A stretch of 64,000 nt of DNA from Ferruginibacter sp. (GTDB lineage Bacteria; Bacteroidota; Bacteroidia; Chitinophagales; Chitinophagaceae): the NCBI RefSeq assembly GCF_028288465.1, contig NZ_JAQBNR010000046.1:93219-157218 (forward strand), in the 5' to 3' direction. The notes beneath the pieces were generated by a model. That model did no database searches. It saw nothing but the letters and a program-made list of their open reading frames with translations, and was not told where the DNA came from. Positions 1 to 64,000 of the stretch are shown here, one piece after another. The translations under genes were made by a program, and so were the position numbers. Positions within the stretch are counted from its first letter, which is position 1, and every line of letters begins with the position of its first letter.

Positions 1-19
1 AAGTGAGAATTTTTTTCAT
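1..19 (-). CDS. 5' end of a CDS running off the left edge of the window (MKKILT...), next gene of the SusC/SusD operon
   Basis: CAT at 17-19; the minus strand reads ATG AAA AAA ATT CTC ACT, a signal-peptide-like start, downstream of and co-oriented with 188..889. Confidence 0.5.
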
Positions 20-187
20 TGATGGCTTCAGTTAAATAATTAAATGCAAATAACCCGCGGGCAGTTTTAGGTTCGTAAATATATAACAAAAGCCAAACAG
101 CCTGCGCTGAAATGGCTTCTGTTATGATAACTTTCCGATTATAAAAGGTTCTTCACCCGGTTTATTCTTTTTTCAATAGACAACAAA

Positions 188-889
188 CTAGTAAGTGATT
201 TTTTCTACCGGCGAAAAAATCCTGTCTTCCACACCTGCTATTTTAAGACCGATACGGGCAAAAACATAGGTTTGTGCAGGAGAAATTGCGGGAACTGAAA
301 CACTTAAATTTACGTTGTTCAAATCGGTAATATCACCTCCGCTTAAATTAGCGGATGCCACATTATCAACCCCTGAAACAAATTCGGTCTTGTTGATAAA
401 AAGCGTCACACTTTCAATATCCTTCGCGTTTACATCATTGATTATTTTTTCAATTTTAAAGGTTGTATTTACCTTGCCTCCACCGCCTGTTAGCTGGGGA
501 GTTCTGATCATATAATAAGGCATTACTTCTATGTCCAGTGCCTTACTTCCAGCCAATGTAACAGCTATTGAATCCGGCACGCCGGGTGACAGCTCTTTAG
601 AAATAAATGGCCCTTGTCCTACGGGAATAATCATTTTATAATCGCCGTCATATAATACGGCAGAATAAGTACCTTCCTGGGAAAACGTACTGTTGATGGC
701 ACCTACCTTTCCAAAACCGTACTGGTAAATTTGAAAGGGCACCTGGTTTCTTTCCACCTGGATGGCTTCTCCGTTGTACACAATTTTGCCGGTTAAAGTA
801 GAAGAAGGAGCGGTGTAGTTATCCTTTTTACAGGCACCGATTGAAGCAACCACAAGGCCTGCCAAAATGAATTGAAATATATTTTTCAT
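188..889 (-). CDS. DUF3823-type SusE-like lipoprotein
   Basis: Lipobox IGAC-KKDN; LTGKIVYNGEAI and YDGDYK motifs; immediately downstream of the SusD gene. Confidence 0.8.
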   Translation of the reverse strand: MKNIFQFILAGLVVASIGACKKDNYTAPSSTLTGKIVYNGEAIQVERNQVPFQIYQYGFGKVGAINSTFSQEGTYSAVLYDGDYKMIIPVGQGPFISKELSPGVPDSIAVTLAGSKALDIEVMPYYMIRTPQLTGGGGKVNTTFKIEKIINDVNAKDIESVTLFINKTEFVSGVDNVASANLSGGDITDLNNVNLSVSVPAISPAQTYVFARIGLKIAGVEDRIFSPVEKITY

Positions 890-910
890 TATTAAAAATT
901 TAATAAATAA

Positions 911-2836
911 TTATTGGTTGGGTTGTTTCACAATTTGCGGATTGGCCGCTCTTACATCATCTCCGATAAAGGTGTAATAGTTACCGAATAAAAAGCGGTT
1001 GGCACCTGTTACAACTGCCGGTAATGTTTCTTTGAATAACCATTTATTATTATCAGGGCTGCCCGGAAAATAAGTTTTGTATGGCCATAAACCCCACGGC
1101 TGAGTGCTGTGCCTGCTGGCCACGCCGATATTGCTTTTTAAATCACTCAACGTGGTAGGTACACCGTCCCATACTTTATCAGCAATGCGCCAGCGTTTCA
1201 TATCATATAAAATATGCCCTTCAAAACAAAGCTCTACTCTGCGCTCGTGCACAATTCTATTGAAATTAATATCGCCGGCTGTTAAAGGAACTGTAAGACC
1301 AGCCCTTGAGCGCACCTGGTTTAAATAAAGTGCAGCAGTAATATTATCACCTGTTTCAAAAGCAGCTTCAGCAGCATTCAGCAAAACTTCGGCATAACGG
1401 TAACGGATAAACGCTACAGTACTGCCTTGCCCCCTGCGGCCTGAGCCCACAGTTGGGTCCAGGTATTTGCGGATGTAAAAACCAGTTTGTGTTCTAAACT
1501 CCAGTCCGTTTACAGGGCCGTCTTTACCAACCACCTGTACCGGTGTTCCGCCGGTTGTTAGCGGTTTTAAATGGCCTGCTTCATCACTGGTAATTACGCT
1601 TCCGTCAGCGAGCTCGTAACCTGCCCATATATCCACTGCACGTCCTTTAAACAAACTGCCTGGCAACAAAATAGTTCCTGCAAGCCTCGCATCCCTGTCA
1701 GCAAATATGTCCTGGATATTGGAGTAATAAATCGGATTGCCCGAGCCATCTTTTGTAGCAAACGGAGCATAGGTATTATCCGTTTTTTCGAAAGCTTCTG
1801 CAAGGTTGAGTGAAGGATCTAGCCGGCCTGCATCGCCGCCTTCGTCTGATATGGAGTACGGCTGATCGTTGGTGGTAAAACCATGTGTTTTGGCACCGGT
1901 TTTAAAATCTTCAAAGAAGATGGTTTCCGGGCTGGTTTTGTCTAAGAACAGATTGGCATAGTTATCTGCCAGGGCTGTTGCATTAGCGCCGGTTGGCGCG
2001 GTGTACAACTTATATGCACCTGCGCTGCCATTAATAATTTCACTGGTAGCCCTTAACACAATCGCATAATAGTCGTTTGATTTGGCGGCTGAAATTCCCA
2101 CTTCTCCACCGGGCGTAGCTATGGACGGTGTGTTGGCACCATATTTTGCTATAGAACCTGCATACAAGGCGGCCCTCGCTTCCATTGCCAAAGCTGCTCC
2201 TTTACTTGCTCTTGATTTTTCATTTACATCTGCCGGCAAATCACCTTTAATGGCTTCCGCTTCGCTGATGATAAAATCATATAGTTGCGCTTCTTTCGAT
2301 CTTGGTATTTGCAGGTAAGTGGCATCACCATTGTAATCATAAGAAAGCGGCTGCAGGCTTAATGGTACGCCGCCGTAACGTTTGGCTAATTCGAAATAAA
2401 AATTAGCCCGCAGGAACCTGGCTTCAGCACTAAATCTTTTTTTATCGCCATCAGAAAGCGCTGTAGAGGCACTGTCTCTTTGTAAAAACAAATTCAGGTC
2501 GCGGATATAGTTGTAACTGTCAAACCAGTTAACACCCCAGTTATCATAGTTCCAGCCGGTTCTTTGTACAAGATCACGGGCGAAACTGCTGTTCTCTGAC
2601 GGAAAACTTTCACTGAAATCTGTAAAACTTCCCCATCCGTTATCAAGGCCGCTAAAATCAAGTTGCCGGTTGTATAAGTCGCCCAGCACGGAAAGTACCA
2701 AAGCGGGATCGCTGAAAACCTGGTCGTTTGTGAGAAATGTATTCGGCTGTACATCCAGGAAAGCACTGTCTTTTTTGCAACCGGCTGCGCTGAATAGCAG
2801 CACTGCTATTGTTGAGATTAAAATAATTTTTTTCAT
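911..2836 (-). CDS. RagB/SusD family glycan-binding lipoprotein
   Basis: Lipobox AAGC; SusD motifs EARFLRANFYFELAKRYGGVP, RYAEVLLNAAEA, ERRVELCFEG..YDMKRW. Confidence 0.95.
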   Translation of the reverse strand: MKKIILISTIAVLLFSAAGCKKDSAFLDVQPNTFLTNDQVFSDPALVLSVLGDLYNRQLDFSGLDNGWGSFTDFSESFPSENSSFARDLVQRTGWNYDNWGVNWFDSYNYIRDLNLFLQRDSASTALSDGDKKRFSAEARFLRANFYFELAKRYGGVPLSLQPLSYDYNGDATYLQIPRSKEAQLYDFIISEAEAIKGDLPADVNEKSRASKGAALAMEARAALYAGSIAKYGANTPSIATPGGEVGISAAKSNDYYAIVLRATSEIINGSAGAYKLYTAPTGANATALADNYANLFLDKTSPETIFFEDFKTGAKTHGFTTNDQPYSISDEGGDAGRLDPSLNLAEAFEKTDNTYAPFATKDGSGNPIYYSNIQDIFADRDARLAGTILLPGSLFKGRAVDIWAGYELADGSVITSDEAGHLKPLTTGGTPVQVVGKDGPVNGLEFRTQTGFYIRKYLDPTVGSGRRGQGSTVAFIRYRYAEVLLNAAEAAFETGDNITAALYLNQVRSRAGLTVPLTAGDINFNRIVHERRVELCFEGHILYDMKRWRIADKVWDGVPTTLSDLKSNIGVASRHSTQPWGLWPYKTYFPGSPDNNKWLFKETLPAVVTGANRFLFGNYYTFIGDDVRAANPQIVKQPNQ

Positions 2837-2861
2837 TGAAAATATTTTTATTCAGAATTGA

Positions 2862-5800
2862 TTATAAAGAAAGATTGATACCTACATTAATAACCCTGTT
2901 TTGTGGAAACTGCAATCCATTGTCATCGATGGTTTCAGGATCAACTCCGTACTGTGAAAGATTATCAATTGAGAACAGGTTATACGCATTCAGGTAAAAC
3001 CTGGTTTTTTGAATTTTAGCTCTTTTTAAAATACTCGACGGCAAAGTGTACCCTACTTCAATCGTTCTTGCCCTGATGTAAGAAACGTTGTGCAACCAGA
3101 ATGTTGACTGTACATTGTAATCAGAATGAGAGGTGCCGGGATTGTACCTGTTTGCAGGATACTTACCTGGAATCCAGGCGCTGTTAACATCATAGATATC
3201 TGCTCTGTGCCACCTGTCTTCAAAAATTGCATTCAGGTTTCCGTTGTTCTGAAAAGCCCATCTTTGTTCCCAGTTCTGGTACCAGGTAAAGCCTGAAGCA
3301 CCTGAAAAATCAGCATGAAAATCGAAGTTTTTATAATAGGCTGCAATGTTAAATCCAAAGTTGATGTTGGGTTGTGTACCGTAACCATAGCCAATCGGGC
3401 GCTGGTCTAAGCCATTAATCTTACCATCTCCGTTTACATCCTGGTAAATTAAATCTCCCGGCAATAAGGTTTTATTGCCCTGTCCGTCGATATCCACTTT
3501 ATAAGCATTGATTTGTTCAACGGATGTAAACTGACCGATGCAATTATACCCCCATCCAAGATTTGTATACCGGCCTTCGCTTGAATTACGGTATTGATCA
3601 AGTGAGTTAAAGAATAAAGGATTATAAGATTGCAGGAATTTAGAGCGGGTATAAGAAACGTTTCCGCCAACAGTAAAGTTAACTTTACCAATGGTGCTGT
3701 TATAAGCCAACGAAAATTCTTCACCGAATTGCGCATCCGAATTAATGTTTTGCTGAGCCAGATTATACCCCAGTTCAATGGGTACAATTACATCATTTTT
3801 GGTACCCAGCAAGCCGGTACGTTTTCTGTAAAACCAGTCAAACGAGCCATTGATTTTTCCGTTCAGTAAACCGAAGTCCATACCTACATCGGTAATCTTA
3901 CTTCTTAACCAGGATATACTGGTAACAGGTGTTCCTTTATCTCTTGAAGCAGGAACCGTGTTGCCATCCAATACGGCTGAACCCACAGTGCCATAATTAT
4001 AACCAGCCAGGTAAGCGAACGGCGCAACGATGGGATTGTTATTGGGATTGTCATCACCCAGTACACCATAAGAGCCCCTGAATTTTAAATTGCTGATAAT
4101 TTTTGTTTCATCTTTTAATAATTTTTTAAAGAAAGGTTCCTCGCTGATTCTCCATCCCGCGGATACGCCGGGGAAGTAACCTACCCTGTATTGCGGGGCG
4201 AACAAATAAGATGCATCACGTCTTGCAGAACCCTCTACAAAATAGCGGTTCTTATAATTATAGTTGATACGGCCGATATAGCCAATCCTTGCCTGGGTTC
4301 TGTCCTCATCCTGGTATTGATCAATAATAGGATAACTTACCAGCGGCAGGAAGTTGGACTGCGGTGAAGCATGTATCCAGTTTCTTACAAAATGATTATT
4401 GATTCTCTCAGCAACTGCAGTTACACCAATGGTATGGTCGCCGAATTTTTTGTTGTAGTTCGCCTGCAACTGCATGTTGGTGTTGATTTGTTTAATCTGC
4501 TCCCTGTCACGCCATGGATTGGTACTTCCGCCGGTTGCTTTGTAGCTGCTGTCTGATGGGTTATACGTATAAGCTTTGTATGTATACTCCTGGTTGTTTT
4601 CCAGTTCATCGGCCATGTAATAAGAACCCAACGCTCTTACAGACAAGCCTTTTACCCATGGAAGATCCCAGTCGATATGAAAGTTGGTTTGCAATACACG
4701 CCAGTCTTTTCTGAATTTACCTGACAAATTGTTATTAAGGAACGCATAGTTAGATTCCAAATGCGGCCCCATATCATTTAAATAAAGCGGGTTGTCATTG
4801 GCATAAGGTCTTTCCATCGGCGTGTTTCTCAGTACGGCCAGCCTTGCTAAAAAGTAATCATCACCACCCGGCACACCCGGGTTTTTGTATGTTTCTACGC
4901 GGCCATTGATATCAAAACCAACCTTTAAACCGTTGGCTAATTTTGCCGTAACATTAGATTGTATGTTGGTACGGTTGAAGTTGTATTCTTTACCTAAAAC
5001 TGAATTTTGAAACAGGTTGGTACCAGATACATAGTAGCTCACTTTATCTGAACCGCCGCTGATGTTTACGTTCACAGAATTTTGTGGTGCACCATTGTTG
5101 TTCAGTACAAATTTTCTCCAGTCAAAACTTCTGTATTGCGGATCTGTACCGGCTTTCGCTGCATCCAGTATAGCCTGGGTAGTAGTAGTGCTGCCATAAG
5201 AATTCATTTCAGCGTCTGCCTTGTAATATAAATAATCAGCTGTATTATTAACTACTTTAGGAAAACGGAAAAAACTTTGGTAACCACTGTAAGCGTCTAC
5301 ATTGATGCTGTTTTTACCTACCGTTCCTTTTTTGGTTGTAACCACCACTACTCCATTTGCGGCACGTACACCATAAATAGCTGCAGAGGCGTCTTTTAAG
5401 ATGGTAATACTTTCCACATCATTTGGGGCCAACTGGTTAAACTGGCCTTCATCCTGCTGAATACCGTCAATTACATACAGGGGTGTACCCATATTACGTA
5501 TCTGGATAGAAGCAGATGCACCGGGACGACCTTCTGCCTGGCGAAAAGTTACACCCGGCAATTTACCAGCGAGTGTGGTACTTACAGTAGCACCGCCATG
5601 TACCCGGTCGATATCTTTAGCTGTAACCGATGAAATAGCACCCGTTAAAGATTCCTTTTTCTTGCTGCCATAGCCAACTACAACAACCTCATCCATATCG
5701 TTTTTAACCTGCGCCATAGCAATGGTAAAATCTGTTTGGTTTTTCACAGTTATCTGTTGTACGGCATAGCCAACTGAAGAAACGACCAACACTGAATTTT

Positions 5801-6068
5801 GCCCGGCCACTTTTAGGGTAAACCTTCCATCTGCACCGGATGATGTAGCATTTCTTGTACCTTTTTCAGTAACGGTAGCGTTTGCCAACGCATTGCCAAT
5901 GCTGTCTTTAACAACACCCGATACAGTAATTTTTGCTGTTTGCTGTGCGAATACCGGTATCGAAAAAGAAAGAAAAAAAAGCGAAACCAGAAGCAGTTTG
6001 ATTTTTTGCCGAAGGCGTTTGGGTGCGCAGGCAATTACTGGCGTAATACGCTGAGTAATACATTTCAT
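2862..6068 (-). CDS. SusC/RagA family TonB-dependent transporter
   Basis: Carboxypeptidase-regulatory-like N-terminus, plug PLYVIDGI, SITILKDASAAIYGVRAANGVVVVTTKKG, C-terminal FPQNRVINVGINLSL. Confidence 0.97.
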   Translation of the reverse strand: MKCITQRITPVIACAPKRLRQKIKLLLVSLFFLSFSIPVFAQQTAKITVSGVVKDSIGNALANATVTEKGTRNATSSGADGRFTLKVAGQNSVLVVSSVGYAVQQITVKNQTDFTIAMAQVKNDMDEVVVVGYGSKKKESLTGAISSVTAKDIDRVHGGATVSTTLAGKLPGVTFRQAEGRPGASASIQIRNMGTPLYVIDGIQQDEGQFNQLAPNDVESITILKDASAAIYGVRAANGVVVVTTKKGTVGKNSINVDAYSGYQSFFRFPKVVNNTADYLYYKADAEMNSYGSTTTTQAILDAAKAGTDPQYRSFDWRKFVLNNNGAPQNSVNVNISGGSDKVSYYVSGTNLFQNSVLGKEYNFNRTNIQSNVTAKLANGLKVGFDINGRVETYKNPGVPGGDDYFLARLAVLRNTPMERPYANDNPLYLNDMGPHLESNYAFLNNNLSGKFRKDWRVLQTNFHIDWDLPWVKGLSVRALGSYYMADELENNQEYTYKAYTYNPSDSSYKATGGSTNPWRDREQIKQINTNMQLQANYNKKFGDHTIGVTAVAERINNHFVRNWIHASPQSNFLPLVSYPIIDQYQDEDRTQARIGYIGRINYNYKNRYFVEGSARRDASYLFAPQYRVGYFPGVSAGWRISEEPFFKKLLKDETKIISNLKFRGSYGVLGDDNPNNNPIVAPFAYLAGYNYGTVGSAVLDGNTVPASRDKGTPVTSISWLRSKITDVGMDFGLLNGKINGSFDWFYRKRTGLLGTKNDVIVPIELGYNLAQQNINSDAQFGEEFSLAYNSTIGKVNFTVGGNVSYTRSKFLQSYNPLFFNSLDQYRNSSEGRYTNLGWGYNCIGQFTSVEQINAYKVDIDGQGNKTLLPGDLIYQDVNGDGKINGLDQRPIGYGYGTQPNINFGFNIAAYYKNFDFHADFSGASGFTWYQNWEQRWAFQNNGNLNAIFEDRWHRADIYDVNSAWIPGKYPANRYNPGTSHSDYNVQSTFWLHNVSYIRARTIEVGYTLPSSILKRAKIQKTRFYLNAYNLFSIDNLSQYGVDPETIDDNGLQFPQNRVINVGINLSL

Positions 6069-6310
6069 GTAGCAAGTAATTTTGATGATTTAATAATGAT
6101 TGTAATCGTTTACATAATTTAATTCGGTTGTTACACTACCTTTAAATCATGGAACAAAATAAAATCTTATTTATCCGGGCGTCCATTCCTTGCGTACCAT
6201 AATTTTCTCAAATTGTATCATTTTAACTTTGCCACCCCATGCACTTTATTTATTTGATAAAAAATAAACAGCCGGCGTAATTCAAATTTTTCATCAACTT
6301 CGCAAACGGT

Positions 6311-9300
6311 TTGAAACATAAAAAACATATCACGCAATTAGTACAGATTTTCCTCTTCCTGGTTTTAAGCACGGTTAAAACAACCGCACAATCTTATTTT
6401 TTCAGGCACTACCAGGTTGAAAATGGTCTTTCCAACAGTACCGTGTTTTGCAGTGCGCAGGACAAATACGGCTTTTTATGGTTTGGTACCAAAGATGGCC
6501 TCAACCGCTTTGATGGCTACCATTTTAAACATTATGAAATGGCCAAAGAAGGGCATGTGATGATGCCGGACATGATTGGTTGCATGTTGGTGGATAATGA
6601 CAACAGACTTTGGATTGGGAGCCAGAAAGGATTGTTTTATTTCGACCGCGAAAAAGAAAAACTGGTTCGCTTTATCGACTCGCTGGTTTGGATTAACAGT
6701 ATGCACATGGATAAAGATGGGCAGCTGTGGTTTATATCTGCTGTAATGTTGTGCCGCTATAATTTTAAAACCAACACACTAACCAAATTTCCGCAGGCTA
6801 ATTATTTTGCCGCTACTTCCATTTGCAGCTCTGACAATGGAGACGTTTGGGTATCCACAGATAACGGGCTTTTGCAACGGTTTGATGCTGCCACCGGTCG
6901 ATTCAAACCGTTTAATTTGTTCGCCCATTCCCCACCCGCTGTATCTACCTGGATACAAAAACTGCATACCGGTGAAGGCAATTCAATTTACGCAGGCACA
7001 TCTGCGCAGGGTTTAAAACAGTTTGATGTTGCTACCGGCACGTACAAAGACCTGCTGACTTACAATCCCGATAAAACAACCATCTACATACGTGATATTG
7101 CCCGCAATGCTGTCAATGAATTTTGGTTTGCAACCGAGTCCGGCATTTTTATCTTAAATACGAGCACCGGAGAATTTGTAAATCTTAAAAAGAATTTTAC
7201 CGACCCCTATTCGCTTTCGGATAATGCAGTGTATTCTTTGTGTAAAGACAATGAGGGCGGCATGTGGGCTGGCACTTATTTTGGCGGAGTAAATTATTAT
7301 TCCAGGCAATATGCCGTGTTTCAAAAATATTTTCCGGATAATTCGGCTGGCGCAATCAGCGGCAATGCGGTACGTGAAATTACCGGTGACCACCAGGGCA
7401 ATATCTGGATAGGTACGGAGGATGCAGGCCTTAATAAATTAAATCCTAAAACCGGTGCTATTACCCAATTTAAACCAGCCGGCGAGAAAGGGGATATTGC
7501 TTATCCCAACGTGCATGGTTTGCTGCTTTCCGGCAACGATTTATGGATCGGCACGTTCGATCACGGCCTTGATATATTGGATGTAAGAACGGGTAAAGTA
7601 AAAAAGCATTACAATTCGGGGCCGGGTAAATATGACCTTAAAAACAATTTCGTTGTAAGCTTATTGCAAACTCATGATAGCGTAATATATGCCGGTACTG
7701 CCGGATCGCTGTACAGGTTTAACCCGGCGGTAAAAGGTTTCGACCTGGTAACAGAAATTGATCCGAATATTTTTGTAGCTGCGTTACTGGAAGATCATGA
7801 GAAAACAATCTGGGCGGGGTCTCATGGAAATGGTATTCTTTTCTTTAACCCTGTCACTAAAAAGAAAGGCTATTTTCACAATGAACCCGATAATCCAAAC
7901 AGCTTACCCAATAATATTATCAATGCCATTTTTGAAGACAGCCATCAAAGTTTATGGCTTGCCACTGAAGGCGGCGGTTTGGTTAAACTGGATAAGGACC
8001 GCCACAAATTTTCTTTCTTCACAACAAAAAATGGCCTGCCAAGTAATTTTATTTATAAGATACTGGAAGATGATAAACAGCATTTATGGGTGACCACTTC
8101 CCGGGGGTTGGTAAATTTTAACACAGAAACAAACGTTGCTGCAGTTTATACAAAAGACAATGGTTTATTAAATGATCAGTTCAATTATAATTCCGGTTAC
8201 AAAGATTCTACCGGCAAAATGTATTTCGGAAGTGTAAAAGGCATGATTGCTTTCCGTCCGGATGACTTGCTAAAAACTACACTTGATGCCCCGGTTTTCA
8301 TCACCGGTTTCCAGGTACAAAATAAAGAAGTGGAAATTAACCAGGACAGCTCCTACCTGAAAAAATCAATCCTTTATACCGACAATATTACACTACCCTA
8401 TGACCGGTCATCATTTAGTATTGACTTTGCCGCACTAAGTTATATATCACCCGAAATGACAGGCTACAGTTATTTAATGAGAGGCCTTGATAAAGAATGG
8501 ACCGAATTAAAACAAAACAGGAAAATATATTTTACCAACCTGGTACCGGGAAAATATGTTTTTAAAATAAGGGCGGGCAACAATGGTAACTGGGGAACAG
8601 AAAAACAATTGGTTATTGTAATTGCACACCCCTGGTGGGCTACCGTTTGGGCCTATAGCTTGTATGCACTGTTTATAATTGCCCTTTCATGGTACCTTTT
8701 AAGAACCTATCATATTATTGTAGAAGATAAAAAGGAAAAGGAAATTTATGAAGCCAAGATTGATTTTTTTACCAATGTAGCGCATGAAATACGAACACCG
8801 TTGACTTTAATAAAAGGGCCTGTTGAAAATTTACTGGAGCAGGTAGATGAGCTGCCACAGATTAAAGAAGACGTGGTAACGATGGAAAGAAATACTAATC
8901 GCCTTATTGCACTGATTACGCAAATACTGGATTTCAGGAAGGCAGAGGCAAAAGGCTTCAGCATGGATTTTGTGAAAGTAAATGTGAGTGCACTGCTCAG
9001 GGAATCATTTGAAAATTTTGCCCCGCTTGCAAAAAAAAGAAAGCTGGAATACACAATAGAATACCCGGATAACGACATGATCATTTTTGCTGATGAAGAA
9101 GCTTTGACAAAAATTTTCAGCAATCTTTTCAATAACGCGTTGAAGTATGCCAACAAAAAAATTGCCATCCGCCTGTTGCCAGCCAACGAAAGTACAGTAA
9201 GTTGTGTGATTGAATTTGAGAACGACGGCCTAAAGATACCTGCTGAAATGCGTGAAAAAATATTTGAACCTTTTTACCGGCTGAAGGATTCTTTAAAACA

Positions 9301-9481
9301 ACAGGGCACCGGTATTGGCCTGGCTCTTGCAAGGTCGTTAACGCTGTTACACAATGGCAGTTTATACCTGAAAGACACAGCTGACAACCTGAATGTATTT
9401 GTATTTTGTTTGCCGTTGCAACATGAAGAAAATATACACCGCAAAAAGAACATCAATCAACCACTGCTAAAACTAAAATAA
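6311..9481 (+). CDS. Beta-propeller/Y_Y_Y sensor histidine kinase (sensor half of a split hybrid two-component system)
   Basis: Reg_prop repeats (GLSNSTVFC..QDKYGFLWFGTKDGLNRFDG), Y_Y_Y (YFTNLVPGKYVFKIRA), TM helix, HisKA FFTNVAHEIRTPLTLI, HATPase GTGIGLAL; TTG start. Confidence 0.92.
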   Translation: MKHKKHITQLVQIFLFLVLSTVKTTAQSYFFRHYQVENGLSNSTVFCSAQDKYGFLWFGTKDGLNRFDGYHFKHYEMAKEGHVMMPDMIGCMLVDNDNRLWIGSQKGLFYFDREKEKLVRFIDSLVWINSMHMDKDGQLWFISAVMLCRYNFKTNTLTKFPQANYFAATSICSSDNGDVWVSTDNGLLQRFDAATGRFKPFNLFAHSPPAVSTWIQKLHTGEGNSIYAGTSAQGLKQFDVATGTYKDLLTYNPDKTTIYIRDIARNAVNEFWFATESGIFILNTSTGEFVNLKKNFTDPYSLSDNAVYSLCKDNEGGMWAGTYFGGVNYYSRQYAVFQKYFPDNSAGAISGNAVREITGDHQGNIWIGTEDAGLNKLNPKTGAITQFKPAGEKGDIAYPNVHGLLLSGNDLWIGTFDHGLDILDVRTGKVKKHYNSGPGKYDLKNNFVVSLLQTHDSVIYAGTAGSLYRFNPAVKGFDLVTEIDPNIFVAALLEDHEKTIWAGSHGNGILFFNPVTKKKGYFHNEPDNPNSLPNNIINAIFEDSHQSLWLATEGGGLVKLDKDRHKFSFFTTKNGLPSNFIYKILEDDKQHLWVTTSRGLVNFNTETNVAAVYTKDNGLLNDQFNYNSGYKDSTGKMYFGSVKGMIAFRPDDLLKTTLDAPVFITGFQVQNKEVEINQDSSYLKKSILYTDNITLPYDRSSFSIDFAALSYISPEMTGYSYLMRGLDKEWTELKQNRKIYFTNLVPGKYVFKIRAGNNGNWGTEKQLVIVIAHPWWATVWAYSLYALFIIALSWYLLRTYHIIVEDKKEKEIYEAKIDFFTNVAHEIRTPLTLIKGPVENLLEQVDELPQIKEDVVTMERNTNRLIALITQILDFRKAEAKGFSMDFVKVNVSALLRESFENFAPLAKKRKLEYTIEYPDNDMIIFADEEALTKIFSNLFNNALKYANKKIAIRLLPANESTVSCVIEFENDGLKIPAEMREKIFEPFYRLKDSLKQQGTGIGLALARSLTLLHNGSLYLKDTADNLNVFVFCLPLQHEENIHRKKNINQPLLKLK

Positions 9482-10275
9482 TGAATAACGATCTGCTGCC
9501 ACTTATTTTAATTGTAGATGACAATGAAGAAATACTGGAATTTCTGGAGAGAATATTGTCAAATAAATATGCCATATTAAAGGCGCTTGATGGAAAAGAA
9601 GCCATTCAAATATTGGAGACTGAAGCTGTGCAACTGGTGATCAGTGATGTGATGATGCCGGTGATGGATGGGTTTGAATTGTGCAAAGCCATTAAATCCA
9701 ATTTTGAATATTCACACATACCAGTGATATTGCTTACGGCTAAAAATACCATCCAGTCGAAAGTAGAAGGACTGGAACTGGGCGCAGATGCTTACATAGA
9801 AAAACCTTTTTCCAAAGAGCATCTGCAGGCACAGATCGCCAGTTTGCTGGCCAACCGGAATATGATCCGGGATTACTTTGCGAGCTCTCCCCTGGTGCAC
9901 ATCAAAAGCATGGCGCACTCAAAAGCAGATGAACATTTTTTAGAGATTTTAAATGACACCATCTGCGCCAACATAGAAGATACGGATCTTGATGTAGAAA
10001 AGCTTGCCAAAATAATGAACATGAGCCGTATCACTTTGTACAGGAAGATAAAAGCCATTTCTGTATTAACTCCGATTGAACTTATCAATATTACGAGGCT
10101 TAAAAAAGCAGCTGAGTTACTGGCCGAAGGGGATCATAAAATTTATGAAATTTCGTACATGGTAGGGTTTAGTTCGCAAAGCAATTTTGCAAGAAATTTT
10201 CAAAAGCAATTTAATATAACGCCTACGGAGTATATGCATTCCAAGCAGTTGGATAAGAAGAAGAATTTTTATTAA
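9481..10275 (+). CDS. Response regulator with receiver and AraC HTH domains
   Basis: LIVDDNEE, LVISDVMMPVMDG, LLTAK, C-terminal AraC HTH (VGFSSQSNFARNFQKQF); TAATG overlap with the kinase stop. Confidence 0.95.
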   Translation: MNNDLLPLILIVDDNEEILEFLERILSNKYAILKALDGKEAIQILETEAVQLVISDVMMPVMDGFELCKAIKSNFEYSHIPVILLTAKNTIQSKVEGLELGADAYIEKPFSKEHLQAQIASLLANRNMIRDYFASSPLVHIKSMAHSKADEHFLEILNDTICANIEDTDLDVEKLAKIMNMSRITLYRKIKAISVLTPIELINITRLKKAAELLAEGDHKIYEISYMVGFSSQSNFARNFQKQFNITPTEYMHSKQLDKKKNFY

Positions 10276-10340
10276 ATTTAGTTTGTTGTACGCAATTAAG
10301 TTCTACCCGTTCTTATTTAGAACTCCGCTGCAATTCTAAT

Positions 10341-10793
10341 AGTTTTCTGTTTGTATATTCGCCTCTGCCGCCGGCGGGGCTGCGTAACTGCAACGATGCT
10401 GCTTTCGCTTCTTTCAAAAAATATGCTGCGCATTTTTTGAATGCCGGCAAGCCGTCACCGTAGCGAAAGAGGCATCTTATGCAGTTACTGTGTTCAACTT
10501 GAAAGAGAGATTGAAGTGCTTAATTTTCCCCGCATTTCTTTTGGCAGGCAAACTTCATAGGCCCGCTTTCCGCCGTAAGTACACTTCAAACGGCCTCGAA
10601 TAAAAAGTGCTAGAAATTTTCAGCATAAGCCGTTAAGAAATCAAGGTTGTCTGAGCCAGCACTAGACACAAAGTATTTAACTCTTCCGGCGAGATTCTTG
10701 ATTTTAGGATTGTGTTGAAAATTTCAGGCTTTTTATTCGCAGCCTTGATTTTTTTTGTTTCTTTTTTTTATCAAGAAAAAAAAGAAAGTAAGC
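10341..10793. repeat. Dispersed multi-hairpin intergenic element, copy 1 (longest)
   Basis: Aligns by eye with the reverse complement of 30489-30840, and in part with 54681-54850. Confidence 0.85.
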
Positions 10794-11018
10794 CTTATAT
10801 AAATTAGAACATTTCAGGTTTCAAATTTAATTTTACAACGTACCGACTTGTCAAATAGCCAGCTTTCAATGTCGCGAATCAACCTCATCCACCCGCTGGG
10901 CATTTAGTCTTTCAGGAGTAGGACAATTTGCAGTGAATTCCTTTGCCGTACGTTTTTTATCTTCAGCAAGAGATGCTTTCTAAAAACGTAAAGTGACTAT
11001 GAAAAAATTACCAATCTC

Positions 11019-13778
11019 TTACCTCACAATACTAACCATCCCATACATCAACTTCCTCCCGCTCCCCGGATGCAACACCCATGGATAACTTCCTGTTGGC
11101 AATGACTTTCCTTTAAACTTACCGTTCCATCCAATGGATAAATCAGTTGAATGAAAAACGATTTGCCCATAGCGGTCAAACACATCCAGGCTGGCACCGG
11201 TATAAGAATCAAGATAAGGGATGCGCCATACATCATTCAGCCCATCACCATTGGGTGAAAAAGCGGTAGGTACAAAAATATCTTTTACAACAGTTACCAG
11301 TACTTCATCTCCCGCCTTACAACCATCTGCAGACAACACTTTCAGAGTATAAGTAGTATTTATAACCGGCGAAATAGTTGGTGTTAGCACCAGGTTATTT
11401 TCAATGGCTGTGTTGGGTATCCATTCATATTGAAGATTGCTGCCACTGGCGGATGCGTTCAATACAATAGCACTACCAAGCAATAACGTTCTGTCCGGAC
11501 CAGCATTTACAACCGGTTGCTCAAACACTTTAATGGATTGTTCAGCGAAGGCGGTGCACTTGTTGGAAGCGGTAAATGTATACCGTATGATGTGATCGCC
11601 AGCTGTTGCGATGGATGCATCAAATAATCCGGATGCGTTTACTCCGGCACCGGAATAAATACCTGTTCCACTCATGCCATTTATCTCGGTTCCCTGGTTT
11701 AGCAGAAAAGGTTCAACGCCTGCACATACATTTTGCAATGCGGTAAACTGCACTTCAGGGCTTGCTTTTAATGTAATCATTTGTGTTGTTTCATTTACGC
11801 AACTAACGCCTGAATACACCACGTATTTAACCTGGATTTGCTTCGTAAGCGGAGCGGCAAAACTGTTATAAAGATGACTGTATTGTTTGCCCGTTGCTGG
11901 CAGCGAATCTGTTATTTTAGCAGTGGGGTTATTTATAAAATCCCAGTAAATTTCTGACTTTGTTATGCTGCCAAAATTTACCGAAGCCGCATCTGCAAAA
12001 ATGATGTCGCTGTTGCTGCAGAAGTTTACGGAGGGGTCGATTGTAAATTTTGCGATGGGTTGCGATCCGTTGACGGTAAAATTTTTAATGGTGTCTTTTA
12101 TACAACCATCTTTAGAAATAATTTTTAAATCAACCGGGTAAATGCCCACGCTTGTGTATGCATGTTTTGGTGATTGCTGGGCTGATACATTCAACGCCGG
12201 GGCTGCGTTCACATCTCCAAAATTCCAGGCATAAGTAAATTGTCCTTCACTGCCATCGCTGATGGAAGATGTATTGATAAATGTTGCAAAAGGATCTGCC
12301 AGGCAAATAGCAGGCAATATAAAATCAGGATGGGGCAATGGATTGGCCAGAATATTTTTTGTAACGACATTGCTGTTGCATCCTTTATCATTTTCTACCG
12401 ACAAACTCACTACATAATTTCCCTTGTCTGTAAAAATATGCGTGGGTGCTTTTGTTGTTGCAACACCTCCATCACCAAAATCCCAGTTCCATTTTTGTAT
12501 GGGTTGCCCGCCGGTAACAGACTGATCTGAAAAAAGCACGGCACTCTTTTCACAAACAGGTGCTGTAACACCAAAAGCCGCTACCGGAGAAGGATACACG
12601 GCTACCGTTGTTGAATCCAGCTTTTTACACCCGGCCGCAGTCGTTACCATAACATAATATTTTCCGGAATTTGCAACTGTTACATTTTTGACAATTATCT
12701 GGCTGCCGGTTGCGGTAAAAGTATTGGGCCCAGTCCAGTTATAAACGGATCCGCCTGTTGCGTTTAACACAATGCTATCGCCGCTGCATTTTGCACCATT
12801 GCTAGTAACGGATGTTACCGGTAATGGATTTACAATGATGGTTATCGGGTTAGAAGATACCCTGCAGGTGCTGATGCCGATGTTGATGGTTTCAGCAGCT
12901 GTCAACCTGTATAAATAAGTACCGGCATCCGTTGAAATCCGCGTGTATGCGTTACTGGTAGCACCACTTATATTGCCCCAGGTATTTCCATTGTCGGTGC
13001 TTAGCTGCCATTGGTATGCTGTAGCGGCATAGCAATTTTCTACAGTTGATTCAAAATGAAAGCTGCTGTTGTTGTCTGCACATACGTTGATGGTGTCGCC
13101 AGTATTACCGGTGATTTTTGCATCAATCGCAGGACCAGCTGGACGAAAGGTAATATCATCCAGTCCCAGATCGTTGCCCACACCCCCGGGCGAATTGTTG
13201 CGCATGCGCAATACAACCGACGATACATTTGGTGGTGTTGTAAAATAAAAACCATACTGGGCCCATGTTACAGGATTGATAATCGGAATATCGCCGGTAT
13301 CGTAAGTGCCTAAAATAGTGCCGTCTGTTTTTTCAATTGTAAAAGTAATATTCGGATTGATACCCATCACGCTGCACATGTTCAGCAGCCAGGCCGCAAA
13401 CTGGTAAGTGGTTTCGGCACAAAGCCCGTTGATTGTTTGTATGTAAAAATTACTTGGCTGGTTGGACGCATTGATCAGCATGTAGTACCCATTGCTGTTA
13501 CCCGTATGATCCGTCGCTGTATGCCAAACCACATCGCTTGCCCAGCAACCGGACGTATAATTCACAATGGAATAATAACCGTCAGAAGGACAATTAGCAC
13601 CCTGGTATTGCAAACTGCTGGTGGCACCTGTTTGCAATGGCGGACCATAGTTTGCACCTGCACCAAAACTGATGTTCACGATCGGATCGCCTAAAGATCC
13701 GGTACAGGTTTGAGCAATTGAATTTTTAACAACAACAAGCAAACAGGTAAGCAATAAAAAGCATTTTCTTAAATGCAT
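11019..13778 (-). CDS. PKD-domain surface protein with T9SS type-B (gliding-motility-associated, CHU_C) C-terminal domain
   Basis: PKD motifs WNWDFGDG and WNFGD; CTD IFVPTAFSPNGDGLNDVW...FDRYGQIVF...GWNGKFKG. Confidence 0.9.
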   Translation of the reverse strand: MHLRKCFLLLTCLLVVVKNSIAQTCTGSLGDPIVNISFGAGANYGPPLQTGATSSLQYQGANCPSDGYYSIVNYTSGCWASDVVWHTATDHTGNSNGYYMLINASNQPSNFYIQTINGLCAETTYQFAAWLLNMCSVMGINPNITFTIEKTDGTILGTYDTGDIPIINPVTWAQYGFYFTTPPNVSSVVLRMRNNSPGGVGNDLGLDDITFRPAGPAIDAKITGNTGDTINVCADNNSSFHFESTVENCYAATAYQWQLSTDNGNTWGNISGATSNAYTRISTDAGTYLYRLTAAETINIGISTCRVSSNPITIIVNPLPVTSVTSNGAKCSGDSIVLNATGGSVYNWTGPNTFTATGSQIIVKNVTVANSGKYYVMVTTAAGCKKLDSTTVAVYPSPVAAFGVTAPVCEKSAVLFSDQSVTGGQPIQKWNWDFGDGGVATTKAPTHIFTDKGNYVVSLSVENDKGCNSNVVTKNILANPLPHPDFILPAICLADPFATFINTSSISDGSEGQFTYAWNFGDVNAAPALNVSAQQSPKHAYTSVGIYPVDLKIISKDGCIKDTIKNFTVNGSQPIAKFTIDPSVNFCSNSDIIFADAASVNFGSITKSEIYWDFINNPTAKITDSLPATGKQYSHLYNSFAAPLTKQIQVKYVVYSGVSCVNETTQMITLKASPEVQFTALQNVCAGVEPFLLNQGTEINGMSGTGIYSGAGVNASGLFDASIATAGDHIIRYTFTASNKCTAFAEQSIKVFEQPVVNAGPDRTLLLGSAIVLNASASGSNLQYEWIPNTAIENNLVLTPTISPVINTTYTLKVLSADGCKAGDEVLVTVVKDIFVPTAFSPNGDGLNDVWRIPYLDSYTGASLDVFDRYGQIVFHSTDLSIGWNGKFKGKSLPTGSYPWVLHPGSGRKLMYGMVSIVR

Positions 13779-13849
13779 ACAATCAAATAATTTTTTCTCA
13801 TCCCTTTTAAATTAAACTTCCTGTTCATTACCATTTCTGCTGGCTGGTA

Positions 13850-16126
13850 CTACTCCAATTTCTTTGTCAGTGAAAATGGTTTGTCTTCTTCCTTCAATCC
13901 GCGGTTGGTTTGGGGCTTGTCAGCCATCCCCAGTTTTAATACACCGCCATTCGTAATATCACTGTGTGTTAAAAAGTTTTTGGTATACACCTTTCCATTG
14001 AGGCTGGCAGATTTTATATACACATTTTCATTGCTATTCAAAGGCGCTTCAATAATAAATTTCTTTCCGTTCTCCAGGTTGATGGTTGTTTTTTTAAACA
14101 AAGGGCTACCCATCACATACTCGCCTGTACCGGGCGTTACGCTGTAAAAGCCAAGCGCACTCAGTACATACCAGGAGGAGGTTTGACCCTGGTCTTCATC
14201 ACCGGGATAACCGTCTTCTGTTGCATTGTACAGTTTGTGCATCACCTCACGTGTATGGTACTGCGCCTTCCATGGTTCGCCTGCAAAATTGTACAGGTAA
14301 ACCATGTGCTGTATGGGCTGGTTGCCATGTGCATACTGCCCCATATTGGCCATTACCATTTCCGTCATTTCATGAATCATGCCGCCATAAGAACCCACGT
14401 TTACTTTGTTGGGTTCTGTAAAAACAGCATCCAGTTTTGCAGTAAATTTTTTATCGCCGCCCATTAAATTGATAAGGCCTTTGATGTCCTGGAATACCGA
14501 CCACTCCCAGTGCCAGGCATTGCCTTCTGTAAACGGACCGCCCCATTCTGCCGGGTCAAAATTGGGCCGCCACAATCCATTGCTGTCACGCCCACGCATA
14601 AAGCCGGTGGTGGAATCGTACACATTTTTATAGTTGTACATCTGCCGTTGAAAAACATTTGCATAAAAATTGTTACCGGTGACTTTGGCTAACTGGTAGC
14701 CGCAAAAATCATCATACGCATACTCCAACGTTTTGGCCGTAGCCTCCCTGTATTTGGTATAAGGCACATAACCCAGCTGCGCATATTCTTTCCATCCATC
14801 TCTTCCATTGGACGGACCCCATGGCCCTTTGTTGGTGGCTTCATGCAGGTATGCTTTTAAAGCCGCATTGGGATCGAACGTGTGAATTCCCTTCGCCCAG
14901 GCATCCGTAAATAAACTGATGGCGTGGTTACCAATCATGCTGCCGGCTTCACTTGGGAAAGACCAGGAAGGCAGCCAGCCGCACTGATCATAAGCGTCCA
15001 GCATGGCCTGCATGTATTGCCCCTGCATGGTAGGATGCAACAAGGTGTTTAAAGGAAACTGCGCCCTGAATGTATCCCAGAAGCCGGTGTCAGTAAACAT
15101 ATAGCCGTCATGCACTTTGCCATCATACGGACTAAAATAATGTGGCTTGCCATCTTTATCAACTTCATAAAATTTTCTGGAGAACAAACTCGCCCTGAAG
15201 AAGCAGGAATAAAATGTTGACATGTCTGCTTCGCTGCCACCTTCTACCTGAACTTTATTCAGTGACTTGTTCCATATAGCTGCTGCTTTATTTTTTGTTT
15301 GTTCCAGCGTTTTATCAGCGCCCAGTTCCTGTTGTAAATTTAATTCTGCCTGCTCCGGGCTGATGTAAGACGATGCCACTTTTAACTGCACTTTCGCTCC
15401 GGCCTTGAATTGTACATAAGCGCCGAAACCATTTCCCTCTCCGGTTGCAGAATCGGCGTACACTTTGTTCTGCCTGTTTTCCCAGGTACCGTATTTTATA
15501 AATGGCTGATCAAAATAAACAACAAAAAAGTTTTTGAATCCTTTTTTAAAACCTTCGCCATTGTTTACATAGCCGGTAATTTTATTTTGCTTGGGATCAA
15601 TTTTTATGGCGCTGATATTGGTATAGCCATCCAGCACGAGGTAACTTTTTTTTGCCTTTGGATAAGAGAAACGAAGATGTGCACCTCTTTCAGTGGGCGC
15701 TATTTCTGTCGTGATTTTATTATCAAAACTTACTTTATAATAGTTGGGTTTTGCAATTTCATTGGCATGACTAAACGTTGCTTCCCGCTCGTTTTCATTC
15801 ACCACCAGTTGATCAACCATTGGCATAAAAGAAAAAACGGCATAATCTCTTGTCCAGGAGCTGCACTGGTGCGCCTGCTGAAAGCCGCGTATTTTATTTT
15901 TGAAATACTGGTACTTCCAGCCATCGCCGTTTTTGCCCGTCTGCGGTGTCCAGGTATGCATACCAAAAGGCAATGCGGTTGTGGGATAAGTATTGCCCCT
16001 CGTTAATTCGTGTTTTGAATTGGTGCCCTGCAATGTGTTTACATATTTTACCAAATCCAACTCCTGCGCATGCAGGCTATTGGTAAACAGGCAAGCGGCT
16101 GCTAAAAAGATACTTGTAAATTTCAT
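13850..16126 (-). CDS. GH92 alpha-mannosidase
   Basis: GNTYP..ALPFGM..WTPQT, WDTFRA, FTEGNAWHW, QYAHGNQP.QH, PGDEDQGQTSSWYVLSALGFY. Confidence 0.95.
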   Translation of the reverse strand: MKFTSIFLAAACLFTNSLHAQELDLVKYVNTLQGTNSKHELTRGNTYPTTALPFGMHTWTPQTGKNGDGWKYQYFKNKIRGFQQAHQCSSWTRDYAVFSFMPMVDQLVVNENEREATFSHANEIAKPNYYKVSFDNKITTEIAPTERGAHLRFSYPKAKKSYLVLDGYTNISAIKIDPKQNKITGYVNNGEGFKKGFKNFFVVYFDQPFIKYGTWENRQNKVYADSATGEGNGFGAYVQFKAGAKVQLKVASSYISPEQAELNLQQELGADKTLEQTKNKAAAIWNKSLNKVQVEGGSEADMSTFYSCFFRASLFSRKFYEVDKDGKPHYFSPYDGKVHDGYMFTDTGFWDTFRAQFPLNTLLHPTMQGQYMQAMLDAYDQCGWLPSWSFPSEAGSMIGNHAISLFTDAWAKGIHTFDPNAALKAYLHEATNKGPWGPSNGRDGWKEYAQLGYVPYTKYREATAKTLEYAYDDFCGYQLAKVTGNNFYANVFQRQMYNYKNVYDSTTGFMRGRDSNGLWRPNFDPAEWGGPFTEGNAWHWEWSVFQDIKGLINLMGGDKKFTAKLDAVFTEPNKVNVGSYGGMIHEMTEMVMANMGQYAHGNQPIQHMVYLYNFAGEPWKAQYHTREVMHKLYNATEDGYPGDEDQGQTSSWYVLSALGFYSVTPGTGEYVMGSPLFKKTTINLENGKKFIIEAPLNSNENVYIKSASLNGKVYTKNFLTHSDITNGGVLKLGMADKPQTNRGLKEEDKPFSLTKKLE

Positions 16127-16309
16127 GTGGAATTGCTGCTATTTTACAAACCTTTTACAGTGGCAGATATGGCTATAGAATGGACATGCATTTTAACCTG
16201 CCAAATAAAAAATCCGGTACTTGTAAAAATAACTCAAATGCCAGCAAGCATTTTAGCCGCCGCCTTTAATGAACTGATTTGAATAGAAGATGATACAAAA
16301 AACAATCGC

Positions 16310-16822
16310 CTACATGGTAGGATGCTGTTGATAGATGGTCCACTGCTGCAGCTTGGTGCCGCTCTTTTTGGCAAGCGTGATGCCCGTATCGGTGGTACCA
16401 TTCTTATCAACCGGCGTAACGTACAGTTCCGTTCCTTTGGCCCTGATGAGGTAAACATTTTTTTCTACGGGGATGAAATCATACAACTGGTTGGCCTGCG
16501 CTTCCACCAATGGCTGCTGCTCCAGGGTAATGCCTTCTGCCGGGGTAATTTCTTTTGGCTGAAAGGTTTTGCTGGTAAATAAATTTTTCAGCTGGTAGGT
16601 CTGCCCTGCCACATGTTTAAAATCCCATGTCATACATTTCCAGTTAACCGGCGAATAAGCCACCAGCGGCGTACCATTTTTACCATTCGCATCTTTAATG
16701 CGCAGCAACATACCGGTCTGTACATTTTTGATAGCGTAGGTGCCCTGGATGACCTGGGCAGATGCTGAACCCGAAACAAAAAGAAAAAAAGTAAAAAGTA
16801 AAAATGGAAATATTTTTTTCAT
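16310..16822 (-). CDS. Secreted ricin-B (RICIN) lectin-domain protein
   Basis: Signal peptide; GTYAIKNVQTG, YQLKN, YLIRAK and QQW-type beta-trefoil repeats. Confidence 0.8.
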   Translation of the reverse strand: MKKIFPFLLFTFFLFVSGSASAQVIQGTYAIKNVQTGMLLRIKDANGKNGTPLVAYSPVNWKCMTWDFKHVAGQTYQLKNLFTSKTFQPKEITPAEGITLEQQPLVEAQANQLYDFIPVEKNVYLIRAKGTELYVTPVDKNGTTDTGITLAKKSGTKLQQWTIYQQHPTM

Positions 16823-17154
16823 GACAATAAAAGTTTAGATAACAATTGTTACCGATGATACAAATTAACGTGCCCATTTTTGTTAATTTGAAGAAACAAC
16901 AAAGTTAGAGGATGCTATATGCAGTTTCTTTCATTATTTAAGCTAACTGTACAGAAGAAGGTTTACTGTTTCTGTCAAACTCAGCATTTGTAAATTCATC
17001 TGTTAACCCTTAAACAATCGTTTAAATATAAGATTCAGCAATGCCTCAATTTTTGTTTCGAAGTGTCTTCCCTTTATCTTTAGCAAATAAAATTATTCAA
17101 TGGTCGTTATGCCAGCAAGAGTTGACGAAAACGACTTGCTTAAATGAGATTTAA

Positions 17155-18261
17155 ATGAGAAGAGTACTTTTGTTTCTGATTTTTGTTGCAGCTCGTTGCA
17201 ACATTTATTGCCAAACCAATGAAGCTGCGAATGTAAACGCACTTCCTGTTTCCATCAATGAAGTAATGAATCAGTTAAGTGATGATACGGTTATGTTATA
17301 CTATAATGAGAGATGGCAGCTGGTAAAACCTGCTTGCGCACTCATGTTCAGGGTTTCCAAAATTGATACGATGTTAATGACTTTTACTGGACAATTTGTT
17401 GACTATTTCATGGATAGTTCGATAGCCGTTGAAGGTAGCTATGCAAAAGGGAAAAAAGAAGGTCTCTTTAAACTATATTTTGACAACGGGCAGTTGGCCC
17501 AAACCGGTAATTACAGTAATGACAAAAAAAGCGGCCTGTGGCAGTATTATTATGAAAGCGGGGCAAAACAACAAGTGTTCAACTTTACCAACAATGAAAT
17601 TTTGATAGAGGAATTTTGGACTGAAGACGGCAAGAAAATGGTGGACTCAGGAAAAGGTGATTGGTTTGGTTATGCAGCCGCTGACAAATTCAGAAAAATT
17701 TCCGGCAAGGTCGTCAACGGCAAAAAAGATGGAACATGGACAAATACCATTGCTTCACAAAAATTTATTACGAATATTGAAAATTACAGGGAAGGAATTT
17801 TGACCAGTGGGAAAATGATTTCAAAATTCAATCGCGATGAGGCATACAAAGACACTTCATACTGTAATATCGAACAGATTCCGGGATTTTTGAATGCAGA
17901 ACAATTTCAAATCAACAGGTGTTTTAACAACGTTACCAAACGTAATTATGAACAGGCGCAATACCCAGGCGGAATAGAACGCTTCTACAAGGAACTGAGG
18001 CAGAAATATGATTACATTACCCGTTCTGGTTTAAATCTTCCCACGCCGGCGGTTTACGGTTATATCACCGTATTAATCACAATTAATGAGAAGGGGCAAA
18101 TGACCAACTTTAAACCTCAGTCAGGTATTGGGGAGGAAGTTCACCTTATTGATGCAATGAAAATGATGAATGTATCGGCAGCTGGCTGGAAACCAGCAAA
18201 ACTCGATGGCAAGCCAACATCGGAGACGAAAATTATAAGTGTTGAGCTTCGCTTACAATAG
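17155..18261 (+). CDS. MORN-variant (YwqK-like) repeat protein with C-terminal TonB_C-like domain
   Basis: Repeats GKKEGLFKLYFDNGQLAQTGNYSNDKKSGLWQYYYESG; C-terminal YPGG...ITINEKGQM...WKPAKLDGKP. Confidence 0.7.
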   Translation: MRRVLLFLIFVAARCNIYCQTNEAANVNALPVSINEVMNQLSDDTVMLYYNERWQLVKPACALMFRVSKIDTMLMTFTGQFVDYFMDSSIAVEGSYAKGKKEGLFKLYFDNGQLAQTGNYSNDKKSGLWQYYYESGAKQQVFNFTNNEILIEEFWTEDGKKMVDSGKGDWFGYAAADKFRKISGKVVNGKKDGTWTNTIASQKFITNIENYREGILTSGKMISKFNRDEAYKDTSYCNIEQIPGFLNAEQFQINRCFNNVTKRNYEQAQYPGGIERFYKELRQKYDYITRSGLNLPTPAVYGYITVLITINEKGQMTNFKPQSGIGEEVHLIDAMKMMNVSAAGWKPAKLDGKPTSETKIISVELRLQ

Positions 18262-18389
18262 ATTTTATTGGTGTCCTGGCCTGTGCAATCAATAAAATCT
18301 TCTAATCTCCGTGTCTTCCATTTGCGGTGTAAAAATGTACAAGGGAGCCAACGCTTTACCCGACTTGCATCTTGCGCCATTGCAAGTGT

Positions 18390-18971
18390 TCAACTATTTG
18401 AAGATTTGTTTGCATTAGCGGATGAGGATCTTTTCGCAGCAAGTTCTTCATCTAACTTATCAAACCGCAGGCCTTTCAAACTTATTACAACAGATGAAGC
18501 CATTAAATCATGAACAGCCCGCCGTTTCCTATTTAAAAACATTGTGATCAATTCAATAATGAACCACAAAAATGATGTCCAACTAATTATGCTTTCTGCA
18601 ACGGAAGAGACTTCATCGGTTACAGAAAGTACTTCAATGGCATGCAGGCCCAGAATGCATAAACTCAATATTTGTAAAATTATTGGCACTGAATCCCTCA
18701 AGATGGCTCTCTTTATCCCGATAACTTTTCTTTCTCCCAAGTCGAGCACCTTTACGCCCATGATAATTTTGCCAATTGTTTGCCCGAACAAACCTGTTAG
18801 TAAAACACTGTAAAGGAAAGGAAGAATTGATAACGCAACCGTCAAAGCAAAGGAAGGTAATTGAGTGTAAGAAAAAATATACTTTGCGCAAAGCAAGGAG
18901 ATTATGGTTAGAATGATTCCATCAAATAATCCGGCGCCTAATCTTCGCCAAAAAGCATAATATCTTTCCAT
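18390..18971 (-). CDS. RDD family membrane protein
   Basis: AFWRRLGAGLFD, GQTIGKIIMGVKV, RRAVHDLMASSVV. Confidence 0.9.
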   Translation of the reverse strand: MERYYAFWRRLGAGLFDGIILTIISLLCAKYIFSYTQLPSFALTVALSILPFLYSVLLTGLFGQTIGKIIMGVKVLDLGERKVIGIKRAILRDSVPIILQILSLCILGLHAIEVLSVTDEVSSVAESIISWTSFLWFIIELITMFLNRKRRAVHDLMASSVVISLKGLRFDKLDEELAAKRSSSANANKSSNS

Positions 18972-19159
18972 AGGTTATAAGTTTCGAAGGCACAGAGGAC
19001 AGCTCATATATCAATGTCGTCTCATGCAAGTAAAGCAAAAAGCTTGAAACTAAAAACCAATTTTTTATGGGTACAGAGAGCCTGTTGTGTTGGCCTCAAT
19101 GTCTCACTAATATTTAATCAATAAATGATAATTATAAGGTACAACACAGGATCAGCTAC

Positions 19160-20158
19160 TCAATCTACAGTAACCGCATATCGAAAACTCCCCTTATCAA
19201 CAACCAATTTATCAATCCCCGATGTTTCATCGTTTTCAAATTTCACTTGTATAATAGCCGTTCTCCTCGGCGTTGGTTTGGTAGCTGAAAAATGGGTATG
19301 AAAAACATAGGTCAATTGGTGTGTTGCATCCATCACAAAATCACCATGGCCGGTGCCGTTGACGCCCAACATATTTTTGCTGATGATGGGATTGCCGGCA
19401 TATTTTTTCCATGGGCCATAGGGTGAGCTGCTGGTGGCGTAACCTACCGCGTAATCGGGGTTACGGAAATCATTGGCGGTGTAGAAGAGGTAGTAGAAGT
19501 TGTTGTGTTTCAATACCGACGGGCCTTCTGTGACGGGCCAGTTGGTATTGGCGGTATTTTCCCAGGCATCGGTTGCGGTGATGCATTCTTTTAAAGTAGC
19601 TGGTTTAATGGCCGAAAGATCAGCTTCCATTTCGGCGACAAATATTTTGTTACCGCCGGTTAAGCGCACATGGTACAAATATTTTTTACCATCCTCATCT
19701 ATAAAAACAAAAGGATCAATTTGCCGGATGGGTGCATCGAGTTGTTTGATTATTTTTTGTGTAAACGGTCCGGCAGGACTGCCACTTGTTGCTATGGCAA
19801 TATTTTCATCGGCAACATAAGCCATGTAAAAACTATCTTTCTGCTGAAAAACCTGCGGCGCCCAAAAGCCTTTTGTTCCATAGGCTTCTCCTTTTTTAAG
19901 CACCCAACCATCCGGTGAAGTAGTTGACTTTACCCAACGCTTCATGTCTTTTGAAGTATAGGCTATAAAGCCGTTACCTGAATTTCCTTCTACCGTTCCG
20001 TACAAATAATAAACGCCTTTGTTGTAGAAAATGGTCGGGTCTGCAAGATGAATCGTGTCCTGGTTTTTATTGGTTGATTGAGCTTCCGCATGCAGGCAAA
20101 GAATTGCAGCGAAGCAACCTGATACAATTAAACAAGAGAGGATTTTTTTTATGTTCAT
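19160..20158 (-). CDS. GH43 glycoside hydrolase
   Basis: LADP, FWAPQV, IDPFVF, TEGP, GHG motifs; signal peptide. Confidence 0.9.
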   Translation of the reverse strand: MNIKKILSCLIVSGCFAAILCLHAEAQSTNKNQDTIHLADPTIFYNKGVYYLYGTVEGNSGNGFIAYTSKDMKRWVKSTTSPDGWVLKKGEAYGTKGFWAPQVFQQKDSFYMAYVADENIAIATSGSPAGPFTQKIIKQLDAPIRQIDPFVFIDEDGKKYLYHVRLTGGNKIFVAEMEADLSAIKPATLKECITATDAWENTANTNWPVTEGPSVLKHNNFYYLFYTANDFRNPDYAVGYATSSSPYGPWKKYAGNPIISKNMLGVNGTGHGDFVMDATHQLTYVFHTHFSATKPTPRRTAIIQVKFENDETSGIDKLVVDKGSFRYAVTVD

Positions 20159-20249
20159 GCTACAACAATTTTTATAAAATGGAATTGAATAATGAATACT
20201 TCTTTTAACGAAATCGATGTTGCTTACTTAAAATTTAGTTGTCCCTGAT

Positions 20250-20333
20250 CAACCGCCGACGGGGCTTATAGCCGCCGTCGGGGTTTGTTGGGTTGTTCAA
20301 CCCGTCAGCGGTTGCAAACCCTGACGGCGGTTG
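20250..20333. repeat. Inverted pair of GC-rich REP-like hairpins
   Basis: CCGACGG-GGCTTATAGCC-GCCGTCGG and CCGTCAG-CGGTTGCAAACC-CTGACGG; both units start CAACCGCCG on opposite strands. Confidence 0.65.
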
Positions 20334-20425
20334 TTGTTAAATGAACAATATTGAATTGCAAATCTTTTACAATTCATTTTCAACTGATTAAATGGATAAC
20401 CAATAATTTAAAACAAGGGACACTA

Positions 20426-21751
20426 CTACTTTTTTGTTCTCAATTTATTGGCGACGAACACACCAATTTTATCGCCTTCATCCAACCCATTGGTGATGGA
20501 AGGCATGTAATGGATACCACCATAAAAACGGCTGATGGCTGCTTCGTCTGCGGCTTGTTTGAACGATTTAAAATGCCGTACGGGAATACCAAATTCAACC
20601 TCCGTAGAATCACTGTAAGCAAAATGATCGCCGAATAATTTAGTAAGTATTACCGAGCACGCGCCGGATACAACGCTGTGCCCGCTGGTATATTCCGGGA
20701 AGGGAGGTGTTTGCAGCAAGGGCAGCCAGCTCTGGCTGATGTACTGGTTGATATAGGTCTCCGGCCGGATGCATTTGCTGCGAAATTTCTCGTCCCAGCA
20801 ACTGCTAAAGCCATCGGCCAGTGTAACAGATAAACAGGCATAGGCTTCTGCGGATTGTACAAAACCGGCATTGTTTTTTTTACAAGCCAGGCGGGTAATG
20901 TTGATCCAGTGGCCGCCGGGAGATATTTTTTTAGTGGCATACATCACATGCCCGTTGATGTTCATTTTAAATGGATTGCAATCCCAGAAATTGGCTATCT
21001 CATTTTGCTCCGGTGTTAAATTGATGCGGGCATTTTGGACATCTTTTGCTTCCTTATAAAACTGGCTTGTTGAATCAATGGAAAAGGTGGTGGGTGGCAA
21101 GGGCCTGAACTGTTGCGCTGAATCTATGAGGAATGTCCTGAGCTCGCCCCAGTGCGGTTCAATCGCTTTCATGTAACTGGGCGGTGTTGGTTTCCAGGAA
21201 GCGGCATCGGTGCCAACGGAATATTTTGACAGTGACCTTGTTTCCTTGTACTTGTCTTTTGCGGCCCAGGCCAGGATATGTTCTGCAATTTTTTTTCCGT
21301 AAGCAACCGAGTTGTCAAACACATCGGCTGGCATGCCCGAGGTTTTATATTCCTGTAAAATGGCGGATTGAAAAGCGCCAATTTTTTCTTCGGAGATGAT
21401 CATTGTTTTGGCTACCTGCAACAAGGCATCTACTGCAGCCAGCGGATAACTGTATTGCTTGCCTGCCTCCGGCTGCGGCACATTGGTCAATCCGTGTAAC
21501 TGGCCATCGAAAGAAATGTACGCCGCATCGCCGTGATATGCTGCTTCATAAGCGGCCACCGTAACATAGGCATAAATTCTTGCTGCAACCGGTGGTGAAT
21601 AAATATCATGCACCATTACATCGGTCACTTCTTTAACAGAACGGTGCAGGTATTCGGGGTTCTCCGCCAGTTTTTTCCAGTCGGGTATTACCTGCGCACC
21701 TGCAGGTAATACCAAACAAAAAAGCAATAAAAGAGGTAATAGGTTTTTCAT
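20426..21751 (-). CDS. Vanadium-dependent haloperoxidase / PAP2 superfamily protein
   Basis: KFRSKCIRP (K-x6-RP), PEYTSGHS, SRFYGGIHY; signal peptide. Confidence 0.9.
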   Translation of the reverse strand: MKNLLPLLLLFCLVLPAGAQVIPDWKKLAENPEYLHRSVKEVTDVMVHDIYSPPVAARIYAYVTVAAYEAAYHGDAAYISFDGQLHGLTNVPQPEAGKQYSYPLAAVDALLQVAKTMIISEEKIGAFQSAILQEYKTSGMPADVFDNSVAYGKKIAEHILAWAAKDKYKETRSLSKYSVGTDAASWKPTPPSYMKAIEPHWGELRTFLIDSAQQFRPLPPTTFSIDSTSQFYKEAKDVQNARINLTPEQNEIANFWDCNPFKMNINGHVMYATKKISPGGHWINITRLACKKNNAGFVQSAEAYACLSVTLADGFSSCWDEKFRSKCIRPETYINQYISQSWLPLLQTPPFPEYTSGHSVVSGACSVILTKLFGDHFAYSDSTEVEFGIPVRHFKSFKQAADEAAISRFYGGIHYMPSITNGLDEGDKIGVFVANKLRTKK

Positions 21752-21770
21752 GTGTTTTATTATTATTCAC

Positions 21771-21970
21771 TTAATTGCACCGCCCTGAAGGGCGGTGCAA
21801 TTAATTTTATTTATTTATTGGCTTTAGCTCAAACAACTATTTCGGCTAAAGCCGCTTTTATTTTTATTTATTCTCCCCGTCCTGAAGGACGGGGCAATTC
21901 ATGAAGGACTGGCAATTCATGTGATCCTAAAGCATCTGGCATTCATCGTGGCGCTTTAATCTGGCAATTG
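21771..21970. repeat. REP/BIME-like cluster of palindromes plus short direct repeats
   Basis: Perfect 15-bp stem with TGAA loop at 21771-21804; GGCTTTAGC/GCTAAAGCC at 21820-21853; CCCCGTCC-TGAA-GGACGGGG at 21875-21894; four GGCAATTCAT-like units. Confidence 0.8.
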
Positions 21971-22040
21971 ATTTCTAATTTCTATTCCTGTTTCCTGAAC
22001 TCTTCGATCCGTTGTTGCCAATGGCTGTAATTGCACAAGG

Positions 22041-22075
22041 GAGTGACACAACGATGCTTAATTGAAAAACACCTG
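22041..22075 (+). repeat. Short dispersed repeat GAGTGACACAACGATGC..., copy 1
   Basis: 17-bp core identical (reverse complement) at 24237-24253 and 40369-40385, with similar flanks. Confidence 0.8.
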
Positions 22076-22156
22076 CCTGCAAAAAAATTGTTTTATCAAC
22101 CATACATTTTCAACAATGAAACAATCCTACAATAAAACAATTCAATCATTCAACCA

Positions 22157-23191
22157 TCACAAATCAGGCAACCAAAAATCAAACGGCTCATCCCTTATCA
22201 CATCCAAAGTTCCGTCTTTAAAAATGATTTCGGCTACCTGTATTACGGAGCGTTTGTTGGAATAACTATAGCAACCATCTTTATCCAGCTCACCTTCAGA
22301 ATGCACCTTTCTGCCGGGATGGGTGAAATAAAAAATGAAGGCCTTATCGCCCGTTACCACCACATCTGCGTGCGCACCTGTAGGTGTGTCCTGCGGTCGG
22401 GTGCCGTTTTTATCGAGTATGCGGCCCTGCTTTTCCCAGGTGGTGGCATCGGCGGAACGATAGACCCGCTGGCCCGCCCATTCGTCGGTAATCATCCAGT
22501 AACTGTCTTTAAAACGAAACATTTTCGGGCCTTCATGCGGCTTGCCACCGATGGCTGGCTTATCAGACAAGGTCCAGTTTTTTAAGTCGCTGCTTTCGCC
22601 CGTCATGGTAATGCTGCCCTTTGTTTCATCCTTGTACCATACATGCCATTTGCCATCGGGCATTTTATAAAAACTGGGATCAATCACACTGCCGGAGGAC
22701 AGTTTCATATCGCCTTCATGTTTCCATTTCCACAAGTCTTTGCTGGTATAATGTGTAATCACTTTGTCGCCACCCCAGTCGTTTCTTACGCCCCGGATAT
22801 ATACCACGAACATGTGGTACAAGCCTTTATCAACAATAATATCGGGTGCCCAAAAAGTATTTCTGCCTTCTTCAAACTCCAGGGCCGGCGTGCCTTTGTA
22901 TACCCACGATTGCCCATGATCGGACGAGGTAGCCACGCCGATATCGGTGCCATAACAAAACGCTACATTGGCCGATTGTACATTGGCACGGCGCTGTGTG
23001 TAAAACATCCACCATTCCTTTTTTGCCTTGTTGTAAATTACTACCGGATCGGCGGCGCCATCGAACATAGGATCACGGTAAAGCGGCGCTGGCGCTATAT
23101 GCAACGGGCTTTTATTGGATTGCGAAAACACATTGCTTATCAGGCAGAAAAATACCGGCAGCAAACAAATCCTGTTAACATATTGCATCAT
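22157..23191 (-). CDS. GH43-like five-bladed beta-propeller glycosidase
   Basis: AADP, FWAPDI, IDPSF, HEGP motifs; signal peptide. Confidence 0.75.
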   Translation of the reverse strand: MMQYVNRICLLPVFFCLISNVFSQSNKSPLHIAPAPLYRDPMFDGAADPVVIYNKAKKEWWMFYTQRRANVQSANVAFCYGTDIGVATSSDHGQSWVYKGTPALEFEEGRNTFWAPDIIVDKGLYHMFVVYIRGVRNDWGGDKVITHYTSKDLWKWKHEGDMKLSSGSVIDPSFYKMPDGKWHVWYKDETKGSITMTGESSDLKNWTLSDKPAIGGKPHEGPKMFRFKDSYWMITDEWAGQRVYRSADATTWEKQGRILDKNGTRPQDTPTGAHADVVVTGDKAFIFYFTHPGRKVHSEGELDKDGCYSYSNKRSVIQVAEIIFKDGTLDVIRDEPFDFWLPDL

Positions 23192-23293
23192 AAAAACCGC
23201 TTAAAAAGTTGCCGAAGCTAAAGCATGACGCCGGCAAATGCTATTCTGACCGTATCATTTTTTATGCTGAATAGTTCATTTTAAAAAGCTGGG

Positions 23294-24109
23294 TTATACT
23301 ATCAGCGGGTTCAGTGCAGAAGCGGCAGCGTTAGTGGGTGTTATGCCCTGCAGCCAGCGGTTGCGGTCATTTTCCTGGTGTTCATTTACGGGTTCAGTCA
23401 CCAGCGCATCAGCTGCATAATAAATAACGGTCATTACTTCACGGGTAACGTCCGATAAATTGCCGGGCGCACTGTGCAGCGTCCAGCCGTAGTGCCAGGT
23501 GGCATCGCCTGCATTCATTGTGGTGGCTCTTGTTATGGGATAGTCTCTGTCTTTTATCAATTGTTCAAGCTGTGCCTCCGATTCATCAGAGATGGCGAGG
23601 TTGCCGACAAAACCTTCCCGGTGAGAGCCGGATGCAAACGTAAGCATACCCATATCTTCGGTAATATTCAGCAAAGGCATCCACATGGTCACAGTGTTGT
23701 TTGTGTTTAGCGGCCAGTAATATTGATCCTGGTGCCAGGGTGTAAAACCACCGCCGGGTTCTTTATACAAAGCCTGGTCGTGGTATAACCGGACATGCTC
23801 AACGCCCAATAAATCAGCAGCGATTTTTGCAAAACGTTTGGCCAGTGTAAAGCGGCGCACATCTTCATCCTGCTCCCACAAATTCATGATCTGCAAAAAA
23901 GCTTTGCCATAAGTATCCCTTTCAGCCATCGCTCTTTTTTCTGTATTAAAAGTATAGGCGGCTCTGTTGATGGCATCGCGGTATGCGGGTAATTCCTCCG
24001 GCTTTAAAACACTTTTAACCAGGGTATGACCTTCCGTTCTGAAGCGGTCAATCTGCGCCGGATCAATGGTAACAAAATCATCTAATAATGGCAATTGAAG
24101 CGTATTCAT
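23294..24109 (-). CDS. Phytanoyl-CoA dioxygenase (PhyH) family Fe(II)/2-oxoglutarate oxygenase
   Basis: DQALYKEPGG..TPWHQD (HxD), VTMWMPL, distal H in TLHSAPGN, R in TREV. Confidence 0.9.
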   Translation of the reverse strand: MNTLQLPLLDDFVTIDPAQIDRFRTEGHTLVKSVLKPEELPAYRDAINRAAYTFNTEKRAMAERDTYGKAFLQIMNLWEQDEDVRRFTLAKRFAKIAADLLGVEHVRLYHDQALYKEPGGGFTPWHQDQYYWPLNTNNTVTMWMPLLNITEDMGMLTFASGSHREGFVGNLAISDESEAQLEQLIKDRDYPITRATTMNAGDATWHYGWTLHSAPGNLSDVTREVMTVIYYAADALVTEPVNEHQENDRNRWLQGITPTNAAASALNPLIV

Positions 24110-24219
24110 AATTGTAGATTTATTTTTTCTTTCAAAATAAAAAAGGCAGCAATATCACTAACCGAATATACCAGATTTATCAATGCCATTAAAAGAATAA
24201 AAAAAAATTGTTAACGGGC

Positions 24220-24272
24220 ATTGGTATTCCAATTTAGCATCGTTGTGTCACTCACTTTTACATTTTTAGCTG
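24220..24272 (-). repeat. Short dispersed repeat GAGTGACACAACGATGC..., copy 2
   Basis: GCATCGTTGTGTCACTC at 24237-24253; the ACTTTTAC(A)TTTT flank is shared with the copy at 40369. Confidence 0.8.
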
Positions 24273-24439
24273 GAAGCAGCAATGGATTGATGAGTCTGCC
24301 CCTGCCTGCATAATCCGTTGAAGGCCCGCTAAAAATAATATTTCATATAATATAAAAAAATCAGTACTGTAACAAAATGAATATATTATGATACAAGGAC
24401 AAAAAACAGGTCAAATATTGCGGTGATAAAAATATTAAT

Positions 24440-27400
24440 TTGCGCTATTCAAAAGTTTTGCACCATATGACTGTACAAATACTTCGCCAGCTGTTCCTTT
24501 TCACTCTTTTTATAAGCATTCACCACCTTGTTAAAGCGCAAACCAACCCAGCTCTTTTTTCCCTGCGGGCAGCTTCGCAAACCGGCATTGAATTTAAAAA
24601 TACCATCACCGAAAGCGACACGACCAATATTTTAAACCAGGCCAATATTTACAATGGCGGCGGTGTCGGCATTGCGGATTTTAATAAAGACGGTCTGATG
24701 GATATTTATTTTGCCGGTAATATGGTGCCCAACAAAATGTACCTCAACAAAGGCAATTTAAAATTTGAAGATGTAACCAATGCGGCCGGAGTTGACGGTG
24801 AAGGCAGATGGTGTACGGGTGTTTCAATTGTGGACATCAACGCAGACGGCCTGCCGGATGTGTACGTATGCGCCTCGTTCAGGAACGATGCGTTGCGCAG
24901 AACCAACTTATTTTATATCAACCAGGGCAATGATAAAAATGGTATTCCCGTTTTTAAAGAGCAGGCTGCGGCCTACGGTGTAGCCGATACCGGTTTAAGT
25001 ACACAGGCTTACTTTTTTGATTACGATAAAGATGGGGACCTTGATTTGTACCTCGTCACCAACCAATTGAATGATCCTGAAACACCTATCATTTTCAGAC
25101 CAAAAGTAACAGATGGTTCGGCCTTAAACAATGACCGCCTGTACCGCAATAATGGCAACGGTACTTTTACCAATGTAACCAAAGCGGCAGGCATTTTATT
25201 TGAAGGCTGGGGCCACGCCGCCTGCATAAGTGATTTTAACAATGATGGCTGGCCGGATGTATATGTGGCCAACGATTTTGTAAGCAACGACCTGTTATAC
25301 ATCAACAATAAAGACGGCACTTTTACCAACCGCCTCGGTGAATATTTTAAACATACCGGCTGGAACGCCATGGGTACTGATTTCGCAGATATCAACAACG
25401 ACGGGCTGCCTGATCTGATCTCGCTGGAGATGTTACCTGAAAGTAACATGCGCAAAAAAAGAATGCTTGGCGGCAATGAATATTACAACTATACCAACGC
25501 AGATAAATTTGGCTATACACACCAGTATGTGCGCAATGTATTACAGATAAACAGCGGCCTTACGCCGGAAGGACATCCTGTATTCAGTGATGTTGGTTTT
25601 ATGGCCGGCATGTACCAGACAGACTGGAGCTGGTGCCCGCTGGTAGCAGATTTTGACAATGATGGACTGCGTGATTTAATCATCACCAACGGTTTGCCAA
25701 GAGACGTGACGGACCTTGATTATATCTCGTATGATAACGGCCAGGTTGGAGCCGGTAACTTTTCGCTGGCATTGGCAGATTCATTGCCGGTTGTTAAAAT
25801 CCCCAACTACTCTTTTAAAAATATGGGTAATGCTTTGTTTGAAAACACCTCCAAAGCATGGGGTTTTACACAATCCTCTTTTGCCAACGGCAGTGTATAT
25901 GCAGACCTTGATAATGATGGTGACCTTGACATTGTTGTCAATAACATCAACGAAGTGGCGTCTGTTTATGAGAACACGACGAACGACAAAAACTTGCACC
26001 AGTTAACCGTATCCATTAACGGCAGCGGTTTAAACACACAGGGTATTGGTGCCACCATCCGTATTTATTATGGCAATCACCAGCAACAGTATTATGAACA
26101 CCACCCCACCCGTGGCTACCTGAGTACGGATGATGCAAGGGCGCATTTCGGATTGGGCAGCAATAAAAAAATTGACTCCTTAAAAATTGAATGGCCTGAT
26201 GCCAGCTGGCAGCTGCTCACCAACCTTAAAGCTGATGAAGCCATCACACTGAATCAAAAAGATGCCGGTAAAAGAAAGCCTTTTTCACCGGTTGCAAAAC
26301 CTGCCCTGTTTACTGAAGCATCTAAAAAATATGGCATTGCCTACAAACCGGTGGAAGATGATTTTGTGGATTACAATATTCAGTTAACACTACCCCATAA
26401 GTTAAGCCAGTACGGCCCCGGCATTGCGGTAGGCGATATTGACAACAATGGCTTTGATGATTTCTATGTAGGCGGATCGAGTAGTAATTTAGGCACCTTT
26501 TTTATGCAGGATGCCAAAGGAAATTTCACACAGGATGGAGACCGCTTTTTGCAAAAAGAAAACCCGTTGGTGGAAGATATGGGCGTGTTATTCTTTGATG
26601 CAGATGGTGACAAAGACCTTGACATGTATGTGGTAAGCGGCAGTTATGAATTACCGCCGGGCAACGAAATTTGCCAGGACCGTTTGTACCTCAACAATGG
26701 CAAAGGAAAATTTGCAAGAGCAGTCAATGCATTGCCAACAGAAACCGCTAATGGTTCCTGCGTTCGGGCAGCCGATATAGATGGAGATGGTGACCTGGAT
26801 TTATTTGTGGGTGGCCGTGTAGTTTCAGGTGCTTATCCCACCGCACCGCAAAGTTTTATTCTACAAAATGATGGCGGGAAATTTACGGATGTAACGGCAC
26901 AGTACTGTCCTGCTTTAAAAAACATCGGCATGGTAACAGATGCCTTGTGGAGCGATTTCGACAAAGATGGAAAAATTGATTTGGTGTTGGTGGGCGAATG
27001 GATGCCGGTAACCTTTTTTAAAAATACAGGTAAGAGCTTTTCACAAGTCAGCAAAACCTCCGGCATCAGCAATCACGTTGGCTGGTGGAATAGTTTAGTA
27101 GCAGGTGATTTTGATAACGATGGAGACATTGATTATATCGCGGGCAATCTTGGCCTCAACTCCAACTATAAAGCCACGCCAAAAGAGCCGATGACAATAT
27201 GGGCGAAAGACCTTGATCAGAACGGTTCACTGGATGCCATGATTTTTTGCTACATGCAGGCGGCCGACAGCAGCATGCAACCTTACCCCATGCATACCAA
27301 GGATGATCTTGCTGCACAGTTGATTTCTATCCGTAAAAAATATCCCACTTATAAATCTTTCGGAGCTGCAGGCATGGATGAGTTATGGCCTGCTAAAGAC

Positions 27401-28009
27401 CGGCAGGATGCCATAACATACCAGGCCAATGATATGCAGACAAGCTATATTGAAAACAAAGGTAACGGCCAGTTTACCATTACACCATTGCCCATTGAGA
27501 CACAGACTGCGCCCATTTATGGCATGATGGCAACTGATGCAGATGACGATGGCAACCTCGATGTGTTGCTAACCGGTAACGATTATGGAATGGAGCCCTA
27601 CAGCGGCCGTCATGATGCATTCAATGGTCTTTGTTTAAAGGGAGACGGCAAAGGCAGTTTCGCCGTAACTACTTTGCAGCAAAGTGGCTTTTTTGTAAAG
27701 GGAGACGCCAAAGGCCTGGCAATAATTCACACGGCCAAAAATGAAGATGTTATTTTATCTACTCAAAACCAGGATAGCCTGAAAGTATTTGCGCAGACTG
27801 CATCTGAGCACAGCAGTAGCAACCGCTGGATTGGTCTGCAACCGGGAGATGCCTATGCTGACATAGTATACAAAAATGGCACAAAAAGAAGAATGGAGTT
27901 TTACTATGGCAGCACTTATCTTTCCCAATCTACGAGAAAAATTAAATGGGATGGCGGCATCGCAAAAATGGTAATTACCAATTTCCGCGGTGTAAAAAGA
28001 ACCCTGTAA
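24440..28009 (+). CDS. FG-GAP/VCBS repeat protein with ASPIC/UnbV domain (CRTAC1-like)
   Basis: Many DFNxDG / DxDxDGDLD repeats; ASPIC-like GYLSTDDARAHFGLG; start uncertain (TTG 24440 or ATG 24467). Confidence 0.9.
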   Translation: MRYSKVLHHMTVQILRQLFLFTLFISIHHLVKAQTNPALFSLRAASQTGIEFKNTITESDTTNILNQANIYNGGGVGIADFNKDGLMDIYFAGNMVPNKMYLNKGNLKFEDVTNAAGVDGEGRWCTGVSIVDINADGLPDVYVCASFRNDALRRTNLFYINQGNDKNGIPVFKEQAAAYGVADTGLSTQAYFFDYDKDGDLDLYLVTNQLNDPETPIIFRPKVTDGSALNNDRLYRNNGNGTFTNVTKAAGILFEGWGHAACISDFNNDGWPDVYVANDFVSNDLLYINNKDGTFTNRLGEYFKHTGWNAMGTDFADINNDGLPDLISLEMLPESNMRKKRMLGGNEYYNYTNADKFGYTHQYVRNVLQINSGLTPEGHPVFSDVGFMAGMYQTDWSWCPLVADFDNDGLRDLIITNGLPRDVTDLDYISYDNGQVGAGNFSLALADSLPVVKIPNYSFKNMGNALFENTSKAWGFTQSSFANGSVYADLDNDGDLDIVVNNINEVASVYENTTNDKNLHQLTVSINGSGLNTQGIGATIRIYYGNHQQQYYEHHPTRGYLSTDDARAHFGLGSNKKIDSLKIEWPDASWQLLTNLKADEAITLNQKDAGKRKPFSPVAKPALFTEASKKYGIAYKPVEDDFVDYNIQLTLPHKLSQYGPGIAVGDIDNNGFDDFYVGGSSSNLGTFFMQDAKGNFTQDGDRFLQKENPLVEDMGVLFFDADGDKDLDMYVVSGSYELPPGNEICQDRLYLNNGKGKFARAVNALPTETANGSCVRAADIDGDGDLDLFVGGRVVSGAYPTAPQSFILQNDGGKFTDVTAQYCPALKNIGMVTDALWSDFDKDGKIDLVLVGEWMPVTFFKNTGKSFSQVSKTSGISNHVGWWNSLVAGDFDNDGDIDYIAGNLGLNSNYKATPKEPMTIWAKDLDQNGSLDAMIFCYMQAADSSMQPYPMHTKDDLAAQLISIRKKYPTYKSFGAAGMDELWPAKDRQDAITYQANDMQTSYIENKGNGQFTITPLPIETQTAPIYGMMATDADDDGNLDVLLTGNDYGMEPYSGRHDAFNGLCLKGDGKGSFAVTTLQQSGFFVKGDAKGLAIIHTAKNEDVILSTQNQDSLKVFAQTASEHSSSNRWIGLQPGDAYADIVYKNGTKRRMEFYYGSTYLSQSTRKIKWDGGIAKMVITNFRGVKRTL

Positions 28010-28027
28010 ATTATTGCCGGCAGTGTT

Positions 28028-29197
28028 TTACATATTGCCGGCCATGTTTCTTAAAATGCCCAGTTCAACGCCCCTGATTTCCGCCAGGCCCCTCAATCGT
28101 CCGATGGCAGAATATCCGGGGTTTGTTTTTTTATGTAAGTCATCCAGCATCTGGTGACCGTGATCCGGCCGCACGGGTATGGCAATATTTCTTTCTTTCA
28201 TTACCTGCACAATTTCTTTAATTACTGCGTACATGTCCACGTCGCCTTCCAGGTGATTGTCTTCATAAAAATCCCCCTCCGCATTTCTTTTGGTACTGCG
28301 CAGGTGAATAAAATTGATCCGCTCGCCAAATTGTTTTACCATGGCGGGTAGATCATTATCTGCCCTTACACCAAATGAACCGGTACAAAAGCAAAGCCCG
28401 TTGTTGAGCGCAGGCACCGCATTTACCAACGCTTCAATATCTGCGGCGGTACTTACCACTCTGGGCAAACCAAGGATGGCATACGGCGGATCATCCGGAT
28501 GGATCACCAGCTTCACACCGCATTCTTCTGCGACCGGCACCACCTGTTGTAAAAAATAAATCAAATTGTTTCGTAATGCTGCCGCATCAATGTTGTCATA
28601 CTTATCCAGCGCCTGCTGAAATTGCGCCAGCGTAAAACTTGCTTCGCTACCCGGTAAGCCTGCTATTATATTTCTTTGCAGCAACGATTTTTCTTCATCA
28701 CCCATCGCTGCAAATCTTTCTTTAGCTTTCGCTATTTCAGCTGCGGTATAATCCCTTTTTGCATCTTTTCTGTTTAAAATAAAAACATCAAATGCTACGA
28801 AGGCAGCCTTTTCAAAACGCAGGGCTTTACTGCCATCTGCGACAGTATAGGCAAGATCAGTTCTTGTCCAGTCGAGCACCGGCATAAAATTGTAGGTTAC
28901 AATTTTAATGTTGCATTCTGCCAGGTTACGGATGGATTGCTTATAATTTTCGATGTATTGTTCAAAGCCTTCGGATTGTGTTTTAATGGCTTCATGAACG
29001 GGCACACTTTCTACAACAGACCAGGTTAAACCGGCAGTCTCAATCTCATTTTTACGCAGCTTAATTTCCTCTACGGTCCATATTGACCCATTGGGAATAT
29101 GATGCAGCGCTGTAACAATTCCGGTGCAGCCGGCCTGTCTGATATCGGCTAAACTAACAGGATCTTTCGGGCCATACCATCGCATGGTTTGCTCCAT
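28028..29197 (-). CDS. uxuA: Mannonate dehydratase
   Basis: [64 protein letters not shown]; start ATG 29197 preferred, alternative 29290. Confidence 0.95.
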
Positions 29198-29228
29198 GCG
29201 GGTGCCGGTGTTTTTGTAAGAGGAGAAA

Positions 29229-29257
29229 CCTCCCCCAACCCCTTCAAGGGAGGGGCT
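29229..29257. repeat. Bacteroidota CCCCT..AGGGG-type REP-like element just 5' of uxuA
   Basis: CCTCCCCCAACCCCTTCAAGGGAGGGGCT, read as [10 protein letters not shown] in the extended uxuA frame. Confidence 0.6.
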
Positions 29258-29501
29258 TCTGAAGAGTCTGTTATTTGTAAAGCTGCTCATGATTTGATTA
29301 TTTTACACACTGAGATGGTTAATGCCTTTTTTTAATTGATGCAATTTCTGTTTTTATTCTGTTAAAATGAAAACGGGATATTATTGCTTGCGTAGCTTTA
29401 TGATGGTTGTGATTGTTATTATCTTACACCCATCTGATTGTTATAATTTCAATATATAAATATTCGCCTATTTTATTTTTTGCGTAAATTACAAGCAACA
29501 A

Positions 29502-30383
29502 ATGAGACCACAATTATATAAATTACCATTGGCCCCCGACACCTCTTTTCTTTATATAGACGAAGAGTGTAAATACTTTGATAAACCCTGGCACTTTCAC
29601 AAAGAATATGAACTGGTGTACATCGATAAAACTAAAGGCACCCGTTTTATTGGCGACCAGGTAAGTTTTTTTGACGATGGCGATTTGGTGTTGCTGGGCC
29701 CCAACATCCCGCATTTATACCGGAACAGCGAAGACTATTATAAAAACAATAAGCTAACCGCCAAATCAATTTTCATACATTTTCCAGAAGATTTTTTAGG
29801 CCGCTCTTTTTTTGATCTACCTGAAATGAAACAGGTAAAAAAGTTACTGGAAAGATCTTCGCTTGGTATGGAGGTAACCGGAAATACCAATGCGCTGATA
29901 AAGGACAAGCTGACGGCCATGAAAAAAATGAAACCGGTCAACCGGTTGATGAAATTGCTGGAAATACTCATCAGTTTATCCAACAGTAAAGAGCTGACGC
30001 CGATCCTATCAAAATCATTTACAGCATCCAGTACAAAGGATACCGACCGTATTGACCAGGTCATCCAGTTTATTTTGAAAAATTATAAAAATGATATCTA
30101 CATCGAAGAAATTGCAGGGCAGCTGAACATGAGCATTGCTTCCTTTTCAAGATATTTTAAACACCATACCCACAAAACATTCTCCAACTACGTTACAGAA
30201 ATACGCATCAGCCATGCCTGCAGGCTGATGATGGATAGTCATTATAATATTTCTGAGATCTGCTACCTGAGCGGGTTTGAGAATCAATCCAATTTTTATC
30301 GCCACTTCAAAAAATTCACCGGCGTAATTCCAAAAGAATACAAGGCCAGGTTTTTAACCAATACGGCTGATATGGAAGAATAA
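29502..30383 (+). CDS. AraC family transcriptional regulator (cupin + HTH)
   Basis: PWHFHKEYELVYI, GDLVLLGPNIPH, C-terminal GFENQSNFYRHFKKFTGVIPKEY. Confidence 0.95.
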   Translation: MRPQLYKLPLAPDTSFLYIDEECKYFDKPWHFHKEYELVYIDKTKGTRFIGDQVSFFDDGDLVLLGPNIPHLYRNSEDYYKNNKLTAKSIFIHFPEDFLGRSFFDLPEMKQVKKLLERSSLGMEVTGNTNALIKDKLTAMKKMKPVNRLMKLLEILISLSNSKELTPILSKSFTASSTKDTDRIDQVIQFILKNYKNDIYIEEIAGQLNMSIASFSRYFKHHTHKTFSNYVTEIRISHACRLMMDSHYNISEICYLSGFENQSNFYRHFKKFTGVIPKEYKARFLTNTADMEE

Positions 30384-30488
30384 TTTTTTTTGTAACACTT
30401 ATTTTTAAAAGGAAAGAAATATTGACTGCGAATAAAAGAATAAAATTTTATTAGTAGCAGTTTGAGAAATAAGCCTTGCATTTTAAAA

Positions 30489-38113: not shown

Positions 38114-40219
38114 TTATTGCGCCACCGCGTAAATTTTTATACCAGCTAAATCAACGTTCACAACGGTGCGCCCTTTGCCAGTTGCACGAATGCCTGCGAC
38201 TCTTTTTGCTTCACCCAATTCCGGGCTCATTAAAGACAATTGCGAAAAACGAATGCTGCTGTTGATTTCATAAGACAGTTCATTGTCTGTGATCAGTGAA
38301 TCAATGTCTTTGATCAATGGCACATCTGAAAGGTCCTTCACTTCATCCGGCACTGGCAGCAGGCCTCCGTTCATAAAATGAATGGCCGCTTTGCCGTTGT
38401 AAAACCTGATTCTTGCAGCCCAACGTTGATCGCCTTTCAGCTGCCTGATAACAGGTTTAAATTTGCCTGCTTCAATTAATTTTTGCAATGGTGCCGATGC
38501 CACCGCAGAGCCAATGATATATAAATTTTTATATTTTGCTTTTAATAAAACTACCGACAGCGGCGTTGCACGGGCAAAGCCTTTTTCGTTGTGCGTACCA
38601 AATGGCAGGGCAACCCAGGCAATACCACCTTTGGAAAGATAGGATTGAATGGCTGTAAATTGTTTGTCTGATACGCAGGCAACGCCATCCATTATCAAGG
38701 GTGTATTTTCTTTGCTCAATGCAGCGGCGTCTGCCAGTTCGGCCGTACGTAAAAAACGATAGCCTACATTGTGTTTCACCAGTTGAGCACTCCATGCTTT
38801 CGATCTGTCCCAGTGTTCATGACCAGCTTCATCCCGCCAACCGTTTTCCCGGCAATAACTATTGTTCACCAACCGTACTTCCACCAGGTCTTTGCCATCG
38901 CGGTAATTTAAATCGCTGTATTGTTTTTCCCAGTTGTTTGATTTGCTGATGGCTTCTTCGGCCTCCAGTGAATGCGCAGGATCCTCTTCCAGCCTGCTGT
39001 TTAGCGTACTGCTCCAGTTGCCTACGCCCCAGAATCTTGCTAAGGCCCAGCCAAAATAAGCGCCCTTTTCAAAGATGGCATAGCTCAATGCCATGGCCGG
39101 TGCGTTGTTTCTTTTTTGGGCAATGTCTTTCTGGTGCAAGGCTTCCGCATCCATTTCTATCCAGTCTGCATTTTTGATATTGGTGCCCACATTTTCCAGC
39201 ATAAACAAATCCAGGTAGGGCGCCATTTTTTCAAGGTCAAGTGCCACAGCATTCAATACAATCGGCCCGGTGTTGGAACAGCAGGTCATCAGGGGTTTAT
39301 CGCCCAACACGCCCTTGATCATCTTTACATGGTCATACACAGCATCGGCTTTCATACGCAGCCAATCGCGGTACGCAGGGTTATCATAATTGCCCCACTC
39401 CAGCATGCCTTTTGTTGTATCACCAAAAAAGTTTTTATCAGAAAAATCCGGAATGTCATGACCATATTCCTTTTTAAACCGATCCCTGCAATAGTTACAA
39501 CCACAGGTAGTATTGCCCGGGTAACTGCACATATCATCTACTTCCACACCATCAAAAGGTACTTCCTTCATCAGCCGCTGGAGGTATTTTTTATGCATGT
39601 CCAAAAAGTTGGGATTGTTATGGCAGAAGGCTTCAAACTGGTATTGTTTGGCATAACCACGACTGCCATCCCTTAAATCCACTTCACACAAATCATTGTA
39701 GAAATATCCTTCATACTGCGCATATTTCCTGGCAATGGGATCAGGAAAAAGCAATACTGCGTGCCGCTCAAACTTATGTACATAACGGAAGTCGGCCTCA
39801 TTTCTTGGCCTGGTAATATCGTTGCAGCTATAGTGATCCATAAAGCGCACACCGTTCTTGTGCAGCTCTTCACACACGTTGGCATAATAACCATGCAGCT
39901 GGCTGAAATAATTGGCAAAATCAAAACGGTTGTGAAAACCAAAATTGATAGCGGTATCAATACCGGCTTTTGCAAAACCCTCAGCCCGTCTTTTTATTTT
40001 ATCCACCACTTGTTTTTGCGGCCATTGAATGTCTTCAAGAGTGCACCACCAACTGGCACTACGGTTGGGAATAAAGGCTGTTGCGGTGTTGTTTGATAGC
40101 TGCCTGCCAAAGGAAGCCAGCTGGCCGGCATACGTGGGTAAACTATGCAGGAGGCTAAAGCCTGCGCCTGTTACAGCTGCCGTTTGTATAAATTTTCTGC
40201 GATTGGTTTTTCCGCTCAT
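38114..40219 (-). CDS. Tat-exported uncharacterised glycoside-hydrolase-like protein, paralogue 1
   Basis: Tat NRRKFIQ; FCHNNPNF, DGVEVDDM, CGCNYC; C-terminal GATase-like trimerisation domain (PLIMDGVACVSD..YLSKGG). Confidence 0.75.
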   Translation of the reverse strand: MSGKTNRRKFIQTAAVTGAGFSLLHSLPTYAGQLASFGRQLSNNTATAFIPNRSASWWCTLEDIQWPQKQVVDKIKRRAEGFAKAGIDTAINFGFHNRFDFANYFSQLHGYYANVCEELHKNGVRFMDHYSCNDITRPRNEADFRYVHKFERHAVLLFPDPIARKYAQYEGYFYNDLCEVDLRDGSRGYAKQYQFEAFCHNNPNFLDMHKKYLQRLMKEVPFDGVEVDDMCSYPGNTTCGCNYCRDRFKKEYGHDIPDFSDKNFFGDTTKGMLEWGNYDNPAYRDWLRMKADAVYDHVKMIKGVLGDKPLMTCCSNTGPIVLNAVALDLEKMAPYLDLFMLENVGTNIKNADWIEMDAEALHQKDIAQKRNNAPAMALSYAIFEKGAYFGWALARFWGVGNWSSTLNSRLEEDPAHSLEAEEAISKSNNWEKQYSDLNYRDGKDLVEVRLVNNSYCRENGWRDEAGHEHWDRSKAWSAQLVKHNVGYRFLRTAELADAAALSKENTPLIMDGVACVSDKQFTAIQSYLSKGGIAWVALPFGTHNEKGFARATPLSVVLLKAKYKNLYIIGSAVASAPLQKLIEAGKFKPVIRQLKGDQRWAARIRFYNGKAAIHFMNGGLLPVPDEVKDLSDVPLIKDIDSLITDNELSYEINSSIRFSQLSLMSPELGEAKRVAGIRATGKGRTVVNVDLAGIKIYAVAQ

Positions 40220-40247
40220 CTCAACAGGTTTTGGTAAAGTGCTGATT

Positions 40248-40312
40248 CAAATCTACTCACTTACTAAAACTTTATTTTCCATTAATCGCTTTAAAATGTA
40301 TACTTTTTTAAC
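40248..40312 (-). promoter_or_regulatory. Regulon promoter 2: -7 TAGATTTG plus GTTAAAAAAGTA box
   Basis: CAAATCTA at 40248-40255 and TACTTTTTTAAC at 40301-40312 (53-bp offset); TAnnTTTG is the Bacteroidota -7 consensus. Confidence 0.8.
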
Positions 40313-40350
40313 AAGGGGAAATGAATAGTATGAAATTATTTTTTGACCGG

Positions 40351-40403
40351 CAGTTGTATTTCAATTGGGCATCGTTGTGTCACTCACTTTTACTTTTTCA
40401 GCT
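40351..40403 (-). repeat. Short dispersed repeat GAGTGACACAACGATGC..., copy 3
   Basis: Reverse complement of 40351-40385 matches 22041-22075 at 31 of 35 positions. Confidence 0.8.
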
Positions 40404-40894
40404 TCATGGATCAACGGTCGCAGGAGATTACAGAAAGGCATTGTATTATTGTGCTTTAACTTCGTTTATGAAAGGGGAGTATTTGACCGATTCCAAAAAG
40501 GCATTAATCTTTTCGCCAGAAATAATTAACTCACAACATCTTTCGCAAAATTTTGGATGAATTGTATAAATCGATTACTTTGAATGGTTAATTTAAATAG
40601 GCGCAACTTGCTGTCGCATAGACCAAACGTTAAAGAAACAAAATTTGGAAATTATCATTAGGTTGAAACGTTATACATGGCAGACTATAGTTGCGAACAA
40701 GCATTGATAAAAGTTGAGCAAATGAAAGCTTTCAGAAAATAATCTGAAATGCAAAAACGGGCAGCAGGCAACTTCTTACCATCAACGCATCTTCCCGAGC
40801 CCGTGAATTGGCCAGAGACGTGGGGTGTCACTGAGTTATAATACTGCTCAAGTGTAGGCTTCCCCGTTTTACAATAGTTTAAAAGTATTTATCA

Positions 40895-41703
40895 ATGAAA
40901 CTACTCTTACCACTACTGGTTATTTTACTGTATAGTTGTACAGGTGAAATCAAGTATCCTGATGGAGGATGTGATTACCCCAAAAACGTATCAGGTAGTG
41001 ATACTAATATTTATCATCATCCATTAAAAGATAGTTTCCCCAGGGGCAAAAAATTTCTTGTATACGCCGAGTCCTTTTTTTTCAGTGTGTTTGATGAGCC
41101 TAACCTTAGTATAAAACCGCTGGATAAAGAAACATTCAGGCTCTCCTGGTCATCCGTATTCGGGCACACTGTTATTATAAATATTAATGAAGACGCTGTT
41201 ACTATAAAAAAGCAAACGTAGAAGATGCTTATGTTAGGGATACAACAAGTCTCTCAAAAACAGATAGTTTACTTACCTATATACTAAGAAAATATTATCC
41301 GATCGATTCTGCTAATCCACTATATATTGATAAAAAAAAGTTTCTTGATTCCCTTATCAAACTATATCCACAATTAGTTGATCATTCATACTATGCCAAA
41401 TTTTTTGAGAAGGCACCTATACGGAATAAGAATTTTCATTACCAACTAACTAAAATTTTTATCACACGAAAGCAGTTTGCAGAATTGACTGAAAAAATTA
41501 ACGCTGCTGGTTTTTGGGCGATGCCAATTCAAGATGGATGCGGTAACGACGGTACGGACGGAGCCGGCTTTACACTTGAGGCCAATACAAAGAAAAAATA
41601 TCAAATAGTTTTTTCGGGTGAATGTACGCCAACATCTTTTCAAAAAATATGTTCGCAAATTCTTGCCCTTGCAAAACTGAATAATCACTCACTTTATGAG
41701 TAA
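40895..41703 (+). pseudogene. Hypothetical lipoprotein gene split by a -1 frameshift at an A run (pseudogene, sequencing error or programmed frameshift)
   Basis: ORF1 (lipobox LYSC) stops at 41219-41221; the -1 frame is open from the A run at 41206-41211 to 41703; one extra A gives a 269-aa protein. Confidence 0.75.
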
Positions 41704-41901
41704 ACTAAAGGAAGCTCCTCTGTGTAACGTTTTTCAAATTTATACCCAAAGCCGTTTTGCAGCTTTCGGGTAACGGCTGATCTTCTTTCCCGGTAATACC
41801 ACCTCCATAACCATGTACGTTGGCAAGGCTCATGGCATGTTACAGAGCTATAAGTCAGTTAAAGTGAGGTAAAAAGTTCGATCGCACAATGAAAAAAATT
41901 C

Positions 41902-44004
41902 CTATTGTGCCACCGCATATATCTTCACACCATCTAAATTTACTTTCAGCACAGCAATCCCGGTGCGCTTTTTATTTACTTCCCCCAGCCGCGAAACTTC
42001 ATTTAATTCAGGACTCATCAGCGATAACGTAACTAAATTCATTTTACTGGCATTGATCTCATATTCCAATACATTATCGGTTATGTTGGTATCCAATTCT
42101 TTCAAAACAGGTATGCCGCTGATATCTTTAATGGTTGGATGAGGTTTTGGTTTCAATGCCGTATTCATAAAATGTAATACCGGTTTACCATTGTACAGCC
42201 TGGCTCGGACAGCCCATCGCTTATCCCCTTTTATTTGTTTGATCAATGGCTGAAATTTTCCGGATGCAATTAATTTTTGTAATGGCTCAGCTGTAACAGC
42301 CGATTCTATCGTTACTAAATTTTTATGCCTGCCTTTCATCAGTTGAGTCGATAAAGGCATTGCTCGTAAAAAACCTTTTTCATCATGCGTACCAAAAGGT
42401 AATGCCAGCCAGGCAATGCCACCTTTGGAAAGATAGGTTTTGATGGCAGCGAATTGTTTATCGGAAACACAGCCCACCGAATCTAAAATCAGGGGCGTAT
42501 TTTCTTTACCCAATAGACTTGCATCGCCCAGTTCTTCATACCGCACAAAGCGATAGCCCACATTGTTTTTTACCAGTTGTTCGCTCCATGCTGCAGCACT
42601 ATCCCAATGCTCTTTGCCATTGGTGTTGCGCCAGCCATTCTCTTTACAATAACGATTATATACCAATCTTACTTCTGCAACATCAACACCCTCCCGGTAA
42701 TTTAAGTTGCTGTATTGTTTTTCCCAGTTGTTGGATTTACTGATCACGTCTTCCATCTCCATCGCATCCGGCGGATCTTCTACCAGTCTGCCGTTGAGCG
42801 TACTGCTCCAGTTGGCAACGCCCCAAAAGCGACTTAGCGCCCAGCCAAAATAAGCGCCGGGTTCATAGATGGTATAACTCAGGGCCATCGCTGGCGCCTT
42901 GCCTCTTTTTTCAGCAATGTCTTTCTGGTGCAAAGCTTCCGCATCCATTGCTATCCAGTTCGCATTGTCAACATTGATGCCCACATTTTCCAGCATAAAA
43001 AAATCCAGGTGTGGCGCCAGTTTTTCCAGGTCGAGTGACAATATATTCAGTATGATAGGTCCTGTATTGGAGCAACAGGTCATCAATGGTTTTTCGCCAA
43101 TGGTTTGCTTGATCAGTTTTAAATGATCCGCCACCGAATCAATTTTCATCCGCAACCAATCCCTGAAAACAGGATTGTCATAATTGCCCCATTCCAATGT
43201 TTCTTTGGTGGTGTCACCCCAGAATGATTTTTCTCCAAATGGCGGAATGTCATGTCCATAATCTCTTTTAAACCGCTCCCGGCAATATTTACAACCGCAG
43301 GTGGTGGGCCCCGGGTAGTTGCACATATCATCTACTTCAATGCCATCAATAGGCACTTCCTTTAACAGGCGTTGCAGGTATTTCTGGTGCATATCCAGGA
43401 AGCCGGGATTGTTATGGCAAAAGGTTTCAAACTGGTATTGTGGCGCATAACCACGGCTGCCATCCCTGAGATCTACTTCACAGATTTCATTAAAAAAATG
43501 TCCTTCGTATTGTGCATACTTGGCAGCAAACGGGTCGTGGTATAATAAAACGGTATGCCGCTGAAACTGGTGCATTTTTTTCAACTCCGCTTCATTGCGT
43601 GGCCGCTCAATTTCATTGCACGAATAATGATCCATCAGCTTAATGCCATGTTGATGTAACTCTTCTGCAACATTGGCGAAGTAACCATGCACCTGGCCGA
43701 AGTAATTGGAAAAATCAAAGCGCAGACCAAAGCCAAAAATGATGGCGGTATCAATGCCTGCTTTGGCAAACCCCTCTGCCCGGCGTTTTATTTTGTCGGT
43801 AATATGTTTTTGCGGCCATTGCAGATCATCCATGGTTGTCCACCAGCTGGCAGCACGGGCGGGTATAAAAGCAGGCTCAGCATACCGATGGGCTGACGGA
43901 AGATTGTTTGCATACAACAACGGTAGCCCGTTAGAAAGGCCAATGCCTGCGGCAGACAAAGTCGCCATCTTTATAAATGTTCTTCGATTTTGTGGATGTT
44001 GCAT
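41902..44004 (-). CDS. Tat-exported uncharacterised glycoside-hydrolase-like protein, paralogue 2
   Basis: Tat NRRTFIK; FCHNNPGF, DGIEVDDM, CGCKYC; collinear with paralogues 1 and 3. Confidence 0.75.
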   Translation of the reverse strand: MQHPQNRRTFIKMATLSAAGIGLSNGLPLLYANNLPSAHRYAEPAFIPARAASWWTTMDDLQWPQKHITDKIKRRAEGFAKAGIDTAIIFGFGLRFDFSNYFGQVHGYFANVAEELHQHGIKLMDHYSCNEIERPRNEAELKKMHQFQRHTVLLYHDPFAAKYAQYEGHFFNEICEVDLRDGSRGYAPQYQFETFCHNNPGFLDMHQKYLQRLLKEVPIDGIEVDDMCNYPGPTTCGCKYCRERFKRDYGHDIPPFGEKSFWGDTTKETLEWGNYDNPVFRDWLRMKIDSVADHLKLIKQTIGEKPLMTCCSNTGPIILNILSLDLEKLAPHLDFFMLENVGINVDNANWIAMDAEALHQKDIAEKRGKAPAMALSYTIYEPGAYFGWALSRFWGVANWSSTLNGRLVEDPPDAMEMEDVISKSNNWEKQYSNLNYREGVDVAEVRLVYNRYCKENGWRNTNGKEHWDSAAAWSEQLVKNNVGYRFVRYEELGDASLLGKENTPLILDSVGCVSDKQFAAIKTYLSKGGIAWLALPFGTHDEKGFLRAMPLSTQLMKGRHKNLVTIESAVTAEPLQKLIASGKFQPLIKQIKGDKRWAVRARLYNGKPVLHFMNTALKPKPHPTIKDISGIPVLKELDTNITDNVLEYEINASKMNLVTLSLMSPELNEVSRLGEVNKKRTGIAVLKVNLDGVKIYAVAQ

Positions 44005-44030
44005 TGATTGAACGGTTAAATAAACCTTTT

Positions 44031-44095
44031 CAAATCTAATTATTTGCGGGAAGGATGTTTTCCTATAATCGGTTTAAAACCTGTACTTTTTTAAC
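44031..44095 (-). promoter_or_regulatory. Regulon promoter 3: -7 TAGATTTG plus GTTAAAAAAGTA box
   Basis: CAAATCTA at 44031-44038, TCCTATAATC at 44061, TACTTTTTTAAC at 44084-44095. Confidence 0.8.
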
Positions 44096-44256
44096 GACGG
44101 AATTATTTTTCAGAGCTTCCATTTTCTTGGATCGATGAAAAAAGATAGAAGTATTGAAACAAGAAGAACTAGCGGAGAAAAATTTCCGCTTTAACTTGCG
44201 GACCGTTGTGATATGCTTTGGCAGAAGACGGAATATAAATTTTGTAACCATAAGGC

Positions 44257-44430
44257 TCAAACAGAATCAACTTTCTTTGTTTTTGCCGATGCTGCTTTTC
44301 TTACCGTCTTTTTCTTTTGTTGCGCTTTTCGCAATTTTATGAATGCACTAAATTCCTTTCTTTCTTTTTCTGTCCAAGGTTTGTCCAGAACATAAAAGTC
44401 AACATTTTTTGGCTCCCTGATTAGTCCCAT
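44257..44430 (-). CDS. 57-aa basic protein MGLIREPKNVDFYVLDKPWTEKERKEFSAFIKLRKAQQKKKTVRKAASAKTKKVDSV (absent from the ORF track); candidate antitoxin/partner
   Basis: Manual translation from ATG 44430 to TGA 44257; starts 5 nt after the stop of the GNAT-like gene. Confidence 0.75.
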   Translation of the reverse strand: MGLIREPKNVDFYVLDKPWTEKERKEFSAFIKLRKAQQKKKTVRKAASAKTKKVDSV

Positions 44431-44435
44431 TGTTA

Positions 44436-44960
44436 TTACCTTTTAAAATATTGATTAATTAATCTGGTTGCTGCTGCGGTTTCAATCATCATTTTGGTTC
44501 CCCTGAAATGCGTTGCAAACAACGTTTCCTGATAATGCCTAATTAAAACCGTCTTCGCATCAAAAGCAACATAGCCCTCATATCCTTTTTCAAAAGAAAG
44601 CTGACAAGCGAAAGCTACTAAATTGCCGGGAACACCAGCATACACTTTTTGTTTTCCCTTATTAAATTTTGCACTTTCAATTAAATGCATGTAAATATGA
44701 TCATGCTGATCACTCAAACTTATCAATCCCTGTACAATTTGAGGATTATCTTTTATAACTAGTTTATACGTTGCTCTATCTGTTAGTTTGACTTGCGCAT
44801 CCCACTTAAATTGCCAATCCTTTTTATTAATCTGTTTACTGTCTTTAGCAAAGAGTTGAAAGACTTCAGTATCAAAAATATCACCGGAAACTATATTTTC
44901 TATCGAATTCGTCAATTTATCAATTTCAATATTGACAAGTATTTCTGGTGTTTTTTTCAC
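44436..44960 (-). CDS. Hypothetical GNAT-fold-like protein, candidate toxin
   Basis: HIYMHLIESAKFN..VYAGVPGNLVAFAC..SFEKGYEGYVAFDAK..LIRHY; GTG start at 44960 preferred over ATG 44999. Confidence 0.6.
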   Translation of the reverse strand: MKKTPEILVNIEIDKLTNSIENIVSGDIFDTEVFQLFAKDSKQINKKDWQFKWDAQVKLTDRATYKLVIKDNPQIVQGLISLSDQHDHIYMHLIESAKFNKGKQKVYAGVPGNLVAFACQLSFEKGYEGYVAFDAKTVLIRHYQETLFATHFRGTKMMIETAAATRLINQYFKR

Positions 44961-45055
44961 TTCATAAAAATACGAAAATCTAGCCAGAAAAATGGCCATT
45001 AATTGATTAAGTCAAGCATTATAAGCAGCATTTTTTGAAGAGTTATATCTTATCC

Positions 45056-47164
45056 TTATTGCACCACCGCATACACTTTCACCCCATCCAAATTAATCCG
45101 CGAGGTCGTAAGGCCATTGCTTTTTCCTACAATTGAAACAGGTCGTTGTACGCCATTCAATTCAGGGCTCATCACCGATAAGCCGCTTAAAGAAAATGCT
45201 GCAGTATTAATTTCATATTCCTGTTCATTGTCTTTAATCGCAGAATCCAGGCCGACCAAAATCGGGATATCAGAAAGATCTTTTAATGTTGGATGCGGTA
45301 TCGCCGTAAGGGCTGCATTCATACAATGCAAAACAAGTTTGCCATTGTACATGCGCATTCTTACCGCCCATCTTTTATCGCTCTTAATTTGCTTAATAAC
45401 AGGTTTAAATTTTCCTGTCGCGATTAGATGTTGCAAAGGTGTTGATGTAACAGCAGACGAAATCATCACCAGGTTTTTATACCGGTGCTTCTTCAATTCC
45501 TCTGATAACGCAACCGGTCTTGCAAACCCTTTTTCATCATGCGTACCAAAAGGCAACGCTAACCAGGCAATGCCGCCGTTTAAGAGATACGTTTTGATGG
45601 CAGCAAATTGTTTGTCAGAAACACAAGCCACGGTATCTAAAATCAGCGGAGTTTTTTCTTTGCTTAATGCATCGGCATTTTCCAATGCTGCTGAACGAAC
45701 AAACCCATAGCCTACATTATTTTTTACCAACTGCTCACTCCAGGCCGCCACACTATCCCAATGCTCATGACCATCCTTGTTGCGCCAGCCATTTACTTTG
45801 CAATCACGACTGTACACCAGTCTTACTTCTGCAAAATCTTTTCCAATATTATAATCGAGATCGCTGAATTGTTTTTCCCAATGATTGGTTTTGCCGATCA
45901 CAGCCTCCTGCTCCATCGCATCCGGCGGATCTTCCGGCAGTCTTGCATTGAGCGTACTGCACCAGTTGGACACACCCCAGAAACGACTGAGCGCCCAGCC
46001 AAAATAAGCACCCGTTTCATAGATGGTATAACTCAATGCCATAGCCGGACGATTGTCTTTTTCAGCCGCTATATCTTTCTGTAACAAAGCCTCTGCATCC
46101 ATCTTTATCCAGTCAACATTCTGCACATTAGTGCCTACATTTTCCAGCACAAAAAAATCAAGCTGTGGCGCTAATTTTTCCAGGTCAAGTGATAAGGCAT
46201 TCAGTACCAACGGACCGGTATTAGAACAACAGGTCATCAATGATTTTTCGCCCATCGTCGTCTTAATCATTTTCAAATGATCCGTAATTGCATCCACTTT
46301 CATGCGCAACCAATCCCTGAAAACCGGGTTGGCATAATTACCCCATTCCAATGTTTCTTTTGTGGTGTCGCCCCAAAAATCTTTTTCGCCAAAGGACGGA
46401 ATCTCGTGACCGTATTCCTTCCTGAACCGCTCCCGGCACCAGGTACAGCCGCACACCGTTGGACCTGCATAGTTGCACATATCATCTACCATGATGCCGT
46501 CCAGTGGTACTTCCTTTAATAATCGCTGTAAATATTTTTGGTGCATGTCCAGGTAGTTGGGGTTGCTATGGCAAAAAGTATTTAACTGGTATTGTGGTGC
46601 ATAACCAAGGCTTCCATCTCTTAAATCAACCTGGCAAACATCGTTGAACAAGTGGCCTTCGTATCGTGCGTATTTTGCAGCTATTACATCATGGTACAGC
46701 AACACATGATGCCGCTGAAAAGTGTTCATCTTTCTTAACTCTGCTTCATCTTTTGGCCTGGAGATATGATTGCAGGAATAGTGCTCCATGAAATGAATGC
46801 CCTGCTGGTGCAGGGCTTCACACACATCTGCGTAGTAGCCATGCAGCTGGCCAAAATAATCCGCAAAATCAAAACGGATATGAAAGCCAAAATTCACGGC
46901 CGTATCAATATTCGCTTTGGCAAAACCTTCGGCCCGCCGCTTTATTTTATCGCTGATTTGTTTTTGCGGCCACTGCAGGTCTTCGATAGACGTCCACCAG
47001 CTTGCTACGCGGTTGGGAATAAAAGTGGTTGCAGGACAGTTGTTGAGGTTCGTTGTGTGACGATCATTTGCATACAAAAACGAAAAATTGTTTGCAGCTG
47101 CAACGCCTGCCCCTGACATAACTGCCAGCTGGATAAACTTCCTTCGGTTGCAGGGGTACCTCAT
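45056..47164 (-). CDS. Tat-exported uncharacterised glycoside-hydrolase-like protein, paralogue 3
   Basis: Tat NRRKFIQ; FCHSNPNY, DGIMVDDM, CGCTWC; collinear with paralogues 1 and 2. Confidence 0.75.
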   Translation of the reverse strand: MRYPCNRRKFIQLAVMSGAGVAAANNFSFLYANDRHTTNLNNCPATTFIPNRVASWWTSIEDLQWPQKQISDKIKRRAEGFAKANIDTAVNFGFHIRFDFADYFGQLHGYYADVCEALHQQGIHFMEHYSCNHISRPKDEAELRKMNTFQRHHVLLYHDVIAAKYARYEGHLFNDVCQVDLRDGSLGYAPQYQLNTFCHSNPNYLDMHQKYLQRLLKEVPLDGIMVDDMCNYAGPTVCGCTWCRERFRKEYGHEIPSFGEKDFWGDTTKETLEWGNYANPVFRDWLRMKVDAITDHLKMIKTTMGEKSLMTCCSNTGPLVLNALSLDLEKLAPQLDFFVLENVGTNVQNVDWIKMDAEALLQKDIAAEKDNRPAMALSYTIYETGAYFGWALSRFWGVSNWCSTLNARLPEDPPDAMEQEAVIGKTNHWEKQFSDLDYNIGKDFAEVRLVYSRDCKVNGWRNKDGHEHWDSVAAWSEQLVKNNVGYGFVRSAALENADALSKEKTPLILDTVACVSDKQFAAIKTYLLNGGIAWLALPFGTHDEKGFARPVALSEELKKHRYKNLVMISSAVTSTPLQHLIATGKFKPVIKQIKSDKRWAVRMRMYNGKLVLHCMNAALTAIPHPTLKDLSDIPILVGLDSAIKDNEQEYEINTAAFSLSGLSVMSPELNGVQRPVSIVGKSNGLTTSRINLDGVKVYAVVQ

Positions 47165-47191
47165 GTTTCGTTGGTTGTAAGATTAGATACT

Positions 47192-47256
47192 CAAATCTAC
47201 TCGTTTCATACAATCGCATATTCCTATAATCAACTTAAAGACTGTACTTTTTTAAC
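47192..47256 (-). promoter_or_regulatory. Regulon promoter 4: -7 TAGATTTG plus GTTAAAAAAGTA box
   Basis: CAAATCTA at 47192-47199, TCCTATAATC at 47222, TACTTTTTTAAC at 47245-47256. Confidence 0.8.
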
Positions 47257-47474
47257 CGTGCATTATAGGCCACACGTTTACCTGTAAAGCAATGGACTCC
47301 TCTCCACAATAACTTTTTTTATTGCCTGTTTAGCGAAACCCTGGCGAATTGACCGGTACCAATAAACGCCTTCAAAGTTTGCTGTAACCGAAAACTGTTA
47401 ACAAATGTTCATTTTTGGTAAGATAATTGTAAAAGAAAGCAGTGTATACCATTCACCTCCCCAAAATTATTAAA

Positions 47475-48836
47475 ATGAAAAGTAAAGTATGTTTGCTATT
47501 GCTCACTGTGGTTGCCTTTGCGGCGTGTAAAAAAAACTCGGATATTATGGCTCCGGTCGTGACTAAAATTGATACCCTTTCTAACAGCATTACAACCGAC
47601 ATGACACTGGATGCAAATACCAGTTATGTGATCAACGGACAGTTATATGTTACCAATAACGCTACGCTTACCATACCTGCCGGCGTTACGGTATCCTTTG
47701 TTAAGATGGATGAAAAAGAAAAAAAGGGCGTGCTGGTAATTACCCAGGGTGCTAAATTGATTGCCAACGGCACTGCTGATAAACCGATTGTTTTTACATC
47801 TGCAGCTGGGACAAAAGCCCCGGGCGATTGGGGAGCTGTTATTTTATTGGGTAAAGCGCCAACCAATACCGTTACAGGCAATGTGGAAGGACTGCCCCTA
47901 TCTGACAATACCCGTTACGGCGGTACAACAGCAGATGACAATTCAGGTTCACTTAAATATGTACGTCTTGAATATTGCGGGGGCATCAACCCCGATGAAG
48001 AAGGAGAATGGCAGGTGGATAAAGCCAGCGGACTTTGCATGGCGAGTGTTGGTAGTGGTACCACTGTAGATAATGTGATGACCGTGCATTCCAATGATGA
48101 TGCTTTTCAGTTTGTTGGCGGAACAGTTAACGCCACGCATTTAATTGGCTTTAACAATGGAGATGATGATTTTGATTTTGATCTTGGTTACCAGGGAAAA
48201 TTACAATTCCTGATCTCTTACCGCAGCGGGCTTTCCTCTTCCCATTCGCAAAGAGCAAATGGCTTTGAAAGTTATAATGATGAATTTCCCACCACCAATG
48301 CGCCCCTCACACGCCCGGTGGTAGCTAACATGACCATTATTGGCCCTGCGGGTACCGAGACTGCAAAAACATCATTAAACCAGGGTGTGTATATTCGCAA
48401 GGGCACACGCTTCGTGGTAGAAAATTCTATCATAGCTGAATATCCGCAGGGTGGACTGATGGTTTGCAACAGAACAAGACCTGTGCTGTTAACAGGTATA
48501 GAATCATTTTTTAAATATAACCTCGTGAACAGCGACAGCGCCAGCCGCACTTTTAGCTGGGATAAGGATTTTGCTGTAGTGGGCGATCCCGAACTCCAGC
48601 AGTTTGCTTTAAACAGTGTTAATAACAATGTTTTAATTACCAACTCGGCCGATCTTAAATTAAAAACTATGTATGGGGGAGTACCGGATTTAACTCCGGA
48701 CGCCGGGTCACCCGCGTTAACGGGAGCTAATTTTAACGATGCAGATTTTAGCAGCTTTTTTACCAAGGTAGCTTACCGCGGTGCTATTGGGGCTGATAAC
48801 TGGGCAGCTGCAAATAATTGGGCTGTGTGGAAATAA
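47475..48836 (+). CDS. Bacteroidota surface lipoprotein with probable right-handed beta-helix fold
   Basis: Lipobox FAAC-KK; LTIPAGV, LVITQGAKLIANGTADKPIVFTS, PGDWGAVILLG, DDNSGSLKYVRLEY, DDDFDFD; start ATG 47475. Confidence 0.7.
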   Translation: MKSKVCLLLLTVVAFAACKKNSDIMAPVVTKIDTLSNSITTDMTLDANTSYVINGQLYVTNNATLTIPAGVTVSFVKMDEKEKKGVLVITQGAKLIANGTADKPIVFTSAAGTKAPGDWGAVILLGKAPTNTVTGNVEGLPLSDNTRYGGTTADDNSGSLKYVRLEYCGGINPDEEGEWQVDKASGLCMASVGSGTTVDNVMTVHSNDDAFQFVGGTVNATHLIGFNNGDDDFDFDLGYQGKLQFLISYRSGLSSSHSQRANGFESYNDEFPTTNAPLTRPVVANMTIIGPAGTETAKTSLNQGVYIRKGTRFVVENSIIAEYPQGGLMVCNRTRPVLLTGIESFFKYNLVNSDSASRTFSWDKDFAVVGDPELQQFALNSVNNNVLITNSADLKLKTMYGGVPDLTPDAGSPALTGANFNDADFSSFFTKVAYRGAIGADNWAAANNWAVWK

Positions 48837-48865
48837 CTGTAAAATAATTTAATAATTATTTACGG

Positions 48866-48933
48866 GCGGGGATGTAAAAGATGTTGGGTAGCTGCAGGTT
48901 TAAACGCAATACTGAACATTTTTAGCACCCCGC
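48866..48933. terminator. Imperfect long hairpin between convergent genes
   Basis: GCGGGGATGTAAAAGATGTT ... AACATTTTTAGCACCCCGC followed by TTTT. Confidence 0.5.
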
Positions 48934-48972
48934 TTTTAGTTTTTCATATGCTTAGATTTAGGGAACAGGATG

Positions 48973-49980
48973 TCATTTCACCTTATCTCTTTTTAATTTT
49001 AATTCCCGCCAGGTAGTTAGAATGATACCTTCGTCCTGCAATGCTTTTTTAAATACCGGGTCCATCATTGCAAGCATGTCTCCACGCCTTACCGCACCAC
49101 TGCCTGAGATATGCGGAAACATGTCTGTGGTTGCCGTGGAGTGCATGATCATCATGGTTACGCCGGGTTGTAACGATTTAATAGCTTCGATATATTTGGC
49201 AGTTTTAAATGCCTGTAATTTTTTGTCGTCGCCTGAAATAGCTTCGGGGATTTTCCAATCATAACTCACATTGTGGAGATCATCCAATACTGGCAGGCCT
49301 GCAGCCCAGGTCATCTTACCCAATGCCCGCAATTGCTCTATTTGTTCAGCTGGTGCATTCATTTCTGCCTGTATTAAAACATCAGCACCACCAGGCAACA
49401 TTACCGGGATATGATTTTCGATTCCCAGCCCAATATATCGTTTTAAAAATTCAGGCGAAGCAAACAAGGTACCCATATGCGAATCCAGGTGGGTTGGTTC
49501 AAAACCCATTATCCTGGCCCTTTCCAGCTGGGCCCTTATTTCCTTATCCACTTCATCGGCTGAAGCATGCGCTACCACGTCTGCTACGTTGCTCCACATG
49601 GCACCTTCTGTATCTACCAGGCCCGGCACATTTGTTTTGCCGGCCAATGGTCCCCAGCGGTAGTCGCCCCATTCCGAGGTAAGGGTTAAATGAAGGCCGG
49701 CATCCATACCGGGATGGGCTTTCATGTAATGAACAAAACCGGGCACCCACGGGCAGGGCATCATTACGCTTACAGATGTGGCCACACCTTTTGTGATAGA
49801 GTTAATAGCGCCTTCATTGGAGTCGTAGCTCATTCCGGCATCATCCACATGCAGAATCAGAACTCTTGCACCTTTTGGATAGCCGAGTTTTTCGGCATAC
49901 GTGCTATCAATTTTTTGAGCGGCTGCAAACTGCCACATGCTGGCAGCAAAAAACAGGGCGATAGTGTTATTAAAAGTCAT
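48973..49980 (-). CDS. YdjC/ChbG family carbohydrate deacetylase, secreted
   Basis: ILHVDDAG, GLHLTLTSEW, PTHLDSHMG. Confidence 0.88.
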   Translation of the reverse strand: MTFNNTIALFFAASMWQFAAAQKIDSTYAEKLGYPKGARVLILHVDDAGMSYDSNEGAINSITKGVATSVSVMMPCPWVPGFVHYMKAHPGMDAGLHLTLTSEWGDYRWGPLAGKTNVPGLVDTEGAMWSNVADVVAHASADEVDKEIRAQLERARIMGFEPTHLDSHMGTLFASPEFLKRYIGLGIENHIPVMLPGGADVLIQAEMNAPAEQIEQLRALGKMTWAAGLPVLDDLHNVSYDWKIPEAISGDDKKLQAFKTAKYIEAIKSLQPGVTMMIMHSTATTDMFPHISGSGAVRRGDMLAMMDPVFKKALQDEGIILTTWRELKLKRDKVK

Positions 49981-50348
49981 AAGATAAATGTAAGACTAAA
50001 AATTACTTAAAAGCGGTCAGGATAAAAAAGAGTTTCCGCAGCTAGTCAACGAATTATCCTCCTGATTTTGTAGTTTGCCGGATGGCTTTTTTAAAGATGT
50101 AGCAACGCTTAATTTGGTAAAAGCACTTTCTGCTAACCAGGATTGTATTGAAGGCTATTGTATAAGCGGTTACCTGTTGCAGTAAACTTTACCTACTTTT
50201 AAACAAATAAATACATCGGATGGCACTTCGTTTTATAACAATGATAACAGGTGAACCCTGCCTGGCGGATGTACATAGCTGTTAAACAACACCTGCCTGT
50301 ATATTGACCTGAATGTCCAATTTTTTACACAACTATAACCATTATATC

Positions 50349-52037
50349 ATGCGATTCAACCTCATCAAATCAATAACGTTATTGCTATTTTCTTTTTCAG
50401 CAACGGCAACAATTGCTGCCCAGTCTATACCCGACTCTGTCGTAAAAAAAATTGACAGCCTGTTTACAAAATGGAACATGACCGGCAGCCCCGGATGTAC
50501 CATTGGCATTGTACGCAATGATTCGCTGATCTATGCCAAAGGCTACGGCCAGGCTAATCTTGAATATGGCATTGCCAACACACCGGAAACCATTTTTCAC
50601 ATGGCTTCCATCTCCAAACAATTTACTGCCACCGCCATTCTTTTACTGGCAAAGCAGGGCAAGCTTTCACTGGAAGATGATGTGCGAAAATACCTTCCCT
50701 GGTTTCCGGATATGAAAAAAAGGATCACCATCCGCAACCTGTTAAATCATACCAGTGGCATTCGGGATCAATGGCAACTGCTCGCCATTTCTGGCACCCG
50801 GCTGGATGATGTAATTACACAGGAACACATCGTTAAAATTCTTGGTAAACAACAAGCGCTGAACTTTAATCCGGGAGATCAATACAGTTATTCAAACAGC
50901 GGGTTTACTATGCTGGCTGAAATCGTGAAGTCGGTAAGCGGTCAGTCGCTCCGCAGGTTTACTGACTCTGCCATTTTTAAACCGTTGCAGATGAACAGCA
51001 CGCATTTTCATGATGATTATACAGAGATTGAAAAAAACCGCTCCTATTCATATGAGCGTAAGGACAGCGCTCATTTTACCAACAGCATTTTAACTTATTC
51101 CAATGCGGGGGCTACCAGTTTGTTTACCAATATTACTGACATGAGCAAGTGGGTTATGCATTTTGATGACGCTTCATCCGCCAACCAGGATTTAATCAGG
51201 CTCCTGACACAAAAGGGTAAACTGAACAACGGAAAAGAAATATCCTATGCCTGTGGAATTGTGGCTGATACTTATAAAGGCTGGAAACAATACTCGCATG
51301 GAGGCGCCGATGCAGGATACCGGACCTACCTGTCTGTTTTGCCCGATCTTAAAATGGGTTTTATTGTGTTTAGCAATTTAGGTGATTTTGATGCCGGCGG
51401 AAAAGCTTATGCTATCGCCGATCTTTTTGTAAAAGATACGACGCAGAAAAAAGAGGTTGAAAAAAAGATGCCACGGGACAGTGCGGCATCCATCTTAAAA
51501 GACGAGCCAAAATGGAAAAAATTTGCCGGCTTTTATATTGGCGACGATGGGCTCCCTTTTAGTTTTGACATTAAAAACCACCAATTATTTTATCACATTT
51601 TTAATGAAAGTAATTTTTTGATCAATGACCGGAAGGACTCTTTTTCCATTCCTTCGGCTCCGGAAATAAAATTTGTATTTTCTATAAAAGCAACAGATAC
51701 CATTTGCGATATTACTACCACCGACCAGGCTTATCACCTGAAAAAATACGTAAAAGACACAGTACAAACGGACGCCGTTTTACGACCTTATACCGGCAGT
51801 TATTTTTGTGCTGAACTGGATTGCAAATATGGAATCATTTTAAAAGATCATCGCCTTGTTTTGACGAATGCCAAATACAACGATGCCATGCTTACATTGG
51901 TAAACAGGGATCATTTGACGAACGATAACTGGTGGATCAATCATTTGAAAATAATAAGAAACACCGGTGGTATCATAACCGGGTTTGAGGTCAACTCTGG
52001 CAGAATTATGCATTTAAAATTTGCAAAAATTGAATAG
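50349..52037 (+). CDS. Serine hydrolase (class C beta-lactamase-like) with C-terminal extension
   Basis: SISK (SxxK), YSN, HGGADAGY; start ATG 50349. Confidence 0.9.
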   Translation: MRFNLIKSITLLLFSFSATATIAAQSIPDSVVKKIDSLFTKWNMTGSPGCTIGIVRNDSLIYAKGYGQANLEYGIANTPETIFHMASISKQFTATAILLLAKQGKLSLEDDVRKYLPWFPDMKKRITIRNLLNHTSGIRDQWQLLAISGTRLDDVITQEHIVKILGKQQALNFNPGDQYSYSNSGFTMLAEIVKSVSGQSLRRFTDSAIFKPLQMNSTHFHDDYTEIEKNRSYSYERKDSAHFTNSILTYSNAGATSLFTNITDMSKWVMHFDDASSANQDLIRLLTQKGKLNNGKEISYACGIVADTYKGWKQYSHGGADAGYRTYLSVLPDLKMGFIVFSNLGDFDAGGKAYAIADLFVKDTTQKKEVEKKMPRDSAASILKDEPKWKKFAGFYIGDDGLPFSFDIKNHQLFYHIFNESNFLINDRKDSFSIPSAPEIKFVFSIKATDTICDITTTDQAYHLKKYVKDTVQTDAVLRPYTGSYFCAELDCKYGIILKDHRLVLTNAKYNDAMLTLVNRDHLTNDNWWINHLKIIRNTGGIITGFEVNSGRIMHLKFAKIE

Positions 52038-52177
52038 CTGAATACTGTGTAAGTTGAATTGTGTATTTTTTTACACAAAGATTTAGTAAGTACAAACGAT
52101 CAACATAAGAAACGCTGCAATCGCAACCTCATTTTTTACTGGCATGATTTATTCATGCTTAAATAAAATTTTAGCAA

Positions 52178-52378
52178 ATGAATAATTTCTTTAGGACATT
52201 GATAGCCGGTTACGGCGCAAAAAAATTAGGCGGTGGCTGCTTCAGCACTATTTTAATTTTTATTGTTATTTACTGGGCGCTGGGCACCTGCAACCGCAGG
52301 GCAACCCCGGCGAGGGCTTCAACAGGCAGCCATGCGCCGGCACCCGAGGCGAAGCACATTGCTTATGCACGGTACTGA
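52178..52378 (+). CDS. Small membrane protein
   Basis: MNNFFRTLIAGYGAKKLGGGCFSTILIFIVIYW; one hydrophobic helix; AT-rich leader. Confidence 0.65.
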   Translation: MNNFFRTLIAGYGAKKLGGGCFSTILIFIVIYWALGTCNRRATPARASTGSHAPAPEAKHIAYARY

Positions 52379-52526
52379 TATCTTCCAACGGCTTTGTCCG
52401 GGAAAATAAAAGTAGACCAAAGTACCTCACGAAGCAGCATTGCGGAGTTTAGTTGTGTGCTACTATATCCCGGTTGACCCGACAGACATTAAGGATAACA
52501 CATCAACGGTTATCCGGGCATAATAG

Positions 52527-52557
52527 AAAACAGGCTGATTGTACAGCCTGTTTTTTT
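52527..52557. terminator. Bidirectional rho-independent terminator
   Basis: AAAACAGGCTG-attgta-CAGCCTGTTTTTTT between convergent genes. Confidence 0.8.
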
Positions 52558-52611
52558 ATGTGCAGATTTATTTAGTGAACCTGATTATATACTGATTACA
52601 ACGGTTAGCCT

Positions 52612-53637
52612 TTACGCACCCAGGGCATTTTTTGCAAACAACAAACAATTTTTTGTTTCCTTTACTGCATCAGAGCCTGCTGGTATTTCATATTCCAGTT
52701 CGATTGTAGCGGGAATGTCATACTTTTTTGCTTTCAGTAAATTCAGAATTTCTTTCAGCGGCGTATCGCCCTGGCCCCATGGCTTGTTGTTACCACCGTT
52801 TATTTTTGTTTGCCTGTCTTTAATGTGCATCGTTGTAATGCGATCATGTTTTGCCTCAATCAATGCCAGTAAAGTTTCCTTTGTGTTGTTGCCGCCGGCT
52901 GCAATATAATGGCCGCAATCCAGGTTCATGGAATTATAGGGAGACTGGCTTAACGCAGTGTCCCATGCCGTATCCGTAGCTTGTGTATGCGCATGATAGC
53001 CGATATACACTTTGTGTTTTTCTCCCAGTTCGCCCAGGCGTTTTGACTGTGCCGGATCCGTTGGTAATTCAACCGTTACAGATGTGGCACCCAATGTTTT
53101 GGCGGCCTTCAACGCATATTCAATTTCAGCATCTGTATTGTTTGCGCCGAGTGCATTGGGTTTAAACGCATAAATTGATACACCGGCTTTATTGTACATT
53201 TTCCTGATTTCTGCAAATTTATCCATCGAAACAGCCGCCCTCCAGTCTGCCACTTGTTTTGCATAGGCAGACATCTGAGCTTTCTGTTCATCTGTCAATT
53301 TGGGTGGTTGTCCTGCAACCCGGGGTGGCGTTTGCACCTGGTTAACCGGTTTGCCTGCATACTCTTCCACCGCATCGCCCATCAGCTCAATAGCGCTGAT
53401 TCCACTGCTTGTAATGTATTGTAAAATTTGTTCTGCAGAGCCGGGCATACTGCGGAAGGAGTAAGTGATGACACCGATCTGAACACCAAAAAATTTTGAG
53501 CCTGGATCATTTGAAACCAGGTAAGGCCTGGAAAAAACAGCAGGGCCGCCGAGCAGGAGTCCTATGGATGCAATTGAACCTTTGAGAAGAAACTGGCGCC
53601 GTGATTGATTGCGGGCCTGGTTATTGTTTAACAGCAT
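52612..53637 (-). CDS. Tat-exported sugar phosphate isomerase/epimerase (AP-endonuclease-2 TIM barrel)
   Basis: SRRQFL; GVQIGVITYSFR, IELM, YHAH, NLDCGH, HIKD, IELEY. Confidence 0.88.
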   Translation of the reverse strand: MLLNNNQARNQSRRQFLLKGSIASIGLLLGGPAVFSRPYLVSNDPGSKFFGVQIGVITYSFRSMPGSAEQILQYITSSGISAIELMGDAVEEYAGKPVNQVQTPPRVAGQPPKLTDEQKAQMSAYAKQVADWRAAVSMDKFAEIRKMYNKAGVSIYAFKPNALGANNTDAEIEYALKAAKTLGATSVTVELPTDPAQSKRLGELGEKHKVYIGYHAHTQATDTAWDTALSQSPYNSMNLDCGHYIAAGGNNTKETLLALIEAKHDRITTMHIKDRQTKINGGNNKPWGQGDTPLKEILNLLKAKKYDIPATIELEYEIPAGSDAVKETKNCLLFAKNALGA

Positions 53638-53834
53638 ATGGCAATATTTTAAAGATGAATGTAGTAATTAAATGTACGCTTGCAAAACTACAATGAACAC
53701 CGCTCCATGCTATAATTTTGGCATTAACTTAACTGGTTGATTGCCTTATAAAATGAGGGGCATATGGATTTTATTTACTAAATTTAAATATCAGTTTGCA
53801 TTTGAAACGGTTTTACACCTCAAAAAATTACACT

Positions 53835-54059
53835 ATGATACAGTTACAAAAATTTATTTATCACCCTGGCGGCACAGACGAAAGTGGCAGTGTTGCACCA
53901 GGGAGTAATGACAACCAAAAAGCAACCGATGCACAACATCCTGAAAAAAAAGAGGAAGGCAAGGAGCACAAAACGGTGATACAAAAAATTAAGGATGCCC
54001 TGCAGGATTGGTCAGACAAGGATGAACAGGACCAGGAGTTTGATGATACAAGAGTATAA
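53835..54059 (+). CDS. Small acidic hypothetical protein
   Basis: ATG 53835; IQKIKDALQDWSDKDEQDQEFDDTRV; followed by a terminator. Confidence 0.6.
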   Translation: MIQLQKFIYHPGGTDESGSVAPGSNDNQKATDAQHPEKKEEGKEHKTVIQKIKDALQDWSDKDEQDQEFDDTRV

Positions 54060-54164
54060 AGCAACAGCTTTGTATATGGCAGGTTTAAGTATTTACCTCC
54101 GCCCAGTCTGGTGTTAATGGCTTTTCAGTAAGGCTCCATCCGACTTGAAAATAAGTAAAAAGTA

Positions 54165-54194
54165 AAACCCCGTACTTCATTTGGTACGGGGTTT
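54165..54194. terminator. Bidirectional rho-independent terminator
   Basis: AAACCCCGTAC-ttcatttg-GTACGGGGTTT between convergent small genes. Confidence 0.8.
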
Positions 54195-54198
54195 ATTT

Positions 54199-54441
54199 TT
54201 AATTTTCTTTTTTAATTAACGGCTGCGAATGTTCGGTTTTAAGTTTGGTAGTTTTTTTATTACCATTGGCATATTCCCGTTTTACTTTCACACCGTGCGC
54301 CCTTTTATGTTTTGGATGCAACACATTGTGAACTTTATCCCCGGCTGTAGTAACGGGCTCTACTTTGGTTGTTGTTTGGGCGTAAGAAGCGGTAATGCCT
54401 GACACAAGCATCACAGCAAGAGATACAAATAGCTTTTTCAT
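54199..54441 (-). CDS. Small secreted basic hypothetical protein
   Basis: Signal peptide MKKLFVSLAVMLVSGITASYAQ; Lys-rich mature part. Confidence 0.7.
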   Translation of the reverse strand: MKKLFVSLAVMLVSGITASYAQTTTKVEPVTTAGDKVHNVLHPKHKRAHGVKVKREYANGNKKTTKLKTEHSQPLIKKEN

Positions 54442-54680
54442 TTTTATATAATTTTTGTAAAAGCATAGTGATAATTTAATGCCAATTTTTAATTTTTGGT
54501 TACCGGTTTACCGGTGCTTTATGAAGCGGATGAGTTACGGTATGCACAGTTACAGCAGACGAATTTTATAGTTATCAATATTTTTCCCGTTGCGAGGAAA
54601 TAATGGTACAAATTCAGTATTTCATGACAGATAAGAGCTGCTTACAGGCTAATTCTTTTGGGCTTTCATTGCAATCCAGA

Positions 54681-54850
54681 CAGTTTTTTAAGGGCCAGGT
54701 CGCCACTGCCGCCGGTTGCGGCTTCGTAACTGCAACAATACTGGTTTCGCATCCTTCAAAATCCCGATAGCTATCGGGAATGCTGTGCATTTTTGAATGA
54801 AAATTTAGAGCCCTTCGCAGCGATTTTTTTCTTTCTTTGTTTAGGAAAAG
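54681..54850. repeat. Dispersed multi-hairpin element, copy 3 (internally deleted, with nested 18-bp palindrome)
   Basis: CTGCCGCCGG...CGTAACTGCAAC...TTCAAAAT[CCCGATAGCTATCGGGA]ATGCTGTGCATTTTTGAATG matches 10365-10443; TTCGCAGC..GATTTTTTT resembles the right end of copy 1. Confidence 0.75.
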
Positions 54851-54886
54851 CAGGAATGGCAATAATCGCATTATCGCGAACAAAAA

Positions 54887-56776
54887 TCATCGTAAACGCT
54901 TCCCAAACAAATCTACCCTGCAATCAATAAAGCCTTTGGCATAATACATCAGCAGCACAGCCAATTCCCTGCGGGTGATAAATCTTTGTTCATTATAATT
55001 GGTAAGATGAAGCTGATCCTTCCAGATAACTTCATTTATTTTTTTATGATTAGCCAAATAAAAGATTGAGCCGGGATATGCCGCATGTTGACCGATCATT
55101 TTTTTTGCCTGTTGAATCGTTAGCCAATCGTTGCTTAAACGCTGATTATCTTTTACGCTTTTACCTGAAGCACCATTTAAATTATTTTCAAGTTCGGCAT
55201 TTGTGATGGTACTGTCCGGGTAAAAAAAAGTTTTATTCTCCCAGTCTATACTTTTCCCCACGCCACGAATTAACCCCAATGCACCAGCCTGTTGTATTGG
55301 ATTCCAGGAAGCTTCGTTGGGATCAACATCACAAAACGGCAACAGGTAACATTTCATTTTCAGCAGCTCATTCTGCACAGCTCTTACGTCGATTTTTCCA
55401 GGTTGGATTTTCTTTGCAATACATTGTGCCGCCAGTACGCCAGCCGCCTGGCCCGTTAATAAAACAACCGGCTGTAAACGCGTAGTGCCGTTGGCAATAT
55501 TGCTTACCGAAATTCCTTTTTCACATATAACTAATCCTTCTATTTTTGAGGGTATTAAAGCCCCCAGTGGAATAGTAAAGGAAGGCACTTTTGGAAATTG
55601 GATAGCTGGTACTTTGCCCGGATATTGCCCGTGGTGATGGTCAACCGGGTAATCTCCTACAGCGATACCCGTCTTATATAAGTCGTACTGGTAAGGCTTC
55701 TTAATGTGATTGATGTTCAGTCTTACCAGGCCCTTTACTCTCCTGCCTTCCCTGTTATACAGCATCCATGCCATGCCATTGTTAACTTCATCATCTGCAA
55801 GGCCGATATTTTTGAACCCTAACTGGTGTTGCAAAAAATAAATAAATCCAAGTGTCTGATTTGAAGCAGTTAAATAAGCAATTTCCCTTTCAACAGGTTT
55901 TCGCTCCACCACATTTAAATACGCATCATTTCCATGAACGGGCCAGTTTAGCATGAATTTGGAATGTAGAGTATCCGTTACCGTTAGTTTCCCATAGTTT
56001 AATACCTTACGGGTATCCAGTTGATAGGGTTTATCAGTACAGGGCGCATCACTGGTGCTGCAATAATATTTTGATGCGTCATAACCAGCGGGTTGTTTAA
56101 TTGTTTTATCTGCGTCTTTACCGTAATCCTTTAAGATAGCCGACCATGTTAAATCCTGGATGATGTCATTTTTTTCAATGGCTTCCTCTTCACCGCTATA
56201 AGTGGGATCTTCCATTCCCAAATCATACCCGGCCCCTGCCGATGCAAAAACATCCCCCAGGTCTGTTCCATCTACAACTATGGTTGCATGAACTACCAGC
56301 CGCTCCCCTTTTTTATTAATAAATTCGGCGCCCGTTACCTTATTTGCTTTCATCAATGCCTTATCAAAATACCAGTTGTACACAACAGTCAGCTTTTTTT
56401 CTGCCGCTGCCCAGGCTTTAAAAATACTATCAGCCACATGCGGCTCAAAACAAGTGTTGCTTACCCAGCCACTGGCCAAGTTTGTTGTTCCGTAATGTTT
56501 ATACAATGCCTCCCGCAACTGTTGCCACATGCCGCTTTTAAGCCCATCGTTACCATCGGTACAACTGACAGCGGCGGCGGTTAACATACCTCCGAGCATG
56601 GTTGTTTGCTCTACAATCAGCGTTGTTGCACCGCTGCGTGCGCTCTGTATGCCTGCCGCCGTTCCGCCGGTGCTTCCGCCAACAACCAGCACCTGTGTAT
56701 TCATAACAGTTACCTGTGCACACAGCTGAAGTACAAAAAATAAAAATAAAGTGCAAAAAATAAGACTTCGTTTCAT
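54887..56776 (-). CDS. Secreted FAD-dependent oxidoreductase
   Basis: VLVVGGSTGGTAAGIQSARSG..LIVEQ..LGGML, YNREGRR, GDYPVDHH, TRLQPV..GQAAG; start ATG 56776. Confidence 0.88.
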   Translation of the reverse strand: MKRSLIFCTLFLFFVLQLCAQVTVMNTQVLVVGGSTGGTAAGIQSARSGATTLIVEQTTMLGGMLTAAAVSCTDGNDGLKSGMWQQLREALYKHYGTTNLASGWVSNTCFEPHVADSIFKAWAAAEKKLTVVYNWYFDKALMKANKVTGAEFINKKGERLVVHATIVVDGTDLGDVFASAGAGYDLGMEDPTYSGEEEAIEKNDIIQDLTWSAILKDYGKDADKTIKQPAGYDASKYYCSTSDAPCTDKPYQLDTRKVLNYGKLTVTDTLHSKFMLNWPVHGNDAYLNVVERKPVEREIAYLTASNQTLGFIYFLQHQLGFKNIGLADDEVNNGMAWMLYNREGRRVKGLVRLNINHIKKPYQYDLYKTGIAVGDYPVDHHHGQYPGKVPAIQFPKVPSFTIPLGALIPSKIEGLVICEKGISVSNIANGTTRLQPVVLLTGQAAGVLAAQCIAKKIQPGKIDVRAVQNELLKMKCYLLPFCDVDPNEASWNPIQQAGALGLIRGVGKSIDWENKTFFYPDSTITNAELENNLNGASGKSVKDNQRLSNDWLTIQQAKKMIGQHAAYPGSIFYLANHKKINEVIWKDQLHLTNYNEQRFITRRELAVLLMYYAKGFIDCRVDLFGKRLR

Positions 56777-56836
56777 CCTGCAAATATAGAATGGAGAAAC
56801 AGTTGCCACCGAAAATAAAATAAGCTGGTGCCGCTA

Positions 56837-57640
56837 TTAAAAGGGAGGATAACGAGTCCGCTGATATTCGAAACCAATGGCCGAATCGCCGGAATTGTTG
56901 ATATTTTTATCAAACCGGAAATAGATATCAAAACCGTGTTTCACTTTATTAAAATAGATCCGGTTGCCGTACAATTTGTGCAGCATATAATCCGTGCAGG
57001 TATCCTTCTTATTACCCGGCTTTTCAAAAATAATTGTGAAGCTGTTTTGATGAATAAATCCCAGTGGTTCTTCCAGTGCTTTATTTATTAAGATCACGTT
57101 CTCCACCATTTCTTTTCGTTGTATGGCAATTTCTCTTACAAATATTTTAGGAGGATATACCCCATTTATAAAAGGCCTGATATCCCAGGTTACCAGTTTT
57201 ATTTTATCTCCTGAAACAAACGAAATGCTTTCACCATCATCATCAATCTTGCCAAAATGAAACGTGCTGAAATCGTATGCGTTTAATAAAGTATCCGCAA
57301 AACGGTTAATGGCATAGTAGCGCTGGTATTTATCCGGTATGGTAGAAATGTAGAGGGCATTTTTATGTTTCCATGAAATCAACAGGTACTCCACTTCAAT
57401 CCTTATTTTATTGTTTGTATCCGATTTTTCAACATTGGCTTTTAACACATTTTCATTCAGATAGTTTTTATCCTTATACACTTCCCGCAGGTACAAATGA
57501 TAGGTTGAATCCAGTTCCTGTACCTGCATACCGGCGGTATTTCCTTTACTGAAAATATTGGTACTAAAATATTTCCCCCTGTTGCACGCATAACTGCAAA
57601 TGATGAGTGTTAACAGGTATATACATGCTTTCTTTTTCAT
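56837..57640 (-). CDS. Hypothetical lipoprotein, partner of the Ntox23-like gene
   Basis: Lipobox SYAC; ATGA overlap with the upstream gene. Confidence 0.65.
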   Translation of the reverse strand: MKKKACIYLLTLIICSYACNRGKYFSTNIFSKGNTAGMQVQELDSTYHLYLREVYKDKNYLNENVLKANVEKSDTNNKIRIEVEYLLISWKHKNALYISTIPDKYQRYYAINRFADTLLNAYDFSTFHFGKIDDDGESISFVSGDKIKLVTWDIRPFINGVYPPKIFVREIAIQRKEMVENVILINKALEEPLGFIHQNSFTIIFEKPGNKKDTCTDYMLHKLYGNRIYFNKVKHGFDIYFRFDKNINNSGDSAIGFEYQRTRYPPF

Positions 57641-58635
57641 CGCAATCCTATATTGGTATAATTATGAAAATAATTTCCTGACACAGAAAAGTAAGCGGGG
57701 TAAGGCACGAGGTGGTAAGAATTAAAAATGGAAAAGTGAATCAGGTGCTGTATATCCCAATCTGTGTAATTGTACCGGTTGATGCTTACGCCAAATCCTT
57801 TTCCGGGGTTGGCAATGTGCAACGACCAGAGACTCTTATTGTAATATTTTTCTTCGGGGTTATTGTAACTCACAAAAGCCAGGTCCATTTTATTGGATAC
57901 CTCAAAAGCGTTTTTTGTATACCCTGTAAATTTTTGAAAAGACAATTCCACCAGGTTAACATCCTGTTTCGTGTCGCCCTGGTAACTGATTACCGAACCA
58001 CCGGTATAAAACCTGTCCCTGCTGTCGCCCAGGTAAGCTTCATCGAAAGGTGTGCCACCATCGTTGTAATAAGATACCTGCATCCTGTTTACATGTAAGT
58101 TCATAAAGCCTACCCGTTGGCTCATTCTCAATTTATCAGTAGATAAAATAAAATTGGTACCTAACGAAAACGAGTAATTGTAAGGATTCTGAAGCGCCGG
58201 AACAGTTGAATTGGAGAAGTAATACAGCGGGATATTTCTTTTGATCACGTGGGGCAAACTATCCTTATTAAAATAATTATTTAAACCGGTGGTAAGCGTA
58301 AAAGCATTGATAAAATCAATCGTAAAAGTTGGTTTTTTATTACCGGCTCTTCGCCTGCTGCCAAAGCCGCCATTGTACAGTTGTACTTCTTCATTAAAAG
58401 AAAAATACAATGACCTCGCCAGCAAGTTGGAGCCAAACCCAAAATCAGCACACAACCGGAACACCGTTGGCTGCGTTTTGCTGAAGCTCAACTCCACCAA
58501 ACCTTTAAGCGACAGTCCATATTGAAAGCTTAGTTCATTGTTGGAATAAATACGCCGGGATTGGGCCACTGCTGACTGGCAAAAACAGGCACACAAGGCG
58601 CAGAGTAAAGAAATATAGGAGCATTTCTTTTTCAT
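57637..58635 (-). CDS. Secreted protein with polymorphic toxin type 23 (Ntox23)-like / LpxR-like motifs
   Basis: SYYNDGG..LGDSRDRFYTGG and IQHLIH; signal peptide; many alternating beta-strand segments. Confidence 0.65.
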   Translation of the reverse strand: MKKKCSYISLLCALCACFCQSAVAQSRRIYSNNELSFQYGLSLKGLVELSFSKTQPTVFRLCADFGFGSNLLARSLYFSFNEEVQLYNGGFGSRRRAGNKKPTFTIDFINAFTLTTGLNNYFNKDSLPHVIKRNIPLYYFSNSTVPALQNPYNYSFSLGTNFILSTDKLRMSQRVGFMNLHVNRMQVSYYNDGGTPFDEAYLGDSRDRFYTGGSVISYQGDTKQDVNLVELSFQKFTGYTKNAFEVSNKMDLAFVSYNNPEEKYYNKSLWSLHIANPGKGFGVSINRYNYTDWDIQHLIHFSIFNSYHLVPYPAYFSVSGNYFHNYTNIGLR

Positions 58636-58764
58636 CCGGACTGGTTAAGGTTTTAATAGAAGGTAATAGCAACTGATAATTTTATCTGGCATGCTTTGCG
58701 AAACAAAATACAGTTCGTCAAACATATTTCAAATACCTGCTATTACTTTTTTATTCATACGCCT

Positions 58765-60150
58765 CTATCCTTTCCTGGTAACAGCAAGCATTACTTCCCG
58801 TAAAAATTTATTTTCATCCAGCGTATGTAAACCCAATCTTACCACCACAAGGTGCTTTGATGGAATGATATAAATATCCTGGCCACCGTAGCCGTCCGCA
58901 AAATACATATCCGCAGGTACATCGGGATACCATCTTCGCGACGGCATTTTTGCTTCATAGCCATTTAACCAAAACTGGTACCCGTAGTGTTTTCGTGCAT
59001 CCGCAATTGAAGGTTGTACTGTTTCTCTTACCCAGTTTACCGGCAGAATCTGTTCACCATTCCAAACGCCGTTATTGTAATACAATAAACCAAAACGGGC
59101 AAAATCCCTTGCCGTCGCGTAGCTGTACGAAGAGCCGATATAAGTACCCGAAGCATCCGGCTCCAGCAACATGCTGTACATATTTATTTTATGAAACAAA
59201 GCCTGGCAGGGAAAAGATGGATATAATTTTTCGCCCACCGTATGACGTATAATCCGGCTGAGGATATTGGTATTGCCGCTGGAATAATTAAACGCTGTTC
59301 CCGGCGAATCTTTCAACGGCAATGCCGCCGTGAACGCAGCCATATCGCCCTTATTAAATAACATGTTGGTTACTTCACTTGGGTTGGCGTAGTCTTCCTT
59401 AAACCTCAAGCCGGTAGTTTGTTGCAGCAATTGCCTGATGGTGATTTGTTCTTTGGAAGTGTGCTTCCATTCGGGCACCGGTGCCGTATCTTCAACAGCT
59501 AATCTTCCCTCCCTGACTAAAACACCAATCATAGCACCAGTAAGACTTTTAGAAACAGACCAGCCCAGCTGCACGGTATTTTTATCAAAGCCCGGTGCAT
59601 ATTGTTCGCCCACAATGGCCCCTTTATACAGCACCACAATACTCCTTGTTTCAGATGCCTTTTTTTTGTAGGTGGAATGCATGGCATTGTCGATCGCCTG
59701 TTGCAGGAGGACTTTATTGACATCTGCAGAAATAGTATCGGGTATGCGATCTCCCTGCGGCCATGGCAGGCTGTCCTGGTTTACTGCAACGGTTGGTGGC
59801 AATAAAAAAGGTTGTGACCGAACCTGCTCTTCTGTAAAATCATTGATGAGGGTGCAGCCAATGCCCTTTCTGAAAATGGCTTTGCGCTTTGCAAACCCCC
59901 ATACCGAGCCGGTAACAGATGAATCTGTTTTGTTGACGCTAAAGGAGCCGAGTGACAAAGGAAATTCAGCAAGATCATCTTTGATCACTTCTCCGGCATC
60001 GCGGTGTTGCAGGTAAACAGCAGAGCAAAGATTTTTAGCGCCATACCCGCTGATAGCAGGAAACGCAAGCCAGGCATACCAAGTAACCGCAGCTAAAATC
60101 AATAGCAGCAAAACAGCCACCGCACGTTTGATAAATTTACCCGGCCGCAT
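58765..60150 (-). CDS. Serine hydrolase (beta-lactamase family), N-terminally anchored
   Basis: SVSK (SxxK), YSS, ADGYGGQ; start ATG 60150 (MRPGKFIKR). Confidence 0.88.
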   Translation of the reverse strand: MRPGKFIKRAVAVLLLLILAAVTWYAWLAFPAISGYGAKNLCSAVYLQHRDAGEVIKDDLAEFPLSLGSFSVNKTDSSVTGSVWGFAKRKAIFRKGIGCTLINDFTEEQVRSQPFLLPPTVAVNQDSLPWPQGDRIPDTISADVNKVLLQQAIDNAMHSTYKKKASETRSIVVLYKGAIVGEQYAPGFDKNTVQLGWSVSKSLTGAMIGVLVREGRLAVEDTAPVPEWKHTSKEQITIRQLLQQTTGLRFKEDYANPSEVTNMLFNKGDMAAFTAALPLKDSPGTAFNYSSGNTNILSRIIRHTVGEKLYPSFPCQALFHKINMYSMLLEPDASGTYIGSSYSYATARDFARFGLLYYNNGVWNGEQILPVNWVRETVQPSIADARKHYGYQFWLNGYEAKMPSRRWYPDVPADMYFADGYGGQDIYIIPSKHLVVVRLGLHTLDENKFLREVMLAVTRKG

Positions 60151-60186
60151 AAATGCATTTAATGGTATGATGAATGCAAGAAACCT

Positions 60187-60214
60187 GATACTGGATACCG
60201 GATACTGGATGTTG
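60187..60214. repeat. Tandem heptamer array (GATACTG-like) x4
   Basis: GATACTG GATACCG GATACTG GATGTTG. Confidence 0.7.
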
Positions 60215-60260
60215 GGTACCGCACGTTCAGAAAAAAAATGATGGATGATGATAGCATGAT

Positions 60261-60316
60261 CCTCACTATTCACTATTCACTATTCACTATTTACCATTCA
60301 CTACTCACCACTCACT
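60261..60316. repeat. Tandem heptamer array (ATTCACT-like) x8
   Basis: Same unit family as 34589-34644; overlaps the stop codon of 60315..61529. Confidence 0.9.
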
Positions 60317-61529
60317 ATTTCTTACTAATCCTGAACAACAAGCCACCATCCGTTACTGCATACAGCTTGCCGTCCATTTGTGCTACGTCACGAAAGCGTT
60401 CCTTTTTATCCAGCAACAACATTTCTTCACCCACTACTTTATTGTTTTCAATTACCAGCCGGTCGATGTGCATACTGCTGAGGCAGGCGATGAACAGATT
60501 GTTCTTCCATTCAGGAATGGCATCGCCTGTATAAAAAACAATACCACTTGGTGAGGCAACCGGATCCCAATAATATACTGGCTGCTCCATGCCTTCTTTT
60601 TGCTGAATACCATCACCAATTTTTGGTCCATCGTATTCTATCCCATAGGTAATTACAGGCCATCCATAATTTTTTCCTGGTTTAATCAAATTCACTTCAT
60701 CGCCACCACGCGGACCAAACTCTACTTCCCACAAATCACCTGTTACCGGGTTAATGTCCAGCCCCTGCGGATTGCGGTGACCATACGAATAAATTTCCGG
60801 CTTTACATTTGGTTGATTTAAAAACGGATTGCCGGGTGCAGGTTTGCCCTCTTTGGTGATTTTAAATATTTTACCTAAACCAGAGCTCAGTAATTGAGCC
60901 TGTGCCCTGCCCGGCAAAATAGATCTTTCACCAGCGCTAACAAATAAATTACCAGCCTTATCAAATACCAGCCTGGAGCCAAAATGATATTCACTTTTCA
61001 GCGCCGGTGTTGCCTGGAAAATAACGGTTGGATTGTGTACAGACGAATCGGCTTCACTCAGTTCGCCTTTCGCTACTGCTGTTAAATTAGCCGTATCAAC
61101 CTTTTCAGAAAAAGACCAGTAAATTATTTTGTTTTTTGCAAAATCCGGATCCAGCGCCACATCCAGCAGGCCGCCCTGCCCGCCGTCGTCTACGGGAGGC
61201 AGCCCGGTAATCTTTTTTTGCAATGCACCATCGGCAGAACGGATCGTTATAAAACCAGATTTTTCGGTGATCATCAACCTGCCATCCGGCAAAGGTATAA
61301 TCGCCCAGGGCCGGCCTAAATTTTCTGCAATTTTTTCTACTGTATAAGGCGTTGTGGTGGTAACGGCTTTGATTCTTGTCTGACCGGCGAAAGCTGGCTT
61401 GTAATCCGTGTTGGCCTTTGTATTGTCTGCTCCGGTTGCTGCCTGCTTATCCGGCGTTTTAGTATTACAGCTAAAAACAGCTGCCACTCCTGCTATCATT
61501 AAAATTTTCAGTAGCGATGTGCATTGCAT
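60315..61529 (-). CDS. PQQ-dependent sugar dehydrogenase (YliI/GSDH family) lipoprotein
   Basis: Lipobox VFSC; PWAII.LPDG, GQGGLLDVALDPDF, HFGSRLVFD, YGHRNPQG, EFGPRGGDEVN..KNYGWP. Confidence 0.93.
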   Translation of the reverse strand: MQCTSLLKILMIAGVAAVFSCNTKTPDKQAATGADNTKANTDYKPAFAGQTRIKAVTTTTPYTVEKIAENLGRPWAIIPLPDGRLMITEKSGFITIRSADGALQKKITGLPPVDDGGQGGLLDVALDPDFAKNKIIYWSFSEKVDTANLTAVAKGELSEADSSVHNPTVIFQATPALKSEYHFGSRLVFDKAGNLFVSAGERSILPGRAQAQLLSSGLGKIFKITKEGKPAPGNPFLNQPNVKPEIYSYGHRNPQGLDINPVTGDLWEVEFGPRGGDEVNLIKPGKNYGWPVITYGIEYDGPKIGDGIQQKEGMEQPVYYWDPVASPSGIVFYTGDAIPEWKNNLFIACLSSMHIDRLVIENNKVVGEEMLLLDKKERFRDVAQMDGKLYAVTDGGLLFRISKK

Positions 61530-61585
61530 AATTTAAAATTTAGTTGTTGTAAAAATAAACAAGTTAATGCTTTGTTTTTGCACAC

Positions 61586-61786
61586 TCAATCACTCTTTTC
61601 AAGTAAGAATATTGCTTCAACCGGTTTATTAAACACTTTAGCAATTTTTAAAGCTAAAACAGTAGATGGTACATATTTGTTCGCCTCCATTGCATTAATA
61701 GTCTGCCTGCTGACTGATACTTTATTTGCCAATTCTTCCTGCGTCAGATTTTTAATGGCCCGTTCCACTCTTATATTATTTTTCAT
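61586..61786 (-). CDS. XRE/Cro-C1 helix-turn-helix regulator
   Basis: MKNNIRVERAIKNLTQEELANKVSVSRQTINAMEANKYVPSTVLALKIA; start ATG 61786. Confidence 0.92.
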   Translation of the reverse strand: MKNNIRVERAIKNLTQEELANKVSVSRQTINAMEANKYVPSTVLALKIAKVFNKPVEAIFLLEKSD

Positions 61787-62252
61787 CAGTTGCGGCTTGC
61801 GAATTTTTATACATAAGATAGTTAAACCGAACAATAAAAATGATTAACACAGTAAACATATTATACACCATTACGTCTAAAAACGGCGTTCCATACACAA
61901 GTAAAAAGGAAATTAACAACAAAAGGTAACTCACACAAACAGCCCATAGTAAAGATGACAACCGTAGCTCCGCAATAAACTCATCTTCATTTTTCTCTTT
62001 TGAAAAGCTTACCAGCATAGCGCCGATAATAAAAATTGAACCAATAACTGTATTGGTAATATTGGTGTACCTGAAACTAAAATACAGATAATGCGATTCA
62101 GTGCCTTCATTGGCTATTGAAAACACGTTACACCAAAGCCATGCAGCTGCAAATTCATGATAGGCTAATACGAGGCCCAAAATAGTAGCTGGAATCAATA
62201 TCACCCAGCCGATTTTTTTATACCGGTTCGACAATAATAATTTGGTTGACAT
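61776..62252 (-). CDS. Membrane protein co-transcribed with the XRE regulator
   Basis: Four hydrophobic segments; SKEKNEDEFIAELRLSSL; start ATG 62252. Confidence 0.8.
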   Translation of the reverse strand: MSTKLLLSNRYKKIGWVILIPATILGLVLAYHEFAAAWLWCNVFSIANEGTESHYLYFSFRYTNITNTVIGSIFIIGAMLVSFSKEKNEDEFIAELRLSSLLWAVCVSYLLLLISFLLVYGTPFLDVMVYNMFTVLIIFIVRFNYLMYKNSQAATDEK

Positions 62253-62421
62253 AACTTCAAAATTTCTACTAATGTAATACATCTTTTACTTAATGTCAAG
62301 TATTTTTTACATTTTGTATAAAATACCCGACATACGGGGATACTTTAGATAATATTACAGGACTTTAAAAGCTACCATTTTCAGCAGTCAATGGCAATTA
62401 CCCGGAAACCACATTTAATTT

Positions 62422-62429
62422 TATCTTTG
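62422..62429 (+). promoter_or_regulatory. Bacteroidota -7 promoter element (TATCTTTG) for the Dabb gene
   Basis: Matches TAnnTTTG, 35 nt upstream of ATG 62464. Confidence 0.65.
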
Positions 62430-62463
62430 CCTCCCGTCAAAAAACAAAAACACCTTAACCAAA

Positions 62464-62862
62464 ATGATCAGAAGAAAATTTTTAACCTCCGCAGCAGGAT
62501 TAACGGCCGGTACAGCCGTAGCTGCCATGCCAATGAGTATAGCAGCCGATAAAAAGCAATTGGTGCATCATGTATTTTTCTGGCTAAAAAACCCGGATTC
62601 CGTTGAAGACCGGGATAAACTGGTGGAAGGTGTAAAAACACTTTCCAAAATTGAAACCATCCGCAAAATGCATGTAGGCGTGCTGGCCAGTACCGAAAAA
62701 AGAGACGTGGTTGATACCAGCTGGCAGGTATCGGAACTGATGTTTTTTGATGATACCGTGGGTCAAAAAACTTACCAGGATCATCCCATACACCAGGCTT
62801 TTATAAAAAATTACGGTCACCTGTGGGCTAAAGTGGTAGTGTACGATGTAGCGGAAGTGTAA
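62464..62862 (+). CDS. Dabb (stress-responsive A/B barrel) protein with Tat signal
   Basis: IRRKFL; HHVFFWLK, YQDHPIH..F, VVVYD. Confidence 0.88.
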   Translation: MIRRKFLTSAAGLTAGTAVAAMPMSIAADKKQLVHHVFFWLKNPDSVEDRDKLVEGVKTLSKIETIRKMHVGVLASTEKRDVVDTSWQVSELMFFDDTVGQKTYQDHPIHQAFIKNYGHLWAKVVVYDVAEV

Positions 62863-62924
62863 GGTTAATTTATATGCTTTCATTTCCAGTTCACGGCCTC
62901 CATTGCAGCAATTAAAAGCTTGTT

Positions 62925-62932
62925 TATCTTTG
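62925..62932 (+). promoter_or_regulatory. Bacteroidota -7 promoter element (TATCTTTG) for tsaD
   Basis: Matches TAnnTTTG, ending 8 nt before ATG 62941 (near-leaderless transcript). Confidence 0.6.
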
Positions 62933-62940
62933 CCCTCATT

Positions 62941-63990
62941 ATGCCTGTTACTATTTTAGCAATTGAATCTTCCTGCGATGAAACCGCGGCTTCGGTATGT
63001 GTGGATGGCCGCATCTTATCCAACTACATCGCCACTCAAAAAGTACATGAAAAATATGGCGGTGTAGTGCCTGAACTGGCCAGCAGGGCGCATTTACAAA
63101 ATATTGTGCCGGTGGTTGACCTCGCTTTAAAAGAAAGTGGTTGTTCCATGCAATCCCTGGACGCCATTGCGTTTACGCAGGCTCCCGGGCTGATCGGTTC
63201 TTTACTTGTAGGTGCACAATTCGCCAAATCGATGGCGCTGGCGCTGGATAAACCGCTGATTGCCGTACATCATATGCAGGCGCATGTGCTGGCCAATTTA
63301 ATACCTGACGATAAACCGGATTTTCCTTTTTTATGTCTTACCGTAAGTGGCGGCCATACACAAATTGTGCTGTGCACTTCGCCCACGACAATGAAAGTAA
63401 TTGGCGAAACCATTGATGATGCAGCCGGTGAAGCATTTGATAAAACCGCTAAATTATTAGGACTACCCTATCCCGGCGGACCGTTGATTGACAAGTACGC
63501 AGCCAATGGAAATCCCAACCGTTTTGCATTTCCCGAACCACAAATTGCCGGGTTGAATTTCAGTTTCAGTGGGTTAAAAACATCCATTTTATATTTTTTA
63601 CAAAACGCCGGCAGCAGCAATGTTTTTAAAGAAGCATTCACTGCTACCGCGGAAGAAAAGCAATGTTTTATCGATGAGAACCTGGCAGATATTTGCGCTT
63701 CGGTTCAGCACCGCATCATCAGTATTTTGATCAATAAGGTAAAGAAGGCCGCAAAGGAAACCGGCATCAAAGATATTTGTATTGCCGGGGGCGTTAGTGC
63801 CAACAGTGGCTTGCGCAAAGCGCTGAAAGAAACGGGTGATAAAATGGGTTGGCGAACATTTATCCCCGCTTTTGAATATTGCACGGACAATGCGGCCATG
63901 ATCGCCATTACTGCCTATTACAAGTTTTTGCAAAACGATTTTGTTTCATTGAACATCAGTCCTTCACCAAGGGCTGCATTTGATATGTAA
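62941..63990 (+). CDS. tsaD: tRNA N6-adenosine threonylcarbamoyltransferase
   Basis: ILAIESSCDET, GGVVPELASRAH, HHMQAH, VSGGHT, DDAAGEAFDK, AGGVSAN, TDNAAMI. Confidence 0.98.
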   Translation: MPVTILAIESSCDETAASVCVDGRILSNYIATQKVHEKYGGVVPELASRAHLQNIVPVVDLALKESGCSMQSLDAIAFTQAPGLIGSLLVGAQFAKSMALALDKPLIAVHHMQAHVLANLIPDDKPDFPFLCLTVSGGHTQIVLCTSPTTMKVIGETIDDAAGEAFDKTAKLLGLPYPGGPLIDKYAANGNPNRFAFPEPQIAGLNFSFSGLKTSILYFLQNAGSSNVFKEAFTATAEEKQCFIDENLADICASVQHRIISILINKVKKAAKETGIKDICIAGGVSANSGLRKALKETGDKMGWRTFIPAFEYCTDNAAMIAITAYYKFLQNDFVSLNISPSPRAAFDM

Positions 63991-64000
63991 CAAAACTTCT

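Follow-up and report, generated by a model that had tools for sequence, protein, structure and literature searches.

A conserved creatininase-RidA-enolase operon and a Tat-signal GH42-like family share a promoter box in a soil Ferruginibacter: a candidate pathway for N-acyl amino sugar acids

The closest described pathway to the one that we propose here is the Ong route for 2-acetamido-2-deoxy-gluconate, which converts GlcNAc1A to KDG by means of a GH20 enzyme, a deacetylase and a deaminase, with RidA also essential (PMC9537276). This route was not considered in the earlier note on the DNA studied here. The route proposed for our operon is similar to it but uses non-homologous enzymes, and we found no account in the literature of the gene set creatininase-RidA-3HCDH-enolase-EamA-DHDPS-SDR, in line with that note's view that the set is undescribed.

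The region (positions 28028-47256, Table 1) belongs to a 64,000-nt stretch from a soil Ferruginibacter, here called the window. The minus-strand, co-oriented genes are at their stated positions, and Pfam confirmed the families of those from FAH to creatininase. Eleven of them had been described as one set of genes that overlap by 1-4 nt or nearly abut. The junctions (a 2-nt gap, a 1-nt overlap, a 4-nt overlap and a 10-nt gap), the families and the orientation bear this out, but the genes form two separable modules and a twelfth co-oriented gene had been left unlisted. This 187-aa ORF has no Pfam or NCBIfam match, and none of 76 related loci, F. paludis included, carries a homologue; it is probably not part of the system. 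The AraC gene and uxuA do adjoin the cluster. As a partner of the system uxuA had to be dropped: its adjacency is kept only in the sister species F. paludis, a scan of the window detected no box upstream of it, and it is probably a mere neighbour.

Table 1. Genes and promoter boxes of the region, in window coordinates
Feature	Position	Strand	Evidence or remark
UxuA mannonate dehydratase	28028-29290	-	Pfam, 445 bits
AraC-family regulator, candidate box binder	29502-30383	+	HTH_18 and AraC_binding
FAH-family enzyme, optional end step (diketo-acid hydrolase or decarboxylase)	30895-31755	-	Pfam PF01557
Classical SDR dehydrogenase	31795-32538	-	Pfam
DHDPS/NanA-family Schiff-base enzyme	32586-33521	-	Pfam PF00701
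EamA (DMT) transporter, proposed importer	33532-34467	-	Two EamA domains (Pfam)
Divergent enolase-superfamily enzyme, MLE/NSAR-like subgroup	34629-35777	-	Pfam MR_MLE_C
3-hydroxyacyl-CoA-dehydrogenase-family NAD enzyme (3HCDH)	35774-36754	-	Pfam 3HCDH_N and 3HCDH
RidA-family enamine/imine deaminase	36754-37134	-	Pfam PF01042
Creatininase-family metal amidohydrolase, predicted cytoplasmic	37137-37928	-	Pfam PF02633, 217 bits
Box CGTTAAAAAAGTATA before creatininase operon	38093-38107	-	About 132 nt from -7-like GTGATTTG
T700a, Tat-signal, 701 aa	38114-40219	-	See text
Box TGTTAAAAAAGTATA before T700a	40299-40313	-	Equal 57-nt spacing
T700b, Tat-signal, 700 aa	41902-44004	-	With T700a and T700c in paralogue comparison and tree
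Box CGTTAAAAAAGTACA before T700b	44082-44096	-	Equal 57-nt spacing
187-aa ORF between T700c and T700b	44436-44999	-	Twelfth co-oriented gene
T700c, Tat-signal, 702 aa	45056-47164	-	No Pfam match
Box GGTTAAAAAAGTACA before T700c	47243-47257	-	57 nt upstream of TAGATTTG -7 element

The first module is the operon. We surveyed 57 metagenome loci, each of at least 8 kb and found with the enolase, and detected the HCDH gene in 53, the creatininase and EamA genes in 51 each, DHDPS in 49 and SDR in 46, while RidA is a separate gene in 38 and naturally fused to the creatininase-family enzyme in 8 more. The order creatininase-RidA-3HCDH-enolase-EamA-DHDPS-SDR is kept in 46-53 of the 57 loci and in PULs of Runella and Dyadobacter, whose enolase orthologues are about 80% identical, supporting this module as a conserved catabolic system. 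Conservation of the whole gene set, which the earlier note had proposed to test, does not extend to the second module, the T700 family: only 5 of the 57 loci have a member of it within 10 kb of the operon. The operon is absent from 28 of the 38 genomes with the T700 family, and Runella and Dyadobacter carry the operon without it; the two modules are therefore separable.

The genes around the operon elsewhere point to its substrate class. The PULs of Runella and Dyadobacter read SusC-SusD-GH20-operon-GH20-cl44-GH109, the most frequent metagenome architecture is DegT-propeller-amidase-NagP-NagA-NagB-oxidoreductase-operon, with the operon and NagP-NagA-NagB in a single co-directional array in many loci, and a third type contains GH27, GH123, esterases and a class III aminotransferase. 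With GH20, GH109, GH123, GH27, NagA, NagB, NagP, amidases and sugar aminotransferases as neighbours, the substrate class named in the earlier note, an N-acyl amino sugar (acid), is supported as the most coherent one.

None of the operon enzymes carries a signal peptide or reaches an NCBIfam equivalog cut-off. The creatininase-family enzyme, with both the EQHGLHLP and NGHGGN motifs, scores under all of them, and RidA (100 bits against TIGR00004) is slightly below its cut-off of 106.25 bits. The nearest solved structure to the 3HCDH-family enzyme is 4om8, 5-formyl-3-hydroxy-2-methylpyridine-4-carboxylate 5-dehydrogenase (FHMPC dehydrogenase; E = 7e-46); the SDR has no specific NCBIfam equivalog, its PDB neighbours being unnamed SDRs or FabG, and the roles of both dehydrogenases are guesses. 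The enolase-superfamily enzyme is nearest to 2p88 (E = 1e-23), which we take to be an N-succinyl-amino-acid racemase, with dipeptide epimerases also near. It retains the KxK, Asp and Glu residues. Its third metal ligand is His in place of Asp and Tyr/Asn replaces the strand-6 Lys, so that the second base is missing, and its chemistry may therefore differ. The DHDPS-family protein, with a weak NCBIfam match to KdgD, is nearest to L-2-keto-3-deoxyarabonate dehydratase (7c0c, E = 9e-27) and is proposed to be an aldolase or dehydratase acting on a 2-keto-3-deoxy acid. No lactonase is present in the pathway set and no sugar-1-dehydrogenase could be assigned.

From these families we infer a substrate of the 2-acetamido-2-deoxy-aldonate type (an N-acetyl-hexosaminic-type acid) or a close relative. 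The acid would be imported by EamA, and the NSAR-like enolase-superfamily enzyme would take the alpha proton beside the carboxylate and eliminate the 3-hydroxyl, giving an N-acetyl enamine. The creatininase-family amidase would then take off the acetyl group, as N-deacylase of the enamide or N-acetyl acid, and RidA on the resulting enamine/imine would yield a 2-keto-3-deoxy acid and ammonia; the creatininase-RidA fusions suggest that RidA acts on the product of the amidase. Cleavage of the 2-keto-3-deoxy acid would take place in the cytoplasm without phosphorylation, by the DHDPS-family enzyme, SDR and 3HCDH (with FAH, RraA-like or HpcH-type enzymes where present), and give pyruvate together with a small aldehyde or acid. 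Deacylation had earlier been placed first; the fusions and the likeness of the enolase to N-acyl-amino-acid racemases suggest dehydration ahead of it. The diketo-hydrolase logic of fucose/rhamnose catabolism, previously taken as the core, does not hold as such, since the optional FAH is present in 19 of the 57 loci and other contexts show RraA-like or HpcH-type aldolases: an RraA-like gene is an extra in 7 of the 57 loci, and in a distant locus the creatininase-RidA-enolase trio has an HpcH-type aldolase next to it. This variable aldolase-type partner fits a core yielding a 4-hydroxy-2-oxo acid. The missing equivalog assignments, lactonase and sugar-1-dehydrogenase and the altered residues of the enolase run against the hexosaminate reading. 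So do the glycosidases, which point to GalNAc, with NagA/NagB/NagP and GH20 pointing to GlcNAc or chitin, and the lack in this genome of an AA10 LPMO, a maker of aldonic-acid chain ends. A simple route of this kind would also leave the aminotransferase and Gfo/Idh/MocA pairs that recur around the operon unexplained.

Another candidate substrate is a 6-deoxy sugar of bacterial surface glycans, either di-amino or N-acetyl-amino (bacillosamine, AAT-Gal, FucNAc, QuiNAc or the hexose moiety of pseudaminic or legionaminic acid), with periplasmic DegT and Gfo enzymes removing the 4-amino group and the operon leading through a 2-keto-3,6-dideoxy acid to pyruvate and lactaldehyde/lactate. The Tat-DegT protein of the operon context is nearest to PseC, WecE-type and LegC 4-aminotransferases of 4-keto-6-deoxy sugars, the absence of a kinase is expected for 6-deoxy sugars, the HpcH aldolase beside the core trio would fit, FAH has 2,4-diketo-3-deoxy-L-rhamnonate hydrolase among its relatives, and a 944-aa FAD/Fe-S/CCG oxidase, an architecture known from Dld-II-type D-lactate dehydrogenases, follows FAH or SDR in 15 of the 57 loci. 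We nevertheless consider this unlikely. Both FAH and the oxidase are optional, FAH (208.8 bits against NF053535, cut-off 500) matches HpaG more closely in the PDB than it does the rhamnonate hydrolase, the DHDPS-family protein is nearest a pentonate dehydratase, and GH20, GH109 and NagA/NagB indicate an ordinary HexNAc. Nucleotide sugars, the usual substrates of DegT-family enzymes, are also lacking in the periplasm. We give the same low probability to an N-acetyl amino-uronic acid of teichuronic acids or capsules (GalNAcA, ManNAcA, GlcNAcA) or its aldaric form. Here the enolase would act beside the C6 or C1 carboxylate, the DHDPS-family enzyme would be a KdgD or L-KDA-type dehydratase forming 2-oxoglutarate semialdehyde, and the FHMPC-dehydrogenase-like 3HCDH would oxidise the aldehyde, in keeping with the nearest structures of both enzymes, that of the 3HCDH being an aldehyde oxidiser within its family; wall polymers would also fit the GCE-like esterase, PhoX-like and metallophosphoesterase genes among the neighbours. 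However, only one polysaccharide-lyase-like gene (a Heparinase II/III-like ORF in L012) and no uronate isomerase is linked to the operon, nothing points to a uronate dehydrogenase, and the adjacency of uxuA is not conserved.

A non-sugar operon for an N-acyl-D-amino acid, hydroxy-amino acid, opine or lactam, with a glycan link that is only regulatory or positional, would agree with the racemase and epimerase neighbours of the enolase, with the lactam and peptide hydrolases that the creatininase family takes in among its NCBIfam matches and with EamA, as such proteins (TIGR00950, matched here) often carry amino-acid-like solutes. It is rendered improbable by the position of the operon in Runella and Dyadobacter, inside PULs between SusD or GH20 and GH20/GH109, by the co-directional Nag arrays and by variable partners that are 2-keto-3-deoxy-acid aldolases. 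Least of all do we expect the creatininase-family enzyme to be a C-C hydrolase like IolN (3-dehydro-scyllo-inosose hydrolase), cleaving a diketone that Gfo/Idh-type dehydrogenases and aminotransferases make from an aminocyclitol or inosamine-type substrate, e.g. of aminoglycoside-like glycosides. The recurrent Gfo/Idh/MocA-aminotransferase pairs would suit it, but the IolN match (65.6 bits) is far under the 245-bit cut-off and weaker than those to MftE and creatininase, other inositol-pathway genes are absent, and the HexNAc glycosidase context is contrary.

The T700 proteins are 64-67% identical to each other (T700c and T700a 64%), and all three carry a twin-arginine motif, NRR(K/T)FI(Q/K), consistent with the Tat export predicted earlier. 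In the tree, T700a is the orthologue of a single-copy gene in most Chitinophagaceae, and T700c groups apart from it with orthologues of F. paludis, L020 and L092. Their description as GH-like stands at the level of the fold: sequence searches of Pfam, NCBIfam and the PDB, the last also with a profile, gave no match to the family, whereas Foldseek matched the AF2 model of T700a (pLDDT 78, pTM 0.81; low-confidence loops 149-196 and 316-326 near the putative active site) to GH42, GH164, GH35-GlmA and GH151 with E of about 1e-17. As modelled, the fold is the GH42/GH164/GlmA three-domain architecture and T700 an unnamed GH42-like family. Among the distant relatives, which contain Glyco_hydro_42M, GLMA_2nd and GHL6 domains, is one fusion with a GCE-like esterase. 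The superfamily invariants are R98, H129, S131, C199, D228, D229, C239, C241, C244, F248 and E342. Clan GH-A enzymes have a Glu pair that T700 lacks, strand 4 terminating in the invariant Asp-Asp (D228, D229) and not in the clan's Glu; the Cys4 cluster is probably a zinc site. We infer periplasmic glycosidases for N-acetylhexosamine-type linkages, possibly with substrate-assisted catalysis.

The modules are linked by a box, CGTTAAAAAAGTAYA, with exactly four copies in the window (0.58 expected by chance). All four are minus-strand copies, and they precede the three T700 genes and the creatininase gene. The four boxes had been reported with identical spacing, which applies only to the T700 copies; the creatininase copy has a second half-site apart from the box. 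Since the T700 copies lie within a 72-nt duplicated module, they are not independent. In Chitinophagaceae the box GTTAAAAAAGTA is conserved and common to both modules. It precedes T700 genes in 13 Chitinophagaceae loci, and in L008, L012 and L023 other operons of the system as well; in about 37 of the 57 metagenome loci (40 box matches) it lies within 260 nt upstream of the creatininase gene. Its presence among the 57 loci tracks that of the AraC gene (orthologues in 34; Fisher p = 5e-5), in agreement with the shared control suggested earlier. Linked SusC/SusD genes are lacking from the window, as had been noted, but contig C11 of the same genome has three more boxes, before a periplasmic oxidoreductase operon (3-keto-disaccharide hydrolase/Tat-GFO genes), SusC/SusD and GH20. 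The system thus takes in a SusC/SusD pair and a GH20 gene located beyond the window, and a large amino-sugar module there as well.

The AraC protein is the candidate binder of the box and, in Chitinophagaceae, the probable activator of both modules by this means. The region is best explained as two modules joined under one activator-type regulon, and the reading as a whole, in which putative T700 glycosidases and a pathway that degrades an acidic N-acetyl amino sugar without a kinase would be under a shared AraC box, seems to us on balance somewhat likelier to be right than wrong.

The window belongs to a 6.9-Mb Ferruginibacter assembly, and its proteins share 90-100% identity with those of F. 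paludis CECT 8366, with 93-98% for the enolase, creatininase and RidA proteins described below. Three paralogous genes for Tat-signal proteins of about 700 aa (T700a, T700b and T700c; we call the family T700) precede an operon for a creatininase-family protein, RidA, a 3-hydroxyacyl-CoA-dehydrogenase family protein (3HCDH), an enolase-superfamily protein, EamA, a DHDPS-family protein and an SDR, here with an FAH-family gene behind. The creatininase and RidA genes are 2 nt apart, RidA overlaps 3HCDH by 1 nt, and 3HCDH overlaps the enolase gene by 4 nt. A signal peptide was found in none of the eight operon proteins, and none of them reaches an NCBIfam equivalog cut-off, so their names are justified at the family level only.

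Features of the window and of related regions (plain positions are those of the window; C61 is its contig, C11 another contig of the same genome, L085 and L087 related loci)
Feature	Position	Strand	Remark
Three genes adjoining T700c	47442-52037		
T700c	45056-47164	-	first in transcription order
187-aa ORF	44436-44999	-	between T700c and T700b
T700b	41902-44004	-	
T700b-T700a gap	40220-41901		
108-aa ORF	40895-41221		in T700b-T700a gap
Dispersed element	~40333-40404		in T700b-T700a gap
T700a	38114-40219	-	
Creatininase family	37137-37928	-	PF02633
RidA	36754-37134	-	
3HCDH	35774-36754	-	
Enolase superfamily	34629-35777	-	Pfam
14-nt tandem repeat	34586-34641		
EamA	33532-34467	-	
DHDPS family	32586-33521	-	
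SDR	31795-32538	-	
FAH	30895-31755	-	
AraC-FAH intergenic region	30384-30894		
AraC	29502-30383	+	HTH_18 + AraC_binding
UxuA	28028-29290		beyond AraC gene
FG-GAP/ASPIC repeat protein	24440-28009		beyond uxuA
PhyH-family dioxygenase	23294-24109		beyond uxuA
Companion amino-sugar module	C61:166802-183646		L083
Box-preceded units	C11:16600-28300		L080
cl44	C11:27211-28281		
cl44	L085:16012-17085		
cl44	L087:13873-14976		

For the 187-aa ORF, Pfam and NCBIfam gave no match and 76 related loci no homologue; in F. paludis the T700c-T700b gap is just 106 nt. The 1.68 kb between T700b and T700a hold no convincing gene, the sole notable ORF (108 aa) being lipoprotein-like. Only its first ~195 nt are common with F. 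paludis, whose gap is ~570 nt, and a dispersed element of ~70 nt within the window's gap has copies on many contigs. Between AraC and FAH lies another dispersed repeat (~300 nt), which has dozens of copies with 73-98% identity on many contigs of the genome and part of which is found at the same position in F. paludis. The enolase and EamA genes are 161 nt apart, and a 14-nt tandem repeat (ACCATTCACTAYTC-like, about four copies) lies in this gap and overlaps the enolase 3' end. The 1189-aa FG-GAP/ASPIC repeat protein and the PhyH-family dioxygenase encoded beyond uxuA are not conserved with the cluster.

The earlier note had read these genes as a single 11-gene unit, a view that two neighbourhood surveys contradict. 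Of 76 T700 loci in species-representative genomes, only eight, all of Chitinophagaceae type, have creatininase-to-FAH genes no more than 10 kb from T700, and among 57 metagenome loci of the operon, each at least 8 kb long, T700 occurs in five. Of the T700 genomes tested, all nine of Chitinophagaceae type and that of Pedobacter heparinus have an enolase orthologue, and 28 others lack it. Orthologues with ~80% identity are common in Dyadobacter and Runella, whose operon-bearing genomes contain no T700. We therefore rejected one indivisible unit: the T700 genes and the operon are modules that occur separately. The expectation that the genes would be conserved together holds for the core order of the operon, which is widespread, and fails for T700 and uxuA; the latter adjoins the cluster only in F. 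paludis and was rejected as a member of the system.

In the 57 operon loci we detected 3HCDH in 53, creatininase and EamA in 51 each, DHDPS in 49, SDR in 46, RidA in 38 (and in a further eight as a fusion), AraC in 34 and FAH in 19. The commonest array reads DegT-propeller-amidase-NagP-NagA-NagB-oxidoreductase-creatininase-RidA-3HCDH-enolase-EamA-DHDPS-SDR-(FAH)-(FAD/Fe-S oxidase), with AraC divergent and sometimes a T700 gene behind AraC. In Dyadobacter and Runella the order is SusC-SusD-(GH20)-creatininase-RidA-3HCDH-enolase-EamA-DHDPS-SDR-(GH20)-cl44-GH109, with DegT and Gfo genes close by. A third architecture carries GH27, GH123, PhoX-like, esterase and class III aminotransferase genes and an added RraA-like aldolase. 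Two distant loci keep only creatininase, (RidA) and enolase together, next to a Gfo enzyme, another aminotransferase and an HpcH aldolase. The eight creatininase-RidA fusions (L125, L130, L131, L133, L135, L138, L145 and L159) are 388-397 aa long, with the creatininase part N-terminal and RidA C-terminal. The neighbours of T700 elsewhere include a Tat-signal DegT-family aminotransferase (21 loci), Gfo/Idh/MocA oxidoreductases, a glucuronyl-esterase-like hydrolase, SusC/SusD (flanking T700 in 9-11 of the 76 loci), a secreted 450-aa protein, a ceramidase-like amidase, an MFS transporter, SIS, GDSL, GH109 and 3-keto-disaccharide hydrolase.

A shared site, CGTTAAAAAAGTAYA (the box), has four copies in the window, where 0.58 would be expected by chance. 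The three copies before T700 genes lie within a duplicated 72-nt promoter module, exactly 57 nt from a TAGATTTG element that is shaped like the Bacteroidota -7 promoter motif; in front of the creatininase gene the spacing is different. Across genomes, the box lies 80-95 nt 5' of T700 in 13 Chitinophagaceae loci, 5' of the EamA sub-operon in L012 and L023, and in L008 both before a cl44-creatininase operon and before a divergent GH109-Gfo-DegT-propeller operon. In about 37 of the 57 metagenome loci it is found no more than 260 nt 5' of the creatininase gene, and its presence is associated with that of AraC: 31 of the 34 AraC-bearing loci have it, compared with 9 of the 23 that lack AraC (Fisher p = 5e-5). 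Its absence from a GntR-regulated Runella locus and from a Dyadobacter locus shows it to be lineage-specific. From this distribution, the box is a genuine phylogenetic footprint. An AraC-family gene lies by targets with a common operator-like site, which AraC is predicted to bind.

Three more copies stand on C11: one before a 3-keto-disaccharide hydrolase and Tat-Gfo unit, one before a SusC/SusD pair and one before GH20, behind which cl44 lies. Together with the conservation of the box and its association with AraC, these copies support the regulon proposed in the earlier note, and the predicted regulon is larger than the window. The three genes adjoining T700c encode a 464-aa lipoprotein, a secreted YdjC-family protein and a 574-aa beta-lactamase-family protein, and have the same place in F. 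paludis and in the MAG L020. The lipoprotein gene is divergent from T700c, with which it shares a box-containing intergenic region, and the three may be lineage-specific members of the regulon.

A companion amino-sugar module lies on the same contig, 9.6-26 kb past the end of the window. It encodes an unknown 754-aa protein, an esterase, Oxidoreduct_C, NagB-like and NagA-like proteins, a NagP-like MFS transporter, a ceramidase-like amidase, a propeller protein, a Tat-DegT, a Gfo enzyme and GH109. Since C61 ends inside GH109, C11 may be its continuation. SusC/SusD genes are absent next to the window genes; a pair with the box is found on C11, and in Runella and Dyadobacter such genes lie directly 5' of the operon. 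The 754-aa protein, often encoded 5' of T700, was considered as a distant T700 paralogue and rejected (hhalign probability 0.2%). A conserved secreted partner of 443 aa was folded as a candidate lactonase and gave a generic seven-bladed propeller with no informative match. The cl44 family comprises conserved cytoplasmic proteins of ~360 aa without a Pfam or NCBIfam match, always encoded between GH20 and GH109 or adjoining the operon; its motifs (LSIDDN, LSFHA, GYFNVDDD and HEQYFYP) recall those of polysaccharide deacetylases.

Family tests placed the operon enzymes broadly. The creatininase-family protein scores 217.5 bits against a threshold of 31.3 for PF02633, and falls below the cut-offs of TIGR04448 (114.8 versus 235) and MftE (153.4 versus 172); being below the EC 3.5.2.10 equivalog cut-off, it is not a creatininase proper by score. 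The enolase-superfamily protein belongs to the fold family by Pfam. On NCBIfam its best match is the muconate cycloisomerase subfamily (100.6 versus a cut-off of 335). Its nearest structure is 2p88, an N-succinyl-amino-acid racemase. In the alignment with 2p88, FKFK, DPNQ and EDP are kept, the third metal ligand is His (IRHIS versus MIDEG) and the strand-6 Lys positions hold Tyr and Asn, so that the residue set of the MLE subgroup (KxK; Asp, Glu, Asp; strand-6 Lys) is incomplete. With KxK, Asp and Glu kept, His as third ligand and no strand-6 Lys, the protein is more likely a one-base dehydratase than a racemase. The DHDPS protein is nearest to L-2-keto-3-deoxyarabonate dehydratase and 3HCDH to an aldehyde-oxidising pyridoxine-pathway enzyme, and the PDB neighbours of the SDR are unspecific.

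The trio of enolase superfamily, SDR and FAH, with no kinase and with pyruvate and a small acid as expected products, is common to this cluster and to non-phosphorylative L-fucose/L-rhamnose catabolism (there a dehydratase, a 4-dehydrogenase and a diketo-hydrolase), whose logic had been invoked for the cluster. Closer comparison speaks against that assignment. The FAH protein scores 208.8 bits on NF053535 (cut-off 500), its best PDB match being HpaG, nearer than the rhamnonate diketo-hydrolase, and the enolase scores 26 against 393 for L-rhamnonate dehydratase. No equivalog cut-off is reached, and the enolase is MLE/NSAR-like with altered catalytic residues. FAH occurs in only a third of the operon loci, with aldolases of other families elsewhere, and the amidase and RidA have no counterpart in the fucose/rhamnose pathways.

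The closest described system is the oxidative chitin (Ong) pathway of Pseudoalteromonas prydzensis, in which a TonB-dependent receptor imports oligosaccharides, the periplasmic GH20 OngA frees GlcNAc and the N-acetyl amino-sugar acid GlcNAc1A, the acid enters the cell, OngB deacetylates it, and the PLP enzyme OngC deaminates it to a 2-keto-3-deoxy acid with RidA (OngD) essential, while GlcNAc takes a separate Nag route (Jiang et al. 2022, PMC9537276). The two systems are alike in logic, and RidA and GH20 are homologous parts: the operon encodes RidA, and a GH20 gene is found behind the box on C11 and inside the Runella and Dyadobacter loci. The remaining parts differ, with no homology between the two systems in deacetylase, deaminating enzyme, transporter or later steps. 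Where Ong uses a D-aminoacylase and a PLP deaminase, families that Pfam detects nowhere in the operon, we find a creatininase-family protein and, probably, an enolase-superfamily dehydratase. The transporter is EamA instead of SSS, the regulator is of AraC or GntR type, and Ong continues through KdgK, whereas here aldolase or diketo-hydrolase steps would replace it; the window operon and the gene clusters annotated at the 57 loci contain neither a KDG kinase nor an SSS gene. Ong acts on GlcNAc1A, whereas the substrate here is a predicted one and no AA10 LPMO was found in the genome, which makes self-made oxidised chitin a less likely source. The proposed pathway logic has a precedent in Ong, with most enzymes different.

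DHDPS-family, RraA-like, HpcH and FAH proteins are pyruvate aldolases or relatives acting on 4-hydroxy-2-oxo acids. These partners vary (DHDPS in most loci, RraA-like in some, HpcH in a distant locus, FAH in a third of the loci), which suggests that the constant core yields a 2-keto-3-deoxy acid. The occurrence of creatininase and RidA as one polypeptide fits an amidase that produces an enamine or imine. Partner variation, enolase residues and the fusion together suggest the order enolase, amidase, RidA, cleavage. The enolase would convert an N-acetyl-2-amino-2-deoxy sugar acid into a 2-acetamido-2-enoate, the creatininase-fold amidase would release the free enamine, and RidA would turn this into the 2-keto-3-deoxy acid and ammonia. 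The acid would then be cleaved, with DHDPS, SDR, 3HCDH and FAH as candidate enzymes of the last steps.

Enolase-superfamily chemistry requires a carboxylate with an alpha proton. GH20, GH109, GH123 and GH27, together with the parallel NagP/NagA/NagB, point to a HexNAc glycan that gives GlcNAc and a second, acidic or unusual, amino sugar; that periplasmic Tat oxidoreductases make the acid is speculation. The main feature outside this hexosaminate-type reading is the recurrence of aminotransferase and Gfo pairs across loci, and the Tat-DegT of the companion module is closest to PseC, WecE-type and LegC 4-aminotransferases. The substrate might instead be a 6-deoxy diamino sugar or an amino-uronic acid, or else an aminocyclitol or a non-sugar N-acyl compound.

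The T700 paralogues share 64-67% identity and carry twin-arginine motifs (NRR(K/T)FI(Q/K)). They match no Pfam or NCBIfam family and no PDB chain by sequence, and a 29-member profile found no PDB match at E <= 10 either. Their several hundred homologues are all named hypothetical or 'Tat signal domain-containing', and an exhaustive profile search collected 568 representatives. Distant relatives carry Glyco_hydro_42M (PF08532), GLMA_2nd (PF22369) and GHL6 domains. In one distant member (P0239, 1153 aa), the T700 part is joined to a glucuronyl-esterase-like alpha/beta hydrolase, of a family that also adjoins T700 in 13 loci. In the family tree, T700a falls in an orthologue group that is single-copy in most Chitinophagaceae, and T700b and T700c represent older paralogue clades common to F. 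paludis and several MAGs.

Using Foldseek with an AlphaFold (AF2) model (pLDDT 78, pTM 0.81), we found the best matches in 3tts, 5e9a and 4oif (GH42), 6t5o (GH164) and 8oug/6jow (GlmA), at E = 4e-17 to 1e-15; TM scores with GH42, GH164, the GH35-type GlmA glucosaminidase and GH151 are ~0.55-0.6. The model has the TIM barrel, alpha/beta 'trimerisation' domain and beta-sandwich of GH42, an architecture common to GH164 beta-mannosidase and the GH35 GlmA exo-beta-glucosaminidase, whereas all three paralogues lack a Glyco_hydro_42 match, or any Pfam GH match, by sequence; unlike these enzymes, they carry a Tat signal and would be periplasmic. Invariant among 45 sequences from four divergence tiers are R98, H129, S131, C199, D228, D229, C239, C241, C244, F248 and E342. 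Predicted strand 4 (224-228) ends in D228-D229, in place of the Asn-Glu of GH42, GH164 and GlmA, and strand 7 (375-379) in S379-Y380; the family's one invariant Glu, E342, comes after predicted strand 6 instead of strand 7. With strands taken from AF2 secondary structure and not from superposition, T700 therefore lacks the clan GH-A pair (acid/base Glu on strand 4, nucleophile Glu on strand 7). The label 'GH-like' in the earlier note is thus correct for the three-domain fold and does not extend to sequence or to the GH42 catalytic residues. Four cysteines, C199 and the CxCxxC after strand 4 (C239, C241 and C244), resemble the zinc site of GH42 and may bind a metal. By its model, T700 would be a branch of the GH42-like fold that has no name and differs in its catalytic residues, although this active-site reasoning leans on a model with weak loops. 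GH84, GH20 and GH123 are TIM-barrel, substrate-assisted N-acetylhexosaminidases with a catalytic Asp-Asp or Asp-Glu at the end of strand 4. The Asp-Asp of T700 recalls the GH84 type, a lead that compares motif and position only, with no detectable homology; the genomic context of T700 is likewise rich in HexNAc enzymes.

Full-text literature searches returned no description of the gene set, of a hexosaminate route, of periplasmic aminotransferases in PULs or of the new GH42-like family, in line with the earlier note, which knew of no described pathway with this gene set. Amino sugars form a large share of soil organic nitrogen and, to our knowledge, bacterial use of the rarer ones (galactosamine, oxidised chitin ends, wall-polymer sugars) outside Proteobacteria is poorly known. 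We tentatively propose, as a possibility that we hold to be rather doubtful as a whole, that soil Bacteroidota mineralise acidic or rare N-acetyl amino sugars of microbial necromass (e.g. galactosamine-type, 6-deoxy-diamino) by a new route. It would involve three new activities: an enolase-superfamily N-acetyl-2-amino-2-deoxy sugar-acid dehydratase, a creatininase-fold enamide deacylase coupled to RidA, and a new Tat-exported zinc-Cys4 Asp-Asp glycoside hydrolase family, substrate-assisted on a GH42-like scaffold. The operon is frequent among metagenome contigs of rhizosphere and soil and is found in cultivable genera (Ferruginibacter, Dyadobacter, Runella and Pedobacter), so the proposal is directly testable. 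If true, it would extend three large superfamilies (enolase, creatininase and 3HCDH) by new reactions, explain the natural creatininase-RidA fusion and define a new family of glycosidases whose several hundred members are now without annotation.
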